Below the pieces are notes generated by a model. That model was not told the DNA's origin. It did no database searches and worked only from the letters and a program-made list of their open reading frames with translations. DNA of 64,000 nucleotides, taken from assembly GCA_032250735.1 (NCBI GenBank), contig JAVVEP010000008.1:1775-65774 (forward strand), written 5' to 3'. Numbering within the stretch: the stretch's first letter is position 1; every line of letters begins with the position of its first letter. Shown one piece after another: positions 1 through 64,000 of the stretch. This DNA is from Gammaproteobacteria bacterium. GTDB taxonomy: Bacteria > Pseudomonadota > Gammaproteobacteria > SZUA-152. The position numbers and the translations under genes are program-made.

Positions 1-1398
1 GCCGGCACTGGTGACTCGCACAAATTCCGGCGTAGTGCGCATCTTGTCAATCGTCGCGCAGCCGGTATAACCCATGCTGGAACGAATACCGCCGAGCAGC
101 TGATGGACCACCGGCGCCAGCGGGCCCTTGAAGGGCACGCGGCCTTCAATACCTTCTGGCACCAGCTTGTCGGCCTTGCTGCCTTCCTGGAAATAACGGT
201 CGCTGGAGCCCTCGGCACCGGTCATGGCCCCCAGCGATCCCATCCCACGATAGGATTTGTAGGAACGCCCCTGAAACAGCTCCACCTCACCCGGCGCCTC
301 CTCGGTGCCCGCAAACATGCTGCCGATCATGATGGAATAGGCGCCGGCCACCAGGGCCTTGGCTACATCGCCGGAGTAGCGGATACCACCGTCGGCGATC
401 AGGGGCACGCCGGTGCCGATCAGCGCAGTCGCCACGTTGTCGATCGCGGTGATCTGCGGTACGCCGACGCCGGCCACGATACGGGTGGTGCAGATGGAAC
501 CGGGACCAATGCCCACCTTCACACCGTCGGCGCCGGCCGCCACCAGGGCCCTGGCCGCATCAGCGGTGGCGATATTGCCGCCGATCACCTGCACCTGCGG
601 GAAATTCTTCTTGACCCAGCTGACGCGATCCAGCACGCCCTGCGAATGACCGTGGGCGGTGTCCACCACCACCACGTCCACCCCGGCCTCGACCAGGGCC
701 GCAACGCGCTCTGCGGTGCCGTCGCCGGTACCCACCGCCGCGCCCACCCGCAGCCGGCCCTGGCTGTCCTTGCAGGCATTGGGATATTCCGAGGCCTTCT
801 GGATGTCCTTGACGGTGATCAGGCCGCGCAGCCGAAAATTATCATCGACCACCAGCACCTTCTCTATGCGGTAATTGTGCAGCAGGGCCAGCACTTCGTC
901 GTTAGTGGCCCCCTCTTTTACCGTCACCAGTTTGTCTTTACCGGTCATGATGCTGGAAACGGGGCTGTCGAAGCGGGTCTCGAAGCGCAGATCACGCCCG
1001 GTGACGATACCGACCAGTTCCTCGCCATCCACCACCGGCACGCCGGAGATATTGTGGGCGCGGGTCAGGGCCAGTACGTCACGGATACTGGCATTGGGGT
1101 TCACCGAAATGGGGTCCTTGATCACCCCGCTCTCGTATTTCTTCACCAGCCGCACCTGTTCCGCCTGCTGCTCGCCGGTCATATTTTTGTGAATGATGCC
1201 GATACCGCCCTCCTGCGCCATGCTGATGGCCAGGCGTGCCTCGGTCACAGTGTCCATGGCGGCGGAAATCAGCGGAATATTCAGGGTGATCTCCCGTGTC
1301 AGTTGGGTGACCAGGCTCACTTCCTTGGGCATGACGGTAGAATGGGCGGGAATCAGTAAAACATCATCGAAAGTAAGGGCTTCTTGAGCTATACGCAT
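1..1398 (-). CDS. guaB: IMP dehydrogenase (3' end runs off window start)
   Basis: Minus-strand translation from ATG at 1398 reads [24 protein letters not shown]...[10 protein letters not shown]...CBS region...[15 protein letters not shown], typical IMPDH. The listed + ORF 103..1359 (G/A/H-rich) is its antisense shadow. Confidence 0.9.
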
Positions 1399-1644
1399 GA
1401 GCGGGATTCCAAATAGGGCCAGAAGTGGGTGGGGCGCAGATTATATAAGCTGGATGGGTAGCGGGCAAACTACTCGGCCCGTTAGGCCCGTTTCAGGCTT
1501 GATCTGCGCAGGGGTTGTGTGATTAAGTAGCGCTCGTGTATAAGAATTACCTACAATCTCAAGGTAACAGCTAGTGATAACACGCCGTTTTCCGCTTCAG
1601 GCAACCGTCTGGAAGGAAAGTAAATACGCATCGGAGGAGGAATA

Positions 1645-1968
1645 ATGAACAAATCTTTGATTTTTGGTGCCCTGATCTTCGCCCTCAGTGGTTGCTCAAT
1701 GTTTAGCGGTGGCGACTCTGCAGGTTCCGCTAACGCCGCTGCCGCCAATTCGGCTATCGCCGCTGCTGAGGCCGCGCTGGAAAAGGCCCGTGGCGTTGAG
1801 GGTGAATGGCGTGATGCCGACAAGAAGATGCTCAAGGCCGCCAAGGCTGCTGCCAGCAAGGGTGAGTTTGAAGAGGCGATCAAGCTGGCCGACAAGGCCA
1901 AGTTTGAGGGCGAAATGGGCTACACACAGGCCATGCAACAGAAGGACGCTGGACCCTGGTTGTTCTAA
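1645..1968 (+). CDS. small lipoprotein (Ala/Lys-rich, helical)
   Basis: GGAGGAGG SD 6 nt upstream. N-terminus MNKSLIFGALIFALSGCS is a lipobox signal peptide. Followed by a strong hairpin terminator. Confidence 0.6.
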   Translation: MNKSLIFGALIFALSGCSMFSGGDSAGSANAAAANSAIAAAEAALEKARGVEGEWRDADKKMLKAAKAAASKGEFEEAIKLADKAKFEGEMGYTQAMQQKDAGPWLF

Positions 1969-2048
1969 CGCCGGTTTTTTGGGGACGGCCTTAGCGTAAC
2001 GGTACTATCAGTACCGGCCCCGTTGTCGGCCCGCTCTAAAAGATCACC

Positions 2049-2086
2049 AAAAAGGCAGACTGCCCCGGCAGACTGCCTTTTTTTAT
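2049..2086 (+). terminator. intrinsic terminator (A-run/GC hairpin/T-run)
   Basis: aaaaaggcagactgccccggcagactgccttttttt: near-perfect inverted arms followed by T7 run, directly downstream of lipoprotein gene. Confidence 0.8.
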
Positions 2087-2127
2087 GCCTCACGTTCGCG
2101 ACAGCCTTCAACCACCAAAATCACGCA

Positions 2128-2300
2128 GATCGGGATACACTATGCCCATGCCGCAGACGCCAGCCCCAGAATTGACCCACGCACCCGAGCGCAAGATATA
2201 CAGCGTTTCGATGCTGATTTACCCCGTGCCGGTGCAAGGGGCGGAGGCGCCACCCTCCATCGTCGAGGCCATGCACCGCCATTTTCATCTCAGACAATGA
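2128..2300 (+). pseudogene. xseA remnant (5' end fused to an internal xseA piece; mosaic, non-functional)
   Basis: 2128-2212 is ~90% identical to the xseA start region at 8442-8530 (MPQTPAPE..EREIYSVSML). 2213-2285 matches xseA 8990-9060 (LIYPVPVQGVEAPPAIVEA). The reading frame ends in TGA overlapping the ATG of the next gene (ATGA at 2297-2300). Confidence 0.8.
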
Positions 2301-3139
2301 AAATCGCATACTGCGGCTATGACTTCTTCAGCGAGTGTCTGCAGGCATTATTGTCCAGGGGCGACGATGTCTATCGCGTGTTCACCTTCGAGTGCGATAA
2401 CCGTTTTGATTTCAATCACAACATAACCGAAATCAGCCGGCAATATTCTCTGCCGTTAACGGATCGACCAATCGGCAAAAACGACCTGGAACAATTGCGG
2501 CAGGAAGGTTGCGAGCTGGTGATCACCGCAGGCTACCGCTACAAGGTTCCGGACTTGTCCTCAGTCGGTATCAAAGGCATCAATATCCACCCCACTCTGT
2601 TGCCGGTGGGCAGGGGACCCTGGCCGCTTCCGTGGACGATTTTATCCGGCCAGCAACGCAGTGGCGTGACGATACACAAACTGACTCCGGACTTTGATGC
2701 GGGCGACATCCTGGTGCAGCGCGAGTTTGCGCTGGAAGCCAATGAAAACCTTGAGTCTCTCAGCGCCAAAACCCAACTCCAGGCCAAGGCGATGCTGACC
2801 GATCTCATGGATAATTTTACGGACGCGTGGCAAAGCGCCCGGCCGCAGGGGGAGGAATACAGTGCCTGGCCACGGCCTTCCATCGCCGATCGCACCCTGG
2901 ATTGGAATGCCGGCGTGGCGAAGCTGGATACCCTCTGCCGGGCTTTCGGCAAAATGGGATGTTATGGAAAATTCGATGGCAAAATCTGGATTGTCTACAG
3001 GCTCGTCGCCTGGCCGGCCCATCACGATTACGAGAGCGGCGCGGTCGTGCACCAGACGAACACAGAAATGATCGTGGCGGCCGCTGAAGGCCTTGTCAGC
3101 CTTCAGTATTTTGAACCTGCATCGTTGATAGCAGGCTAG
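2297..3139 (+). CDS. formyltransferase-family protein (Fmt/ArnA-N-like catalytic domain, no Fmt C-terminal domain)
   Basis: 280 aa with HPTLLPVGRGPWPLPWTILSG...GVTIHKLTPDFDAGDIL, the formyl-transferase SLLP/His/Asp catalytic signature. Lower GC than flanks. Confidence 0.75.
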   Translation: MKIAYCGYDFFSECLQALLSRGDDVYRVFTFECDNRFDFNHNITEISRQYSLPLTDRPIGKNDLEQLRQEGCELVITAGYRYKVPDLSSVGIKGINIHPTLLPVGRGPWPLPWTILSGQQRSGVTIHKLTPDFDAGDILVQREFALEANENLESLSAKTQLQAKAMLTDLMDNFTDAWQSARPQGEEYSAWPRPSIADRTLDWNAGVAKLDTLCRAFGKMGCYGKFDGKIWIVYRLVAWPAHHDYESGAVVHQTNTEMIVAAAEGLVSLQYFEPASLIAG

Positions 3140-3153
3140 CGGCCAGTGGTGCA

Positions 3154-4929
3154 ATGACTCATAAATTTGAACGATACCTGGCGTGGCAGAAACGGATCGC
3201 GCGGTTTTTTCTGCCCTATTTAAAGCCGGACCATACCAAGCTGTATCTCCTGAGCGCCTTCAGCCTGCTCATGACCGCCACCAATGCCTTCTTGATCTGG
3301 AAACTCGGCACGGCCGTGTCGCAGATCAGCGGAGGAGAATTCGGCCAGCTGAATAATACCTTGCTGATGATCGCCGCGCTGGCTTTGCTTAACCAGGTGC
3401 TACGTATTGCCTACGCGTATGTCTACCAGCGCCTAAGCCTCGCCTTCGTCGACAGGCTCAGGGGCAAAATGTTCGAGCACATCATGGAGGTTTCGGTTCC
3501 CATTCTGCAGCGCTTCAAGAAGGGCGACTTGATGGCCCGACTGAGCAGCGATGTGGACCGTGCCCTGACCTATGTGATTAATCTGCCACTCAACCTATTT
3601 GAGAACATCACTGTATTTGTTGCCTATGCCGTTGTGCTGCTATGGATCGACTGGAAGTTATCTCTGATTGCGCTGACCATGGCCCCCCTCTTTTTTCTGT
3701 CCCAGTTATATGTGGCGCCAAAAAGCGGCGAAATTTCCCGCCAATTCACCAAGGAACGGGTCGAGCTGGCCAACATCGAGGAGCAGACGCTGAGTAATTT
3801 GCGGGGCATCAGCACCTTCAATAGCGAGCTGTTCATGCGCGATACGCACAAGACCCAGTTTGATAGCGCGCGGAAGTGGGCGTTGAAAACCAGAGAGATT
3901 CAGATTCTCTATAACTCCCTGTTTACCGCGCTACTGTATTTTGCGGGTGTCGTAGTCGTCTACAGCGGCATCGCGGAAATCGAGTCGGGACAATTAGCCA
4001 TTGGTGCGCTGGTCAGCTTTCTGATTTATATCCGCAACATCACCGGGCCCATTCGCACCCTGGCGCGCATACCGATTACGTTGCAATCCGACCGCGTTGC
4101 GGCGGAGCGTCTGATGGAAATCCTGGCAATGGAGCCCGCCGTCGAGGACAGAGAAAGCGGCCGGTCGCTGCGTGTGCCGCACGGTGACATTCTGTTCAAG
4201 GATGTGTCGTTCACCTACCCGAATCAGGACCGGCCGGTATTTTCCCGGCTTTCCGCTCAGATCCGTGCCGGTGAATCCGTTGCCCTGGTCGGGCCGAGCG
4301 GGGCCGGCAAGTCTACCTTTGCCGGTTTGTTGTTACGCTTCCATGATCCACAGCAGGGATCCATCTGCATCGACGGCGTGGACATCAAGTCCGTCAGCCT
4401 GCGATCGCTGCGCAATCAGATCTCCATCGTCTGGCAGGAACCGTTTTTGGTCAACGGCAGCATTCGGCAGAATTTTTACCTGGCAAAACCGGATGCGACG
4501 GAAGCGCAGATGCAGGATGCCTGCAACTCCAGTTATGCCTGGGAATTCGTCGCCGGCCTGGAGCATGGTTTGGACACTGTCATCGGCGCCAACGGCATTG
4601 AGTTATCGGCCGGGCAACGGCAACGTCTGGCCATTGCCCAGGCCTTTCTGCGTGATACGCCGCTATTGATTCTGGATGAGGCCTCATCCGCGCTCGACAG
4701 CCGATCCGAGCAAATGGTTGCGGACGCCTTGCAGGCCCTGCGCAAGCAACGCACCACGGTGATTATCGCCCATCGCTTTTCTTCCATCCGCAGTGTGGAC
4801 AGGATTCTCTATATCGATGGAAAGGGTTGCCTGACAGTGGGCACGCACCAGGAGTTACTTGATCAGCATAGTGAATACAAGGCTGCCGTCGATTGGCAAA
4901 TGGCGGAGCGGCCAGGGGATGTCGGTTAA
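3154..4929 (+). CDS. ABC exporter, fused permease-ATPase (MsbA/ABCB type), no peptidase domain
   Basis: 591 aa. N-terminal 6-TM region, then Walker A GPSGAGKST, signature LSAGQRQRLAIAQAF, Walker B LLILDEASSALD. 15 nt downstream of formyltransferase (same operon). Confidence 0.9.
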   Translation: MTHKFERYLAWQKRIARFFLPYLKPDHTKLYLLSAFSLLMTATNAFLIWKLGTAVSQISGGEFGQLNNTLLMIAALALLNQVLRIAYAYVYQRLSLAFVDRLRGKMFEHIMEVSVPILQRFKKGDLMARLSSDVDRALTYVINLPLNLFENITVFVAYAVVLLWIDWKLSLIALTMAPLFFLSQLYVAPKSGEISRQFTKERVELANIEEQTLSNLRGISTFNSELFMRDTHKTQFDSARKWALKTREIQILYNSLFTALLYFAGVVVVYSGIAEIESGQLAIGALVSFLIYIRNITGPIRTLARIPITLQSDRVAAERLMEILAMEPAVEDRESGRSLRVPHGDILFKDVSFTYPNQDRPVFSRLSAQIRAGESVALVGPSGAGKSTFAGLLLRFHDPQQGSICIDGVDIKSVSLRSLRNQISIVWQEPFLVNGSIRQNFYLAKPDATEAQMQDACNSSYAWEFVAGLEHGLDTVIGANGIELSAGQRQRLAIAQAFLRDTPLLILDEASSALDSRSEQMVADALQALRKQRTTVIIAHRFSSIRSVDRILYIDGKGCLTVGTHQELLDQHSEYKAAVDWQMAERPGDVG

Positions 4930-4972
4930 TCAAGCAAGAGCAGAAAATCCGCTCCGTTGACGAGGCAAATAA

Positions 4973-5000
4973 AAAGGGCATTGCCTTGGCAATGCCCTTT
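4973..5000. terminator. bidirectional hairpin terminator between convergent genes
   Basis: aaagggcattgccttggcaatgcccttttg: 11-bp perfect stem flanked by A-run and T-run. A second hairpin ctcagcgg...ccgctgag lies at 5010-5040. Confidence 0.7.
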
Positions 5001-5076
5001 TGTGGACGCTCAGCGGACTAACTGAAATCTACCGCTGAGTGTGGTGCATCACGCGCTAATGCGTGATGCGGGCCGG

Positions 5077-5289
5077 TTAGGCGCCACCGCCCATACCACC
5101 ACCCATACCGCCGCCCATACCACCAGCGGCTGCGGCTGGTGCCGGGGCTGGTGCTGGAGCTGGTGCCGGAGCTGCTGCAGCGGGTGCCGGAGCGGCGGCC
5201 ATGCCGCCCATACCACCACCCATGCCACCACCCATGCCACCCCCCATACCGCCGCCCATACCACCACCGCCTCCCATTCCTCCACCCAT
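5077..5289 (-). CDS. 70-aa low-complexity protein composed only of Gly, Met, Ala, Pro: (MGGG)7-AAAPAPAAAAPAPAPAPAPAPAAAA-(GGM..MGGG)3-A
   Basis: AAGGAGAG SD 5 nt upstream of the ATG at 5289; TAA at 5077 followed by a hairpin. Third-position variation among GGN and GCN/CCN codons is synonymous in this frame but nonsynonymous in the opposite-strand His/Thr frame. A longer GTG start at 5424 would add a 45-aa non-repetitive N-terminal extension. Confidence 0.5.
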   Translation of the reverse strand: MGGGMGGGGGMGGGMGGGMGGGMGGGMGGMAAAPAPAAAAPAPAPAPAPAPAAAAGGMGGGMGGGMGGGA

Positions 5290-5913
5290 AACGCTCTCCT
5301 TTGCAATATCCGAATATTGATTAAGTATGTGTTTCACGTTCATGACCGAGTATCCGTGGCCTGTGAAACACGGCTCCTGATTGCCGATTTTATTGCTGAT
5401 TGATTGGTCGGCAATCGCGCGCACGAGACCACGCGCTTCCGGAGACTAGGATATTTATGTCCAATGGTCAACATTTGATGGTCAAAATCCACGATAAAGC
5501 GGTCGGCCTAATACCGGTATTTTTTCGATGCTTATAACCCGGCAATAGCCCGGCAATCACTCAGGGGCGATGATGTTGCGAGCGAGACGTGGGTACAACA
5601 GTGTGATTATTAAAGTATTTTAGTCCTGCACCGGCTTTCGTCAGCGCTATCTCGTTGTACCGGCCAGTTGTGCCTACCAATTGTGCCGGCCAAATTCACC
5701 CATTCTCATCTCCGACTGTTATTCTGGCCTGTGTGAAATTACATTATGATTTTTCTAGCTCTGGCCGGACTTTCCGGCTTTGTGCAGAACCGAGGGGGAA
5801 TTTGCTGGCTTGCCGGACCTGCTTCGCATACCATTTTTATGGTTATAGGGGTGCGCACAATGGCGAGTTAGGAAGGCATATCCCATCGAATCCACACGCA
5901 AAGGTCTTCACTC

Positions 5914-6711
5914 ATGTCAATTGGAATAGAAACGGCCGGACGCCCGGCGCCACTCATTCTTCCCACCACCGAACCCGTGGCGGATTTTCATCCCGAGCCC
6001 GACGATTTCTGCTTCTGTAACAGCGGCAAGCGATTCGGTGGTTGTTGCGGATCCACCGACCTGGTGCGCCCGCCGCCTTATGGGCTGTTCATGTTCGAAA
6101 ATTTTCTCGATCCCAAGCAGGCCCGGGAGTTGACCGACTATGCCGAGCAGTGCGAGGGCGAGCGCCTGATGGTGATCGATAATATACAGTCCACCCCCGA
6201 CAACATCGTCAAGGTGGAAGACCCGCGGCGTATTACCGAACGGGTCAAGTTGGGTGCCAGACGCAAGGAAATCCAGGCGATGATGGGGCGGGCTTTTATC
6301 GATCTGGCGCAACGGTGTGTCGGCGCCAAACTGGATTGGTACGAGCTGCCCGATTTGATGCGGTACCGGCAAGGGGGATTTTATGTCCGGCACGCCGACA
6401 GCCAGAACAAGGATGAGGCGACCAACACGTGGCGCAAGGTGATCGATCGTGATCTCAGCATGCTCATCTACTTAAACGATGGCTATGAAGGCGGCGAGCT
6501 GAGCTTTTACAAATTCAATTATCAGATCCGGCCGCGGGCCGGTGCGGCGGTCCTGTTCCCCTCGGACCATCGCTATTTGCACCAGGCCGAAACCCTTAAA
6601 AGCGGTGTCCGCTATGCCCTGGTTAGCTGGGCCTCCGTGCAAGGGGTGCCGAAGATTGCGTCGCAGCCGCCCCAATGCGCCGTGCCTGTGGAATATAAGC
6701 CGGGTCAATAG
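5914..6711 (+). CDS. SEC-C motif / 2OG-Fe(II) oxygenase (PKHD/prolyl-4-hydroxylase-like)
   Basis: N-terminal CFCNSGKRFGGCCGS is a SEC-C zinc motif. C-terminal HADSQ...GGELSF...VLFPSDHRYLHQAETLKSGVRYALVSW matches the HxD...H...R facial triad/2OG-binding pattern of the P4H/PKHD hydroxylase fold. Confidence 0.8.
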   Translation: MSIGIETAGRPAPLILPTTEPVADFHPEPDDFCFCNSGKRFGGCCGSTDLVRPPPYGLFMFENFLDPKQARELTDYAEQCEGERLMVIDNIQSTPDNIVKVEDPRRITERVKLGARRKEIQAMMGRAFIDLAQRCVGAKLDWYELPDLMRYRQGGFYVRHADSQNKDEATNTWRKVIDRDLSMLIYLNDGYEGGELSFYKFNYQIRPRAGAAVLFPSDHRYLHQAETLKSGVRYALVSWASVQGVPKIASQPPQCAVPVEYKPGQ

Positions 6712-7889
6712 CCCAGCAAATCGCCGGGCAGTCCGTCCTCGGGGTAATCTGCTGCCAAAAGTTTTCGCGCCAATTCCTCCGCCGCCGCCAGCTCCGCCTG
6801 ATGTGCGGACAATAGTGCTGTTATTTCTCCGTCCCGTTGTTGCGGGCTGTAGGTGAATTTACTGTTCTTGGAATAGACGCCGAGCAGCGGCGCCATGGCC
6901 TGCTCAAGCGTTGTCCCCTCGATCGGCATCAAACCGAACCAGTCTGCGCATCGTGCAACGGCGGTGTAGGGATTGGCGAGCATGTGATTGAACTCGAGAC
7001 TGCGTACGCGGGCCGGCATGCTGCGGTAGGCCTTGTGGAACAGTGCGATGTTGTACGACCAATACAATGCCGCCAGTTCCCCATAGGCGTCCTCGGCCAC
7101 CGTGAAGTCCGGGCCGAGCCCCAGCAGTTGATTGATGGGCTGGCGCAACGCGGCGTAGCGCTGCGCGATCCACTGCTTGCGGTTATTCGCCTTGAGGCAG
7201 CCGGCGAGAAATTCTTGCAGCGGGGTGTGCATAAACAGCAGAGGGGCGTCCGCATGCCGCTCGATCATGGCCAGCATGAGGGGGTTGGCATAATCGTTGG
7301 CCTTGACCACCGCCATCTGCTGCGCATCAAAACGGCGTGACAACAATGCCATGACGCGCCGGTACCAGGCATCTTTATCCTGGGGGGAATTGGCCGGATT
7401 GCGCAGATATGCCAGCAGGTTGCCCAGCAGTTCCGGCTCGCGGATCGGCAGCGTGTGATACGCCGCGTCGAGGGCCTGGGACATGAGTGTTGAACCGCAA
7501 AAGGCGGTGTGAAAGATGAAGGCGGTTTGTTGACCGGCGATTTTGTCACAGGCCGACCGTAGCCATGCCAGGTCAGTTTGGATAATGCAGCTACCTTTGA
7601 TGCGTCCCGGGTCCATAAACACGCTGTCCCGATACGTCTGCGGCGACATCATGATGAAGTAGCTCTGGTATTCGGCAAAATTTACCCGCGCCGGAAACAG
7701 GGCGGGGCTGGCATCGATGTGCTCCAGCGCCTCCTGCAATTGCGCAGTCAGCGGCTCGTCTGCGACAACACCTTCGGTGGTTATAGCGGCCACGATGTGG
7801 GGCTGCGAGCGCTCGGCCTTGCCGCAACAGGCTCCGTAGACCAGGCCGCTGCCGCACGGGCAAGGCATCTCACTCGATTCGATATCCAT
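6705..7889 (-). CDS. SEC-C motif protein with ~370-aa C-terminal domain of unknown function (possibly P-loop/sulfotransferase-like; unverified)
   Basis: True start MDIESSEMPCPCGSGLVYGACCGK (ATG 7889, SD AAGGGAGA). The ORF-track N-terminal extension to 8144 is read-through. Converges on and overlaps the previous gene by 7 nt. HTAFCGST resembles a PAPS-binding loop, but only weakly. Confidence 0.6.
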   Translation of the reverse strand: MDIESSEMPCPCGSGLVYGACCGKAERSQPHIVAAITTEGVVADEPLTAQLQEALEHIDASPALFPARVNFAEYQSYFIMMSPQTYRDSVFMDPGRIKGSCIIQTDLAWLRSACDKIAGQQTAFIFHTAFCGSTLMSQALDAAYHTLPIREPELLGNLLAYLRNPANSPQDKDAWYRRVMALLSRRFDAQQMAVVKANDYANPLMLAMIERHADAPLLFMHTPLQEFLAGCLKANNRKQWIAQRYAALRQPINQLLGLGPDFTVAEDAYGELAALYWSYNIALFHKAYRSMPARVRSLEFNHMLANPYTAVARCADWFGLMPIEGTTLEQAMAPLLGVYSKNSKFTYSPQQRDGEITALLSAHQAELAAAEELARKLLAADYPEDGLPGDLLGY

Positions 7890-7921
7890 TGTTATTCTCC
7901 CTTCTCTATCCTGGCGAGCCG

Positions 7922-8340
7922 TCAATAGCCCAGGTTCGGCGCCAGCCAATACTCCGCGAACATGCGCGTCATGTCCTTGCGTTGCGCGTAGTCGTCGACC
8001 TGATCCTGGTTGATTTTGCCTACCGTGAAATAGGCGGCCTCGGGGTGCGAAAAATAGAAACCGCTGACGGCGGCGGTGGGCAACGAGGCCATGGCCTCGG
8101 CGAACCAGCTGCCGGTGCTTTCCTTCACCGCCATGAGATCCCACAGCAGGTTCTTTTCGGTGTGCTCGGGGCAGGCAGGATAACCGGGCGCGGGGCGAAT
8201 GCCCTGGTATTTCTCATAGATGAGATCGGTGTTGTCGAAGTACTCGTTCGGCGCGTAGCCCCAGATCTCCCTGCGCGCCTTCCGGTGCAAAAGTTCAGCG
8301 AAGCTCTCGGCGAAACCGCGAGGAAGTATAAACCCCCTGT
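7922..8340 (-). pseudogene. methionine synthase (metH) C-terminal fragment, ~139 codons, 5' truncated
   Basis: Translation ...HRKARREIWGYAPNEYFDNTDLIYEKYQGIRPAPGYPACPEHTEKNLLWDLMAVKE...VSGFYFSHPEAAYFTVGKINQDQVDDYAQRKDMTRMFAEYWLAPNLGY* is the conserved reactivation-domain C-terminus of B12-dependent MetH. Similarity stops abruptly near 8340, where lipoprotein-like sequence begins. Confidence 0.75.
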
Positions 8341-8365
8341 TCGCTCTAAAACCACCCCGGACCAC

Positions 8366-8440
8366 GCTGAAAAGGCCCGTGGCGTTAAGGGTGAATGGCG
8401 TAATGCCGACAAGGCCAAGTTTGAGGGCGAAATAGGCTAC
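8366..8440 (+). pseudogene. remnant of the lipoprotein gene (internal and 3' deletions) abutting xseA
   Basis: EKARGVKGEWRNADKAKFEGEIGYA corresponds to lipoprotein residues at 1778-1935, with the ~100 nt between two gccgacaag repeats deleted. Confidence 0.7.
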
Positions 8441-8455
8441 GCATCGCGATACACT

Positions 8456-9829
8456 ATGCGCATGCCGCAGACACCAGCCCCTGAATCGACCCTTGCACCC
8501 GAGCGCGAGATCTACAGCGTTTCGATGCTGAACAATGCCGCGCGCGACCTGTTGGAGCGGGAATTTCCGCTGATCTGGGTGGAGGGTGAGATCTCCAACC
8601 TCGCCCGCCCCGCCTCCGGCCACCTCTATTTCAGCCTCAAGGATGCCGACGCCCAGCTGCGCTGCGCCATGTTCAAGCTGCGCAACCGGCTGGTGGGTTT
8701 CCGCCCCGACAATGGTCAGCAGGTACTGGTGCGCGGACGGCTCAGCCTCTATCCGGCGCGGGGTGACTACCAGCTCATTGTCGAACACATGGAAGAGGCC
8801 GGCGACGGCGCCCTGCGCCGCCAGTTCGAGCTACTCAAACAACGCCTGGGTCACGAAGGCCTGTTCGATGCCGGGAGCAAACAACCCCTACCGGCCCTGC
8901 CCCGCCGACTGGGGGTGATCACCTCACCCAGCGGGGCGGCCATCCGCGACATCCTCAGCGTGCTCAGGCGGCGCTTTCCAAGCATCCCGGTGCTGATTTA
9001 CCCCGTGCCGGTGCAAGGGGTGGAGGCGCCACCCGCCATCGTCGAGGCGCTGCGGACGGCGAATACCCGCCGGGAATGCGATCTGCTGATCCTGGCCCGC
9101 GGCGGTGGCTCACTGGAAGACCTGTGGGCCTTCAACGACGAGGCGGTGGCCCGCGCCATCCACGCCAGCACCCTTCCGGTGGTCTGCGGCGTGGGCCATG
9201 AGGTCGACGTCACCATCGCCGATTTTGTGGCCGATGTGCGTGCGCCCACGCCCTCGGCGGCGGCCGAGCTGGTCAGCCCGGATCGCAACGAGTGGCTGGA
9301 CAGTTTTGCGGCCTGGCAGCAGCGCCTGACACGCAGTTGGCAGACCCAGCTGGCCCGGCGTCAGCAACACCTGGACTGGCTACGCCGGCAACTGAAACAC
9401 CCGGGACAGCGACTGCGTGAACGGGCCCAACGGCTGGATGAGCTGGAGCAGCGTCTCAGGCTGGCGCGGCTGGGCCGACTGCGCCAGCTGCAGGCCCGGC
9501 TGAACACCCTGCGCGCGCGGCTGTATGGCCACTCGCCGGTGCAGCCGCTGCGCGCGACCCGCCTGCGACTGGACAGCCTGCAGCACCGCAGTCAGCGCGC
9601 CATTCGCGCCAGACTGACCCAACAGCGCGCCCGGCTTGGCAATCTCAGCCGGGCGCTGGATGCGGTCAGCCCGCTGGCCACCCTCGGCCGCGGCTACGCC
9701 ATCGTGCAGAAACCCGACGGCAAGGTCGTGCGCCGCGTCGACGAGGTGTGCGTGGGGGAGCGCATCAACACCCGGCTCGGTAGCGGCCGTCTCGACTGTC
9801 GTGTCGAGGCCGTGCACGGGGAGGATTGA
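8456..9829 (+). CDS. xseA: exodeoxyribonuclease VII large subunit
   Basis: MRMPQTPAPE...IWVEGEISNLARPASGHLYFSLKDADAQLRCAMF (OB fold)...GVITSPSGAAIRD...ARGGGSLEDLWAFNDE, then coiled-coil Arg/Gln-rich tail. ORF-track start at 7889 is upstream read-through. Confidence 0.9.
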   Translation: MRMPQTPAPESTLAPEREIYSVSMLNNAARDLLEREFPLIWVEGEISNLARPASGHLYFSLKDADAQLRCAMFKLRNRLVGFRPDNGQQVLVRGRLSLYPARGDYQLIVEHMEEAGDGALRRQFELLKQRLGHEGLFDAGSKQPLPALPRRLGVITSPSGAAIRDILSVLRRRFPSIPVLIYPVPVQGVEAPPAIVEALRTANTRRECDLLILARGGGSLEDLWAFNDEAVARAIHASTLPVVCGVGHEVDVTIADFVADVRAPTPSAAAELVSPDRNEWLDSFAAWQQRLTRSWQTQLARRQQHLDWLRRQLKHPGQRLRERAQRLDELEQRLRLARLGRLRQLQARLNTLRARLYGHSPVQPLRATRLRLDSLQHRSQRAIRARLTQQRARLGNLSRALDAVSPLATLGRGYAIVQKPDGKVVRRVDEVCVGERINTRLGSGRLDCRVEAVHGED

Positions 9830-9835
9830 AGGCCT

Positions 9836-10738
9836 GTGAATACCGCCATCAAATGGCTGATTTACTTTGGCCTGCTGCTCACCACCGGCCTGCCGGCGAT
9901 CGCCCTGGCGGCAACGCCCGCTGCCAGCCCCCTGCCCCAGACCGCGGCCGTGCCCGGCGGTATCGTCACGCTGAATCTGGGCCCCGCCGAGGGCCCGGCG
10001 CCGGTGGTGCATTACCAGCAGCGGCGGGTGATGGTGGTGCAGGCCGACGGGCACTGGCAGGCGGTGGTCGGCATCCCCCTCACTGCCCGCAGTGGCCCGC
10101 AGAACCTCAGGCTGGCCGGTCGCAGCCAGACCGTGGAGTTTGAGGTCCAGGCCAAGGACTATGCCGAGCAGCGACTCACCATCAAAGACAAACGCAAGGT
10201 CAATCCCAACCCGGATGACCTGACCCGCATTCGTGGCGAACGGGGGCGCATTGTTAACGCGCTACGTCACTGGCAATTTCAGGATAGCGTGGACACCCGC
10301 TTCATCCTGCCGGTGACAGGCCGACTCAGCAGCCCCTTCGGCCTGCGGCGTTTTTTCAACGAGCAACCCCGCAAACCCCACAGCGGCATCGATATCGCCG
10401 CGCCGGAGGGCACGCCCATTGTCGCCCCCGCCGCCGGGCGCATCATCGAAACCGGGGACTTTTTCTTCAACGGCAACTCGGTGTTCATCGACCATGGCCA
10501 GGGGCTGGTGACGATGTACTGCCACATGAGTCGGGTGGAGGTGAAGGCCGGACAGCGGGTCGCGCGTGGCGAGGCCATCGGCGCCGTGGGCCAGACCGGT
10601 CGCGTCACCGGCCCGCACCTGCACTGGAGTGTCAGCCTCAACGATGCGCGGGTGGATCCGGGCCTGTTTTTCGAGGATCTCGAGACACTGCTCACGCCCG
10701 CCGCGGCCCCGCTGAGCGAGGCCCGCAGCGCCCCCTGA
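9836..10738 (+). CDS. M23 family metallopeptidase (LytM/NlpD-like), membrane anchored
   Basis: N-terminal TM segment; HSGIDIAAPEGTPIVAPAAGRI...GPHLHWSV are the HxxxD and HxH M23 motifs. Confidence 0.85.
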   Translation: MNTAIKWLIYFGLLLTTGLPAIALAATPAASPLPQTAAVPGGIVTLNLGPAEGPAPVVHYQQRRVMVVQADGHWQAVVGIPLTARSGPQNLRLAGRSQTVEFEVQAKDYAEQRLTIKDKRKVNPNPDDLTRIRGERGRIVNALRHWQFQDSVDTRFILPVTGRLSSPFGLRRFFNEQPRKPHSGIDIAAPEGTPIVAPAAGRIIETGDFFFNGNSVFIDHGQGLVTMYCHMSRVEVKAGQRVARGEAIGAVGQTGRVTGPHLHWSVSLNDARVDPGLFFEDLETLLTPAAAPLSEARSAP

Positions 10739-10811
10739 TCCCCCTTGCGCCGACGCAGGCGGGCCGGTAAGGTTGCGCGCCACAGCAACTCACACGAACC
10801 ACGCAGTCACC

Positions 10812-11609
10812 ATGAAAAAATTTGCCCAAACCCTGGTCGAAAAAACCGCCTTTGAATATTTCATCGTCGGACTCATCCTGTTCAACGCCGTGATCCTCGG
10901 CCTGGAGACCTCGCCCGAAATTGTCGCCGAGTACGATAGCTGGCTGCACTTTGGCAATCAGTTTATCCTCGCCATCTTTATCCTCGAGGCGGCACTGAAG
11001 ATCATCGCCGTCGCACCCCGGCTCAGGCTCTATTTCGGCAACGGCTGGAACCTGTTCGACTTCACCGTGGTGGTGCTCTCGCTGATTCCCGCCAGCGGCG
11101 AATACGCGATGATCGCCCGCCTGGCACGGCTGCTGCGGGTCGCGCGGCTGATCTCTACCATCCCCGAGCTGCGGTTGATCATTTCCACCCTGGTGCGCTC
11201 CATCCCCAGCATGGGCCACGTGCTGATGTTGATGGGGGTAATCTTCTACATCTACGCGGTGGCTGGCTATCACCTGTTCCACGAACACGATCCTGAACAC
11301 TGGCGCAATCTGGGTATGTCGTTGCTCACCCTGTTCCGCGTCGTTACCCTCGAAGACTGGACCGACGTGATGTACACCGCCATGGAGATGCACTACCTGA
11401 GCTGGATGTACTTCGTCAGCTTCGTGGTGGTGGGTACCTTCGTGGTCATCAACCTGTTCATCGCCGTGGTGCTCAACAACCTCGAGGAGGCCAAACAGGA
11501 ACAACTGGCGGCGCTACAGACACCGGCCAGCAAGGACGAGATCCTCAAGGAATTGCAGCAGACACAGGAAGCGCTCAGGCGACTCCAGGCGAGGTTGGAA
11601 AAACAGTGA
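10812..11609 (+). CDS. bacterial voltage-gated ion channel (BacNav/NaChBac family), pore filter TLEDWTD
   Basis: 266 aa. S4 segment with Arg every third residue (RLARLLRVARLIS). Pore helix FRVVTLEDWTDVMY. Single 6-TM domain. Confidence 0.85.
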   Translation: MKKFAQTLVEKTAFEYFIVGLILFNAVILGLETSPEIVAEYDSWLHFGNQFILAIFILEAALKIIAVAPRLRLYFGNGWNLFDFTVVVLSLIPASGEYAMIARLARLLRVARLISTIPELRLIISTLVRSIPSMGHVLMLMGVIFYIYAVAGYHLFHEHDPEHWRNLGMSLLTLFRVVTLEDWTDVMYTAMEMHYLSWMYFVSFVVVGTFVVINLFIAVVLNNLEEAKQEQLAALQTPASKDEILKELQQTQEALRRLQARLEKQ

Positions 11610-12025
11610 GCCGCGATACCATCAGCAACCGCATCGACATCAGCCTGGAGTTCTATTTCAAGGGGGAACGCTATACGCCCACCGCCAGCATCGAGCTGGA
11701 TGGGCTCATCGGCAACGACGACGGCCTGCCCTCGTTTCACCAGATCCTGGCCAGGCGCAACGATATCGACCTGCTTTCCTACCACTATGAGATCATGCTG
11801 GAGGAGCCGGTGCGGGTCACCGGCGCAGAGGGCCTGGTGGCAGACTATGTGACCGATGGCCGGCTGGATGAGGCGGGTTTTCTACAGGCCTGGCGCGAAC
11901 AGGGGATGTCGGCGCAACTGCAGGCCATCGCCCAACAGTATTTAGCGATCGATGATTTGCAGAAAAACCCAGCATTGAAAGATGCCTTAACCGCCGCTTT
12001 TCAACTTGGCAGAGAGATCGGCTAA
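11606..12025 (+). CDS. hypothetical protein translationally coupled to the channel gene
   Basis: Start overlaps the channel stop (GTGA). 139 aa, no recognisable motif. Confidence 0.5.
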   Translation: MSRDTISNRIDISLEFYFKGERYTPTASIELDGLIGNDDGLPSFHQILARRNDIDLLSYHYEIMLEEPVRVTGAEGLVADYVTDGRLDEAGFLQAWREQGMSAQLQAIAQQYLAIDDLQKNPALKDALTAAFQLGREIG

Positions 12026-12041
12026 AACCCCGCTCGCTGCG

Positions 12042-13148
12042 TTAGTCCTCCGCACCCATGGCCTTCGCCCGCGCCTGCCGCGCGGCATTTTCCGCCTCGT
12101 GTTGCGCGGCATTCCAGTCCGGCTCCGCTTCCGGCCAGCCCGCCAGGTGTTTTTGCACCAGGGCCGACAGGGCCTTGATGTGGTCCGGCCGGTCATTCAG
12201 CGCGGGAATGTAGTGAAACTGCTCGCCGCCGGCGTCGAGATAGGCGTGCTTGTTTTCCACCGTGATCTCTTCCAGGGTTTCCAGGCAGTCCGCCGAAAAC
12301 CCGGGGCAGATGATGTCCACCGATTTCACCCCGGCGGCGCCCAGCTCCCGCAGGGTCTCGATGGTGTAGGGCTGTAGCCACTCCTCACGACCAAAGATGG
12401 ACTGAAAGGTCAGCTGCCAGCGGTCAGCTGCCAGGCCCAGACGTTCGGCCACCAGCCGCGCGGTCTTCTGGCAATGGCAGTGATAGGGATCGCCTTCGGT
12501 GAGAAAACGCCGGGGGGTGCCGTGAAAGGAGAACAGCAATTTCTGCGGCGGCTCGCGTCCGCTCCAGGACTCCCGAATGCTGGCGGCCAGCGCCTCAATA
12601 TAACCGGTCTCATCGTGATATTGATTGACGAAGCGCAGCTCCGGCATCCAGCGCCAGTGGGCCATCTCCGCGGCAATGGCATCAAAGGTGGAGGCCGTGG
12701 TACTGCACGAATACTGCGGATACAGCGGCAGCACCAGGATGCGACGCGCACCGGCGTCGCGCAATTTTTGCATCGCCGAGGCCAGCGAAGGGTTGCCGTA
12801 ACGCATGCCCAGCTCCACCACCACCGGGCCGGGCAGACGCTGCGCCAGTTCGGTGCGCAGGGCCTCCAGCTGGCGTCGGGCGATCGCCAGCAGCGGCGAG
12901 CCGTCCTCGGTCCAGATACTGGCGTAGGCCCGGGCCGAACGCGCCGGCCGGATGCGCAGAATCACCCCGTGTAGAATCAGCCACCAAAGGGGGCGCGGCA
13001 GGTTGTCCACAATGCGCGGGTCCCACAGGAACTCCCCCAGATAACGACGCAAGGCCCCCGCAGTGGGGGCATCCGGCGTACCCAGATTGGTGATGAGCAC
13101 ACCGGTGGTCATCTGACTGTCGTGGCTAAAACGGGTGCTGGTCGACAT
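12042..13148 (-). CDS. hemH: ferrochelatase
   Basis: GVLITNLGTPDAPT...RYLGEFLWDPRIV...VLPLYPQYSCSTT...HGTP signature. The N-terminal 12 aa may be an extension; the alternative start is the Met of MTTGVL. Confidence 0.9.
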   Translation of the reverse strand: MSTSTRFSHDSQMTTGVLITNLGTPDAPTAGALRRYLGEFLWDPRIVDNLPRPLWWLILHGVILRIRPARSARAYASIWTEDGSPLLAIARRQLEALRTELAQRLPGPVVVELGMRYGNPSLASAMQKLRDAGARRILVLPLYPQYSCSTTASTFDAIAAEMAHWRWMPELRFVNQYHDETGYIEALAASIRESWSGREPPQKLLFSFHGTPRRFLTEGDPYHCHCQKTARLVAERLGLAADRWQLTFQSIFGREEWLQPYTIETLRELGAAGVKSVDIICPGFSADCLETLEEITVENKHAYLDAGGEQFHYIPALNDRPDHIKALSALVQKHLAGWPEAEPDWNAAQHEAENAARQARAKAMGAED

Positions 13149-13379
13149 GTTTTCCCCTGTTTTTTTTGTAATCCGGCTAGCTCATGCCTTCGCGTAGTGC
13201 GCGCGTGGCCGCCTGGTTCCACCGGCAGCCGGCTGCGACAAACTGCCGCAGCGCATAAGCAGCACATAAAAAGACCCGTAGTATAAACCGCTCACGGGGA
13301 ATTATCGTGCGATAATCACCACATGTTCTTACCCGCACCAAGCAATACATTTGCGCGCCCCAAGGCCTCGTACTGAGCA

Positions 13380-14030
13380 ATGAGCAAAACCCTGAAAGTG
13401 GCCCTCGGCCTGGGCTTCGCCATGTTGCTCATCGGCATCGCCATCAGCTTCACGCAACGAGGATCCGTTGCCACGGACAATGACGATGCGGTGCTAGCGG
13501 ATGCGCGTCTTGCCACACCCAGACCGCTGACCGCCTTTGCGCTGACGGCCCACGATTCAAGGCCGCTCGACCGGGAGCGGTTGCGGGGCCGATGGACGCT
13601 GCTGTTTTTCGGCTATACCCACTGCCCCGATGTCTGCCCGATCACCCTCAGCGAACTGGCGGGCATGGCCAGAACGCTGGAACCGACGCTACGGGACGAC
13701 ACCCAGTTTGTGTTTGTCTCGGTGGATCCACAACGGGACACACCCGAGTCACTGGGGGACTACGTCCGCTATTTTGACGAGCGCTTTTTAGGTGCAACGG
13801 GCAGCATCGAGGCGTTGACCTCACTCGCCCGGCAACTGGACTCCCGGTTCAGCCTGGAGACCGATCCCGCCGGTGAACCCGTCGTCAACCATTCCAGCGC
13901 CATGTTGTTGATCGACCCCCAGGTCCGGTATTATGCCCGCCTCAAGGCACCGCACTATGCCGAGCAGATTCGCACGCAGTATCTGGCCCTACGGGCGGAA
14001 TACCAACAGTTTCAATCCAGTCGCCCATAA
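13380..14030 (+). CDS. SCO1/SenC family copper chaperone (thioredoxin fold)
   Basis: N-terminal TM anchor; LLFFGYTHCPDVCP CxxxC copper-binding motif. Confidence 0.85.
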   Translation: MSKTLKVALGLGFAMLLIGIAISFTQRGSVATDNDDAVLADARLATPRPLTAFALTAHDSRPLDRERLRGRWTLLFFGYTHCPDVCPITLSELAGMARTLEPTLRDDTQFVFVSVDPQRDTPESLGDYVRYFDERFLGATGSIEALTSLARQLDSRFSLETDPAGEPVVNHSSAMLLIDPQVRYYARLKAPHYAEQIRTQYLALRAEYQQFQSSRP

Positions 14031-14085
14031 ATCCGGCGCCGCAATCAACATCACCATCACATTTTTCCACAATCCCGAGACGCCC

Positions 14086-14619
14086 ATGAAGCCTACCAGA
14101 GCATTAGCAATAATTTTCGTTCTACTGTCTTTGATCACCGCAGCAACCGGCGCCACAGCAGGCAAGCTTGAGATACACGACGCCTGGGCGCGCGAGGCGC
14201 CACCGAATGCGGCGGTCATGGCGGCCTATCTGACCCTGCACAATCACTCTGAGCAGACCTACACCCTGGTCAGCGCCGCTTCACCTGACTTTGAGCGCGT
14301 TGAAATACACCGTACGCAACAGCGGGATGGCATGACAACGATGACCCCCGTCTCGCGCGTCATGCTGAGCGCGAACGGCAGTGTCAGCTTTCAACCCGGT
14401 GGCCTGCATCTGATGTTGATGCAAGCCAAAAAACCGCTCAAGGCCGGCGATGCTGTTACACTGCGCCTGTTTTTTAGCGACGAAAGTTCGCTGTCGATTT
14501 CCGCTCCGGTCAAAAAGGCCGCGCCGGGCAATGGACACGCCATGCAGCATGGCGAACACGAAACCCAGCATGACAGCCCGCACAATGCACACGACAAAGA
14601 TCACCACTCTTCACACTAA
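14086..14619 (+). CDS. periplasmic copper chaperone PCu(A)C (DUF461)
   Basis: Signal peptide; H(x)nM...HLMLM Met/His Cu(I) motif; His-rich tail. Confidence 0.8.
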   Translation: MKPTRALAIIFVLLSLITAATGATAGKLEIHDAWAREAPPNAAVMAAYLTLHNHSEQTYTLVSAASPDFERVEIHRTQQRDGMTTMTPVSRVMLSANGSVSFQPGGLHLMLMQAKKPLKAGDAVTLRLFFSDESSLSISAPVKKAAPGNGHAMQHGEHETQHDSPHNAHDKDHHSSH

Positions 14620-14650
14620 ACTCAACACAGAGCCCAACACAGAGTCAGCC

Positions 14651-15541
14651 ATGTCAACCCCTCCTGCACAACGCGCCGCCAGCCTGCTCGACTACCTGAA
14701 GGCATGGCCAACCTATCTGCTGCCACTGCATGCCTTATCGCGCATCATGCACAGGCTTACCCGCAGTGAAATTCGCTGGTGGAAGACGGCCTTCACGCGT
14801 TGGTTCGTCAAGCAATTCAATGTCGACATGGGCCTGGCGCAGGAACCCGATCTGGACCGCTATCCGAGCTTTAATGCCTTTTTCACCCGCGCGCTGCATG
14901 CCAGGGCACGACCTGTGGTGGTCGATGAAAACCTGCTTGCCAGTCCGGTGGACGGGGCAATAAGCCAGCTGGGAAACATCGAAAACGGCCGTATTTTTCA
15001 GGCCAAAGGGCGTGACTACACCCTGTTAGAACTGTTGGGCAACGACGCCGAAAAGGCGCGCCAGTTTGAAGATGGCCGTTTTGCGACCCTGTATCTTTCA
15101 CCGCGTGATTACCATCGCATCCACCTACCCATCGATGGAAAACTGACCGCCATGGCGCATATTCCAGGCCGACTATTCAGCGTTAGCCCTGCCACGGCCC
15201 GCGCCATCCCGCGTCTGTTCGCGCGCAATGAACGGGTTGTTGCCTATTTTGAAACGGAGCTGGGACCGATGGCGATGGTGCTGGTGGGGGCAATCTTTGT
15301 CGCCAGCATCGAAACGGTCTGGGCCGGTGAGGTCACCCCACCGGCAGGCCGGACGATCCGTCACTGGGAATACGATCCCGCGGCCCCGGCCCATCAATTC
15401 CGCAAGGGTGATGAAATCGGCCGCTTTAATATGGGCTCGACCGTGATCTTATTACACGCCAAAGACCGTATCGAATGGCTGGACAGCCTCCATCCGGCGG
15501 ACAGCGTCCAGATGGGTCAGGCCATCGCCCGGCGTCACTGA
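14651..15541 (+). CDS. psd: phosphatidylserine decarboxylase proenzyme
   Basis: DYHRIH...FNMGSTV (LGST-type autocleavage site) near the C-terminus. ORF-track start at 14450 is an extension; ATG at 14651. Confidence 0.85.
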   Translation: MSTPPAQRAASLLDYLKAWPTYLLPLHALSRIMHRLTRSEIRWWKTAFTRWFVKQFNVDMGLAQEPDLDRYPSFNAFFTRALHARARPVVVDENLLASPVDGAISQLGNIENGRIFQAKGRDYTLLELLGNDAEKARQFEDGRFATLYLSPRDYHRIHLPIDGKLTAMAHIPGRLFSVSPATARAIPRLFARNERVVAYFETELGPMAMVLVGAIFVASIETVWAGEVTPPAGRTIRHWEYDPAAPAHQFRKGDEIGRFNMGSTVILLHAKDRIEWLDSLHPADSVQMGQAIARRH

Positions 15542-15620
15542 TCCTTGGTCTCACAGGCTCTCGGATCTGTGGCTCAGGCCAAACTGGGCTATGCTTGGAA
15601 TGGTCTGTTGAGATGAGGTA

Positions 15621-15860
15621 TTGGACATGTCTACAAAAGCACACCCCGCAGGAAAACCCACCCCCGAAGAACCCGACAAGATCGCCTGTAGTGTCTGTCT
15701 GGCGGAAATCCCCGAATCCGTCGCTGTCAGCCGTGAGGCCGATGACTACACCCATCACTTCTGTGGCCTAGCCTGTTATAACCGCTGGCGCGACGAAAAC
15801 AGCCACGCCGATGGTCAGGCAACGCACACAACAACGCACACAACAAAAGGGAATACCTGA
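15621..15860 (+). CDS. YHS/TRASH-domain small metal-binding protein
   Basis: CSVCLAEIPESVAVSREADDYTHHFCGLAC: CxxC-x20-FCxxxC spacing of the YHS/TRASH domain. Adjacent to copper chaperones. Confidence 0.55.
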   Translation: MDMSTKAHPAGKPTPEEPDKIACSVCLAEIPESVAVSREADDYTHHFCGLACYNRWRDENSHADGQATHTTTHTTKGNT

Positions 15861-16012
15861 ACAACCCCTACCGGGTTTTGTTGACGTGCATTTCAGATGC
15901 CAGGGCTATGAAAAGAGGCCGCCCGAAATGCCGGCGGGGAAAGCTGGAAGGACTGGAAGGCCAGTCGAAGGATAACCGCGGTCGGGATAAAAACGATCGC
16001 GGGTAGAGGTGA

Positions 16013-16369
16013 TCAGTGCACGCCTTCGCGGGTGCTGGATTCAGGGGTTGATGGGCGCTTGTACAACATAATTTCCTGCAAGGAGCGGAACACGCCGGTG
16101 TCAAAGTTACAAAACTTGAACCCGATACCGCCATCCGCAATACGCGTCACCCTGGCATGCACGTTGTGCCGGGTTCCCTGGTCCTGGGATAGCAGGCGAA
16201 ACACCAGATCAACATCCTCATCCTTGTGGAGGCTCAGCGGTTCGGCTGTCGACAGAAAGGTGCCGCCGAGGCCGATATCGGACGAATGGCAGGAGCCGAG
16301 CAGCGCGCCGTGCTGATAGACATCAACGTCAACGTCCAGCTCTTTTCGTTCACTCCAGCGCTTTTCCAT
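16013..16369 (-). CDS. PilZ-domain c-di-GMP binding protein (standalone)
   Basis: MEKRWSERKELDVD (RxxxR) ... DIGLGG (DxSxGG) canonical PilZ motifs. ATG 16369. Confidence 0.7.
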   Translation of the reverse strand: MEKRWSERKELDVDVDVYQHGALLGSCHSSDIGLGGTFLSTAEPLSLHKDEDVDLVFRLLSQDQGTRHNVHARVTRIADGGIGFKFCNFDTGVFRSLQEIMLYKRPSTPESSTREGVH

Positions 16370-16724
16370 ACACCCTCTCCACCCAATATTGACCCAAGAT
16401 AACACCGATAATGGTTCCCTCCAATACTTGACCCCGGTCCGGCTCGCGCTTGTTAACGGCGGTTAATCGCCTGTCTGCGTAAAATCCCTGCTACGCCCAT
16501 TCGACATCCACTTGCGTTTCAATACATTTCAACAGCAATTTACAGGCCAACCATGGCAGTGACTGCGAAATTGATCATAAAATCAGCAGCTTGCATTTGG
16601 AAACATGAGCCAAGCCAGCCATGATCGATACCAAAGACCCGCACCTGTAAAGTTCTTCGACAAACCCCTGGTCCGTATTGCTCACCACTCTTCTGCTGCG
16701 ACGAACGGTGGCGAGCAATGCGGG

Positions 16725-17729
16725 CTAGCTCCGCCCGTAGTCAAATGACAGCACCTCTCGCACATGCTGCCCTCCACCCAGCACCATCAGCAACCGATCC
16801 AGGCCCAGTGCAACGCCTGCACAGGCGGGTAGCCCGGCCTCCAGGGCCCCCAATAAACGCTCATCGATCACCATTGGTTCCTGCCCCTCGGCTCGCCGCT
16901 GTGCCAGATCCGCCTCAAACCGGGCCCGCTGTTCAGCGGCGTCCTGCAGCTCATGAAAGCCATTGGCCAGCTCAATGCCATCGATAAACAATTCAAAGCG
17001 TTCGGCAACGGCGGGGGTACCGGGCCGCACCCGGGCCAGGGCCGCCTGGCTCTCAGGATAATCGTAGATAAAACACAGATGGCCGCGCCCCAGCTGGGGC
17101 TGAACACAGAAACTCATCAGCAGGTCCAGCCAGCCATCGCGGTCGTCATCGGCCAATCCGGCCACCCCCGGCAGTCCGGCCTGCGCGGCACCATCCCGCA
17201 ATTGCGCCATCGTGGCCGTGTGGGGATCCAGCCCCAGCTGCTGCTGAAAACAGTCGTGATAGCTCAGATACTGTACCGGGCCGAATTCACGCAGTCCCTC
17301 GGCCAGCTGACTGACCAGGGTGTCCACCTCCTGCATCAGCTGGTGATGATCAAAACCCGGCCGGTACCATTCCAGCAGGCTAAATTCGGGGTTGTGATGC
17401 CGGCCCTGTTCGCCCGCGCGAAATGCCTTGCAGACCTGAAAAATAGGGCCCGCACCAGCCGCCAGCAGGCGCTTCATGGCAAATTCGGGTGAGGTGTTCA
17501 GGTAACGGCGGGGGGGCACAGCAGCCTGCCCCGTTGACGCGGCGCTGTCGGAAAGGCTGAAACTGGGGATGTGGGGGTCGGTCGCCCCGGCGCTGACCAA
17601 CAGGGGGGTCTCGACCTCCAGCACGCCCTGCGCCGCAAAATAGCGGCGCAGGGCGGCCAGCAATTCGGCCCGCTGGCGCAGGCTCGCCAGGCTCGCCGTG
17701 GGCCGCCAGTCGGCGCTGTGTTCTGCCAT
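16725..17729 (-). CDS. epmA: EF-P lysine beta-lysyltransferase (PoxA/GenX)
   Basis: Class II LysRS-like catalytic core (LEVETP...FRAGEQGRHHNPEFSLLEWY...). Located directly downstream of efp. Confidence 0.85.
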   Translation of the reverse strand: MAEHSADWRPTASLASLRQRAELLAALRRYFAAQGVLEVETPLLVSAGATDPHIPSFSLSDSAASTGQAAVPPRRYLNTSPEFAMKRLLAAGAGPIFQVCKAFRAGEQGRHHNPEFSLLEWYRPGFDHHQLMQEVDTLVSQLAEGLREFGPVQYLSYHDCFQQQLGLDPHTATMAQLRDGAAQAGLPGVAGLADDDRDGWLDLLMSFCVQPQLGRGHLCFIYDYPESQAALARVRPGTPAVAERFELFIDGIELANGFHELQDAAEQRARFEADLAQRRAEGQEPMVIDERLLGALEAGLPACAGVALGLDRLLMVLGGGQHVREVLSFDYGRS

Positions 17730-17748
17730 GGCGACGGCCGGCAGGCTC

Positions 17749-18318
17749 CTAGCCCTTCACCCGGCCCACATATTCGCCATTACGGGTATCGACCTTGATC
17801 ATCTCGCCGGTCTCGACAAACAGGGGCACGCGCACCACCGCACCGGTCTCCAGGGTGGCGGGCTTGATGCCCCCCTGCGCGGTATCGCCCTTCAGGCCGG
17901 GATCGGTCTCGGTGATGCGCAACTCGACAAAATTGGGGGTCGCCACGGCGATGGGGCGATCATTCCAGGTGGTGACTTCGCACATATCCTGCTCTTTCAG
18001 CCATTTGTTCTCATCACCCACGGCGGCGGCATCGGCGGCCACCTGCTCGAAGCTGTTGGGGTCCATGAAATACCAGAACTCACCATCGTTGTAGAGATAC
18101 TGCATGGTGGTATCCATCACATCCGCGCCCGGCAGCGATTCACCGGATTTGTAGGTGCGTTCCAGCACGCGCCCGGTAATCAGGTTGCGCATCTTCACGC
18201 GTGTGAAGGCCTGCCCCTTGCCTGGCTTGACCATGTCCACCTCGATCATGGAACAGGGATCATCGTCCACCATCACCTTCAGGCCATTCTTAAATTCGTT
18301 GGTTGAGTAATTAGCCAT
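17749..18318 (-). CDS. efp: elongation factor P
   Basis: [14 protein letters not shown]...[17 protein letters not shown] (acceptor Lys loop KPGKG). 189 codons. ORF-track start 18411 is an upstream extension. Confidence 0.9.
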
Positions 18319-18391
18319 TTCTACCTCGATCTGGGAACATTCTTTCTTTTTGTCTGTTTGTCTGTTGACACTCACACGCGAGAGCCGCCGT

Positions 18392-19462
18392 ATGATACCG
18401 CTTACCGCCAACCTTTGTCAGTCACCCGCCCCTGAAACGGGTGAAATCGCGCCCGATAGCCTTTGGCAACAGGAGCTCGCACAGGCCATCAAATGCCCCG
18501 CCGAGCTGCTCGCCAGGCTAGGGCTCAGCGCCGACGCGATCCCCGCCGGGATTGATCTGGACCAGCCCTTTCCGCTGCGGGTGCCCCGTGGCTATGTGGC
18601 CCGCATGCGGCCGGGGGATCCGCACGATCCCCTGCTGCTGCAGGTTTTACCCCGCCAGCTGGAGGCGGCGCTTCAGCCCGCCTTTCTTCGCGACCCCGTC
18701 GGCGACGCGGCGGCGGTGGCCAGCCCCGGCCTGCTGCACAAATACCATGGCCGGGTGTTGCTGATCACCACCGGCGCCTGTCCCATCCATTGTCGCTACT
18801 GTTTCCGGCGCCATTTTCCCTATGCCGATAATCGGCCGGATGATCGCCATTGGCAGGCCGCCATCGATTACATTGCGCGCCATCCGGACATCAACGAGGT
18901 CATTCTCAGCGGCGGCGACCCGCTGTCCCTGAGCACCCGGCGACTGGCCGACATCAGCACGGCGCTGCGCGATATCCCGCACCTACGGCGGCTACGCATC
19001 CACACCCGCATGCCCATCGTGCTGCCCTCACGAATTGATGACGCGTTTTTGCGGTGGCTGGCCGACCTGCCCTGGCAGACGGTGCTGGTCACCCACTGCA
19101 ATCACGCCAATGAGTTGGGCGACGAGGTGCAATGCGCCCTCGGCAAGATACGCCAGCTCGGCGTCACCCTGCTGAATCAGTCGGTGCTGCTGAGGGCGGT
19201 GAACGACCAGGTCGACCGGCTCTGCGCCCTCAGCGAGGCCCTGTTTGCCTGCGGTGTACTGCCCTATTATTTGCACCTGCTGGACCGGGTGCAGGGTGCC
19301 GCCCATTTTGAGGTCGATGAACCCACCGCCCAGCAGCTGATTGACGGCGTGCGCCGGCGCCTGCCGGGATTCCTGGTGCCGCAGTTAGTGCGCGAAACGG
19401 CGGGCGAACCCTATAAGGTGCCCCTGTATTTATGCCCCGGCGGGGTCACCGAAATAACCTGA
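18392..19462 (+). CDS. epmB: EF-P beta-lysylation lysine 2,3-aminomutase (radical SAM)
   Basis: [11 protein letters not shown] radical-SAM CxxxCxxC. Divergent from efp. Confidence 0.9.
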
Positions 19463-19662
19463 AACAAATCGCCTAAGACACTGAGCCACAACTAAAGTAC
19501 AGTCCGCAATGGCCGCAATGTATTCCGAGAACCGCCGTTTAAAGAGCCGATATCCACATTGGCTCCCGCACGATGGTGTTTTAACGGCGGCATCGTATAC
19601 TCTCGGCCGATATTTATGGCCGGTTTCAGAACATCAACACGTATCATGATTTAGGAGCAGAT

Positions 19663-21534
19663 GTGGCTAGCAACATGCCCGAGGGATTACTCAATATCCC
19701 GGAACAATCCAGGCCCACCGCAGATTCCTTCGAGACGCGCCCCAAACAGGTCGAGGCCTGGATTGCGGCGCTGCCGATGGCGAATACGGGCGAGAGCGCT
19801 CGCCGTATCTATAGCGCCCTGCGTGAAATGAATCGGCTGGTCGTCTCCCCGCAGGATCGTTACAGGACCATGGAGCTGTTACGCGGCCCGGTTCACCAGA
19901 TCACCGAGGTGCTGAAAAAACATTACATCAATCAAAATCTGCCGCTGTCGCCCAAAAATCAGAAAATTGCGGAACTGGCCATCCAGCTCAATTCCGAAAT
20001 GGCCCTGGCCTACAAGATCGTCATCCACGACAAACTGGAGAAAACCTTTTCAAGTCTGAGCAGCAAAACGCTCGCCATGTGCCTGCACCGCGCCATCCGA
20101 TATCTCAGCGACGTCCTGCTCTGCGCCTATAAGATTTATATCCAGCACCCGGAAAATGTCTGGCTGCAGATACACCGCCTGTATCTGTACGCCGAGAGCC
20201 ACAACCTGCACACCCAGCTGATAAAGGATCATGTCGCACCGGAGGTGTTCCGCGACGGCACGATTGCGGATATCTACAAACAGATACTCCTGCTGGCTCT
20301 GGCCGGCCCCTACCGACTCCGTCAGCATGTCACCGAGGCGGTGTACGTTGCGCTGGAAGACTGGGTTTCCACTGCCCGCATATTGCCCTATGGGGAAATA
20401 CAGGACGACACCTACGCCTTCACCATCGGCATGAACACTGACGCCGCACCCGGTTATTTCCGGGATGACGGCACGATCAACCCCGCCTTTTGCCGCACCA
20501 TTGACACCAGCGAACTCGCTCAGAAAGTAACCCAGGCCTTACTGTCTGCAGACAGCCTGTCACAGAAAATACCCGAGGATGTCTTAAAGCGATTATTAAT
20601 GACCTGGAGCGGAAAATCGCATCGCACCTTTCCCCGCACATCAAAAAATAATGAAATTGCGATCACCATGGGGCTGAGCGCAACCCACCATTACATTGAT
20701 GAAATCATTCGCCCGTTATTAAAAGACCCGACAGCCACCTGCCCCTCAGCAACCGACGCCTTGCAGTCCGGACAGTCCATTACCACGGTAACGGATGGAG
20801 AGGAAGACTTCGTGTTAGGCGAACGCGCCCGCTACACCAGCACCCCCGTATTCGGCATCAGCAACCTGGATGACCATACCCCGGATGTCTGGGATCCCGA
20901 CTTCACCTATCGGGTCAATAATCCAATCTATGCCTTCAACAACACGGATACCATTTTACTGAACACCGAGGACAAATCCTCGCTATATGCCTACACCCCC
21001 CTGCCCTGCAAAGGCATCAACGAAAGCGCGGGTGGATATTGCCTACTGGGCTATCTGGTTTATGGAAAAGATTCGCAAAAGGTCCAGGTCGGCGAATTGG
21101 TAGGCATTCGTGACAACCTGGAATCGAACAGCACGCAACTCAGCATCGGGATTATCCGGCGCATCAAAAACTGGAAAAATGGCCTGGAACTTGGCATTCA
21201 GAAGCTTGCGCCCTGCGCAGATGCCATTGCCCTGTCGCCCGTTCCAAAAGGTAATGAAAGCGAGAAATATCAGCGTAGCCTGGTGTTGCCAAAATTATCC
21301 GCCATCGATCAGCCGGCCACCTTGATCACCTACGCCTGGCAACAGACTAACGACAAACTGATCGCCAATGTACACGGCCATCGCACCACCATACAATTGA
21401 CTAAACAATTAGAGAGCACCGGTGTATTCTCACAATTTGAATTCACCGTGCTCGAGAACCAGCAAGACAACAAGAAAAATACTCTGGCAACAGAAACCGG
21501 CGACCAGTTCAACGATGTGTGGAAGCTCATCTGA
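19663..21534 (+). CDS. large hypothetical protein, paralog of 24760..26670, C-terminal PilZ-like NESAGG motif
   Basis: 623 aa. N-terminal region alignable by eye with the other paralog (…R..Y..LRE…ME…I…Y…LP…A..I…MAYK). Lower GC than backbone. Confidence 0.6.
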   Translation: MASNMPEGLLNIPEQSRPTADSFETRPKQVEAWIAALPMANTGESARRIYSALREMNRLVVSPQDRYRTMELLRGPVHQITEVLKKHYINQNLPLSPKNQKIAELAIQLNSEMALAYKIVIHDKLEKTFSSLSSKTLAMCLHRAIRYLSDVLLCAYKIYIQHPENVWLQIHRLYLYAESHNLHTQLIKDHVAPEVFRDGTIADIYKQILLLALAGPYRLRQHVTEAVYVALEDWVSTARILPYGEIQDDTYAFTIGMNTDAAPGYFRDDGTINPAFCRTIDTSELAQKVTQALLSADSLSQKIPEDVLKRLLMTWSGKSHRTFPRTSKNNEIAITMGLSATHHYIDEIIRPLLKDPTATCPSATDALQSGQSITTVTDGEEDFVLGERARYTSTPVFGISNLDDHTPDVWDPDFTYRVNNPIYAFNNTDTILLNTEDKSSLYAYTPLPCKGINESAGGYCLLGYLVYGKDSQKVQVGELVGIRDNLESNSTQLSIGIIRRIKNWKNGLELGIQKLAPCADAIALSPVPKGNESEKYQRSLVLPKLSAIDQPATLITYAWQQTNDKLIANVHGHRTTIQLTKQLESTGVFSQFEFTVLENQQDNKKNTLATETGDQFNDVWKLI

Positions 21535-21575
21535 GGGTCTCCACACAGCCACTACATTATTTTTAGGAGCAGCTA

Positions 21576-23651
21576 TTGGATAACGGGAATGTCATCCGTC
21601 CACTCATTCTGGAAGACTCGGCAAACGAGGCCGAGGCTCTGGCAAGCGCCCTGCGCAACGTAGGCTATGCGGTGCGTTACAAGCACATTGAGGACGCAGA
21701 GGACCTGCAGGAGGCCTTGGAAGCCCAAAGCTGGGATATATTGTTAGCCGCGCAACAGGTCGGCGATTTTACCGCCACCCAGGCCCTGTCCATCATCAAG
21801 CAAAGCGGCAAGGACGTTCCCTGCGTCATCATGGGCAACGAACACGCCGACACTCTCATTACCGAGGCAATGCGCGCCGGTGCTGCCGACTTCGTCTCCA
21901 GCGAGACGCAGGACCACCTGCTGCTCGTTATCGAAAGGGAAATCGCCAATCTGCGCGAACGTCGCGCACATCGCCATTGCAGAGGCCTCTATAACGAAAG
22001 CGAGAAGCGTAACCGTGTGCTACTTGACAGCTCACGCGACCCCATCGCCTACATTCATGAGGGCATGCATATCTATGCCAACCAGAGTTATCAGGAAATC
22101 TTTGGTTATCCCGAGATCGAGGAACTTGAAAGTGTGCCGATCCTGGATCTGATCGCCAGTGATGACCAGCAGAGCTTCAAGGAGGTGCTGCGCAGCATCA
22201 ATAACGACCAGCCCCCGGAAGAGACCATCGAATACCGGGCCGTGCGTGAAGATGGCGAGGTGTTTATCGCCACCATGGGATTCTCCCGCGCCAGCATCGA
22301 TGGCGAATCCTGCACCCAGGTGATGATTCACCGCAAGAACGATAACAAGGCGCTGGAAAACGAGATTCAGCAGTTGCGCCAGCAGGATTTGCTGACCGGC
22401 CTGTACAATCACCAATATTTTATGGAGCAGGTTCAGGCCGCGGTCAACCTCGCCCACCAGAGCGAGGAAAGATGTGCGCTTTTGTATATCGAGCCTGACA
22501 ACTTCAAGGGCATAAAAGACACCCTGGGCATCGCGGAGAGCGACCTTGTATTGACTGACATCGCCGCATTCATTCGTGAAAAAATGCCGGAAGATGCCGT
22601 GATTGCCCGCTATGCCGGCACCATTTTTTCTGTCCTGCTCTGCGGCCCATCCTACAAAAAGGCCGAACAACTCGCCAACAGCATCTGTGCCGGTCTGGCG
22701 GAGAAGATATTCGAGGTCGAAGGAAAGACAGTCACCACCAGCTGTAGCGTGGGCATTTCGACCATCTCCGAAACCACCCCGGACGCCAAAAAGGCCATCG
22801 CGCAAACCGAACTGGCGGCCCAGTCTGCCAAACAGAGCAATGGCAACCAGGTGCATACCTTCACCGTGGAAGATGAGCTCGCCACCCAGGAAGCGGATAA
22901 GCGCGTCATCACGCTGATAAACCTGGCACTCAAGGACAATCGTTTCACCCTGCAGTATCAGCCCATTGTCAGCCTGCACGCCGAACCCGGCGAACGCTAT
23001 GAGGTGTTACTGCGGCTGCTGGACCATGACAACACCCTCATCATGCCTGCCGACTTCATTCCCATCGCCAAACAGGCAGGGATGATGGTGGAAATTGACA
23101 AGTGGGTCATCAAGAGTGCCGCCCGGGCAATGCTGGATAAACGCAAAGTGGGCAAGGAGATCCAGTTCTTTATCAAACTGTCCTCTGACTCCCTGCGCGA
23201 GCCCAGCCTGCTGGTGTGGGTCAGCAAACTATTGCAGGCCGCGCGGCTGCATGGCGACAGTCTGGTATTTGAAGTCAGCGAGCAGGACGTACAGGAAAAC
23301 CTCAAGGCCGCCAAAACCTTTTCGGACGGTCTCAAGCAACTGCACTGCAATCTGGCCATTGACCATGCCGGAAAGGACTCTAGCGACCTGGGCTACATGA
23401 AGCACCTGAACCTGCGTTATCTCAAGATCGATGGCAGCCATATCACCAATGTCACCAGCGAAGAAAGCCAGGAGGTTATCAAGACCATTGCGGAAGTGGC
23501 GCGCAGCAAAAACGTACTGACCATTGCAGAACACGTGCAAGACCCCGCCTGCCTCGCGGTGCTGTGGCAACACGGGGTCAACTTCATTCAGGGACATTAC
23601 CTGCAACACCCTGAAGGCAACCTGAACTATGATTTTTCCAGCAATGAATAG
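21576..23651 (+). CDS. FimX-like REC-PAS-GGDEF-EAL protein with degenerate GGDEF (AGTIF) and EVL-type EAL
   Basis: 691 aa, TTG start. REC N-terminus, PAS, RYAGTIF in place of GGDEF, EAL domain YQPIVSL...ERYEVLLR with IDHAGKDSS in place of DDFGTG. Architecture and degeneracy mirror P. aeruginosa FimX. Confidence 0.8.
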   Translation: MDNGNVIRPLILEDSANEAEALASALRNVGYAVRYKHIEDAEDLQEALEAQSWDILLAAQQVGDFTATQALSIIKQSGKDVPCVIMGNEHADTLITEAMRAGAADFVSSETQDHLLLVIEREIANLRERRAHRHCRGLYNESEKRNRVLLDSSRDPIAYIHEGMHIYANQSYQEIFGYPEIEELESVPILDLIASDDQQSFKEVLRSINNDQPPEETIEYRAVREDGEVFIATMGFSRASIDGESCTQVMIHRKNDNKALENEIQQLRQQDLLTGLYNHQYFMEQVQAAVNLAHQSEERCALLYIEPDNFKGIKDTLGIAESDLVLTDIAAFIREKMPEDAVIARYAGTIFSVLLCGPSYKKAEQLANSICAGLAEKIFEVEGKTVTTSCSVGISTISETTPDAKKAIAQTELAAQSAKQSNGNQVHTFTVEDELATQEADKRVITLINLALKDNRFTLQYQPIVSLHAEPGERYEVLLRLLDHDNTLIMPADFIPIAKQAGMMVEIDKWVIKSAARAMLDKRKVGKEIQFFIKLSSDSLREPSLLVWVSKLLQAARLHGDSLVFEVSEQDVQENLKAAKTFSDGLKQLHCNLAIDHAGKDSSDLGYMKHLNLRYLKIDGSHITNVTSEESQEVIKTIAEVARSKNVLTIAEHVQDPACLAVLWQHGVNFIQGHYLQHPEGNLNYDFSSNE

Positions 23652-23710
23652 GGCGGGATTATAGAGATAGGAACCGCAGGCCAACCGCTATAACCAGCCG
23701 CTATAAACAA

Positions 23711-23746
23711 AGGCGCCAACTCGATGAGCTGGCGCCTTTTTTGATA
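23711..23746. terminator. bidirectional intrinsic terminator
   Basis: aaaggcgccaactcgatgagctggcgccttttttga between convergent fimX-like and htpX. Confidence 0.75.
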
Positions 23747-23813
23747 TTCAGGAAACGATTTTCAGCGGCCTGTTTTCAGTGACCAGAGCAGTGCAGGCCT
23801 GCCTGCCTGCCGC

Positions 23814-24698
23814 TTATAGCTGGTTGCGTAACGCCGCAATGCGCTCTTCCAGAGGCGGGTGCGACATAAACAGACGGCTCAGTCCACGACCCACACCACC
23901 GGAGATACCGAAGGCCGCCAGCTGATCGGGAAGATGCGGCTGATTCACACCCTGGCGCAACTTTTCCAGCGCGGCGATCATTTTCTGCGGACTGCTTAAT
24001 TGCGCACTGCCGGCATCTGCGCGGAATTCCCGCTTGCGGCTGAACCACATCACGATAATGCTGGCCAGGATGCCCAGCACCATCTGCGCCACAATGGTGG
24101 TGATCCAGAATGCCGGACCATGACCACGCTCGGACTTGAACACCACCCGATCCACCAGGTGGCCAATCACCCGTGACAGGAAAATCACAAAGGTGTTAAC
24201 AACGCCCTGTATCAGCGCCAGCGTGATCATGTCGCCATTGGCCACATGGCTGACCTCATGCGCCAGCACTGCCTCCGCCTCATCCTCGCTCATGGCATTT
24301 AACAGCCCGGTACTCACGGCCACCAGGGCATTGTTGCGGGACATGCCCGTGGCAAAGGCATTGACGTCGGCGGCGTCATAGATCGCCACTTCCGGCATGC
24401 CGATACCGGCCGCCCGCGCCTGACGGGCCACCGTCTCCACCAGCCAGCGTTCCCGCGCATTGGCCGCCTGGGTAATGACCCGCGCGCCCGTGAAACGTTT
24501 GGCCGTCCATTTTGAAATGGCCAGCGACAACAGCGAACCGCCAAAGCCGAAGATAGCGGAAAACACCAGCAGGTTGTTGATATCCAGGCCAACCCCCTGC
24601 TCGTCCAGGATGCGGTCAACACCAAACAGGTGCAGGACGATACTCAGCACAAAAACAATCGCCAGGTTGGTGGCAAGGAACAAAAAAATGCGCTTCAT
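23814..24698 (-). CDS. htpX: zinc metalloprotease HtpX (M48)
   Basis: TM N-terminus; [12 protein letters not shown]xxH. Confidence 0.9.
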
Positions 24699-24759
24699 AA
24701 TGAAGACTCCAGGGTATCAGTTTATTGACAGCGTATTAGTGGGATTCATCCGGAGGATT

Positions 24760-26670
24760 TCAAGTGGGCGACCCCACAGAGAGAGACTCGCCAGCGTGGC
24801 CATGGTTCAGTCGATAGATCACGAATTCGCGCTGCAACTGCACCAGTTCGGCGATTTCGGTGGCCTGCCGGTTTTCACCCGATTCGACCTGAATCGCGGT
24901 CCCCGGCGACAGTCGATGACTGTGGTGCAAAATCAGCTGCGAGGTCTTGCCATCGGCATGTCCGGCATCGGCTCGCTTTTCCACGCGACTGTGCAGCAGG
25001 ATCGCCGGCAGGGCCATATCGTTTTTGCTGAGAAAGTCGCTCTGCACCGCGGTAGCCTCCGCTTGGTGGGAGAGGATACGAATCGTGACCTCGATCTCCT
25101 TATTGAGCTTGCGATGCAGACGCACCACATAACCCAGTGTCGGCTTTTTCAGTGCCTCGCGCGAAAACCCAAAAGCCACCAGCTGACCGATGAACAGCGC
25201 GGTAGTGAACTGGGATTCCCGCGTCTTCATATGCACGCCGCCGGCACTCTTGTCCATCACAAACCACTGACCGAATTCACTCGCCTCAAGGTCCGACGCA
25301 ATCAGGGCTGAACGGCCGGCCAGGGCATCACGCAGATCATGTCCCTCTACTGGCACATCAGTGGCTTCAATCTCCTGCGCGGCCATATCCACCAGCAACT
25401 TGTAGACCGACATGAAACCGTTATACACATACAGTATTTTCTGACCGATGGTGTATTCGCGCGGTTGTTTGCGCTGCTTCAACTGCATGCCGTCACACAT
25501 GGCATCGATCGTCAGCAGGTTGGTTAAATCATCCTGATCCGTGACCTTGCCGCTGGCTTTTTCATCGTCCTCAACGACGGTGGACGCCTCCAGACGTTTC
25601 AACAGCTTCTGGTGTTCCGCCAGCAACACTGCATCCAGCGGCGAGACATCGACAATAATCGCCCGCAGGTCCCCGGTCGTTAAGGCGGCTGCCGCTGCCT
25701 CTCCCCCATGCTCCGCCAGCCCTTTCTGTTGCAGCGCAAGATAACGGGCATCCTGACGTTTAAAATAGGCGGGACAGTCCTGGCCGAAATAGATGAGTAT
25801 TTTACCGCGGGCCAGTTGCTTTCCATGATCGGGAATAATCGTAATCGAGTCGACCACGCGGGCGATCTGCGCGTCCACTACATGCAGTTTTTGCGAGGAG
25901 ATCGTATTGCTGTCCAGCAGGCCGTTAATCTGGATCGAGAGATAGACAATGTTCATCGACACCATGGTCGGCACGCGTCGCTCCAGCGCATTGGCCTTTC
26001 TATCCAGCGTCAGCTGCAGGCAATCCAGGGCCTGGTACTGGGCGTCCATGTCTTCGCACTGCGACACGGCGAAAAATATCCGGTTACAGTCCCGCCATGC
26101 CCTGGCCGGCAGCTTCTGATAGCGCATGGCGCGCAGGCGCTGTTCCATGCGGATCAATTCCAGCACCCGCAGGGCCTGTTGCCGGACCCGCTCCCGCACG
26201 CGGACATAACGCGCGTCGGACAGGGCAAAATCCAGATTCAACTGACGCTTGTAGGCCATCCCCAATTGGCCACACACATTAATCGCCGCCACCAGGCCTT
26301 CACGCCGGTCGTGCGGTTCCGGCAGGGCCTCGGTTTTATAATATTCCGAATAGATTTTGCGGATCGCCGGGCAGGCATACTGCATCACAGACTCCACCCA
26401 TTGCCGACGTTTGCTGTCGGCGACACGTTCGTTATTGATACGCTGCAAATAACGGTCAATTTCGCGCAGCAACTCGATGGGGTGGTCATTCAACTCACGC
26501 CAGCTGTCCGGCGGAGCGTCCAGTTTATCCGTCTGCGAAAGCAGGCGTCGGCGACTGGCGCGCAACACAGGTACCTCTAACTTTAATTCGATCGTACGAG
26601 GCGCAACGGTTTCCCCCTTGCTTTCCGCAAGCGACAGCCAGCTGCGCCATTGGGACCAGTCATACGTCAT
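24760..26670 (-). CDS. large hypothetical protein, paralog of 19663..21534, C-terminal PilZ-like DKSAGG motif
   Basis: 636 aa. ...RDALAGRSALIASDLEASEFGQWFVMDKSAGGVHMK... aligns with the NESAGG region of the paralog. Starts 10 nt downstream of the parC stop. Confidence 0.6.
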   Translation of the reverse strand: MTYDWSQWRSWLSLAESKGETVAPRTIELKLEVPVLRASRRRLLSQTDKLDAPPDSWRELNDHPIELLREIDRYLQRINNERVADSKRRQWVESVMQYACPAIRKIYSEYYKTEALPEPHDRREGLVAAINVCGQLGMAYKRQLNLDFALSDARYVRVRERVRQQALRVLELIRMEQRLRAMRYQKLPARAWRDCNRIFFAVSQCEDMDAQYQALDCLQLTLDRKANALERRVPTMVSMNIVYLSIQINGLLDSNTISSQKLHVVDAQIARVVDSITIIPDHGKQLARGKILIYFGQDCPAYFKRQDARYLALQQKGLAEHGGEAAAAALTTGDLRAIIVDVSPLDAVLLAEHQKLLKRLEASTVVEDDEKASGKVTDQDDLTNLLTIDAMCDGMQLKQRKQPREYTIGQKILYVYNGFMSVYKLLVDMAAQEIEATDVPVEGHDLRDALAGRSALIASDLEASEFGQWFVMDKSAGGVHMKTRESQFTTALFIGQLVAFGFSREALKKPTLGYVVRLHRKLNKEIEVTIRILSHQAEATAVQSDFLSKNDMALPAILLHSRVEKRADAGHADGKTSQLILHHSHRLSPGTAIQVESGENRQATEIAELVQLQREFVIYRLNHGHAGESLSVGSPT

Positions 26671-26680
26671 TCACTAAGTC

Positions 26681-28972
26681 TCATTCACCGGTTGACGTTG
26701 CATCAGTCACCGCATTGGCCGCAAGGTTGGCCGACAAACCATCCACGCGCTGGAACCCCCGCGGCAGTTTCGCGCCGCGCCGGCCACGCTCCCCGGCATA
26801 ATGTTCAAGATCTTTCGGCTTGAGGGTCAGATGACGCTTGCCGGAATGAATCGTCAGACTGCCGCCGAGCGGCACCACGGCCATGCCCACCACAAACTCC
26901 TCGCGCGTCGCCACCTTGGCCGGCGGGATGCCGATAATCCTGTTGCCTTTACCCTTGGCCATCTCCGGCAGTTCCTGCAAGGGGATCATCAACATGCGCC
27001 CCTCGGTGGTCACCGCCACAATACGATCCGTCGCGACATCGGTCACCGCGCCGGCCGGCAAGACCCGCGCCCCCTTGGGCAGGTTCAGCAGCGCCTTGCC
27101 CGACTTGTTTTTCGCGTACATATTTTCCAGCTGGGTGACAAAGCCATAACCGGCATCGCTGGCCAGCAGATAACGGTCACTGCCCTTGCCGGCCAATACA
27201 TCGACAAAACCTGCCGCATCCGGTGGGGTGACGCGCCCTGTCAACGGTTCACCCTGGCCGCGCGCCGATGGCAGTGTGTGCGCGGCTATGGAATACGAAC
27301 GCCCGCTGGCATCGAGGAACACCACCAGCTGATTACTGCGCCCGCAGGCCGCGGCCCTGAAGTCGTCGCCGGACTTGTAGTTCAGCGCTCGGCCATCCAC
27401 ATCGTGGCCCTTGGCGGCACGTATCCAGCCCTTCTCCGACAGCACCACGGTGACCGGTTCCGCGCTGATCAAGGCGGTCTCGTCCAGCGCCTGCGCCGCC
27501 TCACGCGCAACGATGGGCGAACGCCGCTCGTCGCCGTACTCCTCTGCATCGGCGATCAGCTCCTTGCGCACCAGGGTTTTCAGTCGTGCACTGGAGCCCA
27601 GGGTCTTTTCCAGTTGGTCACGTTCCGCCGCCAGCTCTTCCTGCTCGGCGCGAATCTTCATCTCTTCCAGCCGCGCCAGCTGCCGCAACTTGGTATCGAG
27701 GATATATTCCGCCTGCTCCTCGCTGAGCTTGAAGCGCTTGATCAGCACCGGCTTAGGTTCGTCCTCGCTGCGGACGATACGGATCACCTCGTCCAGATTG
27801 AGGAAGGCGATTAGCAAGCCATCCAGCAGGTGGAGCCGACGAATGACCTTCTCCAGGCGGTATTCCAGACGACGACGCACCGTGTCGGTACGGAACACCA
27901 GCCATTCCTTCAGCAGCGTGCGCAGGTCCTTCACCTGCGGCCGACCGTCCAGGCCGATGACGTTCATGTTGACGCGATAGGTCCGTTCAAGATCCGTGGT
28001 GGCGAACAGATGCGCCATCAGCTCATCCAGATCGATGCGGTTGGAACGCGGCACGATCACCAGCCGGGTGGGATTTTCGTGATCGGACTCGTCACGCAGG
28101 TCTTCCACCATCGGCAGCTTCTTGGCGTTCATCTGCGCCGCAATCTGTTCCAGCACCCGGTTGCCCGACACCTGATGCGGCAGTGCCGTCACCACCACCG
28201 CGCCATCCTCCTTGATCCACACCGCCCGCATACGCACCGATCCGCCGCCCTTCTCGTACATGGCCTGCAACTCGCTGCGCGGAGTGATGATCTCCGCCTC
28301 GGTCGGATAATCCGGTCCCTGCACATGCTCACACAGTTCCGCCAGCGAGGCCTTGGGTTCATCCAGTAGATGCACGCAGGCGCTCACCACCTCGCGCAGA
28401 TTGTGCGGCGGGATATCCGTCGCCATACCCACAGCGATGCCAGTAGTCCCGTTCAACAACAGATTCGGCACCCGCGCCGGCAACATCGCCGGCTCTTCCA
28501 GGGTAGCGTCAAAATTCGGCACCCAGTCCACCGTACCCTGCCCCACTTCACTGAGCAGCAGATCCGCATAGCGGGCCAGACGTGACTCCGTGTAACGCAT
28601 CGCCGCGAAAGACTTGGGATCATCCTGCGCACCCCAGTTACCCTGACCGTCCACCAGCGGGTAACGGTAGGAGAACGGCTGCGCCATCAACACCATCGCC
28701 TCGTAACAGGCCGAGTCGCCGTGCGGGTGGAACTTGCCCAGCACGTCACCCACGGTACGCGCGGATTTTTTATACTTCGCCCCCGCCTTCAGACCCAGCT
28801 CGGACATGGCATAAATGATGCGCCGCTGCACCGGCTTCAGGCCGTCGCCGATGTGCGGCAGGGCGCGATCCAGGATCACGTACATGGAGTAGTTGAGGTA
28901 GGCGTTCTCAGTGAAGATGCTGAGGGGTTGTTGTTCGACGCCTTCGTAGTTTAGTTCTGTTGTTTCTGTCAT
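26681..28972 (-). CDS. parC: DNA topoisomerase IV subunit A
   Basis: 763 aa. [12 protein letters not shown]...HPHGDSA...MRYTE active-site Tyr region. Length fits ParC rather than GyrA. Confidence 0.9.
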
Positions 28973-29061
28973 TGTTTGATCTTTCGTTGGAAGCGGCAGG
29001 CAAATTCATTCTGCCCCGATAATTTTTTGATTTTCTTTCGATTCATTTAAAAAACAAACAA

Positions 29062-29448
29062 TCAAATTTTTCTGATGCTTTCTCTCACCCAGGGATGCAA
29101 GTGTTCTAAATCACAGGTATTAGAATCAAACAAACCCATCAAGAATCGGTGGGCGGCCTTTGCTTCAAGCTGAAATTTATATCCATTCATGCGGAGAAAT
29201 ACATCCGTCGCAAAAAAAGCGACTCGTTTGTTTCCATCAACAAAGGGATGATTCTTAATGAGAGACTCAAACATGGCCGCCGCCATTTCAACCAGGTCTT
29301 CATAGTAACCCGTTTGTGGTCGGTACAACGCGCTTTCAAGCAAGCCAAAATCACGCACCCCTGGCGGGCCGCCGAATCTTTCAATCAACACCACATGGAT
29401 TTCAACCACCTCATCCACGGATAAAAACTGAACAGACTTACTTGGCAA
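29062..29448 (-). CDS. Doc/Fic-family toxin
   Basis: HPFVDGNKR Fic motif. AT-rich cassette. Confidence 0.8.
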   Translation of the reverse strand: MPSKSVQFLSVDEVVEIHVVLIERFGGPPGVRDFGLLESALYRPQTGYYEDLVEMAAAMFESLIKNHPFVDGNKRVAFFATDVFLRMNGYKFQLEAKAAHRFLMGLFDSNTCDLEHLHPWVRESIRKI

Positions 29449-29650
29449 GAAGTTTACCTAATTCTTCATTTTCACGAATAGAATTATTGAGATGTGATTT
29501 AACAACCGGACGAACACGGCGACGACGAAGGTATTCGCTAATCGCCTCTGTCAGAAGACCCGAGACATTCTGATGGGATTCCCTGGCAACCGCCTTTAGC
29601 TCATCCCATACGGCCTCTTCGACTTTTGAACTGATTTTAATAGAAGGCAT
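29438..29650 (-). CDS. cognate antitoxin (Phd/RHH-like), overlaps toxin start
   Basis: 70 aa, overlaps doc by 11 nt. Basic C-terminus LRRRRVRPVV. Confidence 0.6.
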   Translation of the reverse strand: MPSIKISSKVEEAVWDELKAVARESHQNVSGLLTEAISEYLRRRRVRPVVKSHLNNSIRENEELGKLLAK

Positions 29651-29775
29651 CACGCAATCCTAGATACAGAGTATTGACATGTCAAGATATCAGAAATAAT
29701 CACTTTATAAACAGTCTGTTACACAAAACCAATAAAGGAAGCCTTGGGAGATGTAAGAGCTTCGATTTCTTTAGT

Positions 29776-29862
29776 TGAGCCAGGCGTTCTCCGTGAAGAT
29801 GCTGAGGACTTGTTGTTCGACGCCTTCGTAGTTTAGCTCTGTTGTTTCCGTCATTGCTCTGC
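29776..29862. repeat. ~87-bp duplicate of the parC 5' end (start codon plus first ~25 codons and RBS)
   Basis: gccaggcgttctccgtgaagatgctgaggacttgttgttcgacgccttcgtagtttagctctgttgtttccgtcat versus 28886-28972 at ~92% identity. Flanks the TA cassette as a direct repeat. Confidence 0.85.
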
Positions 29863-29865
29863 TTT

Positions 29866-29951
29866 TTGTAGGGTGGGCATTGCCCACCATTGCACAACAC
29901 CAATCATTACCTTATTGGTGGGCTATGCCCACCCTACAAAAACAGGTGCTT
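29866..29951. repeat. REP palindromes (inverted pair) upstream flank of RAYT
   Basis: gtagggtgggcattgcccacc ... ggtgggctatgcccaccctac. Confidence 0.7.
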
Positions 29952-30497
29952 TTACTCGCCAAATCCTTCATTCGGCGCATTGAACTCGCCACCCCAATTC
30001 TCGCTGTAAATGCCTTCTTTAACATACTGATGAAACGTGGAATGTGGCCATGCATTTACCTGCTCCACCAATCCATGTTTTACGGGGTTGAAATGGATGT
30101 AATCCGCGCGGCGTTGAAAATCTACCTCATCCCTGATGAGGTGCTCCCAAAACCGACGTTGCCAAATGGTGCTTTCTCTGTGCCGTTGCTTTGATGTATT
30201 CATCTCAGCATCACAATGAAAAAGCGGCTTTGCCTGTTTCGTAAATCCCGCCTTTATCATTCCCCATCGTTTTGAATAATTCGCATCACCTTCTGGCAAC
30301 GTCCACATGCAATGTAAATGGTCCGGTAACAAAACCCAGGCATCAACACTAAACGGATGTTGTTGCCTTACTTCATCAATCACCCGTCGCAATATCTGCC
30401 GGCTTTCTGGCTTGTCCAATATTGATTGACGCCGATGGGTTACTACGGTGAAAAAATACGTTGCACCTTTTACTATTGATCGACGGTAGTTTGGCAT
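29952..30497 (-). mobile_element. REP-associated tyrosine transposase (RAYT, IS200/IS605 Y1 HUH family)
   Basis: VLLPDHLHCMW HuH motif plus downstream catalytic Tyr region. Flanked on both sides by REP palindromes. Confidence 0.85.
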
Positions 30498-30504
30498 AAG
30501 CGCT

Positions 30505-30635
30505 TTTATTACAATTTCTGGTGGGCAGTGCCCACCCTACTAACTAACTGGTGGTCATTGCCCACCATTGCACAAAACCCAACGATGCCGGATTGGTGGG
30601 CGGTGCCTTTATGCCCTGTGGGTACACCCTACTCA
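30505..30635. repeat. REP palindromes (three copies) downstream flank of RAYT
   Basis: ggtgggcagtgcccaccctac, ggtggtcattgcccaccattgcacaa, ggtgggcggtgcc... Confidence 0.7.
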
Positions 30636-30676
30636 AATCAGCCGCCAGTGTACCAAACCTCACCCACCCTGGCTTA

Positions 30677-33600
30677 TTACTCATGGTTTACCAAAACCGT
30701 CGCATCCCGAAAATGCATCATCCGATAAATGGCCGGCACCAGCACCAGACTCACCAGCATCGAGAAACTCAGACCCCACACAATCACCACCGCCAGCGGT
30801 TGCAGCATCTCCGAGCCTTCGCCGAAACCGATGGCCAGCGGCAGCATGCCCACCACCGTGGTGAGCGAGGTCATGAGGATGGGCCGCAATCGTAACCGTG
30901 CGCCCTCGACGATGGCCTCGATGAAAGCCAGGCCCCGCTCGCGTTCCACCTCCACCTGCTCCACCAGCACGATGGCGTTGTTGACCACGATGCCGGCGAG
31001 CATGATCAGCCCCAGCCAGATGGGCATGGAGATGGGGATGGCCAGCCAGGAGATGCCGGCGGCGACGCCGATCACGGTGAAGGGAATGCTGAGCAGGATC
31101 ACCAGCGGGTTGCGCAGGGATTCGTACTGCACCGCCATCACCACGAACACCAGGAATATCGCCAGGCCCAGCAGCACATAGCCCATGCTGCGCCCCTCTT
31201 TCAGGGTCTTGGCCTCGCCGCCGTCGTAGAGGCTGTAGCCCTCGGGGATGGCCAGATCCGCGAGCTGCTGATGCACCTTGCTCATGGCCTGCTCCGGGCC
31301 GAAGTCAGGCGACAGCGAGGCGGTGACCTCGACGATGCGACGCTGGTTGTCGCGCAGGATGCTGGCGGGGGCGGCAGTAAAGCTCACCGTCGCCACGCTG
31401 CGCAGGCGCACCGGCTGGCCCTGATGCAGGCCGACCAGGATGTTGCCCAGGTCATCGGGCGAGGTGAAGGCGGTGCGCGGCAGGCGCAGGCGCACGTCGT
31501 ACTGGCGGTCACCGTCGATGAAGTCGGAGACCACGATACCGTCCAGCGCGGCGCGCAGGGCGCGGCCGATGTCGTCGACGCGGATACCCAGATCGGCGGC
31601 GCGCTGACGATCCACGCTCACCGCCACCTCGTTACGCGTCTCTTCATAGCTGTGACGCAGGTTGCTGAGGCCCTCGACATTGCGCAGCCGACTGGTGATC
31701 TCCTCACCCAGTTCGCGCAGCACCTCGGTGTCCGGCCCCTGCACGCGGATGCTCAGGTCGTCGTCGCCGGAGCTGATGCGCACGCCGCGGATGCCGCGCA
31801 CCCGCATGCGGATGTTGGTGCCGGTCAGGCCCAACTGCTTCACCGCCTTTTGCATGTCTTTCACCCAGTCCTCGCTGCCGCGACTACGCTGGGTGGCGGG
31901 CACCAGCTGTACCTTGATGTCACCCGAATTGCTGGACTGGTATTCCGAACGCCCGAACACCCGGCCGCCGGAGGTGGTGAACACGGTGAGCACGTCCGGC
32001 TGTTGCAGGAACAGGTCCTCCAGCCGGGTAATGACGTCATCGGTCTCGTCCAGACGCATGCCCGCCTCGCCGGCGATGCTCACCGAGATCTCGCCCTCGT
32101 CCATCGGCGGCATAAAGATCTGTTTGCCGCCAAAGAACACCGGCACCGCCAGCGCCAGCGCCGGCAACAGCACCAGCAGCGGCAGCCAGGGGAAGCGCAG
32201 CAGGAGGCGGGTCAGCCGGACATAGCCGCGTTGCAGGATGGTCAGCAGCCCGTCCATGGCGCGTTGCACCGGGTTGGCGCCCGAGTCGTGCACCCGTGCG
32301 CCCCAGGCCGGGACCAGGGTCAGGGCCACCACCAGGGAGGCGACGATGGCGGCGGAGATGGTGATGATCAGCTCGCTGAACAGCAGGCCCACCAGCCCGC
32401 CGATAAACAGGAAGGGCAGCACCGCCGCCAGGTTGGTCGAGGTGGAGGCGGCGATGGCGCTGTTGACCTCGCGCGCGGCGTTCACCGGCGCCTCCAGATC
32501 ACCCTCCCCCTGGCGCTGGTGACGGGCGATGTTCTCCAGCATGACGATGGTGTTGTCCACCAGCAGGCCGACGCCCAGCGCCAGGCCGCCGAGGGTCATG
32601 ATATTCAGCGTGAGGCCGCCCAGATCCATGATCACAAAGGTCACCAGGATCGCCAGCGGAATGGCGGTGCCGATGATCAGGGTGCGGCGAATACTGCCCA
32701 GAAACAGGAACACCACCAGCATCGCCAGGGCCGCGCCGGACAGCGCCGCCATGGAGGCGTTGCGCAGGGCGTGGCGCACATAGGTGGACTGGTCGCCGAC
32801 CCGGTCCACGTGCACATCATCGGGGACCAGGCCCTGCGCGCGCAGCCATTGCAGGCGCTCCATCACCACATCCACCACCGCCACGGTGTTGGCCGCCGGC
32901 TGCTTCTGAATAGAGAGCTTGATGCCCGGCACGCCGTCGAGGCGGATGCGCAGCTTTTCGTCTTCGTGGATATCCAGCACCTGGGCCACATCGCCGAGGC
33001 GGATCATGGTATCGGCGCTGGCGCTCTCCCCCTTCCACAGCGGCATGGCCGCCAGCTCCCCGGCGTTCTGAAAGCGTCCGGTGGCGCGGGCGCTGATCTC
33101 GCGATTGGCGGTGTGCAGGCGGCCGCCGGGGCTGTCCTGATTTTCCTCGCCCAGGGCGGTGGCGACGTCCTCGATGGTAAAGCCCAGGGCGCTGAGGCGC
33201 TCCTGATCCACCACCACCTGAATCTCGCGGGCCAGGCCGCCACCCACCTCGGCAGCGGCCACCCCGGGCAGGTTGAGGAACCACTTGGCGAAGGTGTAAT
33301 CCACCCAGGTGCGCAGCTCCACCGGGCCGCGGTCCGGCGAGCTCACCACCATCTCCAGCACCGGGATCTGCGAGGGATCGCGCTTGAAGATTGTCGGCGG
33401 GTCGATGGTGTCGGGCAGGAATCGCTTGGCGCGATCCAGCCGGGTGCTGGCGTCACGCAGGGCAATGTCGATATCCGAACCGTAGGGAAAGCTCAGGTCC
33501 ACCGAACTGCGGCCCTCGGTGGTATTGGACTGCACCTGCACGGCGCCCTCGGTGATCGCCAGCTGCTCTTCCAGCTGGCGGGTGATGCGGTCTTCCATGA

Positions 33601-33802
33601 TGCGCGCCGGCACCCCCGGGTCGACGATGCGCACCCGCACCTCGGGATAGATGATGTCCGGCAGCAGGTTGATGCCCAGCCGCTCCAGCGAGCCCAGTCC
33701 CAGCACCACCACCGACAGGGCCAGCATGGTGACGCCGACCGGATGGCGGATGGACCACGCCGCCAGCCCGCCACTACGAAAGCGCTGCTGCATCGTGGCC
33801 AT
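30677..33802 (-). CDS. RND efflux transporter permease (AcrB/HAE-type)
   Basis: 1041 aa, 12-TM RND with large periplasmic loops. Start overlaps the MFP stop (TAATG). Confidence 0.9.
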   Translation of the reverse strand: MATMQQRFRSGGLAAWSIRHPVGVTMLALSVVVLGLGSLERLGINLLPDIIYPEVRVRIVDPGVPARIMEDRITRQLEEQLAITEGAVQVQSNTTEGRSSVDLSFPYGSDIDIALRDASTRLDRAKRFLPDTIDPPTIFKRDPSQIPVLEMVVSSPDRGPVELRTWVDYTFAKWFLNLPGVAAAEVGGGLAREIQVVVDQERLSALGFTIEDVATALGEENQDSPGGRLHTANREISARATGRFQNAGELAAMPLWKGESASADTMIRLGDVAQVLDIHEDEKLRIRLDGVPGIKLSIQKQPAANTVAVVDVVMERLQWLRAQGLVPDDVHVDRVGDQSTYVRHALRNASMAALSGAALAMLVVFLFLGSIRRTLIIGTAIPLAILVTFVIMDLGGLTLNIMTLGGLALGVGLLVDNTIVMLENIARHQRQGEGDLEAPVNAAREVNSAIAASTSTNLAAVLPFLFIGGLVGLLFSELIITISAAIVASLVVALTLVPAWGARVHDSGANPVQRAMDGLLTILQRGYVRLTRLLLRFPWLPLLVLLPALALAVPVFFGGKQIFMPPMDEGEISVSIAGEAGMRLDETDDVITRLEDLFLQQPDVLTVFTTSGGRVFGRSEYQSSNSGDIKVQLVPATQRSRGSEDWVKDMQKAVKQLGLTGTNIRMRVRGIRGVRISSGDDDLSIRVQGPDTEVLRELGEEITSRLRNVEGLSNLRHSYEETRNEVAVSVDRQRAADLGIRVDDIGRALRAALDGIVVSDFIDGDRQYDVRLRLPRTAFTSPDDLGNILVGLHQGQPVRLRSVATVSFTAAPASILRDNQRRIVEVTASLSPDFGPEQAMSKVHQQLADLAIPEGYSLYDGGEAKTLKEGRSMGYVLLGLAIFLVFVVMAVQYESLRNPLVILLSIPFTVIGVAAGISWLAIPISMPIWLGLIMLAGIVVNNAIVLVEQVEVERERGLAFIEAIVEGARLRLRPILMTSLTTVVGMLPLAIGFGEGSEMLQPLAVVIVWGLSFSMLVSLVLVPAIYRMMHFRDATVLVNHE

Positions 33803-34914
33803 TACTTGCTGTTAGCCTCGGCGGCGGCCTTGTCGTCGGTCGTCGCCGCATTCACCACCCGCACCGGGCTGTCGGCCCGCAGGCCGAGAAAGCCCTTGCT
33901 CACCACCCGGTCGCCGTCGGCCAGGCCCTCGAGGATCTCCACCTGCTCGCCGAATTGCAGGCCGCTGCGTACGCCAACGCGCCGGGTCCTGGTCTGCTCA
34001 TCCAGGCGATACACATGGGCGCCCTGGGCGTCATATTGCAGGGCATTGAGGGGGATGGTGCGGCGGGGCATTTCCGGCGTCGCCAGGCTGACACGGCACA
34101 GCTGACCGGGCCGGGCGCCGGCTGGCACCGGTTGCAGGCGCACCTCCACCGTACCCTGGCGGGTGGCGGGATCGATCATGGGATGCACCCGCAGCACCTC
34201 GCCGGCAAAGTCCCGATCACCCAGGCTGTCGATACGCACCTGCACCGCATCGCCCACCACCACCTGGCTGAGCAACTGCTCCGGCACCCGCACCGTGGCG
34301 GTGATCAGGCCCGGATCAAACAGGGTCAGGATGTGCTCATTCAGTGGCACCACGTCGCCGAGTTCCTTGAGGCGGGCGCTGATCAGCCCGGCAAAGGGCG
34401 CCTGGATCACGGTACGCGACAGCTGGGTGCGTTGCAGGCTCTCGGCGGCACGGGCCAGCTCCAGCGCGGTGTGGGCGCGGGCCAGTTCATCCTCGCTGGC
34501 GAGCTTTTTGGGCACCAGGTTTTGCAACCGCTGCAGGTCCACCTCCGCCTGCTTGCGCGTCGCTACCGCCATATCCAGCTCGGCGCGGATCAGGGCATCG
34601 TCCAGCCGCACCAGGGCCGCCCCCGCCGCCACCCGGTCACCCTCGTAAAAGGGCAGCTCCATGATGCGCCCGGCCCGTTCACTGTGGACATGCACCGTGC
34701 GCGGCGCCTCCAGGGTACCTGTGAGGGTGCGCGTGATGCGCATGGGTCGCTGCGAAACGGTAATGACCTCCACCGCGTGGGCGGGGCGACTCTTGTCCTT
34801 TTTGTCCGCCGTTTGGGCATCATCAGGCCCCTGGCTGCACGCGTTGAGCCACAGGACGCAGCAGACAATAGTGGCAATGGCAGAGAGGGTTTTTCGAGTC
34901 AGTTTTGGACGCAT
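33802..34914 (-). CDS. RND membrane fusion protein (HlyD/AcrA family) lipoprotein
   Basis: Start MRPKLTRKTLSAIATIVCCVLWLNACSQ (lipobox), ATG 34914. Coiled-coil/beta-barrel MFP body. Confidence 0.85.
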   Translation of the reverse strand: MRPKLTRKTLSAIATIVCCVLWLNACSQGPDDAQTADKKDKSRPAHAVEVITVSQRPMRITRTLTGTLEAPRTVHVHSERAGRIMELPFYEGDRVAAGAALVRLDDALIRAELDMAVATRKQAEVDLQRLQNLVPKKLASEDELARAHTALELARAAESLQRTQLSRTVIQAPFAGLISARLKELGDVVPLNEHILTLFDPGLITATVRVPEQLLSQVVVGDAVQVRIDSLGDRDFAGEVLRVHPMIDPATRQGTVEVRLQPVPAGARPGQLCRVSLATPEMPRRTIPLNALQYDAQGAHVYRLDEQTRTRRVGVRSGLQFGEQVEILEGLADGDRVVSKGFLGLRADSPVRVVNAATTDDKAAAEANSK

Positions 34915-35581
34915 CTGGATGTGACACCTAACAATAGATAATGTTTCGCACTTTAGGGGTGGGGAGATGTTTTGTGCAAGGGGTATTCTGTGCCTCAGAC
35001 CGTAGGTTGGGGGGAGTGAAGTAAATCCCAACAATTATCAAAACGTCTGCGTGGTTCCGCAGCTAATCGTTCGGTTGTCTTATTTTTTCCTGGCGGAAGA
35101 TGACGGGAATTAACGGCGTCGTAGATTCCGAAGAAATAGTTTACTCCTTCTCCCCTTGAGGGGAGAAGGTTGGGATGCCAACAGTAGGCGCTTTAGGCGA
35201 GGGGTGGAACGCTCAGAAGTTGTTTCATGAACCCTCTCCCAGTTTTGGGAGAGGGGATAAACAACCTCAGATTTTGAATCTGTGGTTTTGACCTACCCTC
35301 ACGCCATCCCTCGCTTGCGATCCTCGGCATTTTGCGATGAAGCGAGCGGTGTTTGAGGAAGCGCAGCGACCGAGTTTAGCTCGCGCGCAGAATACCGAGG
35401 AGCGCAAGAGACCGCGCAACGCGCGGCGAGGGATCCGGGTGCTCTTTCTTTTGGTTACTTTACTTTGAGCACGCAAAGAAAAGTGACTCGCAGCCTTCCG
35501 CAGGAAATAAAGTAAACCACCGTGTCATCAAGGCTGGGAAACCGCGCACAAACTGCCCAATGCGCATTCCCAAAACCCAAC

Positions 35582-37471
35582 TCAAACCTCCGCCAAATCC
35601 CCCTTCGTCTCCAACCACGCCTTGCGATCCGCTGCCCGTTTCTTCGCCAGCAACATATCCATCATCTGATGCGAGGTATCACCCGCGGCAATCGTCAGCT
35701 GCACCAGGCGTCGCGAGTCCGGCGACAGGGTGGTCTCACGCAACTGCTTGGGATTCATTTCGCCCAAACCCTTGAAGCGTTGTACCGTGACCTTGCCACG
35801 CAGCTTTTCGGCGGCGATACGATCAAGTATGCCCTGCTTCTCGGCATCGTCTAACGCGTAATAGGCGTCTTTGCCGATGTCGATGCGATACAGCGGCGGC
35901 ATGGCGATGTACACGTTGCCTGCGGCGACCAGTGGTTTGAAATGGCGCAGGAACAAGGCACACAACAGGGTGGCGATGTGGGCGCCGTCGGAGTCGGCAT
36001 CGGCCAGCACGCAGATCTTGCCGTAGCGCAGCCCGTCGAGGTTGTCGGAGCCGGGATCGACACCGATGGCGACGGCGATGTCGTGCACCTCCTGCGAGGC
36101 CAGCACCTCGCTGGGGTCCACTTCCCAGGTGTTGAGGATCTTGCCGCGCAGCGGCATGATCGCCTGGTATTCCTTGTCGCGGGCCTGCTTGGCCGAACCT
36201 CCGGCGGAGTCACCCTCCACCAGGAACAGCTCGCCGCGGGCGGGATCGGAAGACGAACAGTCCGCCAGCTTGCCGGGCAGGGCCGGTCCCTGGGTAATCT
36301 TTTTGCGCACCACCTTTTTGCCGGCGCGCAGACGACTCTGGGCACTGGAGATGGCCAGTTCGGCCAGCGCCTCACCCACCTCGGTGTTCTGGTTGAGCCA
36401 CAGCGAAAACGCATCCTTCACCACCCCGGAGACAAACGGTGCGCACTCCCGCGAGGACAGGCGCTCCTTGGTCTGCCCGGAAAAGGCCGGGTCGGCCATC
36501 TTCACCGAGAGGATGTAACTGACCCGGTCCCACACGTCGTCCGGCGCCAGCTTGACGCCGCGCGGCAGCAGATTGCGAAACTCGCAGAACTCGCGCATGG
36601 CCTCGGTGAGGCCGGTGCGCAGACCGTTGACATGGGTGCCGCCCTGGGCGGTGGGCACCAGGTTGACGTAGCTCTCGGCCACCGACTCCCCGCCCTCGGG
36701 CAGCCACAGCACCGCCCATTCGGCGGCCTCTGCGTTGCCCGCAAATTTGCCCATGAAGGGCTCGGCCGGCAGGGTGGGCAGACCGTGCAACTCGTCCATC
36801 AGGTAATCGCGCAGGCCGTCTTCGTAGTACCAGTTGGTGGTCTCATCGCTGGCCTCATCGTAGAAGCTAACTTTCAGACCCGGGCACAACACGGCCTTGG
36901 CGCGCAGCACGTGCTTGAGCCGGGGCACGGAGAATTTCACCGAATCAAAGAATTGCGGATCGGGCCAGAAGCGCAGCGTGGTGCCGGTGTTGCGCTTGCC
37001 GACGCTGCCGACCTCTTCCAGATCGGAGATCTTGTTGCCGTCGGCGAAGGCGATGTTGTATTCCGTACCGTTACGTCGCACCCAGACCTCGAGATGCTTG
37101 GACAGGGCGTTGACCACGGAGATGCCCACGCCGTGCAGGCCGCCGGAGAATTCGTAGTTTTTGTTGGAGAACTTGCCGCCAGCATGCAGCTTGGTGAGGA
37201 TCACCTCCACCCCGGGAACGCCCTCCTGCGGGTGGATATCCACCGGCATGCCACGGCCGTCGTCACTGACTTGCAGGGAGCCGTCCTTGCTGAGGATCAC
37301 ATCAATGGTGGTGGCGTGACCGGCAATGGCCTCGTCGACGCTGTTGTCGATGACTTCCTGCGCCAGATGATTGGGGCGCTCGGTCTGGGTATACATGCCC
37401 GGGCGTTTGCGCACCGGCTCCAGGCCACTCAATACCTCGATGGAGGCGGCATCGTACAGATTACTCATCAC
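35582..37471 (-). CDS. parE: DNA topoisomerase IV subunit B
   Basis: 629 aa. GHKL ATPase EVIDNSVDEA, TOPRIM EGDSAGG. Lacks the GyrB insertion. Confidence 0.9.
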   Translation of the reverse strand: MMSNLYDAASIEVLSGLEPVRKRPGMYTQTERPNHLAQEVIDNSVDEAIAGHATTIDVILSKDGSLQVSDDGRGMPVDIHPQEGVPGVEVILTKLHAGGKFSNKNYEFSGGLHGVGISVVNALSKHLEVWVRRNGTEYNIAFADGNKISDLEEVGSVGKRNTGTTLRFWPDPQFFDSVKFSVPRLKHVLRAKAVLCPGLKVSFYDEASDETTNWYYEDGLRDYLMDELHGLPTLPAEPFMGKFAGNAEAAEWAVLWLPEGGESVAESYVNLVPTAQGGTHVNGLRTGLTEAMREFCEFRNLLPRGVKLAPDDVWDRVSYILSVKMADPAFSGQTKERLSSRECAPFVSGVVKDAFSLWLNQNTEVGEALAELAISSAQSRLRAGKKVVRKKITQGPALPGKLADCSSSDPARGELFLVEGDSAGGSAKQARDKEYQAIMPLRGKILNTWEVDPSEVLASQEVHDIAVAIGVDPGSDNLDGLRYGKICVLADADSDGAHIATLLCALFLRHFKPLVAAGNVYIAMPPLYRIDIGKDAYYALDDAEKQGILDRIAAEKLRGKVTVQRFKGLGEMNPKQLRETTLSPDSRRLVQLTIAAGDTSHQMMDMLLAKKRAADRKAWLETKGDLAEV

Positions 37472-37726
37472 GGGGACTCATACGGCAGGGCCGGCTGGCA
37501 TTACTGACTGAAGTGACTGGCATGCATCGAAATCCTGGAAAATCATGGTCGAAAAGGGGGCAGTTTACCCGCCCGGGGTCCTAGTGGCGAGGCCCGCGTT
37601 TTTGTCGGCTCCCGGAACCGTCAATCCCCCTACGCAACCCCTGCGCAGGCCGCCAGAAGTCCCTAAAGTTCCCCCTGGCTCTGCCGATAAGCGGTTAAGA
37701 TTTAACGACTTACCGAGCATTCCAGA

Positions 37727-40351
37727 ATGGACGAACCGACCGAGAATACGCCGCCTGGCTCCGCCGCAGGCACCACGCCCGACGCGCCCCCGGGCGCCGA
37801 CTCGCATACCCCGCCGCACACCACCAAAGGGCTCTCTGTCCGCCAGAAAATCGGTATCGGTTTTGGTGGCCTGATCCTGTTGATGACCATCAGCATCGGC
37901 ATCACCCTGGTGAAACTGACCGACGTCGCCGACGCGACCCATTCGGTGATCGAGGAACGTCAGCCCGCCGCCAACCTGTTTCAGCGCCTGGCCCAGGACC
38001 TGAATCTGGCGACTACCTTGTTGCACAGCTACCTGCAAACGGGCGAGCCCGCGCACCGCAAGGACTTTGCGATCGTTGAGCAGGACATCATGGAGGGCAT
38101 CACCACTGGGCACAGCCTGAAGATCGTCCATGAGAATGGCGGCAAGGCCCGTAAACAGCTCCTGGACGCCGAACAGCTGTTTGTGAAATTCCGCGACTAT
38201 GCGGCCCGGCTCTATGCGCTACGCGACAACAACGCCAATAACCGCGGGCTGCTCCTGGCGCAGAACACGGTGCAACCCCTCGCGGCGGAGTTTCTTGGGG
38301 TGATCAACCTCCTGCTCAGCTCCGAAGACATAGACCCCCGCGACCCGAAGAAACTGGTGGCCTACACCACACTACAGGAACTGCGCTATGTCTGGGTGCA
38401 GATGATGAGCAGCCTGCGGCTGTTCATCGTCACCCAGGGGGTCAATGATCGCGCCAACTTTGACACCTTTAATGACCATGCCGGACAGCTGTTAGACGAA
38501 CTCACCGCCATGGATGTCGACCTTGGCTTTGGCGAACTGCAACAGCTGGTAACGCTGCGCGAGGCCTATGTCAGCAATCTGCAGCCCGTTTTTGACCTGT
38601 TCGCCACCGACAACTGGCGCGCCGATGCCTATCTCATCAAAACCGAGGTCAATCCCCTGCTGGAAGAGCTGCGCGGCATCTTTGAGGGCATCGCGGATGA
38701 GCAACTGCACCAGGCCAGCAACAGCGGTGAGGTGTTGACCGAGGTCAATCAGCAGATCCAGCTCTCCACCATCATCATCCTGGTGGTGGCATTGGTGCTT
38801 GGGGTGCTGCTGGCGGTGCGCATCACCGGCGGCATCGTCCCGCCCATCCAGCGACTGATGGCCGCCGCCGAGGGCGTTGCGCATGGTGACCTCAATGCCG
38901 AGGTCATGGTCACCAGCAATGATGAGATAGGCCAACTCGGAAGGTCCTTTAATGCCATGGTCAACGATCTGCGTAATGCCGCCTTAAAGGAACAGACGAT
39001 TCTCGATGAATTGCAAGACCTTAATCAGCAACTCGAATCCCGCGTCCAGGCGCGCACCCGGGATCTCGAACAGAGCGAGATCAAGATTCGCGCCATTCTC
39101 GACAACATCGGCGAAGGCATTGTCGTGCTCGATGAAAATGGCACCATTGAATCGCTCAACCCGGCCGCAGAAAACATCTTTGCGATGAAAGAGGCAAACG
39201 CCATCGGCCTCCACAGCGCCCTGCTGATCGCCAACAGCGAGGCCGACGATGCCGCCGATTCCGATCACTACAACGATGAGACCGACGGGGCGTTCAGAAG
39301 TAGCAGTAACCAGCAGCCCAAGGAGTATCAGGGGCTGCGCGCGGACGGCAGCACCTTCCCCCTGGAATTTGTGGTCTCGGCGATGAAGGTGGGCGACAAG
39401 CGCCTGCGGGTGTGCATCCTGCGCGACGTGAGCGTGCGTAAAGAGACCGAAGCGACCCTGGCCGATGCCCAGGGTCAGCTGGTAGATGCCGCGCACAAAT
39501 CCGGCATGGCCGATATGGCAACCGGCGTGCTGCACAACATCGGCAACATCCTCAATAGCGTCAATCTGGCCGGCGAAGAGATTCATCGCATTTCATCCGC
39601 CAGCAAGATCAGCGGCCTGTTAAAGGCCAACGACCTGCTACTGCAGCACCAGGAAGACCGTGGAGAATTCCTGACCCAGGACCCACGCGGCCAGAAATTA
39701 CCCGACTATTTCATCACGATGGGCAAGGTGCTGAGTGATGAGATCAACGAAATCAATAAGGAATCGAAAGAGCTCATCAAAAAGACCACGATGATGAAAG
39801 AGGTCATCAGCACCCAGCAGGCCTATGCAAAATCCGGTTTCCACAGCGAACAGCTGAATCTTTCCCAGCTGGTAGAAGACGCGCTGAAAATCCAGGAGGC
39901 CTCGCTCAAAAAGTGGGGCGTCAAGCTCGAGAAGAACTACGCCGACATTCCCGAATGCACCGGACAAAAATCCAAGCTGCTGCAGGTGATCACCAACCTG
40001 GTCAAGAATGCCAAAGAGGCCATGAATGACAATGACCAATACAACCGTCCCAAGGAAATGCGCATTGAGATCGGCATGAATAACGACAAGACGGTGTATC
40101 TCACCATCAAGGACAATGGCTGCGGCATTAATGAACAGCAGCTCACCAAGATTTTCAACCACGGCTTTACCACCAAGGAAACAGGGCACGGTTTCGGACT
40201 GCACACCTGCGCCAATGCCATGACCGAGATGAAAGGCGCGCTAAAGGTAGAGAGCGAGGGGGTCCAGAAAGGCGCCACCTTTACCGTTATCATACCGGTG
40301 GACAATCCCGCAACAAAAGCCGCAACAAAATCAACATCAAAAGTGGCATAG
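37727..40351 (+). CDS. sensor histidine kinase (periplasmic/4-helix sensor, HAMP, PAS, HisKA, HATPase)
   Basis: TM1, ~300-aa sensor, TM2; HAMP with NAMVNDL; PAS; H-box GVLHNIGNIL; N/G boxes NLVKNAKEA...DNGCGI...GHGFGL. Confidence 0.85.
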   Translation: MDEPTENTPPGSAAGTTPDAPPGADSHTPPHTTKGLSVRQKIGIGFGGLILLMTISIGITLVKLTDVADATHSVIEERQPAANLFQRLAQDLNLATTLLHSYLQTGEPAHRKDFAIVEQDIMEGITTGHSLKIVHENGGKARKQLLDAEQLFVKFRDYAARLYALRDNNANNRGLLLAQNTVQPLAAEFLGVINLLLSSEDIDPRDPKKLVAYTTLQELRYVWVQMMSSLRLFIVTQGVNDRANFDTFNDHAGQLLDELTAMDVDLGFGELQQLVTLREAYVSNLQPVFDLFATDNWRADAYLIKTEVNPLLEELRGIFEGIADEQLHQASNSGEVLTEVNQQIQLSTIIILVVALVLGVLLAVRITGGIVPPIQRLMAAAEGVAHGDLNAEVMVTSNDEIGQLGRSFNAMVNDLRNAALKEQTILDELQDLNQQLESRVQARTRDLEQSEIKIRAILDNIGEGIVVLDENGTIESLNPAAENIFAMKEANAIGLHSALLIANSEADDAADSDHYNDETDGAFRSSSNQQPKEYQGLRADGSTFPLEFVVSAMKVGDKRLRVCILRDVSVRKETEATLADAQGQLVDAAHKSGMADMATGVLHNIGNILNSVNLAGEEIHRISSASKISGLLKANDLLLQHQEDRGEFLTQDPRGQKLPDYFITMGKVLSDEINEINKESKELIKKTTMMKEVISTQQAYAKSGFHSEQLNLSQLVEDALKIQEASLKKWGVKLEKNYADIPECTGQKSKLLQVITNLVKNAKEAMNDNDQYNRPKEMRIEIGMNNDKTVYLTIKDNGCGINEQQLTKIFNHGFTTKETGHGFGLHTCANAMTEMKGALKVESEGVQKGATFTVIIPVDNPATKAATKSTSKVA

Positions 40352-40402
40352 ACTTACAGTTATACAATTCACATCATTACAAACGGCAGAACAGAGGCCA
40401 TT

Positions 40403-41557
40403 ATGGAACACAACACGCGCATACTTATCGTTGATGACAACGAGTCCATCCACGAAGATTTTCGCAAGGTATTGATTCACGAAAAGAATGAAGACCATGC
40501 CGCACTGGATGATCTGGAGGCCGAGCTGTTTGGCGAGGACGAGGCCAAAACCGCGGCTGCCAACATTGTCGAAACCCTGGCCTATGAAGTCGACTCCGCC
40601 ATGCAGGGTCAGGAGGCGCTGGCCATGGTCGACAAGGCCGCGGAAGAAGGCCGGCCCTACGCCCTCATTTTTATGGATGTGCGCATGCCGCCCGGCTGGG
40701 ATGGTATCGAAACCATCAGTCGTATCTGGATCAAACACCCCTACGCCGAGATGGTGCTGTGCACCGCCTATTCCGATTACACCTGGGATGACATCGTGGC
40801 CAAGCTGGGCAGTTCCGATAAGCTGCTGTTTCTGCGTAAACCATTTGACGCCGTCGCCGTACAGCAGATGGCGCTGAGCCTGATCAAAAAATGGAACCTG
40901 GGCGAACAGGCCAGGCACTATGTGAAGAACCTGGAAAAAGAGGTACAGCAGCGCACCCTGCAATTAAACAATCTGCTCGCCGAGCTCGAATCAAAAAATG
41001 CCGAGCTGGCCAGCAGCAATGATCAGCTCAAGCATGCGGCCCTGCACGACTCACTCACCGGCCTGCCCAACCGCATCCTTTATCATGACCGACTGGAACA
41101 GGCGATCAGGCTCGCCAAACGCAACAAGACCCAATTTGCGGTGGCCCTGATGGACCTCAACGGGTTCAAGGACATCAATGATCAGCGCGGACATCTGGCC
41201 GGGGACTATGTGCTCAAGACCGTCGCCACCCGTGTCGAGGCCGCGCTGCGTGCCAGCGACACCGTTGCCCGGCTGGGCGGCGATGAGTTTGCCTTTGTGC
41301 TGCCCACCGTGGACAGGGAATCCCCCTCCGTCGCCGCGGAAAAGATTATGGCCATCTTCCATGAGCAGGTCGTCATGGATAGTGATGGTGAAATGATCAG
41401 TGTCAGTGGCAGTATCGGTATCGCCCTCTACCCCGACCATGGCACCGATATCGACGCCCTGATCGGCAAGGCCGATGCGGCCATGTACGTAGCCAAACGC
41501 GCGGGCAATGGCATCTGCGTGCATAGCGAAGCGGCGGACAAGGCGGCCGACGCTTAG
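40403..41557 (+). CDS. response regulator REC-GGDEF diguanylate cyclase
   Basis: REC (ILIVDDN...FMDVRMP), then RLGGDEFAFVL GGDEF and RxxD-like I-site region. Confidence 0.9.
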   Translation: MEHNTRILIVDDNESIHEDFRKVLIHEKNEDHAALDDLEAELFGEDEAKTAAANIVETLAYEVDSAMQGQEALAMVDKAAEEGRPYALIFMDVRMPPGWDGIETISRIWIKHPYAEMVLCTAYSDYTWDDIVAKLGSSDKLLFLRKPFDAVAVQQMALSLIKKWNLGEQARHYVKNLEKEVQQRTLQLNNLLAELESKNAELASSNDQLKHAALHDSLTGLPNRILYHDRLEQAIRLAKRNKTQFAVALMDLNGFKDINDQRGHLAGDYVLKTVATRVEAALRASDTVARLGGDEFAFVLPTVDRESPSVAAEKIMAIFHEQVVMDSDGEMISVSGSIGIALYPDHGTDIDALIGKADAAMYVAKRAGNGICVHSEAADKAADA

Positions 41558-41753
41558 TCTTTTTCTCATCCCCGCGTTCGACACCTCACCCCGGCCCTGC
41601 CGGGGTGAGCTCGTTCTGGGGCTGGATTTCAGGCCGGTGGCCTTTGTCCATGAATCACGGAACGCGTGCCATGACCCGCAACGGGCCGCCTCGGTTGACC
41701 CGGCCGGAAGCCCTGGGTTAACGTACCGGCCAACATCGATCAGGTAGAAAACC

Positions 41754-41990
41754 ATGGCAAAAAGACAGCAGAAGACCCCGGACTTTGAGACCGCCCTGAA
41801 GGAACTGGAGACCCTGGTGGAACGCATGGAGGCCGGCGAGACCTCGCTGGAGGAGTCGCTCAAAGACTTCGAGCGCGGCATCGAACTCACCCGCAGCTGC
41901 CAGACCGCCCTGACCGAGGCCGAGCAGAAGGTGGAAATCCTGCTGAAAAAGGACGGAGAACCCGAGGCCTTTGAACCGGCCGCCGAATAA
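41754..41990 (+). CDS. xseB: exodeoxyribonuclease VII small subunit
   Basis: 78 aa. [40 protein letters not shown] matches the XseB helical hairpin. First gene of xseB-ispA-dxs. Confidence 0.85.
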
Positions 41991-42067
41991 GGCCACGCCT
42001 GCCTGCTGCCCTACCCATCCCCTATCGCCTGCCACTGACGGCACTGCCGTCGTTATCGATCGCCACT

Positions 42068-42976
42068 GTGACAGAAGGAAATCCCGTGTCCCTGACCACC
42101 CTGCTGCATACCTACCAGGCCCGTACCGAACAGGCGCTTGAGCGCTGGTTGCCCACCGCCACTATCCATCCAAGCCCGCTGCACACCGCCATGCGCTACA
42201 GCTGCCTCGGGGGCGGCAAACGGGTACGGCCGCTGCTGGTCTATCTCACCGGCCAGATGCTGGGCGTCGACCCCCGCACCCTGGACGGCCCCGCCTGTGC
42301 GCTGGAGCTGATCCACGTCTATTCCCTGATCCACGATGACCTGCCGGCCATGGACGACGACGAGCTGCGCCGCGGCAAGCCCACCTGCCACATCCAGTTT
42401 GATGAGGCCACCGCCATCCTCGCCGGTGACGCCCTGCAATCGCTGGCCTTCTACATCCTCGCCCACGACCCGGCCATGGTGGACGACGCCGGGCTGCGCC
42501 TGAAAATGGTGGAGACCCTGGCCCTCGCCAGCGGCTCTCGCGGCATGGCGGGGGGTCAGGCCATTGATCTCGCGGCGGTGGGCACGGCGATGAATCTCGC
42601 CGAACTGGAAAACATGCACATCCACAAAACCGGCGCGCTGATCCACGCCAGCGTGCGGCTGGGCGCCCTCAGCCAGCCCGGCGTGCCGCCGACCCAGCTG
42701 GACCGGCTGGAGCACTTCGCCCGCTGTATGGGACTGGCCTTTCAGATCCGTGACGACATCCTGGACGTGGAAGGCAGCACCGAAATACTGGGCAAACCCC
42801 AGGGCTCCGATCAGGCCCGCAATAAACCCACCTATCCCGCGCTGCTGGGCCTGTCCGAGGCCCGACGCCGCGCCGATGAGCTGCATCAGGAGGCGATCGA
42901 CAGCCTGGCGGAATGGGGCGACGCGGCCCAGCCCCTGCGCGACATCGCCGGGTACATCATCCACCGGCAAAGCTGA
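42068..42976 (+). CDS. ispA: farnesyl diphosphate synthase
   Basis: LIHDDLPAMDDDELRRG (FARM) and FQIRDDILD (SARM). Confidence 0.9.
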   Translation: MTEGNPVSLTTLLHTYQARTEQALERWLPTATIHPSPLHTAMRYSCLGGGKRVRPLLVYLTGQMLGVDPRTLDGPACALELIHVYSLIHDDLPAMDDDELRRGKPTCHIQFDEATAILAGDALQSLAFYILAHDPAMVDDAGLRLKMVETLALASGSRGMAGGQAIDLAAVGTAMNLAELENMHIHKTGALIHASVRLGALSQPGVPPTQLDRLEHFARCMGLAFQIRDDILDVEGSTEILGKPQGSDQARNKPTYPALLGLSEARRRADELHQEAIDSLAEWGDAAQPLRDIAGYIIHRQS

Positions 42977-43107
42977 TATAATCGCCTCCCCTTTTTGTAA
43001 TCGTTTTTTGTTATCGCTTTTTATTATCAAGAATGCGGAAGCAGGATCGGCCCGTGGGCCGTTCATGCCCCCACCGACAAACCCAAGGCCAGGCCAAGAC
43101 AAACCCG

Positions 43108-45006
43108 ATGTCCGACTCATGTGCATTCCCCCTGCTGGAGAGTATTCAGCTTCCCGATGATGTCCGTCAGCTGGACCCCCACCAGCTCAAGCAGCTGGCC
43201 GATGAGCTGCGCGCCTTCCTGATCCAGACCGTGGGACAAACCGGCGGCCACCTCGCCTCCGGCCTGGGTACGGTGGAGCTGACCGTCGCCCTGCACTACG
43301 TCTTCAACACCCCGCAGGACAAGCTGGTGTGGGATGTGGGTCATCAGAGTTACCCGCACAAGATTCTCACCGGCCGCCGGGAGCAAATGCACAGCCTGCG
43401 CCAACAGGGCGGCCTCGCCGGTTTTCCCAAACGCAGCGAAAGCCCCTACGACACCTTCGGGGTCGGCCATTCCAGCACCTCCATCAGCGCCGCCCTGGGC
43501 ATGGCCATCGCCGCCCGGCACAAGGGCGATGCCAGCACCAAGGTGGTGGCGGTGATCGGTGACGGCGCCATGACCGCGGGCATGGCCTTCGAGGCACTGA
43601 ACCATGCCGGCTCGCTGGATGCCAACCTGCTGGTGGTGCTCAATGACAACGAGATGTCCATCTCACCCAACGTCGGCGGCCTCTCCAATTACCTGGCGCG
43701 CATCCTCTCCGGCAAGCTGTACCTCACCGCCCGTGAGGGCTCAAAGAAGGTGCTCAGCCAGATCCCCAACATGTGGGAGCTGGCCAAACGGGTGGAGGAA
43801 CACGCCAAGGGCATGGTGATCCCCGGCACCCTGTTTGAGGAACTGGGCTTCAACTACATCGGCCCCATCGATGGCCATGACATGGACACCCTGGTGAAGA
43901 CCCTGGGGAACCTAAAATCCCTCGACGGGCCGCAGTTTCTGCACATCGTCACCAAGAAGGGCAAAGGCTTCACCCCGGCGGAGGAAAACCCCTGCGCCTT
44001 CCATGGTGTCGGCAGCTATGATCCCGACACGGGCGAGGCACTCTCGGGCAGCAAGGCCCGCACCGGCCCCAGCTACACCCAGGTGTTTGGTGACTGGCTC
44101 TGCGACATGGCCGCCGAGGACAAAGACCTCATGGGCATCACCCCCGCCATGCGCGAGGGCTCCGGCATGGTGGCATTTTCCGAGCGCTATCCCGAGCAGT
44201 ATTTTGACGTCGGCATCGCCGAGCAGCACGCCGTCACCCTCGCTGCCGGCATGGCCTGCGACGGCCTGCGGCCGGTGGTAGCCATCTATTCCACGTTCCT
44301 GCAACGCGCCTACGATCAACTGATCCACGACGTCGCGATCCAGAACCTGCCGGTGCTGTTCGCCATCGACCGGGCCGGGCTGGTCGGCGCCGATGGCCCC
44401 ACCCATGCCGGCACCTTTGATCTCAGTTACCTGCGCTGCATCCCCAATATGGTGGTGATGGCCCCGTCCGACGAGAACGAGTGTCGCCAGATGCTCACTA
44501 CCGGTTACCGGCACAACGGCCCCAGCGCCGTGCGTTACCCGCGCGGCTTCGGTCCGGGGATGGCGCCGATCGCCGATTTCACCACCCTGCCCGTGGGCAA
44601 GGCGGAGTTGCGGCTGAGCGGCCAACGCGTCGCCATCCTCGCCTTCGGCAGCATGCTGGCCCCGTCCATTGCCGCCGCCGAGGCGCTGGGCGCGACCGTG
44701 GTGAACATGCGTTTCGTCAAGCCGCTGGATGAGGCCCTGATCCTGGCCATGGCCGAGCAGCACGAGCTGCTGGTCACGGTGGAGGAAAATGCCCTCGCCG
44801 GTGGCGCGGGCAGTGGCGTCAATGAGTGCCTGGCCGCCCATGGCGTCACTCTCCCCGTACACAATCTGGGGCTGCCGGATCGCTTTGTGGAGCACGGAGA
44901 ACATGCCGCCCTGCTCAGCCAGTGCGGCCTCGACGCCAGGGCCATCCAGGCCAGCATCACCCAGTGGCTGGAGCACGCCGGCACGCATGCGCGTGTTGCT
45001 AAATAA
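43108..45006 (+). CDS. dxs: 1-deoxy-D-xylulose-5-phosphate synthase
   Basis: [21 protein letters not shown]...[13 protein letters not shown]...[21 protein letters not shown]-binding signature. ATG at 43108. Confidence 0.95.
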
Positions 45007-45064
45007 GGCTTAATACCTTAGTCTTTTCATCAACTATTTATTCCAGTCCCTTATCAGAACCCTC

Positions 45065-45448
45065 ATGGCCGTAAAATACACACTCAAAGTGGTTAGCGAT
45101 TTCGCCTCCGCCCACACCCTGCGCGATTATCCCGGCGCCTGCGCCCGCATGCATGGCCATAACTGGAAGGTCGAGGCCGAGGTCGAGGCCAGCCAACTGA
45201 ATGCGGTAGGTATGGCGATCGATTTCAAGGCCATCCGCCAGCAGGTGCGGGAATTGACCGATCGGCTGGATCACCGTTATCTCAACGAGATCGAGCCCTT
45301 TGATCAGATCAATCCCACCGCGGAAAATATCGCGGCCTTTATTTTCAACGGGCTGTCGACGGCCCTCAACGACGACCATGTTCGCGTCAAGGCGATCACC
45401 CTGTGGGAAACGGAGCGTGCCTGTGTGCGCTTTACAGACAGTGACTAG
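45065..45448 (+). CDS. queD: 6-carboxy-5,6,7,8-tetrahydropterin synthase
   Basis: 127 aa PTPS fold with CxxxHGH zinc motif (CARMHGHNW). Confidence 0.85.
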   Translation: MAVKYTLKVVSDFASAHTLRDYPGACARMHGHNWKVEAEVEASQLNAVGMAIDFKAIRQQVRELTDRLDHRYLNEIEPFDQINPTAENIAAFIFNGLSTALNDDHVRVKAITLWETERACVRFTDSD

Positions 45449-45493
45449 GGGCGAGTAACTCGCCCCTGGATACTTAATTAAAAAGGTACCATT

Positions 45494-46297
45494 GTGACTA
45501 CGACCACCAATACCACCGATACCATCGCCGACGTACAAAATTCGCAGGACACACGCCAACTGGCCATCAACAAGGTGGGCATCAAGGATATCCGCCACCC
45601 GGTACGGATTCGTGACCGCACCGGCGGCGAGCAGCACACCATCGCCAACTTCAACATGTATGTGAATCTGCCGCACAATTTCAAGGGCACCCACATGTCG
45701 CGTTTTGTGGAGATACTCAACCAGCACGAACGCGAGATCTCCGTGCAGTCTTTCAAGCACATGCTGGCGGAAATGACCGAGCGGCTGGAGGCCGAGTCAG
45801 GCAACATCGAAATGGCCTTCCCCTATTTCGTCAACAAGACCGCGCCCGTTTCCGGCGTGCAGAGCCTGCTGGATTACGACGTCACCTTTATTGGCGCCAG
45901 CTGCAAGGGTAAACACGAAACCACGCTCAAGGTGGTGGTGCCCGTGACCAGCCTCTGCCCCTGCTCCAAGAAAATCTCGGAGCGTGGCGCGCACAATCAG
46001 CGCTCACATGTCACCGTGACCATAAAGACTGATGAATTTGTCTGGATTGAAGACATCATTGATGTCGTCGAGGCGATGGCCTCTTGCGAACTGTACGGCC
46101 TGCTGAAACGCCCGGATGAAAAATATGTCACCGAACGCGCCTATGACAATCCCAAGTTCGTGGAAGATATGGTGCGCGATGTCGCCGCGGCCCTGAACAA
46201 GGACAAACGCATCCGGGCCTACATTGTGGAATCAGAAAACTTCGAATCCATCCACAACCATTCGGCCTATGCGTTGATCAAGAAAAACATGGACTAG
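45494..46297 (+). CDS. folE2: GTP cyclohydrolase FolE2/MptA (type IB)
   Basis: 267 aa; the conserved ...[25 protein letters not shown]... core of GCH IB. Confidence 0.85.
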
Positions 46298-46377
46298 GAG
46301 GCTGTCGGATTTAGGATGAATTGGCTGCGGAAGCGGGAGAGCGGCCCACTATCCCCGGACAGTTTCACCAGCAGACA

Positions 46378-46755
46378 TCAGGCCGCCTCACCCAACACCT
46401 CCAGCAAGGCCTTGCGCAGCTCCTGAAGACTGAATGGCTTATTTAGAATAAGGTCGGCGCCGATCAACTTGGCCGTCGGCAAATAGTCAAATGATCCGGT
46501 AATGCCGCCGCCACCAGAAATAGCGATCAGACGTAAATCCGGATAATCCTTTTTCAGTTCCAGAATCATGTCGATGCCGTTCTTGTTGGGCATCACCAGA
46601 TCCGATATCACCAGATCCGGTAGATTTTCCTTATACAACTTGATGCCCTGTTCGCCGTCCTTACCCAGAATGACCTCATGATGATCCTGGGCCAGCATAT
46701 GACTGAGCATTGTTCTCAGTGACGGTTCATCATCCACTACCATAATCTTTGCCAT
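46378..46755 (-). CDS. single-domain CheY-like response regulator
   Basis: MVVDDEPS...DLVISDLVMP...K; 125 aa. Confidence 0.85.
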   Translation of the reverse strand: MAKIMVVDDEPSLRTMLSHMLAQDHHEVILGKDGEQGIKLYKENLPDLVISDLVMPNKNGIDMILELKKDYPDLRLIAISGGGGITGSFDYLPTAKLIGADLILNKPFSLQELRKALLEVLGEAA

Positions 46756-46769
46756 TAAAATTCGCTCAA

Positions 46770-47996
46770 CTAGAATAATTCAATATCGCCACTCGCCATG
46801 TCCTGCTGACTAACCGGCGATGACCTGTGTGTGCTTGCCGCTTGTTTGTCCTGCCCGCCGGCCGATGCCGTCGAGCCGGTTGTGCGGGTCGACGAAACGG
46901 TCGCCCCTGCATCAGAATGGCTGGCAACCGACGACTGCGACGGCGCACTGTCCCCTGCCACCAATGTCTGCACCGCATCGATACGTCGCCCCATGTGCTC
47001 GATCAGCTGCCGCGTCATATCTTCAAACTGCAGTGAGCGTACCGCCGTGGAGACATCCTGATTGATACGCTCGGATATCATTGAAACATTGTGTAATTGC
47101 ACTTCTACATTTTTATTGATGGCATCGGCCTCATCCATCAGTTCGATAACCCGGTTCTTGGAGTTCATCGTCATATCCATATCCCGCGAGGCCATTTTTC
47201 CGACCACGTTCGCCGCATTCTGTATGCTTTTCTCCATGAGTCCATATTGCTCACGGATTTTGTCACTGAAATGATTGCTGCGTTGCGAGAGTGCACGCAC
47301 CTCATCGGCCACAACGGCAAAGCCACGGCCCGCCTCTCCCGCCCGCGCCGCCTCAATAGCCGCATTGAGCGCCAGCAGATTGGTTTGCGAACTGATGCCA
47401 TCTATCTCGCCCAACAGTTTATTGACGGACTTGATCTGCTTGCCCATTCCATTCAGGCACTCGACCAGTTCATTGCTGCTCTCCCGCATGGCAAAAATGC
47501 TGTCAATAAACAACTGAATAATCGTGGTGGCCTCCTTGGTGAGGTTATTGATGCCTTCACCACCCGCCGCATCCCGCGTGACGCAATCCAGTGTTCCCCG
47601 CACCACTTGCTCCTGACTGCGTGACTGCTCCTCCAGGCCAATAAAACTCGTCATCAGACCGCCAATGGCGGTCGCCAATATATCCAACAATTGATCCAGC
47701 TCGCCCCGGAACAGGTCGAGTTGCTGCTGTATCTCCGCATCGCTGCTTTCATGGTCCTGCTGTTCGTCCTGGAGCTGGCTCGCGTCGCTCTCGGCCATCG
47801 CAGCAAGCCACTGCGATTGACGGCGGCGAACACCCTGCAGGCTGCTGACCCAGGCACCGCTCAGCACCAGGATCGACACCAACATAACGGGAAGTATCGG
47901 CCAGAGCCAGACGCTAAGCAGCGCCACCGGCAGCAAGGCTGCCGGCCAATAGATCCTGGCTATCGATCCACCCTCCAGCATTTCGACGTTTCTCAT
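46770..47996 (-). CDS. methyl-accepting chemotaxis protein (short sensor)
   Basis: Two TM segments, then MCP signalling domain [36 protein letters not shown]. Confidence 0.85.
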
Positions 47997-48234
47997 TGCG
48001 CGTTCATTCCACAGTCCTTGCCAAAATCATAAAGTTATACCTGTGTGCATCCCTACTCGGCAGATAATCACCACCCTGGATAACCCGGGTTATGCAACGC
48101 CCGTCCTCAGAGCCTGTGACGGTGCAAGAGCACTCGGCAGACGCCCCCGCTCTGCCTATGCCCTTAAGATTTCGACACAATCCGCGAATACTTTAGCGCC
48201 CTAAACCTGGAGTTGCTGACTTAAGCCGCTGTGA

Positions 48235-49002
48235 TCAAAAGGTTTTTTTCAGGTGCAGCACACCCCCCTCGCGCTGCATCTCCAGCTGCCCGAGGAAGGT
48301 CATACCCAGCAGCACCTGGGCGGGAAAATCACCATCCATGACCACGGCGGTGACATTGCGCAGCGTGATCTCGCCTACCGACACCCTGTCCAGGGTGACC
48401 CGGTAGGCCCGGGTCACGCCGGATGCGGTCCCCACAAGGATGGGATTGCCCTTCACCCGAAAATCGATGGCCAGGCGTTTGGCGTGTTGTTTATTCATTG
48501 CCACCGTGGTGGCCCCGGTATCCACCAGAAAACTCACCGGCAGGCCATTGATACTGCCGACCGTGCTATACATGCCGCGCCGGTCGCGGGAAATGGTCAC
48601 CGCCACCGACTCGCGTTCCCGGTATGGCCCGGTTACCGTATGACTGTCCCCCAGGCCCAGGCGGCGAGGCTGCCCGTCAATGCTGACCTCCACCGCATCC
48701 GCCTCAATCCGCAGCACACGCACCCCGGATGTCGAGACCTCACCCACCGACAGGAGATGACGCTCGCCATCCACCAACAACAGGGCCTTGCTGCCGAGTA
48801 CGCCCTGCAGGGCCGCCTGCCGCGGCGGCGGTCGTCCATCCTCCTGAGGTGACGGGTCAGCCGGGTCATTGACCGAATCACTGGCCGAATCATCGCCTGG
48901 ATCACTGGCTAGCGCTGCCGTCATACACACGCCGGAAAAGGCTGATAACATAGCCAGCAGACACCCTTGCATACACCCTCTGGAAACGAGCTTTCTCATC
49001 AT
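48235..49002 (-). CDS. retropepsin-like (clan AA) aspartic protease, secreted/periplasmic
   Basis: Signal-peptide-like N-terminus; FLVDTGATTVAMN DTGA catalytic motif; TIGR02281-type bacterial retropepsin. Confidence 0.7.
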   Translation of the reverse strand: MMRKLVSRGCMQGCLLAMLSAFSGVCMTAALASDPGDDSASDSVNDPADPSPQEDGRPPPRQAALQGVLGSKALLLVDGERHLLSVGEVSTSGVRVLRIEADAVEVSIDGQPRRLGLGDSHTVTGPYRERESVAVTISRDRRGMYSTVGSINGLPVSFLVDTGATTVAMNKQHAKRLAIDFRVKGNPILVGTASGVTRAYRVTLDRVSVGEITLRNVTAVVMDGDFPAQVLLGMTFLGQLEMQREGGVLHLKKTF

Positions 49003-49720
49003 GAAACCTGTCCGTATTTTTCGTCACATTGCCTGCGAAGGCCCAGGCTACCTGGCCACTTTTCTCGAAAAGAATAACATCCCCTACGAACTGGTGCGTA
49101 TCGATGCCGGCGAAACACCGCCGCCACAAATCGATGATGTCAGTGGCCTGGTTTTTATGGGTGGGCCCATGAGCGTCAACGATGATCTTGGCTGGATTCA
49201 GCAGGAGCTTGCGCTCATACAAATGGCGATTGACGCCGACCTGCCGGTACTGGGGCACTGCCTTGGCGGGCAGCTGATCAGCAAGGCGCTGGGTGGAACG
49301 GTGAGCGCCAACCCGGTCAAGGAGATCGGCTGGCTGCCCGTCCAGAAACTACCCAACAGGGTGGCGGATGAGTGGCTGCCTACCCCCGGCATTGACCGTC
49401 TGGCCTTTCACTGGCACGGGGAAACCTTCTCCATCCCCGCCGGGGCGACGGCCATTCTCGAGAGTCGGCACTGCGCACATCAGGGTTTCGTGGTCGGCAA
49501 CACGCTGGCCTTGCAATGCCATATCGAGATGACGGATGGGATGGTGCGGGAATGGGCCAGCCTTTACAAAGACGAGCTTGTCACCCCTTCCGAAACAGTA
49601 CAGAGTCAGGCGGCCATGACCGAAGACCTGGACGACCGGATCCGGCAATTGCAGCAAACCGCAGATGCCTTATACGGGCACTGGCTGCGGCCTGTCATTA
49701 GTTCCAAGGGTGGGAAATAG
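49001..49720 (+). CDS. class I glutamine amidotransferase-like protein (GATase1 domain only)
   Basis: LPVLGHCLGGQL Cys nucleophile elbow; His/Glu downstream. ATG 49001 overlaps the divergent protease start on the other strand. Confidence 0.8.
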   Translation: MKPVRIFRHIACEGPGYLATFLEKNNIPYELVRIDAGETPPPQIDDVSGLVFMGGPMSVNDDLGWIQQELALIQMAIDADLPVLGHCLGGQLISKALGGTVSANPVKEIGWLPVQKLPNRVADEWLPTPGIDRLAFHWHGETFSIPAGATAILESRHCAHQGFVVGNTLALQCHIEMTDGMVREWASLYKDELVTPSETVQSQAAMTEDLDDRIRQLQQTADALYGHWLRPVISSKGGK

Positions 49721-49768
49721 CCGCTGCAAGGCGGCGGGGTTAGCGAGGGGTGACGAGCGTTTCGCCGG

Positions 49769-49833
49769 GATCTATTGTGGGTACCTACTGCGGATACCTA
49801 TTGCGGGTACCTATTGCGGGTGCCTATTGCGAG
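49769..49833. repeat. 13-bp tandem repeat x5 (tacctattgcggg)
   Basis: gatctattgtggg/tacctactgcgga/tacctattgcggg/tacctattgcggg/tgcctattgcgag. Confidence 0.85.
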
Positions 49834-50072
49834 AAATAACGCGCCTGGATATTGGCGGGCGAGCCGTAGGCAGCCGACCTTGCGCCCTTGTGTAGCGTTT
49901 GTTGACCCCGATTCTGCGCCGGTGCGGCAGCGGCCTGTTTTTCAATCGTATTCGCCGTCACCGAAACCCTGTCCACAGCGGCAATACTATTCTGCGACAG
50001 CATCGTGACCACAACGCCAAGCGCCACCACCACCATCAGCACCGTCATCGGATCAAGTTTTGACAATTTCAT
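49824..50072 (-). CDS. small single-TM hypothetical protein
   Basis: AGGTGGA SD; MKLSKLDPMTVLMVVVALGVVVTMLS TM segment; 82 aa. Confidence 0.4.
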   Translation of the reverse strand: MKLSKLDPMTVLMVVVALGVVVTMLSQNSIAAVDRVSVTANTIEKQAAAAPAQNRGQQTLHKGARSAAYGSPANIQARYFSQ

Positions 50073-50356
50073 TTCATCCACCTGTACTTTATTACCTGTA
50101 CTTTTCAAAAACAGCCTCGTCAAAAATAACCTCGGCCACTCACACGGCTGTCATCGGCCAAATTCAGTTGAAGCTTCATCATTCCCGTGCGTTCGACCAT
50201 CGTTGAATCCGCATCTGGCATCCTCCGCATCGACCTGGCCAGCACCGCCTTTGTGAGACTATCGACCGCTGGCATTGCTGTCTGTAGTGCAGATTCGGTT
50301 AACTATGAGTGTTGTAGAATAATCATGCCGGCACAGCGACCTGTGGCACAGACTAT

Positions 50357-50374
50357 CTGTGACCCGCCTCACAG
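50357..50374. promoter_or_regulatory. CRP/Vfr-type site TGTGA-N6-TCACA
   Basis: ctgTGTGAcccgccTCACAg: perfect consensus half-sites with 6-bp spacer in an intergenic region. Confidence 0.4.
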
Positions 50375-50413
50375 ATCTGCACAATACCCCGTACTGATAA
50401 AGGCGACAGCCGC

Positions 50414-51475
50414 CTAGCCCGCATTTCGACCCGCATCCGGCCAGCCGGCCGCCACCACAAATCCGCGCGCCACCTCCAGCCAACCGTCGGCGCCGGGCCG
50501 CAGCTCCGCCAGCAACAGCGCAGAACGGTGATGCAGGAAATGTTGCGCGCAATATTGCTCCGCCTCGGCATCGCTCAACAGGCCGGCGGATTTCTCATCG
50601 GCGCAGCAGGCGGTTGAGAGCCAGCTCAACTTTGTCAGAACCCACCAGCGAGAATCGGCACATCGCTTCGGCAGTGCGGTCTCGCCATGGCGCAGCCACC
50701 AGCCCCGCAGATGCGCCGGTGAAATAGCGAACGCCGAATGCGGGCTTGCGCCAGTGTGTTTTGAGTGCACCTCGGTCTCGCGGTCCAGCGGGTAAAACAG
50801 ATAACCCTTGATGAAGGCGGAGGCATTGACCGCTAGCGCCGAAAAGCGCTCGGCCACGACGCTACCCTCTGCGGTCTCTGCGAGCCGTAACTGATGCTCA
50901 AACATGCGGCGCAGTTTGAGATCCAGTCGATCCTGGCTCGCCGGCCCCAGCCAGCGCGCCTCACCGGCCTCACTTTCACAGTACAGGTAAAATTTAACCG
51001 TGGCCTCCCAGTGCTGAAGAAGGGGACGATCCTGGTGGGCAAATAAAAAGTCAAATTCCCCCAGGGTCTTGCGGCCGGTAACTTTCAGTGTCTGGAAGAC
51101 TGGGACGTTCATGCAAAAGGGATCTGCTTGCAGGATACGTTCAAGCCAATAGGCCAGCAGCCTCTCGAAATAGAAACCCAGGCGGTGGCTTTTTTGCGCG
51201 GCAAGATAGCGGTGCAAGGGCTCGGGGTTTTCATCCAGCCGATGCAGGACGTGTTCATGTGCAGCATAGGTCTGCTGACACCAGTCATCCGAGACCAGAT
51301 GGCAGGCACCGGTGGACGCCTCCATCAGACCGGGGCTCAGCATGACCCAGGCAAGATCTCGCACCGCTGCCTGTTTAAAGGCCGATATTGTAAGGGCCGG
51401 TGTCTGCACTGTTGTGATTCTCACCATGGTTGGTAGCGTTCTCGACAAGCCTGGCACGGCCAGAACCGCTGTCAT
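50414..51475 (-). CDS. conserved hypothetical protein (resembles DUF1853 family)
   Basis: Long ORF with backbone-like GC content and no catalytic motif recognised. Start may be the internal MVRITTV. Confidence 0.5.
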   Translation of the reverse strand: MTAVLAVPGLSRTLPTMVRITTVQTPALTISAFKQAAVRDLAWVMLSPGLMEASTGACHLVSDDWCQQTYAAHEHVLHRLDENPEPLHRYLAAQKSHRLGFYFERLLAYWLERILQADPFCMNVPVFQTLKVTGRKTLGEFDFLFAHQDRPLLQHWEATVKFYLYCESEAGEARWLGPASQDRLDLKLRRMFEHQLRLAETAEGSVVAERFSALAVNASAFIKGYLFYPLDRETEVHSKHTGASPHSAFAISPAHLRGWWLRHGETALPKRCADSRWWVLTKLSWLSTACCADEKSAGLLSDAEAEQYCAQHFLHHRSALLLAELRPGADGWLEVARGFVVAAGWPDAGRNAG

Positions 51476-51524
51476 GATTAACGGGACAGGCCAAGATTTC
51501 TTCCACGTTTTTTTCCGCTTTTGC

Positions 51525-52790
51525 TTACGAAGGCGACGCCAGTTTCAGACCCAGCATCAGATCCATCACATTGGTCCCCGTGGGTCCGGTGCGAATCAGG
51601 TCGCCACTCGCCGCCAGAAAATTTCCCGCATCGGCCTCGCGCAGGGCCTGCGCCGGATCAAGCCCGGACCGGCGAGCGCGTGCGATGCTCTGCGCATCCA
51701 CCAGGGCGCCTGCATCCTGCGTCGGCCCATCCGTACCATCGGTGCCCGCCGCCAGAAAATAACACGCCGACCGACCCACGAGGGCGGACGCGACAACCAG
51801 GGCCATGTGCTGATTGCGCCCCCCGCGCCCGGGTTGTGGGGGCAGGCAAAGACTGGTCTCTCCACCCCAGATGTGAAACGCGGGCTTTGTATCACACAAC
51901 TGTTGTGCCAGATGACGCCCCACCATCTCGGTATCGCCGCTGATCATCGGTCGATGCCGGATCACCGCATAGCCCAATGCCTTCGCTGCATCGGCGGCCG
52001 CCTGTGTTGCGTCATCCAGACAGGCAATAATTTTCGCATCGAGCGTATCAAAACAGGCGTCCCCATTCCGTGGCGCGGGCGGCGCTGGCGGCAGTGCCGT
52101 TATCCATGCCGGCAGGTCTGTATACGCATCACCATCATGCGGATCCGCATCGCCATCGGCGAACAGCAGTCCGGAGCCGATCATCTCCGGGCGATCGCCC
52201 GGCACATCGGAGATCAGCAGACAGGTCGCCTTGCGGCCTTTCAGCCAGCGGGCCAGACGCCCCCCCTTGATACACGACAGACGCTGGCGAACACGGTTCA
52301 TGGCGGCAATGCCCCAGCCATTGGACAGCAGCCAGTGATTCACCCGCTGCAGCTGATCGAGTGACACGCCCTCAGGCAGCACCTCCACCAGGGAAGAGGC
52401 TCCCCCCGATATCAGGAACACGAACTGCACCTGTGGCGGCTGATCGTCCATGAAGGCCAGTAACGTCCCGCCCGCCGCCAGACTGTGCTGATCAGGGAGC
52501 GGATGCCCCGCCGTCATCACCACCAACTTGTCGTGGGCGAGGGCCTCGCCACGCGCATCATGCTGCTTGGTAATCACCAGGCCCGCAACCATCCGCTCAC
52601 CCAGCACCGACAAGGCACCCCGCATCATGCTCTCCGCCGCCTTGCCGATGGCGACCACCGCCAGCGGGTGCGCGGCGGGCCATGCCGTCAGGCCCATTTC
52701 CAACAAGGCCTGACGTGTCCGCTCCTCACCCCGCACGGCCAAAAGCGCCTGGCGGTAAACCGCCAGCAGATGATCTCGTGGTGAGGTCAT
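51525..52790 (-). CDS. glycerate 2-kinase (GckA/TtuD, MOFRL family)
   Basis: Start MTSPRDHLLAVYRQALLAV (ATG 52790; ORF-track extension to 53096 rejected). DUF4147 + MOFRL domains. Confidence 0.8.
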   Translation of the reverse strand: MTSPRDHLLAVYRQALLAVRGEERTRQALLEMGLTAWPAAHPLAVVAIGKAAESMMRGALSVLGERMVAGLVITKQHDARGEALAHDKLVVMTAGHPLPDQHSLAAGGTLLAFMDDQPPQVQFVFLISGGASSLVEVLPEGVSLDQLQRVNHWLLSNGWGIAAMNRVRQRLSCIKGGRLARWLKGRKATCLLISDVPGDRPEMIGSGLLFADGDADPHDGDAYTDLPAWITALPPAPPAPRNGDACFDTLDAKIIACLDDATQAAADAAKALGYAVIRHRPMISGDTEMVGRHLAQQLCDTKPAFHIWGGETSLCLPPQPGRGGRNQHMALVVASALVGRSACYFLAAGTDGTDGPTQDAGALVDAQSIARARRSGLDPAQALREADAGNFLAASGDLIRTGPTGTNVMDLMLGLKLASPS

Positions 52791-52924
52791 GTCCGGTCTA
52801 ATAGCCCTCCGAGCCTGTAAAAAATCGCCAGTCGACGCAAGGCCAGCAGCCTTGCCGAATGTCGGTAGTCTGGGTATCCTGAATCGCAGGATCCCACAAT
52901 AACAACGCCAAAGATGATTCTGCC

Positions 52925-55900
52925 ATGGACTGCAAGCAATGTGGATTTCAAAACCCCGGTGGCATGCGCTTCTGCGGGCAATGCGCCTCCCCCCTGCAGA
53001 TCGCCTGTCCCCGGTGCCGGTTTGACAACCCCTTCGACTTTGAATACTGCGGACAGTGCGCCGCGCGTCTATCGCCATTATCCGACTATCCCGCACCGGC
53101 CGCGGCGCCCGGTGCGATCCGCGAATCCACTACCCGCCTTCCCCGCACCGAACCCGCCAGTCTAAAACCGAAGGAGGCAGAACGCCGCCAGCTCACCGTA
53201 CTGTTTTGCGACATGGTGGGCTCCTCATCCCTGTCATCCCGCATCGATCCGGAAGAACTGCGCGACATCATGCGCGACTACCGCATTACCTGCAGCGAGA
53301 TCATCAGTCGTTACGACGGCCACGTTGCCCAGTACCTGGGCGACGGCGTGCTGGTCTATTTTGGTTACCCTCACGCCCACGAAGACGACGCGCAGAGAGC
53401 GACCCACGCCGCACTGGAAATCACCAAACGCATCCCACAACACACGTATCCGCTACAGCATCGCGCCGAGGTACAACTCGCCGTACGCGTCGGCGTACAC
53501 ACCGGCCTGGTGGTGGTCGGCGGGATCGGTGCCGGCGACAAACGCTCGATGGCGCTGGGCGAGACACCCAACATCGCCGCCCGCATCCAGGACCACGCCG
53601 CAGAAAATACCGTGGTAGTGAGCGAAAACACGCGCCAGCTACTGGGTGAACGCTTTGATTATGAAACCCAGGGTGAGCATCGGCTGAAGGGATTCTCCCA
53701 GCCGCTGGAACTGTTCTCCATTACCGGCGTACGGGTACAGAAAAACCGATTCTCCGCCAGACAGCAGCACAGTCAGGCCAGACTCATCGGCCGTGAACAG
53801 GAAACGGACCTGTTGCGTGAGCGACTCGCCCAGGCACGCAAAGGCGTCGGCCAGATTGTGTTACTCAACGCCGATCCCGGCCTTGGAAAGACCCGCATGG
53901 TCGAGGCCGTGTGTGATTGGGCCAGGGATGAGCCCTGCATTGTTCTGGATTGCTGCGGCGCACCCTACTATAAAAATAGTTTTTTATACCCGGTAATCGA
54001 CCTGCTAAAACGCATCACCGGCCTGTGCGACATACCCGATGCACACCAACAACGTGCGCGTATTGAAAAAATTATCGCCAGCCTGGGTATGGAGACAGAA
54101 ACCGTTACGCCGGTCCTGGCGGATCTGCTTTCCATCCCCTTATCCGGCACGGACACCGAACCTACCGACAAGAGCATCTTCACACCGCACCAGAAAAAAC
54201 TCCAAATCCTGGACACACTGGCGGCACTGTTAAAAACATTGGCACAACAGCGTTTCGTGTTGCTGGTCGTGGAAGACCTGCACTGGGTGGATCCCTCCAC
54301 CATCGAATTACTTTCGCAACTCGTCAATCAACCGGGGCTGAGCAATATTTTCGCCCTGTTTAGCTTCCGCAATGACTTCACCTCCCCCTGGCAGGCCCGC
54401 GCCAACCTGACACAGATCACCCTGAACCGTCTCACCCGGAAACAGTCCGGCAGCATGATCCGGCAGCTATGCCAGGGCAAAACCCTGCCGATGGAGGTCT
54501 TTTCGGAAATCATCAACAAGACCGACGGCATACCCTTATTCGTCGAAGAGCTGACCAATACGGTATTACGCTCCACACTATTAGTCGAAAAAGGGGAGCA
54601 TTTCGCACTCACCACCGGCATGGAAAGGCTAGGCATTCCGGCAACACTAAAAGACTCCCTTATGTCACGCCTGGATCACCTGGGTGATGACAAGGAGCTG
54701 GCACAGCTCGGCGCCACCCTGGGGCGCGAATTCAGTCACCAGCTATTGAGCGCGGCCACCATGCAGGACGAGAGCGAACTGCAATCCGCCATTAACCGGT
54801 TGATCAATGCCGGGCTATTATCCCAGCGTGGGCAACCGCCGCAGGTGCATTATCGATTCCAGCACGCCCTGTTGCGTGAAGCGGCCTACCACTCACTATT
54901 GAAAAAGACCCGCCAACAATATCACCAGCGGGTTTCTGTTCTGATCAAAGAAAAATTTCCAGACATCATCACCGGCAATCCCGAGATTATCGCCCATCAC
55001 TGCACCAGGGCAGGCAACCATAGCGATGCCCTGCACCATTGGCTTGCGGCCGGTCGTTACGCCATACAGCGATCCGCCAATATTGAAGCTGCGGCGCATC
55101 TGCGCAATGGGCTTGATGTGCTCAAAAACATTCCCCCCACCTCCCAGACCCATTTACATGAACTCGCCCTGCAGACCTCGCTCGGTCTTGCGGTAATGAT
55201 CAGCAAGGGTTACGCAGCGCCAGAGGTCGAAGAGGCCTACGCCCGGGCCCATGAGCTGTGCAAAAGCATTAGCGATGAAAATACGGTATTCCCGGTTTTA
55301 TGCGGCCTGTGGGAGTTTTACATTGTCCGCGCAGATCTGGACAAGGCCTCCAGACTCGCCAACGAATTGCACAAGATGGCCGCATCGTCAAAGCTGCACT
55401 GTATTTCACAGGAGGCACATCGCGCACTGGGAACCACCCAGTTCTGGAAAGGTGAATTTTCCGCGGCATTAGACAATCTCCAGTTACCGTTAGGTACGGA
55501 GACAGACAACGCCACCTTCCCTTCGACGCTGGTATCCTACAGCCAGGATGCGCGTGTAGCTGCCCACGCCAGCGCCAGCTGCGTACTCTGGCTACTCGGC
55601 CGCCCCGAACAGGCCATCGCACGCGGTCAACATGCACTGCACCTCGCCAAGGGACTCGCCCACCCCTTTAGCCAGGCCTACGCCTTAAATTTCCTGGGAA
55701 CACTGTCACAGCTTTGCGGCGATCATTCGCTGACCTATCAATACGCCGATGCACAGATTGCCCTGGCCGAAACCTACGGCTTCCCATTCTGGGTCGCGAC
55801 AGGAAAAATGTTAAAGTCCTGGGCAGAGTCTCCAACACAGACGCCGGAGCTTACCTGTGAGACCTTTCAACAGGCACTTACCGATTACGAGAATTCAGGC

Positions 55901-56389
55901 AACCGTCTGGCACGTCCCTATTTCCAGGCGATCCTTATCGGCCTGTTGCAGAATGCCGGACAGGTTGCACTGGCCGAACATTGCGTCGAAACGGCGCTGC
56001 AGGAAACCGCACACAATGGCGAAACATTTTTTGACGCGGAGCTCTTACGCCTAAAGGGTGAACTGGCGCTGACACAGAATCCCCCGGACATCAGCGCCGC
56101 CGAAGGCCTCTTCATCCAGGCCTATGAATATGCCCGTCAGCAGGCAGCAAATGCCCTCGCACTGCGGGCAATGACCAGCCTGACACGGTTACTTTGCACC
56201 GGGCCAACAGACAACCATCGCAGCATGGATTTTGAAACCTCCCTGGAAAATGCCGGCAACCAGCTAGCACAGCTTCTCGCCTCGTTTTCGGATAACCGTC
56301 GCACGGCGGATATCCTGGTTGCCGAGCAATTACTGGCCTCCCTGCAAAACGAGGTTGCCACGCACCCTTCCACTGACTTTTCCACTTAA
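52925..56389 (+). CDS. double zinc-ribbon / class III nucleotidyl cyclase / STAND P-loop NTPase / TPR protein
   Basis: N-terminal CKQCGF...CGQC...CPRCRF...CGQC; cyclase domain LTVLFCDMVGSS...VRVGVHTG; Walker A LLNADPGLGKTRM; C-terminal ~500 aa TPR-like helical repeats. Low GC. Confidence 0.8.
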   Translation: MDCKQCGFQNPGGMRFCGQCASPLQIACPRCRFDNPFDFEYCGQCAARLSPLSDYPAPAAAPGAIRESTTRLPRTEPASLKPKEAERRQLTVLFCDMVGSSSLSSRIDPEELRDIMRDYRITCSEIISRYDGHVAQYLGDGVLVYFGYPHAHEDDAQRATHAALEITKRIPQHTYPLQHRAEVQLAVRVGVHTGLVVVGGIGAGDKRSMALGETPNIAARIQDHAAENTVVVSENTRQLLGERFDYETQGEHRLKGFSQPLELFSITGVRVQKNRFSARQQHSQARLIGREQETDLLRERLAQARKGVGQIVLLNADPGLGKTRMVEAVCDWARDEPCIVLDCCGAPYYKNSFLYPVIDLLKRITGLCDIPDAHQQRARIEKIIASLGMETETVTPVLADLLSIPLSGTDTEPTDKSIFTPHQKKLQILDTLAALLKTLAQQRFVLLVVEDLHWVDPSTIELLSQLVNQPGLSNIFALFSFRNDFTSPWQARANLTQITLNRLTRKQSGSMIRQLCQGKTLPMEVFSEIINKTDGIPLFVEELTNTVLRSTLLVEKGEHFALTTGMERLGIPATLKDSLMSRLDHLGDDKELAQLGATLGREFSHQLLSAATMQDESELQSAINRLINAGLLSQRGQPPQVHYRFQHALLREAAYHSLLKKTRQQYHQRVSVLIKEKFPDIITGNPEIIAHHCTRAGNHSDALHHWLAAGRYAIQRSANIEAAAHLRNGLDVLKNIPPTSQTHLHELALQTSLGLAVMISKGYAAPEVEEAYARAHELCKSISDENTVFPVLCGLWEFYIVRADLDKASRLANELHKMAASSKLHCISQEAHRALGTTQFWKGEFSAALDNLQLPLGTETDNATFPSTLVSYSQDARVAAHASASCVLWLLGRPEQAIARGQHALHLAKGLAHPFSQAYALNFLGTLSQLCGDHSLTYQYADAQIALAETYGFPFWVATGKMLKSWAESPTQTPELTCETFQQALTDYENSGNRLARPYFQAILIGLLQNAGQVALAEHCVETALQETAHNGETFFDAELLRLKGELALTQNPPDISAAEGLFIQAYEYARQQAANALALRAMTSLTRLLCTGPTDNHRSMDFETSLENAGNQLAQLLASFSDNRRTADILVAEQLLASLQNEVATHPSTDFST

Positions 56390-56805
56390 GAAACGCACAC
56401 CCACGATTCCGCCCAACCCCCGGCAGCACAGTCAAGCTACCGACCCTGTCCAGAAAAACACCCGTAGCGCGATGTTTTATCTGGTTTTTATTTTTCTCTC
56501 GCCCGCCGCAATCCATTGACCGGTTATTGTAACTACCGAGAAGAACAGTAACCCCGCAACAAATCGCGCCATTCCGCTCGCTTTTTCCATCCGCTGGTTG
56601 CAGACAATCCTTTCAGCAGCGCCCTTTCAGCAAGCACTGGCTGATAAATAAAAATTTAAAGCGCCACATTGATTGGACGATATCCACATCAAGAGGCATA
56701 GAGAAGCAAGACCATCGTCGGTTTATTGCGAGTCTAATCACCGGGCATCTTAATCAATGGCCGTAATGTTTCACATTGAGAAAGAAGTGATTCAGGCCCA
56801 GTGAA

Positions 56806-58248
56806 ATGGCATGGGTTGATGAAAAGGGCGACGAAAAGGCGATGAAAAGGACAATGAAAAATTCCACAACCAGTGATAGCCGCAGGAACACAGCCGCGTT
56901 CTCGCCATCCGCTAAATCATCCGCAGTGACATCACTTGCCATTCGGCCAGCAGCGAATCGCTTATATTTACTGGTTGTCTATTTTCTTGCGCTTAATTTT
57001 CTTATTCTTGGCACCAGTCATGCCGCCATAAACAGCATAGCGGATCCGGCAACTATTGATCAGCGCGCAACCCTACGCTCATTCAACGAAATCACCCCCG
57101 TTGCTGAAGACCTATGGACAAACCTCACTATCCATTTCGTCACGCTCTATGAACAGGGCGAATACCAGGCGGCATTGCGCACTGCGGAACAGACCCACAA
57201 GATTGCCCTCAATAATTTTGGCATTGATGATGTCAATACCGCCGACACATTACTGAAGCTTGGCATCATCAATCAGACACTCGGTAGGTTATCGGTAGCG
57301 GAAGACCATCTGCTTGGCTCGCTGGTGATATTAGAGCAACAGCTCAGCCCGGATCATCCCGACGTGGCCGTTGCTGCCACCAATCTCGCCAATGTCTACT
57401 TTGACATGAAACGCTTTGCCGATTCTGAACACTATCATCAACAGGCTTTACGCATACGCCAGAATGCCTTTGGCGATACCCATCCGATGGTTGCGCAATC
57501 CATCTACAATCTTGCGGTTCTGTATGAGGGTGAAGAAAAATTCAGCAAGGCCGAATCGTATTACCAACAAGCGATCACCCTATGGACAGAAGGCGAAGGC
57601 CCCTTACATCCCTATGTTGGCAATGCCTTATCCAGCCTGGCAAAGGCGTATATCGCACAAGCAAAATTCCAGCAGGCGGAAGATACGCTGAAACAGGTGC
57701 TGACTTACAAAAAGGCGGTTTTGGGTGTTCAGCATGAGGAAGTTGCGCAGACCCTCGTCAACCTCGGCAGCACCTACCTGGAACAGGGAAAATTTAATCG
57801 CGCCAGCAGGGCCTATGCTGAGGCGCTGAGTATAGCCCAGGGTTTACTGTCCTCTTCCGACCCTCAGCTCGCCCTGTTGATGTATACGCTGGCCAATATC
57901 TACCACATGCAGGCACGCGTAGGCGCAGACAATAGCAGCTTTACGAGCCGTGCCGTTGCGAACAGTGGAAGCACCACGAAAGATGAAAAGCCTGTAGACC
58001 AGCCGAGCGACATTGCGACCGCTGATGAGGCCGGGGTGGAAAAAACCGATACCGCGACAAGGCAATCGACGGCCCTGTTTGAACAGGCATTACCACTTTA
58101 CAAACAGGCGGCCGAAATCCTGGATCGCGAGCACGACAAAAATGGCTCGACACTGGAGGTGGTGCTCACCGAACTTGCCATGCTCTACAAGGCAATCGGC
58201 AATAACGACATGGCCACCGCCACCGAGTCACGCCTCTTGAGGCGCTAG
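56806..58248 (+). CDS. TPR-repeat protein (TPR_10/12-like), N-terminal TM
   Basis: Multiple 34-aa repeats with A/Y/L pattern (…AQSIYNLAVLYEGEEKFSKAESYYQQAI…). Start codon uncertain (56806/56845/56857). Confidence 0.7.
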   Translation: MAWVDEKGDEKAMKRTMKNSTTSDSRRNTAAFSPSAKSSAVTSLAIRPAANRLYLLVVYFLALNFLILGTSHAAINSIADPATIDQRATLRSFNEITPVAEDLWTNLTIHFVTLYEQGEYQAALRTAEQTHKIALNNFGIDDVNTADTLLKLGIINQTLGRLSVAEDHLLGSLVILEQQLSPDHPDVAVAATNLANVYFDMKRFADSEHYHQQALRIRQNAFGDTHPMVAQSIYNLAVLYEGEEKFSKAESYYQQAITLWTEGEGPLHPYVGNALSSLAKAYIAQAKFQQAEDTLKQVLTYKKAVLGVQHEEVAQTLVNLGSTYLEQGKFNRASRAYAEALSIAQGLLSSSDPQLALLMYTLANIYHMQARVGADNSSFTSRAVANSGSTTKDEKPVDQPSDIATADEAGVEKTDTATRQSTALFEQALPLYKQAAEILDREHDKNGSTLEVVLTELAMLYKAIGNNDMATATESRLLRR

Positions 58249-58251
58249 CAC

Positions 58252-59442
58252 TCAGAGCAGATCCAGGCCGCGTGCCAGATCGGCCTTGATATCCTCAATA
58301 TCTTCCAGCCCTACCGCGATACGCACCAGACCATCACTGACCCCTGCCTCGGCGCGCAGCTGAGGATCAACCCGACCGTGTGTGGTCGTGGCGGGATGCG
58401 TGATGGTGGTTTTTGTGTCGCCAAGATTGGCGGTGATCGACAATAACCGGGTATTGTCGATCACCTTCCAGGCCGCCGCCTGCCCACCGTTAAGCTCAAA
58501 AGACAGCACACCCCCTGCGCCGCTTTGTTGCTGTGCAGCCAGGGCATATTGGGGATGCGAGACCAGTCCGGGGTAGTTGACGCGAGTTACCGCGGCTTGC
58601 GACTCCAGCCATTCCGCCAGCAGCTGTGCATTTCGACAATGCGCCTCCATGCGAATACGCAGCGTTTCCAGACCTTTCAGAAATACCCAGGCATTAAACG
58701 GGCTCATGTTGGTGCCGCCAGTGCGCACCACACCATAGATATCACCGCCGACACATTCCTCGCTGCCCACAATGGCACCGCCAATACAGCGCCCCTGGCC
58801 ATCCAGATATTTGGTGGCGGAATGAATGACGATGTCCGCACCAAACTCCAGTGGCCGCTGTAATGCCGGCGTGCAGAAGCAATTATCCACCACCAGTTGG
58901 CAGCCATGAGCATGGGCCAGCTCCGCCATGGCCCGAATATCGGCAATCTCGGTCACCGGGTTCGAGGGCGTCTCCAGGAATAACAATTTGGTGTTGGGGC
59001 GAATCGCCGCCTCCCATGCGGCCAGATCCGTCAACGGCACGTACGAGGTTTCCACCCCAAAGCGGGCAAGGATGTTGTTAAACAAGACGACGGTCGTGCC
59101 AAAGATAGCCCGCGATGAAACAATATGGTCACCGGCTTTCAGCAGCCCCAGACAGGTCGTCAGGATCGCGCCCATGCCCGAGGCTGTTGCCACGCAGCGT
59201 TCTCCACCCTCCAGCGCCGCCAGCCGTTTTTCAAAGGTGCGCACAGTGGGATTGGTGAAGCGTGAATAGATATTGCCCGGTTCTTCACCGGAAAACCGTG
59301 CCGCCGCCTGTGCCGCGCTGCTATACACATAACTGGAGGTGGTGAAAATCGCTTCGCCCTGCTCGCCTTCATTGGTACGCTCATGCCCGGCGCGTACCGC
59401 CAGGGTATCAAACCCGAAGGGTGTTTCATCTTCATGTGACAT
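58252..59442 (-). CDS. metZ: O-succinylhomoserine sulfhydrylase / cystathionine gamma-synthase family (PLP)
   Basis: FDTLAVRAGH...IFTTSSYVY...SATKYLDG PLP-lysine motif. ATG 59442 (MSHEDET); alternative GTG at 59457. Confidence 0.85.
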   Translation of the reverse strand: MSHEDETPFGFDTLAVRAGHERTNEGEQGEAIFTTSSYVYSSAAQAAARFSGEEPGNIYSRFTNPTVRTFEKRLAALEGGERCVATASGMGAILTTCLGLLKAGDHIVSSRAIFGTTVVLFNNILARFGVETSYVPLTDLAAWEAAIRPNTKLLFLETPSNPVTEIADIRAMAELAHAHGCQLVVDNCFCTPALQRPLEFGADIVIHSATKYLDGQGRCIGGAIVGSEECVGGDIYGVVRTGGTNMSPFNAWVFLKGLETLRIRMEAHCRNAQLLAEWLESQAAVTRVNYPGLVSHPQYALAAQQQSGAGGVLSFELNGGQAAAWKVIDNTRLLSITANLGDTKTTITHPATTTHGRVDPQLRAEAGVSDGLVRIAVGLEDIEDIKADLARGLDLL

Positions 59443-59669
59443 TGTTTTGCCTCGCACTGTCTATGTCTGTACATCCACTATCAATCTGGCACGCATAATC
59501 TGGCACGCACAAAAAAACCCGCTCAGCTGATGCCAAAGCAGGTCTCCGTAGTTCACGTCAACTCGCTTTAGCCGTATTTGTTACGCGCCCGCAAGCTGAA
59601 TCAAATCGGCGCAGGGACCAGACTAGTAAAGTCAGCTGGTCCCGTCAAGCATTCATACTCGGTCTGATA

Positions 59670-61178
59670 TTACGGTGAATTGTGCAGCTCAATGACCGCC
59701 TCATCACCATCCTGGGCACTACGCGCACCGTCATTTCGCTTGCTCTCGACGAAGTCCAGATAATCCTGGGTAATATCGCCGGTAACGTACTTGCCATCAA
59801 ACACGGAGGTGTCGAAATTTTCCACCGCGGACTTACCGTGGCGCGTGGTCTCGATCAGATCTTCCAGATCCTGATAAACCAGCCAGTCGGCGCCAATCAC
59901 CTCCGCAATCTGTTTTTCATCGCGATCATGCCCCACTAGCTCGGCCACCGAGGGCATATCGATGCCATAAACATTCGGGTAACGAACCGGCGGCGCGGCA
60001 GAGGCAAAGTACACCTTGTTGGCGCCGGCGTGACGCGCCATCTGAATAATCTGTTGTGAGGTGGTGCCACGCACGATGGAGTCGTCCACCAGCAGGACGT
60101 TCTTCCCCTTGAACTCCAGCTCAATGGCATTCAATTTCTGGCGTACGGATTTTTTACGCTGCTTTTGACCGGGCATGATGAAGGTACGGCCAATGTAGCG
60201 GTTCTTGATGAAGCCCTCCCGGTAGACCACGTCCAGCTCATACGACAACTGCAGTGCCGAGGTGCGACTGGTGTCGGGAATGGGAATCACCACATCAATA
60301 TCGTGATCCGGATACACGCGTTTAATCTTCTTGGCCAGCATCTCGCCCATGCGCAGGCGCGCCTTGTAAACCGAAATGCCGTCGATGATGGAATCGGGGC
60401 GGGCGAAATAGACATGCTCAAAAATACAGGGAGAGGCCTTGGGATTATCGGCGCATTGACGGGTGCTGAGATTGCCTTTCACATCAATGAATATTGCCTC
60501 ACCTGGCGCAATGTCACGCACCAGATCAAAACCCAGTGAATCAATGGCAACGCTTTCGGAGGCCACCACGTATTCGTCGCCACGCGGTGTTTCGCGCTTG
60601 CCGAATACCACCGGACGAATACCGTGGGGATCACGGAATGCCACAATGCCGTAACCGGTGATCATCGCCACCACCGCATAGGCGCCCCGGCAACGACGAT
60701 GCACGGCGGTCACGGCCTCAAACACATCATTGGCATCCAGTGTCAGTTTGCCGACGTGTTGCAGCTCGTGGGCGAACACATTGAGCAGCACCTCGGAATC
60801 AGAATCGGTATTGATGTGACGACGATCGGCGCGAAACAGATCGCGTTTGAGCTCGGCGGCATTGGTGAGATTGCCGTTGTGCGCCAGCGAAATACCAAAC
60901 GGCGAGTTCACATAAAAGGGTTGCGCCTCCGCCGAGGAAAAGCAGCCTGCGGTCGGGTAACGCACGTGGCCAATACCCATTGAACCCTGCAGGCGCAGCA
61001 TATGCTGGGTGTGAAACACATCGCGCACCAGGCCGTTATCCTTACGCATATACAGCCGGCGCTGATGACAGGTGACGATACCTGCCGCATCCTGTCCACG
61101 GTGTTGCAATACCGTTAAACCGTCGTACAAATTCTGGTTAACATTTTCTGTTCCGACGATACCGATTATGCCGCACAT
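59670..61178 (-). CDS. purF: amidophosphoribosyltransferase
   Basis: [10 protein letters not shown]-terminal nucleophile Cys; PRT domain. Confidence 0.95.
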
Positions 61179-61241
61179 CTGAGATACCTCATTTAATCAC
61201 CCAAAAGCCCAATCATCGACTACAGATCATTGGCTAAAAAA

Positions 61242-61736
61242 TCACTTGCCAGGAATAGCGCCGCCGCTCAGTTCCGGCGCAACGGTATAGCGCAGCCACA
61301 GGGCCAGCTTATGGAACACGTCGATCAACACCGACTGTTGCCACCAGGGGTCCTGCGGCAGGGTGGTCAGTCCCGCCAGCAGTACCAGCACCGACACCAC
61401 CACCACGCCGCGGGCGATGCCGAAAATCATGCCGATCATACGATCGGTGCCACTCAATCCCGTTCTCGACACCAACTGGCCCGCGAGACGGTTGAGCAAG
61501 GCGGTGATCACCAGTGTCACCACAAACAGGATGGTGAATGACACCACCATCCGCAACGATGGGGCGGAAATTCCCGCCAGCAACAGCTCGGCGAAATCCT
61601 TCGCAAAGGTCAGCGCCACCCAGAAGGCCGCCACCCAACCTGCCAGTGAAAGGGCTTCACGCACAAAACCCCGCATCAAACTGAACAATGCGGAAATCGC
61701 GATGATGCCCGGGATAACAATATCAACCCAGATCAT
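61242..61736 (-). CDS. cvpA: colicin V production membrane protein
   Basis: 4-TM, 164 aa, conserved position between dedD and purF. Confidence 0.85.
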   Translation of the reverse strand: MIWVDIVIPGIIAISALFSLMRGFVREALSLAGWVAAFWVALTFAKDFAELLLAGISAPSLRMVVSFTILFVVTLVITALLNRLAGQLVSRTGLSGTDRMIGMIFGIARGVVVVSVLVLLAGLTTLPQDPWWQQSVLIDVFHKLALWLRYTVAPELSGGAIPGK

Positions 61737-61806
61737 CGGTATATTCCTTCACACGGGTACCGTTGCATGACTATAGATACCGCGACCGACACCGGCCAGT
61801 CTCTGC

Positions 61807-62424
61807 TCACGGGTAGGCCTGCACCAGCCCCTGCAGGCCGATCACATCCAGCAATTTCTGCCGCATCTTGTCGGCCGTAGCACGGCTCACCGTCGGCCCG
61901 ACGCGCACACGATAGACCGCATCCGCTGACGCCTGCACCGCCTCCACAAAACAGGCATAGCCCTGCTTGCGTAATTTCTCGCACAGCGCTTTGGCATTGG
62001 GCTGGCTGGAAAAACTACCCACCTGCACCACCCAGCCACTGGCCTGGGGCGATTTTTCGCTCAGCGCGACCGACGGTGCGGCCTTGATTGGTGCGGCTTT
62101 AGGCGTGGTGGCCTTTTTTGCGGGGCTCGCCTTTGGCGGCTCGGTGACGACCGGCGACGGCTTCACCGATGAGACAGGCGGCGCGTCCGGGGCCTCGTCC
62201 ATAGAGAGGTCGTCCACCGGCAGGCTGGGTGCAGCCGCCATCGGTGGCGCCTCGGGCGCCGGAACCGGGGCAGAAAAACGATAATCCGGCTCGGGCGGGA
62301 TATTACTGCCATCGATACCCCTGGAAAGGTCGCCCTTGCCCGGCAACAGCATGGGGATAAATATGACCGCCAGTGCGACCAGCACTACCGCCCCCACCAA
62401 TCGCTGTTTGAGTTGACTATTCAC
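61807..62424 (-). CDS. dedD: SPOR-domain cell-division protein DedD
   Basis: N-terminal TM, Pro/Ala-rich linker, C-terminal SPOR domain (GWVVQVGSFSSQPNAKAL...YRVRVGP). Confidence 0.75.
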   Translation of the reverse strand: MNSQLKQRLVGAVVLVALAVIFIPMLLPGKGDLSRGIDGSNIPPEPDYRFSAPVPAPEAPPMAAAPSLPVDDLSMDEAPDAPPVSSVKPSPVVTEPPKASPAKKATTPKAAPIKAAPSVALSEKSPQASGWVVQVGSFSSQPNAKALCEKLRKQGYACFVEAVQASADAVYRVRVGPTVSRATADKMRQKLLDVIGLQGLVQAYP

Positions 62425-62466
62425 AAAATGCCTCTGGACAGAATCGGAGGAATTATCAAAGGATGA

Positions 62467-63762
62467 TTATACTGTGTCGCCCAGTACCGCGGCTACCGTG
62501 TGGAACGATCCGCACACCACGACAAGGTCCTGTGGCTCGCTCGCCGCCAACGCCGCCCGATGGGCCGCCGTCACGCTCGCAAACACCTCGGTTGTCTCAT
62601 CGCCAAAGGCGGCCTGCAATTGTGACAGGGGTGCGGCACGGGGTACGTCCAGTGGCGCCAGATACCAGACATCCACCAGCGCCGTTAGATGCCCCACCAC
62701 GCTGGCAATATCCTTATCGGTCAGCATCGCCAACACGACTCGGGTACGGCCAGCACGCGGCAGGCAGCGCAGATTCTCCGCCAGGGCCTGCGCGCTCTGC
62801 GCGTTGTGGGCCACATCCAGAATCTGCATCGGCAAGCCCTCCAGCACCTGAAATCGCCCCGGCAAACGGACCGTCTTCAGGCCCTGGCAGATAGCGGCCT
62901 GATCGAGCGGAAAATCCGCCGCCAGTGCCGCCAGCGCGGCCAACACCCCTGCCGCATTGCGCAGCTGAAAGGCCCCCGGCAAGGCGGGTATCGGCAGCTG
63001 TCGCCACGCCTGACCGGCCCCCTGCCAGTCCCAGCATCCTTCCTGCCCCTCTGGCCGGGTGATGAAAAAATCACGCGCCAGCAGTGACAACGGGGTCGCC
63101 AGTTGGGCGGCGTACGCCAGCAGGGAGGAAGGCGGCGAAGGGTCCGCACACACCGCAGGACGCCCGCTGCGCAGGATGCCGGCCTTTTCCCGCGCGATGG
63201 TCTCGCGGTCCGCGCCCAACCAGTCCACGTGATCCACATCGATGGCGGTGATCAGCGCCACATCGGCATCCAGTACGTTGACCGCATCCAGCCGCCCCCC
63301 CAGCCCCACTTCGAGAATCGCGATATCCACCCCGGCGCGCTGCAGGATATCGATCGCCGCAAGGGTGCCGAATTCAAAATAGGACAGGGACACTGTGGCC
63401 GCGTCGCTTGCCCCGGCGCCTGAGACCTTGCCGAGGCGGGCCGCATCGATGCGGGAAAAAGCGGCGCACAGCGTGGCGTCATCCACCGGCCGACCATCGA
63501 CCTTGATCCGTTCGTTGTAGCGCAGCAGGTGCGGCGAGGTATAGCTGCCGACATGGTAACCCGCGGCCAGCAGAATGGCCTCAAGCATCGCCACGCTGGA
63601 GCCCTTGCCATTGGTGCCGGCCACGGTGATCAATTTAAAGTTAGGCCGGGTCAGCTCGAGCCGCAGCAGTACCTCGCCGACACGCTCCAGACCCAGCTCA
63701 ATCTCGCGCGGGTGCAGGGACTCCTGCCAACGTAGCCATTCGGGGAGAGTGTTAAAGCGCAT
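62467..63762 (-). CDS. folC: dihydrofolate synthase / folylpolyglutamate synthase
   Basis: VAGTNGKGS P-loop; Mur ligase fold. Confidence 0.9.
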   Translation of the reverse strand: MRFNTLPEWLRWQESLHPREIELGLERVGEVLLRLELTRPNFKLITVAGTNGKGSSVAMLEAILLAAGYHVGSYTSPHLLRYNERIKVDGRPVDDATLCAAFSRIDAARLGKVSGAGASDAATVSLSYFEFGTLAAIDILQRAGVDIAILEVGLGGRLDAVNVLDADVALITAIDVDHVDWLGADRETIAREKAGILRSGRPAVCADPSPPSSLLAYAAQLATPLSLLARDFFITRPEGQEGCWDWQGAGQAWRQLPIPALPGAFQLRNAAGVLAALAALAADFPLDQAAICQGLKTVRLPGRFQVLEGLPMQILDVAHNAQSAQALAENLRCLPRAGRTRVVLAMLTDKDIASVVGHLTALVDVWYLAPLDVPRAAPLSQLQAAFGDETTEVFASVTAAHRAALAASEPQDLVVVCGSFHTVAAVLGDTV

Positions 63763-63949
63763 GGACCACAGTTTCGAGCTTCTAGGAGCGAGTATCGAGG
63801 GAAAGCCCCGAGATAATATTTATTCGTCATCCCGGCGAAAGCCGGGATCCAGAGGATGTATCGACATTCTAGATTCCGGCAATCGCCGGAATGACGGTAA
63901 GGGAAGTATTGCCGGTTTCCTAGTCACTCACCACTAGTCACTGAAGTTA

Positions 63950-64000
63950 AGGCGCCGGCTGCCCGGTCAGCATGGCCAGCAGGCTGGCAATACGGTCGCG
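63950..64000 (-). CDS. accD: acetyl-CoA carboxylase carboxyltransferase beta subunit, extreme 3' end only
   Basis: Minus-strand reading ...RDRIASLLAMLTGQPAP* ends at TAA 63947-63949. Position upstream of folC matches conserved accD-folC synteny. Only 17 codons visible. Confidence 0.55.

What the first reader, a model, noticed from the sequence alone, without database searches (positions are those of the whole stretch)
1778..9060. Island is bracketed by imperfect direct duplications of the lipoprotein-xseA 5' region, consistent with Campbell-type integration followed by decay
Copy A (1778-2290) holds the intact lipoprotein gene and terminator plus an xseA start fused to an internal xseA piece, with an internal ~460 nt deleted at gatgctga/ggtgctga microhomology. 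Copy B (8366-9060) holds a lipoprotein remnant and intact xseA; the deletion between gccgacaag direct repeats removed ~100 nt, and the terminator region is also gone. Each gene survives intact in only one copy. A circular element carrying a homologous lipoprotein-xseA fragment and integrating by single crossover would give exactly this pattern. The xseA remnant stop overlaps the formyltransferase ATG (ATGA), so the first island gene may now be driven by xseA signals.
Basis: seen in the sequence. Interest (0 to 1): 0.6.

Follow-up and report, generated by a model that had tools for sequence, protein, structure and literature searches.

The report
Gene island flanked by target duplication
About 6 kb of foreign genes was spliced, with no integrase, between a lipoprotein gene and the DNA-repair gene xseA, duplicating about 1 kb of host DNA; the duplication is real, old and shared by two bacterial lineages, but it is a known kind of event.

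Summary
Four collinear direct-repeat blocks (45, 39, 89 and 73 nt; 89-96% identity) bracket a 6.09 kb insert. The gene assignments, the three deletions (465, 72 and 202 nt) and the ATGA overlap all hold.

A 94%-identical relative (L085-L088) has the intact empty site guaB-lipoprotein-xseA. A second lineage (L093, 92% identical, independent samples) carries the same island, junctions, duplication and deletions. It is therefore not an assembly artefact, and it predates the split of the two island-bearing lineages.

The cargo is a promoterless chromosomal fragment. It is cut inside metH and about 8-20 nt upstream of a formyltransferase gene. Its closest known relative (L081, 76-83% aa) sits next to an untruncated metH. 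No integrase, transposase, tRNA or plasmid copy was found.

The duplicated host segment (about 0.97 kb) came from the host population itself (at least 97% identical at origin), not from a foreign homologue. The topology equals Campbell integration, but it equally fits foreign DNA captured at a tandem-duplication joint.

"Decay" was not gradual. All three deletions arose early. Since then some remnants have drifted neutrally (14-20%). The terminator plus xseA upstream region in copy A, and the lipoprotein remnant abutting xseA in copy B, are conserved (0-7% and 2%).

This is a well-documented example of a known process.

The parts
1645..1968 (+). Intact lipoprotein gene (107 aa, SAXB-like), left flank and part of copy A
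   Evidence: ORF with lipobox. NCBIfam SoxAX-binding protein, E 3e-17, below cut-off. dN/dS about 0.09 versus L085. Adjacent to xseA in relatives.
1772..2274 (+). Copy A of the duplicated host segment: lipoprotein 3' part, intergenic region, xseA 5' piece, xseA internal piece
   Evidence: Repeat blocks. Collinear with L085 1604-2574, minus 465 nt.
2049..2085 (+). Lipoprotein-gene intrinsic terminator (hairpin plus T tract), kept only in copy A
   Evidence: Inverted repeat I6. Fold -54 kcal/mol for 1969-2095, z -5.3. 0/37 differences from L093. Conserved in L085.
2086..2141 (+). Native xseA upstream region, now upstream of the island's fmt-ABC operon (putative promoter/leader)
   Evidence: 4/56 differences between window and L093, against 14-20% neutral. 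Absent from copy B. No sigma-70 consensus hit, so function is inferred.
2142..2300 (+). xseA remnant ORF, 52 codons: codons 1-25, in-frame 465-nt deletion joint at 2210-2217, internal piece 2218-2274, novel tail; its TGA overlaps the fmt ATG
   Evidence: (Exonuc_VII_L, 1e-4). Same 52-codon ORF and ATGA overlap in L093. Divergence 12.3%, dN/dS 0.34.
2275..2290 (.). Left joint J1: xseA homology ends at 2274; cargo homology to L081 starts at 2291 (visibly about 2288)
   Evidence: Joint identical in position in L093.
2297..3139 (+). Cargo gene 1: formyltransferase-like (Fmt/ArnA-N type)
   Evidence: Pfam Formyl_trans_N 1e-16 and Formyl_trans_C 4e-6. NCBIfam. 78% aa to L081.
3154..4929 (+). Cargo gene 2: MsbA-like ABC exporter (fused TMD-NBD)
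   Evidence: Pfam. NCBIfam MsbA 3e-121, below cut-off. 83% aa to L081.
4972..5001 (.). Bidirectional hairpin terminator between the convergent ABC and peptide genes
   Evidence: Inverted repeat I13. Fold z -3.8.
5077..5289 (-). Cargo gene 3: 70-aa (MGGG)n-(AP)n-(MGGG)n peptide with AAGGAG ribosome-binding site
   Evidence: Conserved in L083, L090-L092 and L093. Promoter-like site 5414-5387.
5914..6711 (+). Cargo gene 4: 2OG-Fe(II) oxygenase (P4H-like) with N-terminal SEC-C-type Cys motif
   Evidence: Pfam 2OG-FeII_Oxy_3 6.5e-16. 81% aa to L081.
6705..7889 (-). Cargo gene 5: SEC-C motif protein with sulfotransferase fold
   Evidence: Pfam SEC-C. AF2 pLDDT 91. All top Foldseek PDB hits are sulfotransferases. 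154 homologues.
7922..8314 (-). metH 3' fragment (last ~130 codons of the activation domain), right end of the cargo
   Evidence: Pfam Met_synt_B12 3e-50, HMM positions 160-272 only. In L081 an untruncated metH sits in the same position. Neutral divergence 14% and 17-nt indel versus L093.
8315..8361 (.). Right joint J2: about 47 nt of filler of unknown origin
   Evidence: No significant match anywhere. Shared with L093 at 18% divergence.
8362..9053 (+). Copy B of the duplicated host segment: lipoprotein patches 8362-8413 and 8405-8443, xseA leader 8443-8455, xseA 5' 598 nt
8405..8455 (+). Lipoprotein-gene patch 2 plus 13-nt leader, now directly upstream of the intact xseA; conserved, so probably its present regulatory region
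   Evidence: 1/50 differences between window and L093, against about 16% neutral (binomial P about 0.002). No consensus promoter found.
8456..9829 (+). Intact xseA (exonuclease VII large subunit)
   Evidence: Pfam. 97% aa to L085 XseA, dN/dS 0.13.

Best explanation
This is a single, old, recombinase-independent duplicative insertion. A 6.09 kb promoterless piece of another gammaproteobacterium's chromosome was joined by two illegitimate junctions into the lipoprotein-xseA region. The piece carries a five-gene cluster that normally lies just downstream of metH. It was cut inside metH at one end and about 8-20 nt before the formyltransferase start codon at the other.

The insertion happened in an ancestor of at least two present-day lineages. 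One junction lies at xseA codon ~199 and the other at lipoprotein codon ~44. About 0.97 kb of host DNA, derived from the host population itself, therefore ended up on both sides of the insert. That is the same end product as Campbell integration of a circle made of cargo plus that host segment, or as capture of the cargo at the joint of a tandem duplication.

Three microhomology-mediated deletions (465, 72 and 202 nt) followed very soon. They cut every homology tract to 89 nt or less and so blocked excision by homologous recombination.

The rewired locus then became stable. The native xseA upstream region and a short xseA leader ORF (stop overlapping the fmt ATG) now feed the fmt-ABC operon. 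The intact xseA is preceded by a conserved remnant of the lipoprotein gene.

Shown: the anatomy, the empty site, shared ancestry, host origin of the repeats, foreign origin of the cargo, and selection on the cargo and on some remnants. Inferred: the order of molecular steps, the stabilising role of the deletions, and the promoter use.
For: Repeats and deletions.

Empty site. L085-L088 are 93.7-94.5% identical in both flanks and contiguous across the site. The order guaB-lipoprotein-xseA-M23 also holds in more distant relatives.

Second occupied lineage. L093-L095 align to window 1162-10330 at 91.8%, with identical joints, filler and all three deletions.

Co-divergence and selection. dS is 0.15-0.26 for island genes and 0.16-0.23 for flanking genes, with dN/dS 0.10-0.17. 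All five cargo ORFs are intact, while metH', the filler and lipoprotein patch 1 differ by 14-18%.

Host origin of the repeats. In lipoprotein block 1, all five synonymous differences from L085 are shared by copies A and B. Only about 5-6 changes in about 230 nt separate the A and B clades before the window/L093 split.

L085 is not an excisant. It keeps the ancestral base at two sites where both B copies share a derived one, and its intergenic region is very different.

Foreign, non-mobile cargo. The best outside homologues are 76-83% aa and lie next to an untruncated metH in L081. The cluster occurs in other contexts without bracketing repeats. No homologue above 76% comes from the empty-site lineage's samples. 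There is no integrase or transposase, no tRNA and no plasmid copy.

Regulatory rewiring. Cargo homology starts 6 nt before the fmt ATG. The terminator (0/37) and the xseA upstream region (4/56) are conserved. So is the lipoprotein patch 2 plus leader (1/50), against 14-20% neutral.
Against: The molecular route (circle plus single crossover, direct capture at a duplication joint, or one-step template switching) leaves the same product and cannot be resolved from sequence.

The three lineages form a near-star (75/89/93 lineage-specific changes). 'Insertion after L085 split' therefore rests on few sites.

A few sites group L093's functional lipoprotein copy with L085, against the other three copies. 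The lipoprotein-xseA intergenic region shows an excess of L085-specific changes (21 versus 10 and 7). Both hint at recombination among lineages or rate heterogeneity that I cannot explain.

No consensus sigma-70 promoter was found upstream of either xseA copy, and there are no expression data. The xseA remnant ORF evolves nearly neutrally (12.3%), so its open frame may be chance.

All sequences are metagenome assemblies.
Confidence: 0.75

Rival explanations
1. A foreign circular element that already carried a homologous lipoprotein-xseA fragment entered the cell and integrated by one homologous crossover. The two copies then decayed gradually.
For: The topology is exactly that of insertion-duplication: complementary truncations, with each gene intact once. 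The empty site is a single copy. A circle-plus-crossover step cannot be excluded as the last step.
Against: The homologous segment was at least 97% identical to the host's at origin. It carries the host lineage's own synonymous states. The cargo's nearest relatives, by contrast, are only 76-83% aa identical. The hybrid must therefore have been assembled inside this population by two illegitimate joints. There are no replication, transfer or recombination genes and no plasmid relative. All three deletions are shared by both lineages, and only 1-3 and 17-nt indels have arisen since. Decay was therefore not gradual.
Confidence: 0.15
2. A one-step replicative template-switching event (MMBIR/FoSTeS-like). 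A broken fork copied the foreign fragment and, by serial microhomology-primed jumps, short patches of the lipoprotein gene and xseA. The 'deletions' were then never separate events.
For: Every internal joint sits at a microhomology: 9/9 GCCGACAAG, 7/8 GATGCTGA, about 5-6 nt CAC(A/G)CA. The 47-nt filler at J2 has unknown origin. All joints are already present in the common ancestor of both island-bearing lineages, with only about 1% substitution on the stem.
Against: The patches are strictly collinear and co-oriented. They add up to one contiguous 0.97 kb segment minus three gaps, as expected from deletions in a full duplicate. Slippage deletions between short direct repeats give the same joints. 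Early selection against long flanking repeats explains the timing equally well.
Confidence: 0.12
3. The island and duplication were ancestral to all three lineages. L085 lost them by recombination between the flanking repeats.
For: The three lineages are nearly equidistant. In xseA, L085 is slightly closer to the window than L093 is (dS 0.119 versus 0.160). A crossover within block 3 could in principle regenerate an intact locus.
Against: L085 keeps the ancestral base at the XseA Ala/Val site and in the leader, where both B copies share derived bases. Its lipoprotein-xseA intergenic region differs strongly from the copy A version that an excisant would inherit. All more distant relatives have the empty arrangement. 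No island homologue above 76% comes from the L085-type samples.
Confidence: 0.06
4. Assembly artefact, or a site-specific (integrase or transposase) insertion.
For: The source is a metagenome-assembled genome. Repeats can mislead assemblers.
Against: The same junctions, filler and deletions occur in independent assemblies from other samples at 8% divergence. The copies differ in sequence and structure. There is no integrase, transposase, inverted repeats, tRNA or short att-like repeat.
Confidence: 0.02

Closest known systems
Campbell-type single-crossover integration (insertion-duplication, as with suicide plasmids or lambda-dgal heterogenotes; established knowledge)
   Same: The insert is bracketed by a direct duplication of one contiguous host segment. 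The left copy has the downstream gene 3'-truncated and the right copy has the upstream gene 5'-truncated. Each gene is intact once. The empty site is a single copy.
   Different: No vector or element backbone is present, and no circular form is known. The homologous segment came from the host population itself. The duplication was quickly broken up by three deletions and is now fixed in two diverged lineages.
Illegitimate and homology-facilitated illegitimate recombination of foreign DNA; tandem-duplication join points at microhomologies that place host promoters in front of promoterless transferred genes (PMC11111574 abstract)
   Same: There is no recombinase. The junctions fall at arbitrary points inside genes. 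Microhomologies are used. A promoterless foreign operon is fused to a host gene's 5' region.
   Different: Here a single cargo copy sits at the joint of a ~1 kb duplication, rather than an amplified array. The event is natural and ancient, not selected in the laboratory.
Classical genomic islands (integrase-mediated, tRNA-associated, short att direct repeats)
   Same: Foreign gene block, presence/absence polymorphism among close relatives, flanking direct repeats.
   Different: There is no integrase, no tRNA and no att-sized repeats. The repeats are ~1 kb of protein-coding host DNA. GC content is hardly deviant (56.8% versus 58.9%).

Membership tests
Campbell-type insertion-duplication | Insert flanked by a direct duplication of one contiguous chromosomal segment | tested here: met
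   Four collinear blocks add up to L085 1604-2574 (~0.97 kb) minus three gaps.
Campbell-type insertion-duplication | Complementary truncations: left copy ends inside the downstream gene, right copy starts inside the upstream gene | tested here: met
   Copy A ends at the xseA position equivalent to 9053. Copy B starts at the lipoprotein position equivalent to 1772-1778.
Campbell-type insertion-duplication | Related genomes without the insert carry the segment once | tested here: met
   L085-L088 and more distant relatives.
Campbell-type insertion-duplication | A circular intermediate carrying insert plus homology segment; a donor/recipient mosaic switching at one crossover | tested here: inconclusive
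   No plasmid or element carries the cargo. The copies were at least 97% identical at origin, so no mosaic is visible. The circle itself is not testable from sequence.
Integrase-mediated genomic island / ICE / prophage | Tyrosine or serine recombinase gene at an island end | tested here: not met
   Pfam of all island ORFs shows no recombinase.
Integrase-mediated genomic island / ICE / prophage | Integration in a tRNA/tmRNA or defined att site with short direct repeats | tested here: not met
   No tRNA or tmRNA in the window. The repeats are ~1 kb of coding DNA.
Transposon / IS-mediated insertion | Transposase, terminal inverted repeats, short target-site duplication | tested here: not met
   No transposase. 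No terminal inverted repeats at 2275/8361.
Exonuclease VII large subunit (XseA), copy B | Full-length OB fold plus Exonuc_VII_L domain under purifying selection | tested here: met
   Pfam 4e-116 and 3e-32. dN/dS 0.13.
Sulfotransferase superfamily (cargo SEC-C protein) | Sulfotransferase fold | tested here: met
   AF2 pLDDT 91. 23 PDB sulfotransferases at E <= 1e-3, TM up to 0.59.
Sulfotransferase superfamily (cargo SEC-C protein) | PAPS binding and sulfotransfer activity | not testable with these tools
   There is only an invariant HTAFCGSTL loop at the position expected for a phosphosulfate-binding loop. Pfam Sulfotransfer_3 is below threshold.

The most novel reading that the evidence does not exclude
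The bracket is not passive debris. It is the fossil of a selected two-step fixation of integrase-free foreign DNA. First, three microhomology deletions arose within the short interval before the two island-bearing lineages split. They removed every homology tract longer than 89 nt and thereby 'locked in' an otherwise excision-prone insertion-duplication. Second, the surviving pieces were exapted: the xseA promoter and leader ORF now drive the promoterless foreign operon, and a fragment of the lipoprotein coding sequence became the conserved upstream region of xseA.
Probability: 0.4. Interest if true: 0.55.

Novelty: new member of a known kind. Interest (0 to 1): 0.38.

Why it matters
Most genomic islands are explained by integrases or transposases. 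How 'naked' chromosomal fragments become fixed is documented mainly in laboratory transformation experiments. This locus offers a natural case with all three states needed for inference:
- an empty site;
- two independently evolving occupied sites;
- a close relative of the cargo in its original context next to metH.

It shows three things. The homology that brackets the insert came from the recipient population. The duplication was dismantled early rather than eroded slowly. Host regulatory DNA was redistributed between a host gene and the foreign operon.

These are useful details for models of horizontal gene transfer, but they do not overturn any of them. The cargo, an uncharacterised cluster around a (MGGG)n-(AP)n peptide, may be the more interesting biology.

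Tried and rejected
- **Genome-contig scan with XseA.** The best species representatives were only 67-68% identical, which was useful only for family-level synteny.
- **Metagenome-contig scan with the lipoprotein.** Low-complexity patterns saturated the limit and gave one distant locus. The scan was wasted.
- **Exact look-ups of the window's XseA, lipoprotein and SEC-C proteins.** None is on record.
- **A third, more diverged lineage as donor of the duplicated segment.** Rejected for the lipoprotein part: five of five synonymous differences from L085 are shared by both copies. No XseA homologue carries the remnant's N-terminal variants.
- **Origin of the J1 and J2 filler.** Only chance-level matches. 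A 10-nt match (CGCTCTAAAA, also at 2030-2039) is treated as unproven.
- **Consensus promoter scans.** Nothing upstream of either xseA copy. The terminator scanner missed the 2049-2082 hairpin because its loop is 2 nt, but folding confirmed it.
- **Rfam and tRNA scans.** Empty.
- **Plasmid search with the whole island.** Only generic metH and ABC hits.
- **Bracketing repeats around the cluster in four other loci.** None.
- **Literature searches for this gene cluster and for natural Campbell-type islands.** Nothing specific.

Full report
**1. The observation**

The region was read and its ORFs listed. The repeat finder and BLASTN of 1400-2400 against 8200-9900, and of 1400-9900 against the whole window, give four collinear, co-oriented blocks:

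| Copy A | Copy B | Identity |
|---|---|---|
| 1780-1824 (extendable to 1772) | 8369-8413 (extendable to 8362) | 96% |
| 1888-1926 | 8405-8443 | 95% |
| 2129-2217 | 8443-8531 | 90%, E 9e-27 |
| 2202-2274 | 8981-9053 | 89%; core 95%, E 3e-21 |

No other part of the window matches them.

Pfam confirms the gene calls:
- an xseA fragment in the ORF ending at 2300;
- a formyltransferase-like gene, 2297-3139;
- an ABC exporter, 3154-4929;
- a 2OG-Fe(II) oxygenase, 5914-6711;
- a SEC-C motif protein, 6705-7889 (minus strand);
- the last ~130 codons of a metH activation domain, 7922-8314 (minus strand);
- a full xseA, 8456-9829.

The deletions are as follows:
- 465 nt (8532-8996; 155 codons, in frame) at GATGCTGA/GGTGCTGA;
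- 72 nt (not ~100) between perfect GCCGACAAG repeats;
- 202 nt (equivalent to 1927-2128) at a CAC(A/G)CA microhomology.

The third deletion removes the end of the lipoprotein gene, its terminator and the xseA upstream region. The hairpin 2049-2082 folds as a strong terminator. The remnant's TGA overlaps the formyltransferase ATG.

**2. The empty site**

Species-level relatives (XseA 50-68% aa) all have guaB(-)-lipoprotein(+)-xseA(+)-M23 peptidase(+) with nothing in between.

A protein search found an XseA that is 97% identical (P0121). Its four contigs, L085-L088, are 93.7% identical to window 170-2217 and 94.5% identical to window 8443-13999. They run straight from the lipoprotein gene through the terminator into xseA. 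It shows that the ancestral state has one copy of the duplicated segment, about 0.97 kb (L085 1604-2574).

**3. A second occupied lineage**

Searching the metH fragment returned a 139-aa truncated MetH (P0241). Its contigs, L093-L095, come from three other sequencing runs. They carry guaB, the lipoprotein gene, a 52-codon xseA remnant, the same five cargo genes, metH', and then xseA.

L093 aligns to window 1162-10330 end to end at 91.8%. Both joints, the 47-nt filler, all three deletions and the ATGA overlap are in the same places.

An assembly artefact is thereby excluded. The insertion, the duplication and the deletions all predate the split of these two lineages.

**4. Age and selection**

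Between window and L093:
- dS is 0.16 (xseA) and 0.23 (lipoprotein) for flanking genes;
- dS is 0.15-0.26 for the four cargo enzymes, with dN/dS 0.10-0.17.

The cargo has therefore co-diverged with its flanks under purifying selection.

Per-segment divergence between window and L093:

| Class | Segment | Divergence |
|---|---|---|
| Neutral | metH' | 14.0% (plus a 17-nt indel) |
| Neutral | J2 filler | 18.2% |
| Neutral | lipoprotein patch 1 | 16.3% |
| Neutral | spacer 5293-5913 | 18.1% |
| Neutral | 1969-2048 | 20.0% |
| Close to neutral | xseA remnant ORF | 12.3% |
| Conserved | terminator 2049-2085 | 0/37 |
| Conserved | xseA upstream region 2086-2141 | 4/56 |
| Conserved | lipoprotein patch 2 plus leader, 8405-8455 | 1/50 |

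The last value has a binomial P of about 0.002 against 16% neutral (my calculation).

**5. Where the duplicated segment came from**

With L085 as a third sequence, the five differences in lipoprotein block 1 that separate L085 from the window are all synonymous. All five are shared by copies A and B.

With five sequences (L085, A and B of the window, A and B of L093), only about 5-6 substitutions in about 230 nt lie on the branches separating the A and B clades before the window/L093 split. The terminal branches carry 4-6% each.

The two copies were therefore at least 97% identical when formed, so they came from the host population itself. No other XseA in the database has the remnant's N-terminal variants.

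L085 keeps the ancestral base at two positions (the leader, and an Ala/Val codon of xseA) where both B copies share a derived base. Its intergenic region differs strongly from copy A. L085 therefore looks like an original empty allele and not an excisant.

The three lineages are close to a star (75, 89 and 93 specific changes). The simplest picture is a presence/absence polymorphism that arose about when they separated.

Two things remain unexplained:
- the excess of L085-specific changes in the lipoprotein-xseA spacer (21 versus 10 and 7);
- a few sites where L093's functional lipoprotein copy agrees with L085 against the other three copies.

Both may reflect recombination among the lineages.

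**6. Where the cargo came from**

The SEC-C protein has 154 homologues in environmental Gammaproteobacteria. The best outside this clade is 76% identical.

On its contig (L081) the order is metH, then the SEC-C protein, with the oxygenase, ABC exporter and formyltransferase on the opposite strand. Protein identities to the window are 72-83% and DNA identity is 80-87%. The metH there has a complete activation domain and continues upstream.

Alignment shows that cargo homology starts at 2291 and ends at about 8313.

The cluster sits in unrelated contexts in L083, L089 and L090-L092, without bracketing repeats.

No homologue above 76% was seen from the samples that yielded the empty-site lineage. 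No MetH above 72% matched metH'. An intragenomic origin is therefore unlikely.

There is no integrase or transposase, no tRNA, no Rfam hit and no plasmid with the cluster. GC content is 56.8% against 58.9% for the window.

The cargo is thus a random, promoterless chromosomal fragment rather than a mobile element.

**7. Mechanism**

Two joints at arbitrary positions inside genes (J1 at 2275-2290; J2 at 8315-8361, with 47 nt of filler) are the real integration event.

Three routes give the same product:
- ligation of cargo to a ~1 kb host fragment, followed by a single crossover (Campbell);
- direct capture at the joint of a tandem duplication;
- a one-step template-switching event.

They cannot be told apart from sequence. 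What can be said is that the deletions were early. A rough calculation weights time by remaining neutral target length: stem about 1% with 1.9 kb, against two tips of about 5% with about 0.7 kb. Under that weighting only about one fifth of large deletions should fall on the stem, yet all three do (P about 0.01-0.03; inference).

After the deletions, the longest block of homology is 89 nt and the longest identical run is 30 nt. I therefore favour early selection for variants that could no longer lose the island by homologous recombination between the repeats. A single complex event is the alternative.

**8. Regulatory consequence**

The cargo brings at most about 8-20 nt upstream of fmt, with no Shine-Dalgarno sequence. 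The strong lipoprotein terminator lies at 2049-2085. Transcription of fmt-ABC must therefore start in 2086-2296, which is the native xseA upstream region. That region is conserved between the two lineages.

The remnant ORF delivers ribosomes to the ATGA overlap in both lineages. Its near-neutral divergence means the open frame may be fortuitous.

The intact xseA lost that upstream region. It is now preceded by a lipoprotein-gene patch that is far more conserved than neutral DNA.

Consensus scans found no sigma-70 promoter at either place. The promoter assignments are therefore inferences. The idea that host DNA placed by duplication activates promoterless transferred genes has an experimental precedent (PMC11111574).

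**9. Comparison and verdict**

The structure meets the three testable criteria of an insertion-duplication. It fails those of integrase- or transposase-mediated islands.

It is a new, unusually well-documented member of a known kind of event. The mechanism proposed is right in topology, but it is not demonstrated in route and is wrong about a foreign homologous fragment and about gradual decay.

Noticed in passing
window 5077-5289 (-); L083 12811-13020; L090 12621-12803; L091 9555-9686; L092 8770-8919; L093 (reverse complement) about 3900-4110: A 43-70 aa peptide made almost only of (MGGG)n repeats around an (Ala-Pro)n core. It has a strong ribosome-binding site and is conserved in the cluster across relatives whose SEC-C proteins are only about 50% identical (L090-L092). 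The repeat number varies. It is absent from L081 and L089. Gene callers miss it or call the wrong frame (L093).
   Followed up: partly
window 2297-7889 and homologous loci L081, L083, L089-L093: An uncharacterised conserved cluster. It comprises a formyltransferase-like protein, an MsbA-like ABC exporter, the Gly/Met/Ala-Pro peptide, a P4H-like 2OG-Fe(II) oxygenase and a sulfotransferase-fold protein. The two last enzymes each carry an N-terminal SEC-C zinc-knuckle motif. This suggests a peptide hydroxylation/sulfation/export pathway. No literature match was found.
   Followed up: partly
window 1645-1968: The 'lipoprotein' matches the NCBIfam SoxAX-binding protein (SAXB) at E 3e-17, below the family cut-off. 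This hints at a sulfur-oxidising host. Copper-chaperone genes (SCO1, PCuAC-like) lie a few kb downstream, as annotated in L085.
   Followed up: no
window 8285 / L093 (reverse complement) about 7088-7104: A 17-nt indel in the metH remnant. L093 has a near-tandem repeat, GTACAAAAGTTCGGCTC / GTGCAAAAGTTCGGCGA. This is typical pseudogene slippage after the lineages split.
   Followed up: partly
window 1969-2141 versus L085 1801-1976: The lipoprotein-xseA spacer shows 21 L085-specific changes plus indels, against 10 (window) and 7 (L093). The guaB-lipoprotein spacer is almost invariant in all three. The cause is unexplained; it may be rate heterogeneity or recombination.
   Followed up: partly
window 5293-5913: A 620-nt non-coding stretch with the lowest GC of the region (49-52%) lies between the peptide gene and the oxygenase gene. 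It evolves neutrally (18%) between window and L093 and has no Rfam match.
   Followed up: partly
window 8456 versus 8462: The public annotation of this MAG starts XseA at the second ATG (455 aa, MDT8384053.1). It gives consecutive accessions to the SEC-C protein and XseA, so the metH and lipoprotein remnants are not annotated as proteins.
   Followed up: no
protein P0362 (cluster of P0001): A third SEC-C protein variant, at least 90% identical, sits on a 1.6 kb Logan contig. This may be a third island-bearing lineage.
   Followed up: no

What the first reader, a model, noticed from the sequence alone, without database searches (positions are those of the whole stretch)
2291..8365. Low-GC cassette: formyltransferase + ABC exporter + Gly/Met/Ala-Pro-only mini-protein + SEC-C prolyl-hydroxylase-like oxygenase + second SEC-C protein
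Five genes of visibly lower G+C than the flanks sit between direct repeats of host DNA. The set contains a candidate substrate, the 70-aa ORF with a central (AP)n tract. The modifying enzymes would be a 2OG-Fe(II) oxygenase of the prolyl-4-hydroxylase/PKHD fold and a formyltransferase-domain protein. A fused MsbA-type ABC exporter without a peptidase domain is also present. A second protein carries the same N-terminal SEC-C zinc motif as the oxygenase. Ala-Pro repeats are the classic hydroxylation (and later O-glycosylation) module of plant arabinogalactan peptides, so Pro hydroxylation of the AP tract followed by export is a concrete hypothesis. No catalogued RiPP class that I know of combines these parts. 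This is my best candidate for an undescribed modification/export system in the window.
Basis: partly seen in the sequence, partly recalled or inferred. Interest (0 to 1): 0.85.

Follow-up and report, generated by a model that had tools for sequence, protein, structure and literature searches.

The report
Gly-Met/Ala-Pro mini-protein modification-export cassette
A gene cluster conserved in many uncultured Gammaproteobacteria encodes a 70-residue protein made only of Gly, Met, Ala and Pro beside a prolyl-hydroxylase-like enzyme, a sulfotransferase-like enzyme and an export pump. It looks like an undescribed route to a modified, exported peptide.

Summary
Window 2291-8313 carries a formyltransferase, an MsbA-type ABC exporter, a 70-aa ORF (MGGG)n-(AP)n-(MGGG)n, a 2OG/Fe(II) oxygenase with a SEC-C motif and a second SEC-C protein. 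Patchy duplicates of host DNA flank it. The low G+C is real but unremarkable.

The cassette recurs in at least 15 related loci. The SEC-C pair sits tail-to-tail in about 20 loci. At least 14 loci have a Gly/Met + Ala/Pro mini-ORF between the oxygenase and the exporter. Each that I inspected starts at an ATG after a strong ribosome-binding site, and third codon positions vary freely.

The oxygenase's nearest structures are protein prolyl hydroxylases, led by the PBCV-1 enzyme that hydroxylates Pro-Ala repeats. The "unknown" SEC-C protein has a sulfotransferase fold closest to tyrosylprotein sulfotransferases, but a Phe replaces the usual catalytic Lys/Arg. The formyltransferase is accessory.

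Most likely this is a leaderless, RiPP-like pathway: Pro hydroxylation of the AP tract, possibly a second transfer, then ABC export. No chemistry is shown. No curated family (NCBIfam, Rfam) and no paper in the searched library covers it.

Caveats: the nearest relative lacks the mini-ORF, three loci have the enzyme pair alone, and one genome carries the AP+MG module as the tail of a secreted protease.

The parts
1780..2274 (+). Left copies of duplicated host DNA: segments of the intact SAXB-like lipoprotein gene (1780-1824, 1888-1926), plus a decayed xseA stub made of the 5' end (2129-2217) and an internal piece (2202-2274). The stub reads as the chimeric ORF 2085-2300.
   Evidence: Repeat families D2, D4, D5 and D6, 89-96% identity. 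Weak Exonuc_VII_L match for ORF 2085-2300 and SAXB match for 1645-1968.
2297..3139 (+). Formyltransferase of Fmt/ArnA type (N and C domains). It is an accessory tailoring enzyme, not a core part.
   Evidence: Pfam Formyl_trans_N 1.3e-16 and Formyl_trans_C 3.8e-6. Scores fall below the NCBIfam cut-offs for fmt and ArnA. The INIHPTLLPVGRG motif is read directly. Present in 7 of about 16 loci.
3154..4929 (+). Half-size type-IV ABC exporter (MsbA/ABCB-like) without a peptidase domain.
   Evidence: Pfam and NCBIfam; PDB relatives MsbA, BmrA and ABCB1. Orthologues at 58-61% identity lie beside the mini-ORF in the related loci.
4962..5012 (.). Bidirectional intrinsic terminator between the convergent ABC gene and the mini-ORF.
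   Evidence: 13-bp stem flanked by an A-run and a U-run; -23.2 kcal/mol, z -4.9, and 0 of 200 shuffles fold as well.
5077..5289 (-). Mini-protein gene, 70 aa: MGGGMGGGGGMGGGMGGGMGGGMGGGMGGM-AAAPAPAAAAPAPAPAPAPAPAAAA-GGMGGGMGGGMGGGA. It has no leader, no charged residue, and no Cys, Ser, Thr or Tyr.
   Evidence: AAGGAG RBS. Codon-position entropy 1.11/1.46/1.97 bits. Counterparts in the same position in L001, L004-L008, L010, L011, L013/L206, L204, L208, L209 and L210.
5290..5913 (.). AT-rich (48.6% G+C) divergent intergenic region between the mini-ORF and the oxygenase gene. One weak sigma-70-like site lies at 5414-5387 (-).
   Evidence: No conserved element other than the RBS appears in an alignment of 14 upstream regions. 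No Rfam match.
5914..6711 (+). 2OG/Fe(II) oxygenase of the prolyl-hydroxylase branch, with an N-terminal SecA-type zinc knuckle (C33, C35, S37, C44, C45).
6705..7889 (-). 394-aa protein: SEC-C zinc knuckle, a beta-rich N-domain and a sulfotransferase-fold domain. Invariant loop HTAFCGSTL; also invariant are E151, K196, R237, R244 and K341.
7922..8314 (-). Remnant of the 3' end of metH (last ~130 codons), co-imported with the cassette. It marks the right edge of the imported DNA.
   Evidence: NCBIfam methionine synthase 8.9e-56. In L211 an ORF ending in the same MetH C-terminal sequence lies directly upstream of the SEC-C sulfotransferase-like gene, and window 6711-8313 aligns to it at 78%.
8369..8531 (+). 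Right copies of the duplicated host DNA: a lipoprotein-gene fragment (8369-8443) followed by the start of intact xseA (8456-9829).
   Evidence: Exonuc_VII_L 3.9e-116.

Best explanation
This is a horizontally acquired copy of a conserved cassette that makes, tailors and exports a leaderless, low-complexity ribosomal peptide. I describe the proposed steps in order and mark each as shown or inferred.

1. The 70-aa Gly/Met-Ala/Pro mini-protein is translated from its own strong RBS. That the gene is real and conserved is shown. Translation itself is inferred.
2. The cytoplasmic P4H-like 2OG/Fe(II) oxygenase hydroxylates prolines of the central (Ala-Pro)n tract. This is inferred from its fold neighbours, its intact catalytic residues, and its fixed position next to the Pro-containing mini-ORFs.
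3. The sulfotransferase-fold protein, always encoded tail-to-tail with the oxygenase, adds a second group. An O-sulfate on the new hydroxyl is the simplest guess. It is weakly inferred, because the catalytic Lys/Arg of the PAPS loop is a Phe.
4. Both enzymes carry the same SecA-type Cys4 knuckle. It probably brings them to a common partner (each other, the peptide, or ribosome/SecB).
5. Lineage-specific extras (formyltransferase here; methyltransferase or PLD-like protein elsewhere) decorate the product further.
6. The MsbA-like ABC half-transporter moves the product across the inner membrane without leader cleavage.

The flexible (M,G)n blocks and the stiff (AP)n block should both favour polyproline-II or extended conformations, the conformation in which P4Hs are reported to bind substrate (recalled, not tested here). 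The physiological role of the exported product is not established. It could be a soft-metal-binding Met/His peptide or an abductin-like matrix peptide.
For: Conserved synteny:
- The sulfotransferase-like gene and the oxygenase gene are convergent in about 20 loci.
- 43 contig lengths are shared between the two independent homologue lists.
- A mini-ORF lies between the oxygenase and the ABC gene in the window and in L001, L004, L005, L006, L007, L008, L011, L013/L206, L204, L208 and L210. It is also present in L010 and L209, whose contigs end before an ABC gene could be seen.

The mini-ORF is coding:
- In each of the 13 mini-ORFs inspected except L007, the ATG follows an AGGAG-type RBS; the L007 start is unclear.
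- Third-position entropy is 1.9-2.0 bits against 1.1-1.5 bits at positions 1 and 2.
- A terminator follows the window copy.

The oxygenase is P4H-like:
- Catalytic H-x-D...H...R is invariant.
- The PBCV-1 enzyme hydroxylates Pro-Ala-Pro-Lys repeats (PMC3634087).

Pro tract tracks the oxygenase: every mini-ORF next to the oxygenase has a Pro tract. The Pro-less MG-only mini-ORFs lie next to a different gene.

Mini-ORF tracks the exporter: a mini-ORF is present in 12 of the 14 loci in which an ABC gene is seen. It is absent from the three loci where the pair is followed by other genes (L003, L012, L207).

Gly/Met tails adopt PPII (bioRxiv 10.1101/2024.05.27.596059).
Against: - There is no chemical evidence for any modification.
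- L211, the nearest relative (about 80% nucleotide identity), has the oxygenase and ABC genes 130 bp apart with no mini-ORF.
- L003, L012 and L207 keep the enzyme pair without the ABC gene or the mini-ORF. The pair therefore has a function that does not require this peptide.
- The sulfotransferase-like protein has Phe where PKSGTT/PRSGTT loops carry Lys/Arg. It may not use PAPS at all.
- No peptide has Tyr, Ser or Cys, so any sulfation would need an unprecedented acceptor.
- The genes alternate in orientation, so they are not one operon.
- No leader, RRE or protease was found, apart from an M50B/ClpS protein in L208.
- The MGGGMGGGMG motif by itself is common in unrelated proteins.
Confidence: 0.55

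Rival explanations
1. The two SEC-C enzymes are general modifiers of other proteins. Their SecA-type knuckle docks them on ribosomes, SecB or SecA, and they act on nascent or export-bound proteins, or on a ribosomal or translation factor as PPHD, OGFOD1 and YcfD do. On this reading the mini-protein and its ABC exporter form a separate, loosely linked module, or the mini-protein is just one of several clients.
For: - Loci with the pair only: L003, L012 and L207. L211 lacks the mini-ORF.
- The SecA metal-binding domain binds SecB and ribosomes (abstract of 10.1101/613315).
- Structural neighbours include the EF-Tu hydroxylase PPHD and the ribosomal-protein hydroxylases OGFOD1 and Tpa1.
- In L012 the same AP/TP linker plus (MGGGG)n module forms the C-terminal tail of a secreted S8 protease 6 kb from the pair.
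Against: - Where an ABC gene is present, the mini-ORF is nearly always wedged between it and the oxygenase gene, across lineages whose sulfotransferase-like protein is only 42-76% identical to the window's.
- No housekeeping target is linked to the cluster.
- The family is confined to a narrow set of uncultured Gammaproteobacteria: about 150-180 90%-clusters. That is unlike a housekeeping modifier.
Confidence: 0.2
2. The mini-protein is exported unmodified and works through its composition. It could be a periplasmic or extracellular soft-metal (Cu(I)/Ag(I)) sponge, an oxidant sink built from Met thioethers, or an abductin-like elastic matrix peptide. The neighbouring enzymes would then serve another substrate.
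For: - Met makes up 15-25% of the residues, and the peptides have no Cys.
- A His sits at the MG-to-AP junction or inside the MG blocks in five lineages: MGGHAPAP, MGHAPAP, MGGHGAAP, MGGHAAAP and MGGHGGGMGHG.
- Abductin's elastic domain is a Gly/Met repeat, GGFGGMGGGX (PMC13052691).
- MG-only mini-ORFs exist away from the oxygenase.
Against: - It does not explain why a P4H-like enzyme is fixed next to the Pro-containing versions.
- No copper or oxidative-stress genes or regulators recur in the flanks.
- No metal-responsive element was found.
Confidence: 0.12
3. The cassette modifies and flips a lipid, glycan or small molecule. The argument is that the MsbA-like flippase, the ArnA-like formyltransferase, the PLD-like enzyme and the glycolipid-type sulfotransferase all have relatives in envelope chemistry. 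The mini-ORF would then be an unrelated passenger.
For: - The ABC protein scores best with MsbA models.
- The formyltransferase scores nearly as well with ArnA as with Fmt.
- L001 has a PLD-like gene in the formyltransferase position.
- L003 and L207 lie beside phosphonate (PEP mutase) genes.
Against: - The oxygenase's sequence and structure neighbours are overwhelmingly protein hydroxylases.
- The accessory enzymes vary between loci, while the mini-ORF is the constant partner of the ABC gene.
- No sugar-nucleotide or lipid biosynthesis genes recur in the flanks.
Confidence: 0.08
4. The mini-ORF is not translated. It would be a chance open frame in a GC-rich simple repeat, or a regulatory element.
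For: - Other frames of the repeat are also open.
- Gene callers sometimes pick the wrong frame (L206).
- phmmer finds no homologues because of the composition.
Against: - An ATG directly after an AGGAG-type RBS in 12 of the 13 mini-ORFs inspected; the L007 start is unclear.
- The stop codon falls right after the repeat.
- Codon positions 1 and 2 are fixed while position 3 is near random.
- Amino-acid composition is conserved although the DNA has diverged.
- The ORF is convergent with its neighbour, so it cannot be an attenuator leader.
Confidence: 0.03

Closest known systems
RaxX / RaxST / RaxB of Xanthomonas (sulfated RiPP)
   Same: A ribosomal peptide, a cytoplasmic protein-type sulfotransferase and a dedicated ABC exporter in a Gram-negative bacterium (10.1101/442517, listed).
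   Different: - RaxX is sulfated on Tyr. None of the 14 mini-proteins has Tyr.
- RaxB carries a peptidase domain and removes a leader (abstract). Here there is no leader and no peptidase domain.
- There is no oxygenase in the rax cluster (recalled, not checked).
- The PAPS-loop Lys/Arg is replaced by Phe here.
Plant secreted peptides matured by P4H plus TPST (PSY, RGF, CLE) and arabinogalactan peptides
   Same: The same pair of enzyme folds (prolyl 4-hydroxylase and tyrosylprotein sulfotransferase) acting on short secreted peptides. Non-contiguous Ala-Pro repeats are the classic Hyp module. (General knowledge; plant RiPP review PMC11253845, listed.)
   Different: - The plant enzymes are Golgi/ER membrane proteins acting after signal-peptide entry. 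The enzymes here are soluble cytoplasmic proteins with SecA-type knuckles.
- There is no glycosyltransferase and no Tyr.
- The bacterial peptide is almost pure Gly/Met/Ala/Pro.
Viral and bacterial peptidyl prolyl 4-hydroxylases (PBCV-1 vCPH, B. anthracis P4H, P. putida PPHD)
   Different: - Only 19-23% identity.
- None of them has an N-terminal SEC-C knuckle.
- As far as I recall, none has a genetically linked dedicated substrate, sulfotransferase-like partner or exporter.
Leaderless (class IId) bacteriocins with dedicated ABC exporters; McjD-type exporters
   Same: A peptide made without a leader and exported by an ABC transporter that lacks a peptidase domain (from my own knowledge).
   Different: Those peptides are cationic, amphipathic, helical and unmodified. 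This one has no charged or bulky hydrophobic residue and comes with tailoring enzymes.
Gly/Met-rich sequences: GroEL C-terminal (GGM)n tails and molluscan abductin
   Same: Same composition. GroEL tails adopt PPII helices. Abductin's GGFGGMGGGX domain is an entropic elastomer.
   Different: Those are parts of large proteins with no dedicated enzymes. The resemblance is compositional, not homology: the motif occurs in many unrelated proteins.
SecA metal-binding domain (SEC-C) proteins: SecA, YecA/AscA, YchJ
   Same: The CxCxSGx8CC knuckle. The best PDB matches of both proteins' N-termini are YchJ and SecA peptides. The SecA domain binds SecB and ribosomes.
   Different: Here the knuckle is N-terminal and fused to catalytic domains. 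Its partner is unknown. The AF2 confidence (pLDDT above 90 across the knuckle of the oxygenase) suggests it may simply pack on the enzyme.

Membership tests
RiPP biosynthetic gene cluster | Short precursor gene encoded next to the tailoring enzymes | tested here: met
   70-aa ORF at 5077-5289. Counterparts in at least 13 further loci, always beside the oxygenase gene.
RiPP biosynthetic gene cluster | Leader or follower peptide and a recognition element (RRE) in the enzymes | tested here: not met
   The peptide starts directly with the repeat. Pfam and NCBIfam find no RRE. The shared SEC-C knuckle might play that role, but this is untested.
RiPP biosynthetic gene cluster | Leader protease or peptidase-containing transporter | tested here: not met
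   The ABC protein has only ABC_membrane and ABC_tran. The only protease seen is an M50B/ClpS protein in L208.
RiPP biosynthetic gene cluster | Modified peptide product observed | not testable with these tools
   Needs mass spectrometry.
Peptidyl prolyl 4-hydroxylase (P4Hc / 2OG-FeII_Oxy_3) | Double-stranded beta-helix fold with the H-x-D...H iron triad and a basic residue for 2OG | tested here: met
Peptidyl prolyl 4-hydroxylase (P4Hc / 2OG-FeII_Oxy_3) | Hydroxylates peptidyl proline | not testable with these tools
PAPS-dependent sulfotransferase | Sulfotransferase (P-loop-like alpha/beta) fold | tested here: met
PAPS-dependent sulfotransferase | 5'-phosphosulfate-binding loop P-[KR]-x-G-[ST]-T with its catalytic Lys/Arg | tested here: not met
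   The loop is the invariant A-F-C-G-S-T-L, with Phe130 where the Lys/Arg should be. The register follows from the Sulfotransfer_3 match starting at residue 131 = profile position 10. The canonical motif itself is recalled from memory.
PAPS-dependent sulfotransferase | 3'-phosphate-binding Arg/Ser and a catalytic base | tested here: inconclusive
   Invariant E151 lies 21 residues after the loop, which is the spacing I recall for TPST2 R78 to E99. K196, R237, R244, S340 and K341 are plausible counterparts. No residue-level structural alignment was available.
SEC-C / SecA metal-binding domain | C-x-C-x-S-G-x8-C-[CH] zinc (or iron) knuckle | tested here: met
   Sulfotransferase-like protein: CPCGSGLVYGACCG, Pfam SEC-C 1.6e-4. 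Oxygenase: CFCNSGKRFGGCCG, Cys and Ser invariant; the profile hits the YchJ knuckle at E 0.006; PF02810 is precomputed on many homologues.
SEC-C / SecA metal-binding domain | Binds SecB or the ribosome | not testable with these tools
   Known for SecA; unknown here.
Methionyl-tRNA formyltransferase / ArnA | Score above the equivalog cut-off | tested here: not met
   fmt 86 bits against 201.5 needed; ArnA 79 against 777. It is a formyltransferase of the same superfamily with an unknown acceptor.
Genomic island | Atypical composition, flanking repeats, foreign gene remnants and mobility genes | tested here: inconclusive
   Flanking duplicated target DNA and a co-imported metH 3' remnant matching the L211 arrangement support acquisition. 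G+C is not an outlier, and there is no integrase or transposase in 2291-8365.

The most novel reading that the evidence does not exclude
The SecA-type knuckles dock a prolyl hydroxylase and a sulfotransferase-like transferase at the ribosome/SecB/SecA export route. There they modify Pro-rich tracts flanked by Gly/Met repeats while the chain is still cytoplasmic. The substrates would be both stand-alone mini-proteins, which leave through the ABC pump, and C-terminal AP+MG tails of Sec-exported enzymes such as the L012 S8 protease. This would be a bacterial, cytoplasmic counterpart of the eukaryotic secretory-pathway P4H + TPST pair. The AP+MG module would be a new kind of protein tag. The product could carry a residue I know of no report of in proteins (O-sulfo- or otherwise O-substituted hydroxyproline).
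Probability: 0.12. Interest if true: 0.9.

Novelty: new variant of a known kind. Interest (0 to 1): 0.72.

Why it matters
If the model is right, this is a new class of ribosomal peptide product with four unusual properties. The precursor has no leader and uses four amino acids. The chemistry (peptidyl-Pro hydroxylation plus a sulfotransferase-fold transfer) is, as far as I know, described together only in plant and animal secretory pathways. The recognition device (a SecA-type zinc knuckle shared by both enzymes) has not been described for tailoring enzymes. The sulfotransferase-like family has an altered donor loop, with about 2,700 50%-identity clusters and no assigned function.

It also gives bacterial P4H-like enzymes, most of which lack a known substrate, a genetically linked candidate substrate that can be tested directly in vitro.

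Gene callers miss or mis-frame the mini-ORF, so similar systems are probably under-reported.

Tried and rejected
1. A homologue search with the mini-protein returned nothing. 8,000 word-sharing candidates were collected but none passed HMMER's composition correction, so one protein search was wasted.

2. I scanned metagenome contigs for DNA encoding MGGGMGGGMG. It returned 120 stretches, mostly GroEL tails, planctomycete proteins with a VYPVGDLV-(MG)n motif, and eukaryotic Gly-rich proteins. The motif alone is therefore not diagnostic. Only L149 and L184 were mini-ORFs.

3. Rfam searches of the window (1-12000) and of nine related loci found no riboswitch or leader in the cassette. The only hit was a cobalamin riboswitch in L013, which appears to belong to the adjacent TonB-dependent receptor gene.

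4. An alignment of 14 regions upstream of mini-ORFs showed no shared operator or promoter beyond the RBS. The sigma-70 scan was not above chance.

5. Flanking genes beyond the core were scanned for a recurrent extra partner, such as Met, Cu, sulfate-activation or glycosyltransferase genes. None recurs.

6. The S8 protease next to a distant SEC-C homologue in L017 has no AP/MG tail. The protease link therefore rests on L012 alone.

7. The idea that the ORF is an attenuation leader was rejected. It is convergent with the next gene and has its own terminator.

8. The idea that low G+C marks the island was rejected as weak. The metH remnant and the target duplication are better evidence.

9. Exact-sequence look-ups of the window's own oxygenase and SEC-C proteins found no contig in the indexed collection.

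Full report
WHAT IS THERE

Between guaB with a SAXB-like lipoprotein gene (left) and xseA (right), the window carries five genes in four transcription directions:
- a formyltransferase with Fmt/ArnA-type N and C domains, 2297-3139 (+);
- an MsbA/ABCB-type half ABC exporter with no peptidase domain, 3154-4929 (+);
- a 70-codon ORF, 5077-5289 (-);
- a 2OG/Fe(II) oxygenase, 5914-6711 (+);
- a 394-aa SEC-C protein, 6705-7889 (-).

The 479-aa ORF listed for the last gene is an over-extension. The public annotation of the identical protein uses the 394-aa start.

The mini-ORF reads MGGGMGGGGGMGGGMGGGMGGGMGGGMGGM-AAAPAPAAAAPAPAPAPAPAPAAAA-GGMGGGMGGGMGGGA. AAGGAG lies 6 nt before its ATG. A 13-bp hairpin with flanking A and U runs lies between it and the convergent ABC gene (-23.2 kcal/mol, z -4.9).

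HOW IT GOT THERE

The flanking direct repeats are real. Pieces of the lipoprotein gene (1780-1926) recur at 8369-8443. The xseA 5' end (2129-2217) and an internal piece (2202-2274) recur at 8443-8531 and 8981-9053. Identities are 89-96%. The left copy is thus an intact lipoprotein gene plus a decayed xseA stub, and the right copy is a lipoprotein-gene fragment plus intact xseA.

Just inside the right border lies the last ~130 codons of metH (7922-8314, -). In the closest relative, L211, an ORF ending in the same MetH C-terminal sequence lies directly upstream of the SEC-C gene. Window segments 2291-4916, 5898-6709 and 6711-8313 align to L211 at 78-81%. The cassette was therefore imported from a relative together with a metH tail.

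The composition argument is weak. The island is 56.9% G+C, which is the 24th percentile of 6-kb windows here. There is no mobility gene.

IS THE CASSETTE CONSERVED?

Yes. The 394-aa protein has at least 154 relatives (90%-identity cluster representatives) and the oxygenase at least 181. Almost all come from uncultured Gammaproteobacteria. Forty-three contig lengths are shared between the two top-120 lists.

In fetched loci the two genes are convergent, often overlapping at their stop codons. This holds in L001, L003-L008, L010-L014 and L204-L211. The same tail-to-tail arrangement appears with weaker oxygenase-like matches at about 25% identity in L046 and L069.

A mini-ORF of the same kind lies between the oxygenase and an orthologous ABC gene (58-61% identity) in L001, L004, L005, L006, L007, L008, L011, L013/L206, L204, L208 and L210. 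It is also present in L010 and L209, whose contigs end there.

All of these peptides are (M,G)n followed by (A,P)n, which contains some T and V in two lineages. About half of them have a second (M,G)n block. Five lineages have a His at the junction or inside the MG blocks.

In 12 of the 13 mini-ORFs whose upstream sequence I extracted, the ATG follows an AGGAG-type RBS; the L007 start is unclear. Codon positions 1 and 2 carry 1.1-1.5 bits of entropy, while position 3 carries 1.9-2.0 bits. This is the signature of selection on the Gly/Met/Ala/Pro reading frame.

Accessory genes vary between loci:
- a formyltransferase in the window, L007, L008, L010, L011, L210 and L211;
- a methyltransferase in L204/L205, L208 and L209;
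- a PLD-like protein in L001;
- none in L004-L006 and L013.

WHAT THE ENZYMES ARE

Oxygenase:
- H160, D162, H223 and R233 are invariant.
- The AF2 model has pLDDT 91.9.
- A family profile finds only P3H, P4H and PKHD chains in the PDB, apart from the YchJ SEC-C peptide.
- The PBCV-1 enzyme hydroxylates Pro in Pro-Ala-Pro-Lys repeats (PMC3634087).

Second SEC-C protein:
- It has no significant Pfam domain other than SEC-C, yet its AF2 model is confident (pLDDT 92.2).
- Sequence support is weak but consistent. Sulfotransfer_3 matches below threshold in 9 of 30 members, and there is a SOT18 match over the "YE.L..dP...v..l..FLG" region.
- The donor loop is an invariant HTAFCGSTL. By the register of the Sulfotransfer_3 match, the Lys/Arg of PKSGTT/PRSGTT is a Phe. 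Membership in the PAPS-dependent enzymes is therefore not established.
- The wider family has about 2,700 50%-identity clusters. Only about 20 of them are full-length with the SEC-C N-terminus.

Shared knuckle: both enzymes begin with a CxCxSGx8CC knuckle that matches SecA and YchJ peptides. The SecA domain binds SecB and ribosomes.

MOST LIKELY MECHANISM

I read this as a leaderless, RiPP-like pathway. The peptide is made in the cytoplasm, and its (AP)n tract is hydroxylated by the P4H-like enzyme. The sulfotransferase-fold protein adds a second group, with O-sulfation of the new hydroxyl as the simplest guess. Lineage-specific enzymes add further decoration. The ABC pump then exports the product without cleavage.

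What is shown: the genes, their conservation and linkage, the folds and the catalytic residues. What is inferred: every chemical step, the substrate relationship and the role of the knuckle.

Three observations favour the substrate relationship:
- The mini-ORF is the constant neighbour of the oxygenase and ABC genes, while the accessory enzymes change.
- Every mini-ORF next to the oxygenase contains a Pro tract. The Pro-free MG-only mini-ORFs of L007, L008 and L011 lie next to a different gene, a 900-1050-aa membrane protein with a spermidine-synthase-like domain. That gene is again next to a mini-ORF in the unrelated contig L149.
- Gly/Met and Ala/Pro sequences favour PPII. P4Hs are reported to bind their substrates in that conformation (recalled, not tested here).

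WHAT SPEAKS AGAINST IT

- L211, the nearest relative, has only 130 bp between the oxygenase and ABC genes and no mini-ORF anywhere on its 11-kb contig.
- L003, L012 and L207 have the enzyme pair without the ABC gene or the mini-ORF.
- In L012, a lipoprotein-type secreted S8 protease 6 kb away ends in a Pro/Thr/Ala linker followed by GGMGMGGGGMGGGGMGGGGMGGGGMGM. The module may therefore also be a tail on exported proteins, and the enzymes may have several clients.
- The MGGGMGGGMG motif on its own is common and not diagnostic.
- No regulatory clue was found.

COMPARISON WITH KNOWN SYSTEMS

The nearest bacterial analogue is RaxX/RaxST/RaxB. That system sulfates Tyr and cleaves a leader with a peptidase-ABC transporter; as far as I recall it has no oxygenase. 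The enzyme pair mirrors the plant P4H + TPST maturation of secreted peptides, but here the enzymes are cytoplasmic and there is no Tyr and no glycosyltransferase. Leaderless bacteriocins share the lack of a leader and the ABC export, but nothing else. Neither NCBIfam (June 2026) nor Rfam holds a model for the peptide or the sulfotransferase-like protein. Full-text searches found no description.

VERDICT

This is a real, conserved and apparently undescribed cassette. It needs three amendments:
- the formyltransferase is optional;
- the second SEC-C protein is a sulfotransferase-fold enzyme with an altered donor loop;
- the enzyme pair also exists without the peptide.

Interest 0.72. Confidence in the tailoring-and-export model 0.55.

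Noticed in passing
window 7922-8314 (-): A 3'-terminal remnant of metH (last ~130 codons, ending ...EYWLAPNLGY) sits directly upstream of the SEC-C sulfotransferase-like gene. In L211 an ORF ending in the same MetH C-terminal sequence occupies that position, so the remnant travelled with the cassette.
   Followed up: yes
window 2085-2300 (+): A chimeric 71-aa ORF made of the xseA 5' end fused to an internal xseA piece. It is a decayed duplicate of the insertion target, and it overlaps the formyltransferase start codon.
   Followed up: partly
L012 1557-4151 (+): A secreted S8 subtilase (lipoprotein signal, Big_2 domains) ends in a Pro/Thr/Ala linker plus GGMGMGGGGMGGGGMGGGGMGGGGMGM. It lies 6 kb from an oxygenase/sulfotransferase-like pair that has no mini-ORF or ABC gene. 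This suggests the AP+MG module can serve as a C-terminal tail on exported proteins.
   Followed up: partly
L007 8598-8693, L008 8115-8204, L011 5944-6042, L149 5011-5112: A second class of mini-ORF: 29-33 aa, Met and Gly only in L007, L008 and L011, with a short VPPAPPAP insert in L149. Each lies next to a 900-1050-aa polytopic protein with a spermidine-synthase-like domain (57-75% identical among loci). In L149 an ABC exporter and an AsnB-like gene are also adjacent.
   Followed up: partly
L007 16894-18555 (-), L008 16831-18495 (-): groEL, with its own (GGM)4M tail, lies immediately beyond the two ABC genes of the cassette in two related loci. This is probably coincidence, given one lineage.
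   Followed up: no
L206 12402-12569 vs called gene 12406-12582: The automatic gene call for the mini-ORF is in the wrong reading frame. The window's own mini-ORF could not be found by homology search. Such genes are systematically missed or mis-framed.
   Followed up: yes
L204 (GCA_975901915.1 contig CDLKGN010000091.1): The cassette occurs on an 11.9-kb contig of an assembly labelled Kaarinaea lacus, a Nostocales cyanobacterium. Every other carrier is a gammaproteobacterium, so the contig probably comes from a co-cultured heterotroph. That would give a culture in which the system could be studied.
   Followed up: partly
L003 13152-16722 and L207 683-3436: Two of the loci with the pair only lie beside PEP mutase and phosphonopyruvate-decarboxylase (phosphonate biosynthesis) genes.
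   Followed up: no
L044 7554-12096 (Vulcaniibacterium thermophilum) and other loci L017-L083: Distant relatives of the sulfotransferase-like protein (25-34% identity, same HTAFCGSTL loop, mostly no SEC-C motif) occur in Sphingomonadales and Xanthomonadales/Lysobacterales, including some cultured strains. In L044 the relative sits between a TonB-dependent receptor gene, an ORF with a canonical PRSGTT sulfotransferase loop, and two ORFs that I judged by eye to be 2OG-oxygenase-like (none of the three was domain-scanned).
   Followed up: partly
L013 9649-9885 (-): A cobalamin riboswitch (112 bits) lies just upstream of the SEC-C gene but on the other strand. It appears to control the adjacent TonB-dependent receptor gene rather than the cassette.
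   Followed up: partly
L184 4974-5081 (+) and 5196-6826 (-): An MG-only mini-ORF lies next to two ORFs that I judged from their N-terminal sequences to be a DUF692 (MNIO) / DUF2063-like pair. The orientation is convergent, so the link is unclear.
   Followed up: no
window 2297-7889 and all related loci: Neighbouring core genes alternate in orientation (sulfotransferase-like ->, <- oxygenase, mini-ORF ->, <- ABC), and this order is kept across lineages only 42-50% identical. That is an unusual architecture for a functionally linked set.
   Followed up: partly
L208 13485-14351 (-): A membrane protein combining Peptidase_M50B and ClpS domains is inserted between the mini-ORF and the ABC gene. It is the only candidate processing protease seen in any locus.
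   Followed up: no

What the first reader, a model, noticed from the sequence alone, without database searches (positions are those of the whole stretch)
5077..5289. 70-codon ORF encoding only G, M, A and P: (MGGG)n-(AP)n-(MGGG)n
The ORF has a near-consensus SD (AAGGAGAG), an in-frame TAA and a downstream hairpin. It contains no charged, aromatic or polar residues at all. The MGGG periodicity (M-x3-M) resembles Met-rich Cu(I)/Ag(I)-binding tracts of CopA/PcoA/CusF-type proteins and the (GGM)n tail of GroEL. The central 25 residues are pure Ala/Pro. Synonymous third-position variation (GGT/GGC/GGA/GGG, GCT/GCA/GCC, CCG/CCA) supports selection on this frame. The opposite strand would encode a His/Thr/Cys/Trp tract, with substitutions that are nonsynonymous there. 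Alternatively a GTG at 5424 would prepend a 45-aa normal-complexity leader (MRAIADQSISNKIGNQEPCFTGHGYSVMNVKHILNQYSDIAKESV), giving a leader+core layout reminiscent of RiPP precursors.
Basis: seen in the sequence. Interest (0 to 1): 0.8.

Follow-up and report, generated by a model that had tools for sequence, protein, structure and literature searches.

The report
Gly/Met/Ala/Pro mini-peptide in modification cassette
The odd 70-codon reading frame is very likely a real, previously unannotated small gene whose four-letter peptide sits in a conserved, mobile gene cassette with a proline-hydroxylase-like enzyme, a sulfotransferase-like enzyme and an export pump, which suggests a new kind of modified, exported bacterial peptide.

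Summary
Window 5289->5077 (minus strand) encodes a 70-aa peptide of G33/A18/M11/P8, with an AAGGAG Shine-Dalgarno site, a TAA stop and a strong terminator.

It is not a chance ORF or a plain minisatellite. The same architecture, M(G/M/H)n-(AP)n-[optional (G/M/H)n], recurs in 13 independent gammaproteobacterial or metagenomic lineages. In every complete copy it is bracketed by SD-ATG...TAA, and the length variants seen are in frame.

The peptide gene always lies beside three other genes:
- an MsbA/ABCB-type exporter.

Both enzymes start with a SecA-type CXCX8CC zinc knuckle. In the window the block is a 6.3-kb insertion flanked by a duplicated junction.

The proposed 45-aa leader (GTG 5424) is refuted, because homologues have in-frame stops 4-8 codons upstream of the ATG.

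The most likely reading is a leaderless, disordered peptide whose (AP)n rod is hydroxylated on proline, possibly then sulfated, and exported. Cu(I) binding by the Met/His arms is plausible but untested. No description of this system was found in the literature or in family libraries.

The parts
5077..5289 (-). Small gene for a 70-aa leaderless peptide: (Gly/Met)30 - (Ala/Pro)25 - (Gly/Met)15. ATG at 5289-5287, TAA at 5079-5077.
   Evidence: The family is conserved in 13 lineages with the same architecture and position.
5296..5301 (-). Shine-Dalgarno site AAGGAG, six nucleotides upstream of the ATG.
   Evidence: An SD (AAGGAG/GGAGG) lies 5-9 nt before the ATG in all nine complete homologues tested, and in L167-L171. 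It is the only conserved element of the upstream region.
5387..5414 (-). Sigma-70-like promoter candidate (TTGCCG-16-TAAAAT), about 100 nt upstream of the ATG.
   Evidence: 9 of 12 matches. This is a consensus match only and is not conserved in the alignment.
4967..5001 (-). Intrinsic terminator: a 13-bp GC-rich stem plus TTTTTATTT. It is bidirectional and is shared with the convergent ABC gene.
   Evidence: -20.7 kcal/mol. Equivalent strong hairpin/T-run terminators follow the peptide gene in L004, L162 and L164.
5046..5069 (-). First downstream hairpin (GCATCACGC-ATTAGC-GCGTGATGC).
   Evidence: -15.2 kcal/mol.
5914..6711 (+). 2OG/Fe(II) oxygenase (265 aa), peptidyl-prolyl-hydroxylase-like, with an N-terminal SecA-type CXCX8CC knuckle (C33-C45). 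It is divergent from the peptide gene.
6705..7889 (-). SEC-C knuckle (C10-C22) + small alpha/beta domain + sulfotransferase-fold domain (394 aa). The true start is MDIESSEMPCPCGSG, not GTG 8144.
3154..4929 (+). MsbA/ABCB-type half-transporter exporter (591 aa). It has no C39 peptidase domain and is convergent with the peptide gene.
   Evidence: It is syntenic with the peptide in 11 of 13 full-cassette lineages.
2297..3139 (+). Fmt/ArnA-like formyltransferase (280 aa). It is an accessory member of the cassette, present in 5 of 13 lineages.
   Evidence: Present in the window, L161, L164, L002 and L084.
7922..8314 (-). Truncated 3' remnant of metH (the last ~113 positions of the activation domain), carried inside the inserted block.
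   Evidence: Pfam PF02965, profile positions 160-272 of 273. A full-length metH occupies the same position in L162.
1780..2217 (.). Left copy of the duplicated lipoprotein-gene/xseA 5' junction that flanks the cassette.
   Evidence: Direct repeats D2-D4, 90-96% identical to 8369-8531. An xseA fragment is detected by Pfam.
8369..8531 (.). Right copy of the duplicated junction: lipoprotein-gene fragments plus the start of the intact xseA at 8456.

Best explanation
The ORF is a genuine monocistronic gene with its own SD, ATG, TAA and terminator. It encodes a leaderless, intrinsically disordered 70-residue peptide: two flexible Gly/Met arms around a stiff (Ala-Pro)n rod. The peptide is the cargo of a conserved, horizontally mobile cassette.

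Proposed steps, all inferred:
1. The divergently encoded P4H-like 2OG/Fe(II) oxygenase hydroxylates prolines of the (AP)n rod. Every Pro there precedes Ala, which is the context preferred by its closest structural relative, the PBCV-1 P4H.
2. The TPST-like sulfotransferase-fold protein then modifies the product. The most parsimonious reaction is O-sulfation of the new hydroxyls, because the unmodified peptide has no Ser, Thr, Tyr, Lys or Cys to accept anything.
3. Both enzymes are brought to the substrate by their identical N-terminal SecA-type zinc knuckles. The knuckles may dock on the ribosome or nascent chain, or on a SecB-like partner.
4. Where present, the Fmt-like formyltransferase caps the only amine, the N-terminus.
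5. The MsbA/ABCB-type exporter moves the product across the inner membrane.
6. In the envelope the thioether (Met) and imidazole (His) arms could bind soft metals such as Cu(I), or act as an oxidant sink.

My graded confidence is as follows:

| Claim | Confidence |
|---|---|
| Real coding gene | ~0.9 |
| Functional member or cargo of the cassette | ~0.7 |
| Pro hydroxylation | ~0.55 |
| Sulfation | ~0.3 |
| Metal binding | ~0.25 |
For: Coding:
- SD plus ATG and TAA bracket the low-complexity tract exactly in 9 of 9 complete copies tested. The same holds in four later loci, and L174 also has ATG...TAA.
- The sense frame has the lowest amino-acid entropy, with 4-5 residue types from 10-17 codons.
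- The competing antisense frame has no start at all in L167, an internal stop in L083 and no consistent SD.
- Length variants are in frame: L168 vs L169 differ by 12 nt and L170 vs L171 by 3 nt.
- Gene callers predicted the ORF in L162, L164, L167-L171 and L174.
- Strong terminators follow the gene.
- Wobble GC3 is 0.47 against 0.68-0.73 for the neighbouring cassette genes, which indicates synonymous-site selection in this register.

Cassette:
- The order ABC -> <-peptide, oxygenase -> <-SEC-C protein is conserved.
- The peptide is present in 11 of 13 full-cassette lineages and on two truncated contigs. It is absent wherever the ABC gene is absent or only a distant oxygenase is present.
- In the window the block is delimited by a duplicated junction.

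Enzymes:
- CXCX8CC is present in both enzymes. The SecA metal-binding domain binds ribosomes and SecB (PMC6620043).

Metal hint: His occupies Met-like positions in L004, L083 and L174.
Against: - There are no expression or mass-spectrometry data.
- The two closest relatives (L161 and L081, oxygenase 80-81% identical) keep the formyltransferase (L161), ABC, oxygenase and SEC-C genes but have no peptide gene in the 4-10 kb available. Either the peptide is encoded elsewhere in those genomes or the enzymes have another substrate.
- Oxygenase/SEC-C pairs without a peptide or an ABC gene exist (L085, L087).
- The sulfotransferase call rests on fold only. Sequence similarity is marginal (E 0.08-1.2).
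- From memory of TPST/SULT motifs, the catalytic Arg/Lys just before the 'SG(T/S)T' loop appears to be an invariant Phe here (AFCGSTL).
- No literature precedent for sulfated hydroxyproline was found.
- The exporter has no peptidase domain, and no membrane-fusion or outer-membrane partner is conserved. Export beyond the periplasm is therefore unsupported.
- Met number and spacing are not conserved, which weakens a specific metal site.
Confidence: 0.55

Rival explanations
1. The peptide is real and translated but is not modified by its neighbours. It acts on its own as a Met/His-rich soft-metal (Cu(I)/Ag(I)) buffer, a sacrificial methionine antioxidant, or a GroEL-tail-like flexible hydrophobic peptide. 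On this reading the oxygenase and sulfotransferase-fold protein act on another substrate.
For: - Met is always present, and His replaces Met at some positions.
- L161 and L081 keep the enzymes without the peptide, and L085 and L087 have the enzyme pair alone. So the enzymes are not strictly dependent on this peptide.
- A pure Gly/Met second copy without any Pro exists (L002b).
Against: - Tight, position-specific linkage of the peptide gene to the oxygenase gene holds across oxygenase identities of 57-100%.
- Every primary copy retains an (AP)n tract that matches the known preference of the closest P4H structure.
- No copper, silver or Msr genes are conserved nearby.
- There is no signal peptide for a periplasmic metal role.
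- Met spacing is variable, with long poly-Gly runs and Arg in the tract.
Confidence: 0.2
2. The ORF works through its translation rather than its product. It would be a Gly/Met/Ala/Pro-codon-rich sensor ORF whose ribosome occupancy or stalling (tRNA charging, one-carbon/fMet status, EF-P) modulates the divergent oxygenase promoter or, through read-through antisense transcription, the convergent ABC gene.
For: - The codon repertoire is extremely restricted.
- A formyltransferase and, in some genomes, metH lie nearby.
- The flanking intergenic region is long (250-640 nt) and otherwise unexplained.
Against: - The gene is followed directly by a strong terminator and has no downstream cistron.
- The intergenic region has no conserved structure or sequence, and there is no Rfam hit.
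- Pro-Pro stalling motifs are essentially absent.
- The three-part architecture, rather than just the codon content, is conserved.
Confidence: 0.07
3. The tract is a non-coding GC-rich minisatellite (12-nt and 6-nt periods), and the ORF is an accident of repeats that lack stop codons.
For: - TRF finds 12-, 6-, 18- and 21-nt tandem periods across 5084-5286.
- All six frames of the tract are open in the window.
- The exact peptide sequences are absent from a 15-billion-protein collection.
Against: - SD-ATG...TAA bracket the tract exactly in every complete copy examined, although the nucleotide sequences are too diverged to align outside it.
- The two natural length variants are multiples of 3.
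- Other frames acquire stops in L002, L083, L084 and L164.
- The amino-acid architecture is conserved while codons differ.
Confidence: 0.04
4. This is a RiPP precursor with a 45-aa normal-complexity leader starting at GTG 5424, followed by the low-complexity core.
For: The 115-aa ORF is open in the window.
Against: - In-frame stops lie 4-8 codons upstream of the ATG in L084, L162, L083, L004 and L002b.
- The upstream region shows no conservation at the DNA level or in translation.
- The SD sits immediately before the internal ATG in all copies tested.
- The exporter lacks a leader peptidase domain.
Confidence: 0.02
5. The coding frame is the wobble-sharing antisense frame, giving a P/I/M/A/G-rich protein on the plus strand.
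For: Its amino-acid entropy is almost as low as that of the sense frame, and it is open in most loci.
Against: It has no start codon in L167, an internal stop in L083, no consistent start position or SD, and variable ends.
Confidence: 0.02

Closest known systems
RaxX / RaxST / RaxB of Xanthomonas oryzae (a sulfated RiPP with a TPST-like sulfotransferase and an ABC exporter; from my own knowledge)
   Same: A small ribosomal peptide is encoded beside a tyrosylprotein-sulfotransferase-fold enzyme and an ABC exporter in a Gram-negative bacterium.
   Different: - RaxX has a leader, a normal-complexity core and a Tyr acceptor.
- RaxB carries a C39 peptidase domain and works with a membrane-fusion protein and an outer-membrane partner.
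- Here there is no leader, no Tyr, no peptidase domain and no fusion protein. There is an additional P4H-like oxygenase, and both enzymes carry SEC-C knuckles.
PBCV-1 viral prolyl 4-hydroxylase and plant/algal P4Hs acting on Ala-Pro / Ser-Pro repeats of hydroxyproline-rich glycoproteins and arabinogalactan proteins
   Same: - These enzymes hydroxylate proline in leaderless, PPII-forming X-Pro repeats.
- PBCV-1 P4H prefers Pro that precedes Ala, which is exactly the (AP)n context here.
   Different: - Sequence identity is only about 19-22%.
- The bacterial enzyme has an added N-terminal CXCX8CC knuckle.
- In plants the next step is O-glycosylation, whereas here the partner has a sulfotransferase fold.
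- The substrate here is a 55-85-aa free peptide, not a domain of a wall protein.
Plant post-translationally modified peptides (PSY, RGF/GLV, CLE), which combine TPST sulfation and P4H hydroxylation
   Same: The same pair of enzyme classes (P4H plus TPST fold) decorates small secreted peptides (review PMC11253845, found).
   Different: Plant peptides are cut from pre-pro-proteins, are sulfated on Tyr and have specific receptor-binding sequences. Here the peptides are low-complexity, have no Tyr and are bacterial.
Met-rich Cu(I)/Ag(I) motifs (CusF, CopC/PcoC, PcoE/SilE, the CueO insert, Ctr1 'Mets' motifs; from my own knowledge)
   Same: Repeated Met (and His) separated by small residues. Thioether and imidazole ligands suit an oxidising periplasm.
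   Different: Those are motifs within folded or signal-peptide-bearing proteins encoded in copper or silver operons. Here there is no signal peptide, no metal-homeostasis neighbours, and the Met number and spacing vary.
GroEL C-terminal (GGM)n tail
   Same: Gly-Gly-Met repeats. These are reported to adopt PPII-like, flexible conformations (title of PMC12571646, seen).
   Different: The GroEL tail has about 13 residues at the end of a 57-kDa chaperonin. Here the tract is free-standing, 11-53 residues long, and fused to an (AP)n rod. (MGGG)n also occurs as a generic linker in many viral proteins, so the resemblance is compositional.
Gly-rich microcins and leaderless bacteriocins (microcin B17, class IIb microcins, enterocin L50-type; from my own knowledge)
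   Same: Small Gly-rich or leaderless ribosomal peptides exported by dedicated ABC transporters. Leaderless bacteriocins keep a formyl-Met.
   Different: There is no double-glycine leader, no heterocyclisation or siderophore genes, no immunity gene, no charge or amphipathicity, and no C39 domain.

Membership tests
Protein-coding small gene (as opposed to a non-coding repeat) | A ribosome-binding site, start and stop that bracket the tract consistently across homologues | tested here: met
   9 of 9 complete copies tested have SD 5-9 nt before the ATG and a TAA stop. Four further copies show the same, and L174 has ATG...TAA.
Protein-coding small gene (as opposed to a non-coding repeat) | Length variation restricted to multiples of three | tested here: met
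   L168/L169 differ by 12 nt and L170/L171 by 3 nt. Only two natural pairs were available, so the sample is small.
Protein-coding small gene (as opposed to a non-coding repeat) | Evidence of transcription and translation | not testable with these tools
   No RNA-seq, Ribo-seq or proteomics data were available. There is only a promoter-like site and terminators.
RiPP precursor (canonical leader + core) | A conserved leader or follower peptide used for enzyme recognition | tested here: not met
   There is no conserved sequence upstream. Stops lie 4-8 codons before the ATG in five copies. The whole product is low-complexity.
RiPP precursor (canonical leader + core) | Co-localised tailoring enzymes and a dedicated exporter | tested here: met
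   The oxygenase, sulfotransferase-fold protein and ABC exporter are syntenic in 11 of 13 full-cassette lineages.
RiPP precursor (canonical leader + core) | A demonstrated post-translational modification of the peptide | not testable with these tools
   This requires mass spectrometry of the co-expressed peptide.
Peptidyl-prolyl 4-hydroxylase (2OG/Fe(II) oxygenase, PF13640) - for the neighbour at 5914-6711 | Double-stranded beta-helix fold closest to P4H/PHD enzymes | tested here: met
   [not shown]
Peptidyl-prolyl 4-hydroxylase (2OG/Fe(II) oxygenase, PF13640) - for the neighbour at 5914-6711 | An HxD...H iron triad and a basic 2OG-binding residue | tested here: met
   H160, D162, H223 and R233 are invariant in 17 sequences.
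Peptidyl-prolyl 4-hydroxylase (2OG/Fe(II) oxygenase, PF13640) - for the neighbour at 5914-6711 | Hydroxylation of peptidyl proline | not testable with these tools
   Inferred from the fold and from the adjacent (AP)n substrate candidate.
PAPS-dependent sulfotransferase (TPST-like) - for the neighbour at 6705-7889 | Sulfotransferase alpha/beta fold | tested here: met
   [not shown]
PAPS-dependent sulfotransferase (TPST-like) - for the neighbour at 6705-7889 | 5'-phosphosulfate-binding loop with a catalytic Lys/Arg (PKSGTT / PRSGTT) and a 3'-phosphate motif | tested here: inconclusive
   An invariant strand-loop-helix 'HTAFCGSTLM' lies in the P-loop position and keeps G-S-T-L. However, Phe sits where I recall Arg/Lys in TPST and SULT (from memory). 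Profile-sequence searches gave only E 0.08-1.2 matches to plant SOTs over residues ~281-344.
PAPS-dependent sulfotransferase (TPST-like) - for the neighbour at 6705-7889 | A tyrosine acceptor in the substrate (for TPST proper) | tested here: not met
   No peptide of the family contains Tyr. If the peptide is the substrate, the acceptor must be something else, such as hydroxyproline.
SecA-type metal-binding domain (SEC-C, PF02810) | A CXCX8C(C/H) motif | tested here: met
   Oxygenase C33-F-C35-x8-C44-C45. SEC-C protein C10-P-C12-x8-C21-C22. Pfam and PDB hits to SecA and YchJ. The Cys residues are invariant.
Met-rich Cu(I)/Ag(I)-binding proteins (CusF/CopC/PcoE-type) | Conserved Met/His ligand spacing | tested here: inconclusive
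   M-x3-M dominates in the window. Spacing varies from MG to M-G25 across the family, and His or Arg substitute.
Met-rich Cu(I)/Ag(I)-binding proteins (CusF/CopC/PcoE-type) | Genomic association with copper or silver homeostasis genes, and periplasmic targeting | tested here: not met
   No cop, cus, cue or sil genes occur in any of the neighbourhoods listed. There is no signal peptide.
Met-rich Cu(I)/Ag(I)-binding proteins (CusF/CopC/PcoE-type) | Metal binding | not testable with these tools
   This needs a Cu(I)/Ag(I) competition assay or ITC.
GroEL C-terminal tail | (GGM)n located at the C-terminus of a chaperonin | tested here: not met
   This is a free-standing 70-aa ORF with no chaperonin domain.
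Class II microcin / double-glycine bacteriocin | A double-glycine leader and a C39-peptidase ABC exporter | tested here: not met
   There is no leader. The exporter starts directly with the transmembrane domain and matches MsbA/ABCB.

The most novel reading that the evidence does not exclude
This is a new class of leaderless, low-complexity ribosomal peptides. A Gly/Met(His) - (Ala-Pro)n - Gly/Met(His) chain would be hydroxylated on proline, perhaps while still on the ribosome. The new hydroxyls would then be O-sulfated by two enzymes that share a SecA-type zinc knuckle as a docking module. The exported product would be an anionic polyproline-II rod with thioether arms, which might serve as a periplasmic or envelope Cu(I)/soft-metal or oxidant buffer. 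If true, it would be the first sulfated-hydroxyproline natural product, and the first case of SEC-C knuckles recruiting tailoring enzymes.
Probability: 0.2. Interest if true: 0.9.

Novelty: new variant of a known kind. Interest (0 to 1): 0.72.

Why it matters
- **Missed genes.** It exposes a conserved family of small genes that annotation largely misses. The peptide sequences are absent from a 15-billion-protein collection, and one gene caller chose a shifted frame. Four-letter ORFs should therefore not be dismissed as repeats without comparison to other genomes.
- **An unreported enzyme pairing.** It links a bacterial prolyl-hydroxylase-like enzyme and a TPST-fold enzyme to a concrete, testable substrate. 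I found this combination reported only for plant signalling peptides. The shared SecA-type zinc knuckle suggests a role as a recruitment module for tailoring enzymes.
- **New chemistry, if the model holds.** The product would add leaderless, composition-recognised substrates to the RiPP world, and possibly hydroxyproline O-sulfate as well.
- **An easy test.** Four genes can be co-expressed in E. coli and the peptide weighed. A +16 Da or +80 Da ladder would give a yes/no answer.

Tried and rejected
- **Homology search with the peptide itself.** There were 8000 word-sharing candidates, none significant, because the composition-bias correction removes them. This was uninformative.
- **Exact look-ups.** The peptide and several homologues were not on record, so no public names or contexts could be obtained that way.
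- **Rfam on the whole window.** Nothing was found.
- **Alignment of the 250-640-nt peptide-oxygenase intergenic regions.** Nothing is conserved except the SD, so a conserved riboswitch, leader or regulator box is rejected.
- **Pfam and NCBIfam on the peptide and on the 115-aa extended ORF.** No hits.
- **Catalytic-domain profile of the SEC-C protein against PDB sequences.** Similarity was too weak to map catalytic residues. The sulfotransferase assignment therefore rests on fold.
- **Search of the outlier loci for peptides of other low-complexity compositions (L085, L087, L161, L081, L063, L073).** None were found.
- **Plasmid collection search with the SEC-C protein.** No match.
- **Viral contig scan for (MGGG)n DNA.** There were 51 hits, all internal linkers of larger proteins, and none had the cassette or the free peptide architecture. 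This rejects the idea that the motif alone defines the family.
- **Literature searches.** The terms covered Gly-Met repeats, sulfated hydroxyproline, and SEC-C + sulfotransferase + prolyl hydroxylase. Only GroEL-tail and plant-peptide papers came back, with no description of this system.
- **Attenuator idea.** I considered and rejected it because a terminator and a convergent gene follow the ORF.
- **metH adjacency as a functional link to the Met-rich peptide.** It is seen only in the window's closest clade, and in the window it is a truncated remnant. Shared ancestry of the block explains it better.
Full report
**1. The observation**

The ORF is real and lies on the minus strand, from ATG 5289-5287 to TAA 5079-5077. 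It encodes 70 residues made only of Gly (33), Ala (18), Met (11) and Pro (8). The layout is (Gly/Met)30 - (Ala/Pro)25 - (Gly/Met)15, and most Met-Met spacings are four.

AAGGAG lies six nucleotides upstream of the ATG, at 5301-5296. After the stop come two hairpins and a 13-bp stem plus T-run terminator (5001-4967, -20.7 kcal/mol). The convergent ABC gene shares that terminator.

Nothing comparable exists elsewhere in the window. With 5001-5400 removed, the simplest 60-residue stop-free stretch in any frame still uses 8 residue types, against 4 here. The DNA is a set of 12-, 6-, 18- and 21-nt tandem repeats. The real question is therefore whether it is a gene or a minisatellite.

**2. Gene or repeat?**

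Using the neighbouring oxygenase as bait, I fetched related loci from genomes, metagenomes and assemblies. A free-standing ORF with the same architecture sits in the same place, divergent from and just upstream of the oxygenase gene, in 13 independent lineages:

| Locus | Peptide |
|---|---|
| window | 70 aa |
| L001 | 76 aa |
| L002 | 57 aa, plus a second pure Gly/Met copy of 32 aa |
| L003 | truncated by the contig end |
| L004 (= L172/L173) | 55 aa |
| L083 | 65 aa |
| L084 | 58 aa |
| L162 | 85 aa |
| L164 | 69 aa |
| L167 | 77 aa |
| L168/L169 | 81/85 aa |
| L170/L171 | 82/83 aa |
| L174 | 75 aa |

The evidence that this is a gene is as follows:

- All nine complete copies tested have an SD 5-9 nt before the ATG and end in TAA. 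Four later copies show the same, and L174 also runs from ATG to TAA.
- Outside the SD, the 250-640-nt upstream regions do not align at all.
- The two pairs of near-identical contigs differ by 12 nt and 3 nt inside the tract, so both changes are in frame.
- Gene callers predicted the ORF in several assemblies.
- The sense frame always has the lowest amino-acid entropy.

One caveat applies. That antisense frame fails on other grounds. It has no start codon in L167, an internal stop in L083, and no consistent start or SD.

Codon choice in the peptide gene is also peculiar. GC3 is 0.47, against 0.68-0.73 in the adjacent cassette genes and about 0.8 in flanking housekeeping genes. It strongly prefers GGT, GCA/GCT and CCA. 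This fits selection on synonymous sites in a tract whose first two codon positions are forced to be G/C.

I conclude that it is a coding gene (about 0.9).

**3. The leader hypothesis**

The 45 codons upstream (from GTG 5424) are open in the window, but they are not conserved in any homologue. In L084, L162, L083, L004 and L002b an in-frame stop lies only 4-8 codons before the ATG. The product is therefore leaderless.

**4. The neighbourhood is a conserved cassette**

The order ABC exporter ->, <- peptide, oxygenase ->, <- SEC-C protein recurs across oxygenase identities of 57-100%. In L170/L171 the ABC gene sits on the other side.

Presence and absence follow a clean pattern:

- The peptide is present in 11 of 13 lineages that have all three protein genes.
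- It is also present on two contigs that are too short to show the ABC gene.
- It is absent from loci that have the oxygenase/SEC-C pair without the ABC gene (L085, L087). It is also absent from all loci with only a more distant oxygenase.
- The exceptions are L161 and L081, the closest relatives at 80-81% identity. There the ABC and oxygenase genes are only about 55-130 nt apart, and no peptide gene occurs in the 4-10 kb available.

A formyltransferase is an accessory member, found in the window, L161, L164, L002 and L084. A PLD-like gene accompanies the cassette in L167-L169.

In the window the block is physically delimited. Direct repeats of 90-96% identity (1780-2217 vs 8369-8531) duplicate the junction between a small lipoprotein-like gene and the 5' end of xseA. 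They lie on both sides of a 6.3-kb segment. That segment holds exactly the formyltransferase, ABC, peptide, oxygenase and SEC-C genes plus a truncated metH 3' remnant (Pfam PF02965, positions 160-272 of 273). A full-length metH lies in that position in L162. The block therefore probably arrived by recombination from a genome where the cassette neighbours metH.

**5. What the neighbours are**

*Oxygenase (265 aa).*
- It matches PF13640.
- Its best PDB sequence matches are prolyl 3- and 4-hydroxylases.
- The iron and 2OG residues H160, D162, H223 and R233 are invariant.
- PBCV-1 P4H hydroxylates Pro-Ala-Pro-Lys repeats and prefers the Pro that precedes Ala (PMC3634087). Every Pro in an (AP)n tract is in that context.

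*SEC-C protein.* The true length is 394 aa, as NCBI annotates the identical sequence.
- It has no Pfam domain beyond the knuckle.
- At the sequence level only a marginal match to plant SOT16/18 is seen.
- An invariant strand-loop-helix 'HTAFCGSTLM' occupies the phosphosulfate-loop position. From my memory of the motifs, it has Phe where TPST and SULT enzymes have the catalytic Arg/Lys. The donor and chemistry therefore remain uncertain.

*Shared knuckle.* Both enzymes begin with a perfect CXCX8CC SecA-type metal-binding motif. In SecA that module binds SecB and 70S ribosomes (PMC6620043).

*Exporter and formyltransferase.* The exporter is a generic MsbA/ABCB-type half-transporter without a peptidase domain. 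The formyltransferase is nearest to Met-tRNA formyltransferase and ArnA.

**6. The most likely mechanism**

What is shown: a conserved, mobile unit couples a leaderless G/M/A/P peptide gene to a P4H-like oxygenase, a TPST-fold protein and an exporter.

What is inferred:
- The oxygenase hydroxylates the (AP)n rod. P4Hs recognise polyproline-II repeats and need no leader.
- The sulfotransferase-fold enzyme then acts on the only acceptor that hydroxylation creates. Most family members contain no Ser, Thr, Tyr, Lys or Cys at all.
- The shared knuckle recruits both enzymes to the same place, possibly the translating ribosome.
- The formyltransferase, where present, caps the single amine.
- The ABC protein exports the product, at least to the periplasm.

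What the product does is the weakest step. Met is always retained, and His sits at Met-like positions or at the tract borders in L004, L083 and L174. That suits soft-metal (Cu(I)) binding in an oxidising compartment, or a sacrificial antioxidant role. On the other hand, Met spacing is not conserved, with runs of up to 25 Gly and Arg in L170. No metal-homeostasis genes travel with the cassette.

**7. Comparison with what is known**

The nearest systems by logic are:
- the RaxX/RaxST/RaxB sulfated RiPP of Xanthomonas;
- plant peptides that combine P4H and TPST modifications;
- P4H-modified Ala-Pro repeats of algal, plant and viral proteins.

This system differs from all of them. It has a leaderless, four-letter substrate with no Tyr. 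The P4H-like and TPST-fold enzymes are paired in a bacterium. Both enzymes carry SEC-C knuckles. The exporter has no peptidase domain.

The GroEL-tail and Mets-motif resemblances are compositional. (MGGG)n also turns up as an internal linker in about 50 viral proteins, none with this architecture.

Neither Pfam, NCBIfam, Rfam nor the searchable literature describes the peptide or the cassette. The peptide sequences are not even present in the large protein collection.

**8. Verdict**

The leader variant is refuted. The copper idea remains open.

I rate this a new variant of a known kind: a ribosomal peptide with dedicated tailoring enzymes and an exporter. Interest is about 0.7. The family is conserved, unannotated, chemically odd and directly testable with a four-gene co-expression and a mass spectrometer.

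Noticed in passing
window 1780-2217 and 8369-8531: Direct repeats (90-96% identical) duplicate the junction between a small lipoprotein-like gene (1645-1968) and the xseA 5' end. They lie on both sides of the 6.3-kb cassette. The left copy carries a scrambled xseA fragment (ORF 2085-2300). The right copy carries lipoprotein-gene fragments followed by the intact xseA (start 8456). This is a signature of insertion or recombination.
   Followed up: partly
window 7922-8314 (minus strand): A truncated metH remnant, with only the last ~113 positions of the B12-dependent methionine synthase activation domain. It sits between the SEC-C gene and xseA. L162 has a full-length metH (1224 aa) in the same place. 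Shared ancestry of the block explains this better than a functional link to the Met-rich peptide.
   Followed up: partly
window 5290-5913: An unusually long (624 nt), comparatively AT-rich (48.6% GC) divergent intergenic region between the peptide and oxygenase genes. It holds short tandem repeats at 5534-5557 (ATAACCCGGCA x2.2) and 5655-5693 (TTGTGCCGGCCAA x3). The length (250-640 nt) is kept in homologues, but the sequence is not. Possible regulator sites remain unexplained.
   Followed up: partly
L002 6485-6583 (minus strand): A second peptide gene in one locus, about 730 nt downstream of the formyltransferase gene. It is pure Gly/Met (32 aa, MGMGMGGMGGMGMGGMGMGGMGGMGMGGMGGM) with no Ala-Pro tract and has its own SD. 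The sequence just downstream is masked with N.
   Followed up: partly
L161 6871-7001 and L081 1990-2120: The two closest relatives of the window's cassette (oxygenase 80-81% identical) lack the peptide gene. The ABC and oxygenase genes are almost adjacent there, and no low-complexity ORF occurs in the available 4-10 kb. This could be loss or relocation.
   Followed up: partly
L172/L173 7627-7803 (= L004 7580-7747): The public gene call for the His-containing variant uses a GTG five nucleotides downstream and a shifted frame (VDMVVEWGTAQHRR...). The SD-preceded ATG frame (MGGHGGGMGHG...) is the one consistent with the family. This shows how such genes are mis-annotated.
   Followed up: yes
L174 (contig CDLKGN010000091.1, assembly labelled Kaarinaea lacus): A complete cassette with a canonical 75-aa peptide lies on an 11.9-kb contig of an assembly assigned to a nostocalean cyanobacterium. 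All other carriers are labelled Gammaproteobacteria or Proteobacteria. A phage-integrase gene is on the same contig. This suggests a contaminant or associated bacterium, or horizontal transfer.
   Followed up: no
viral contigs L175-L225: (MGGG)3-10 tracts are common as internal low-complexity linkers in larger proteins of giant viruses and large phages. In L190-L192 such a tract is followed by an Ala/Pro-rich stretch, inside a 635-aa protein in L190/L191.
   Followed up: partly
window 103-1359 (+): A 418-aa ORF with no Pfam or NCBIfam hit and an odd His/Gly/Asp/Ala-rich composition. It is not conserved next to the cassette in other loci and may be a spurious ORF opposite a real gene.
   Followed up: no
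window 6705-6711, 6705-8144 and 7889-9829: The oxygenase and SEC-C genes converge and their 3' ends overlap by 7 nt. The mechanical ORF list over-extends two genes: the SEC-C gene (479 aa from GTG 8144, true length 394 aa) and xseA (646 aa, true start about 8456).
   Followed up: yes
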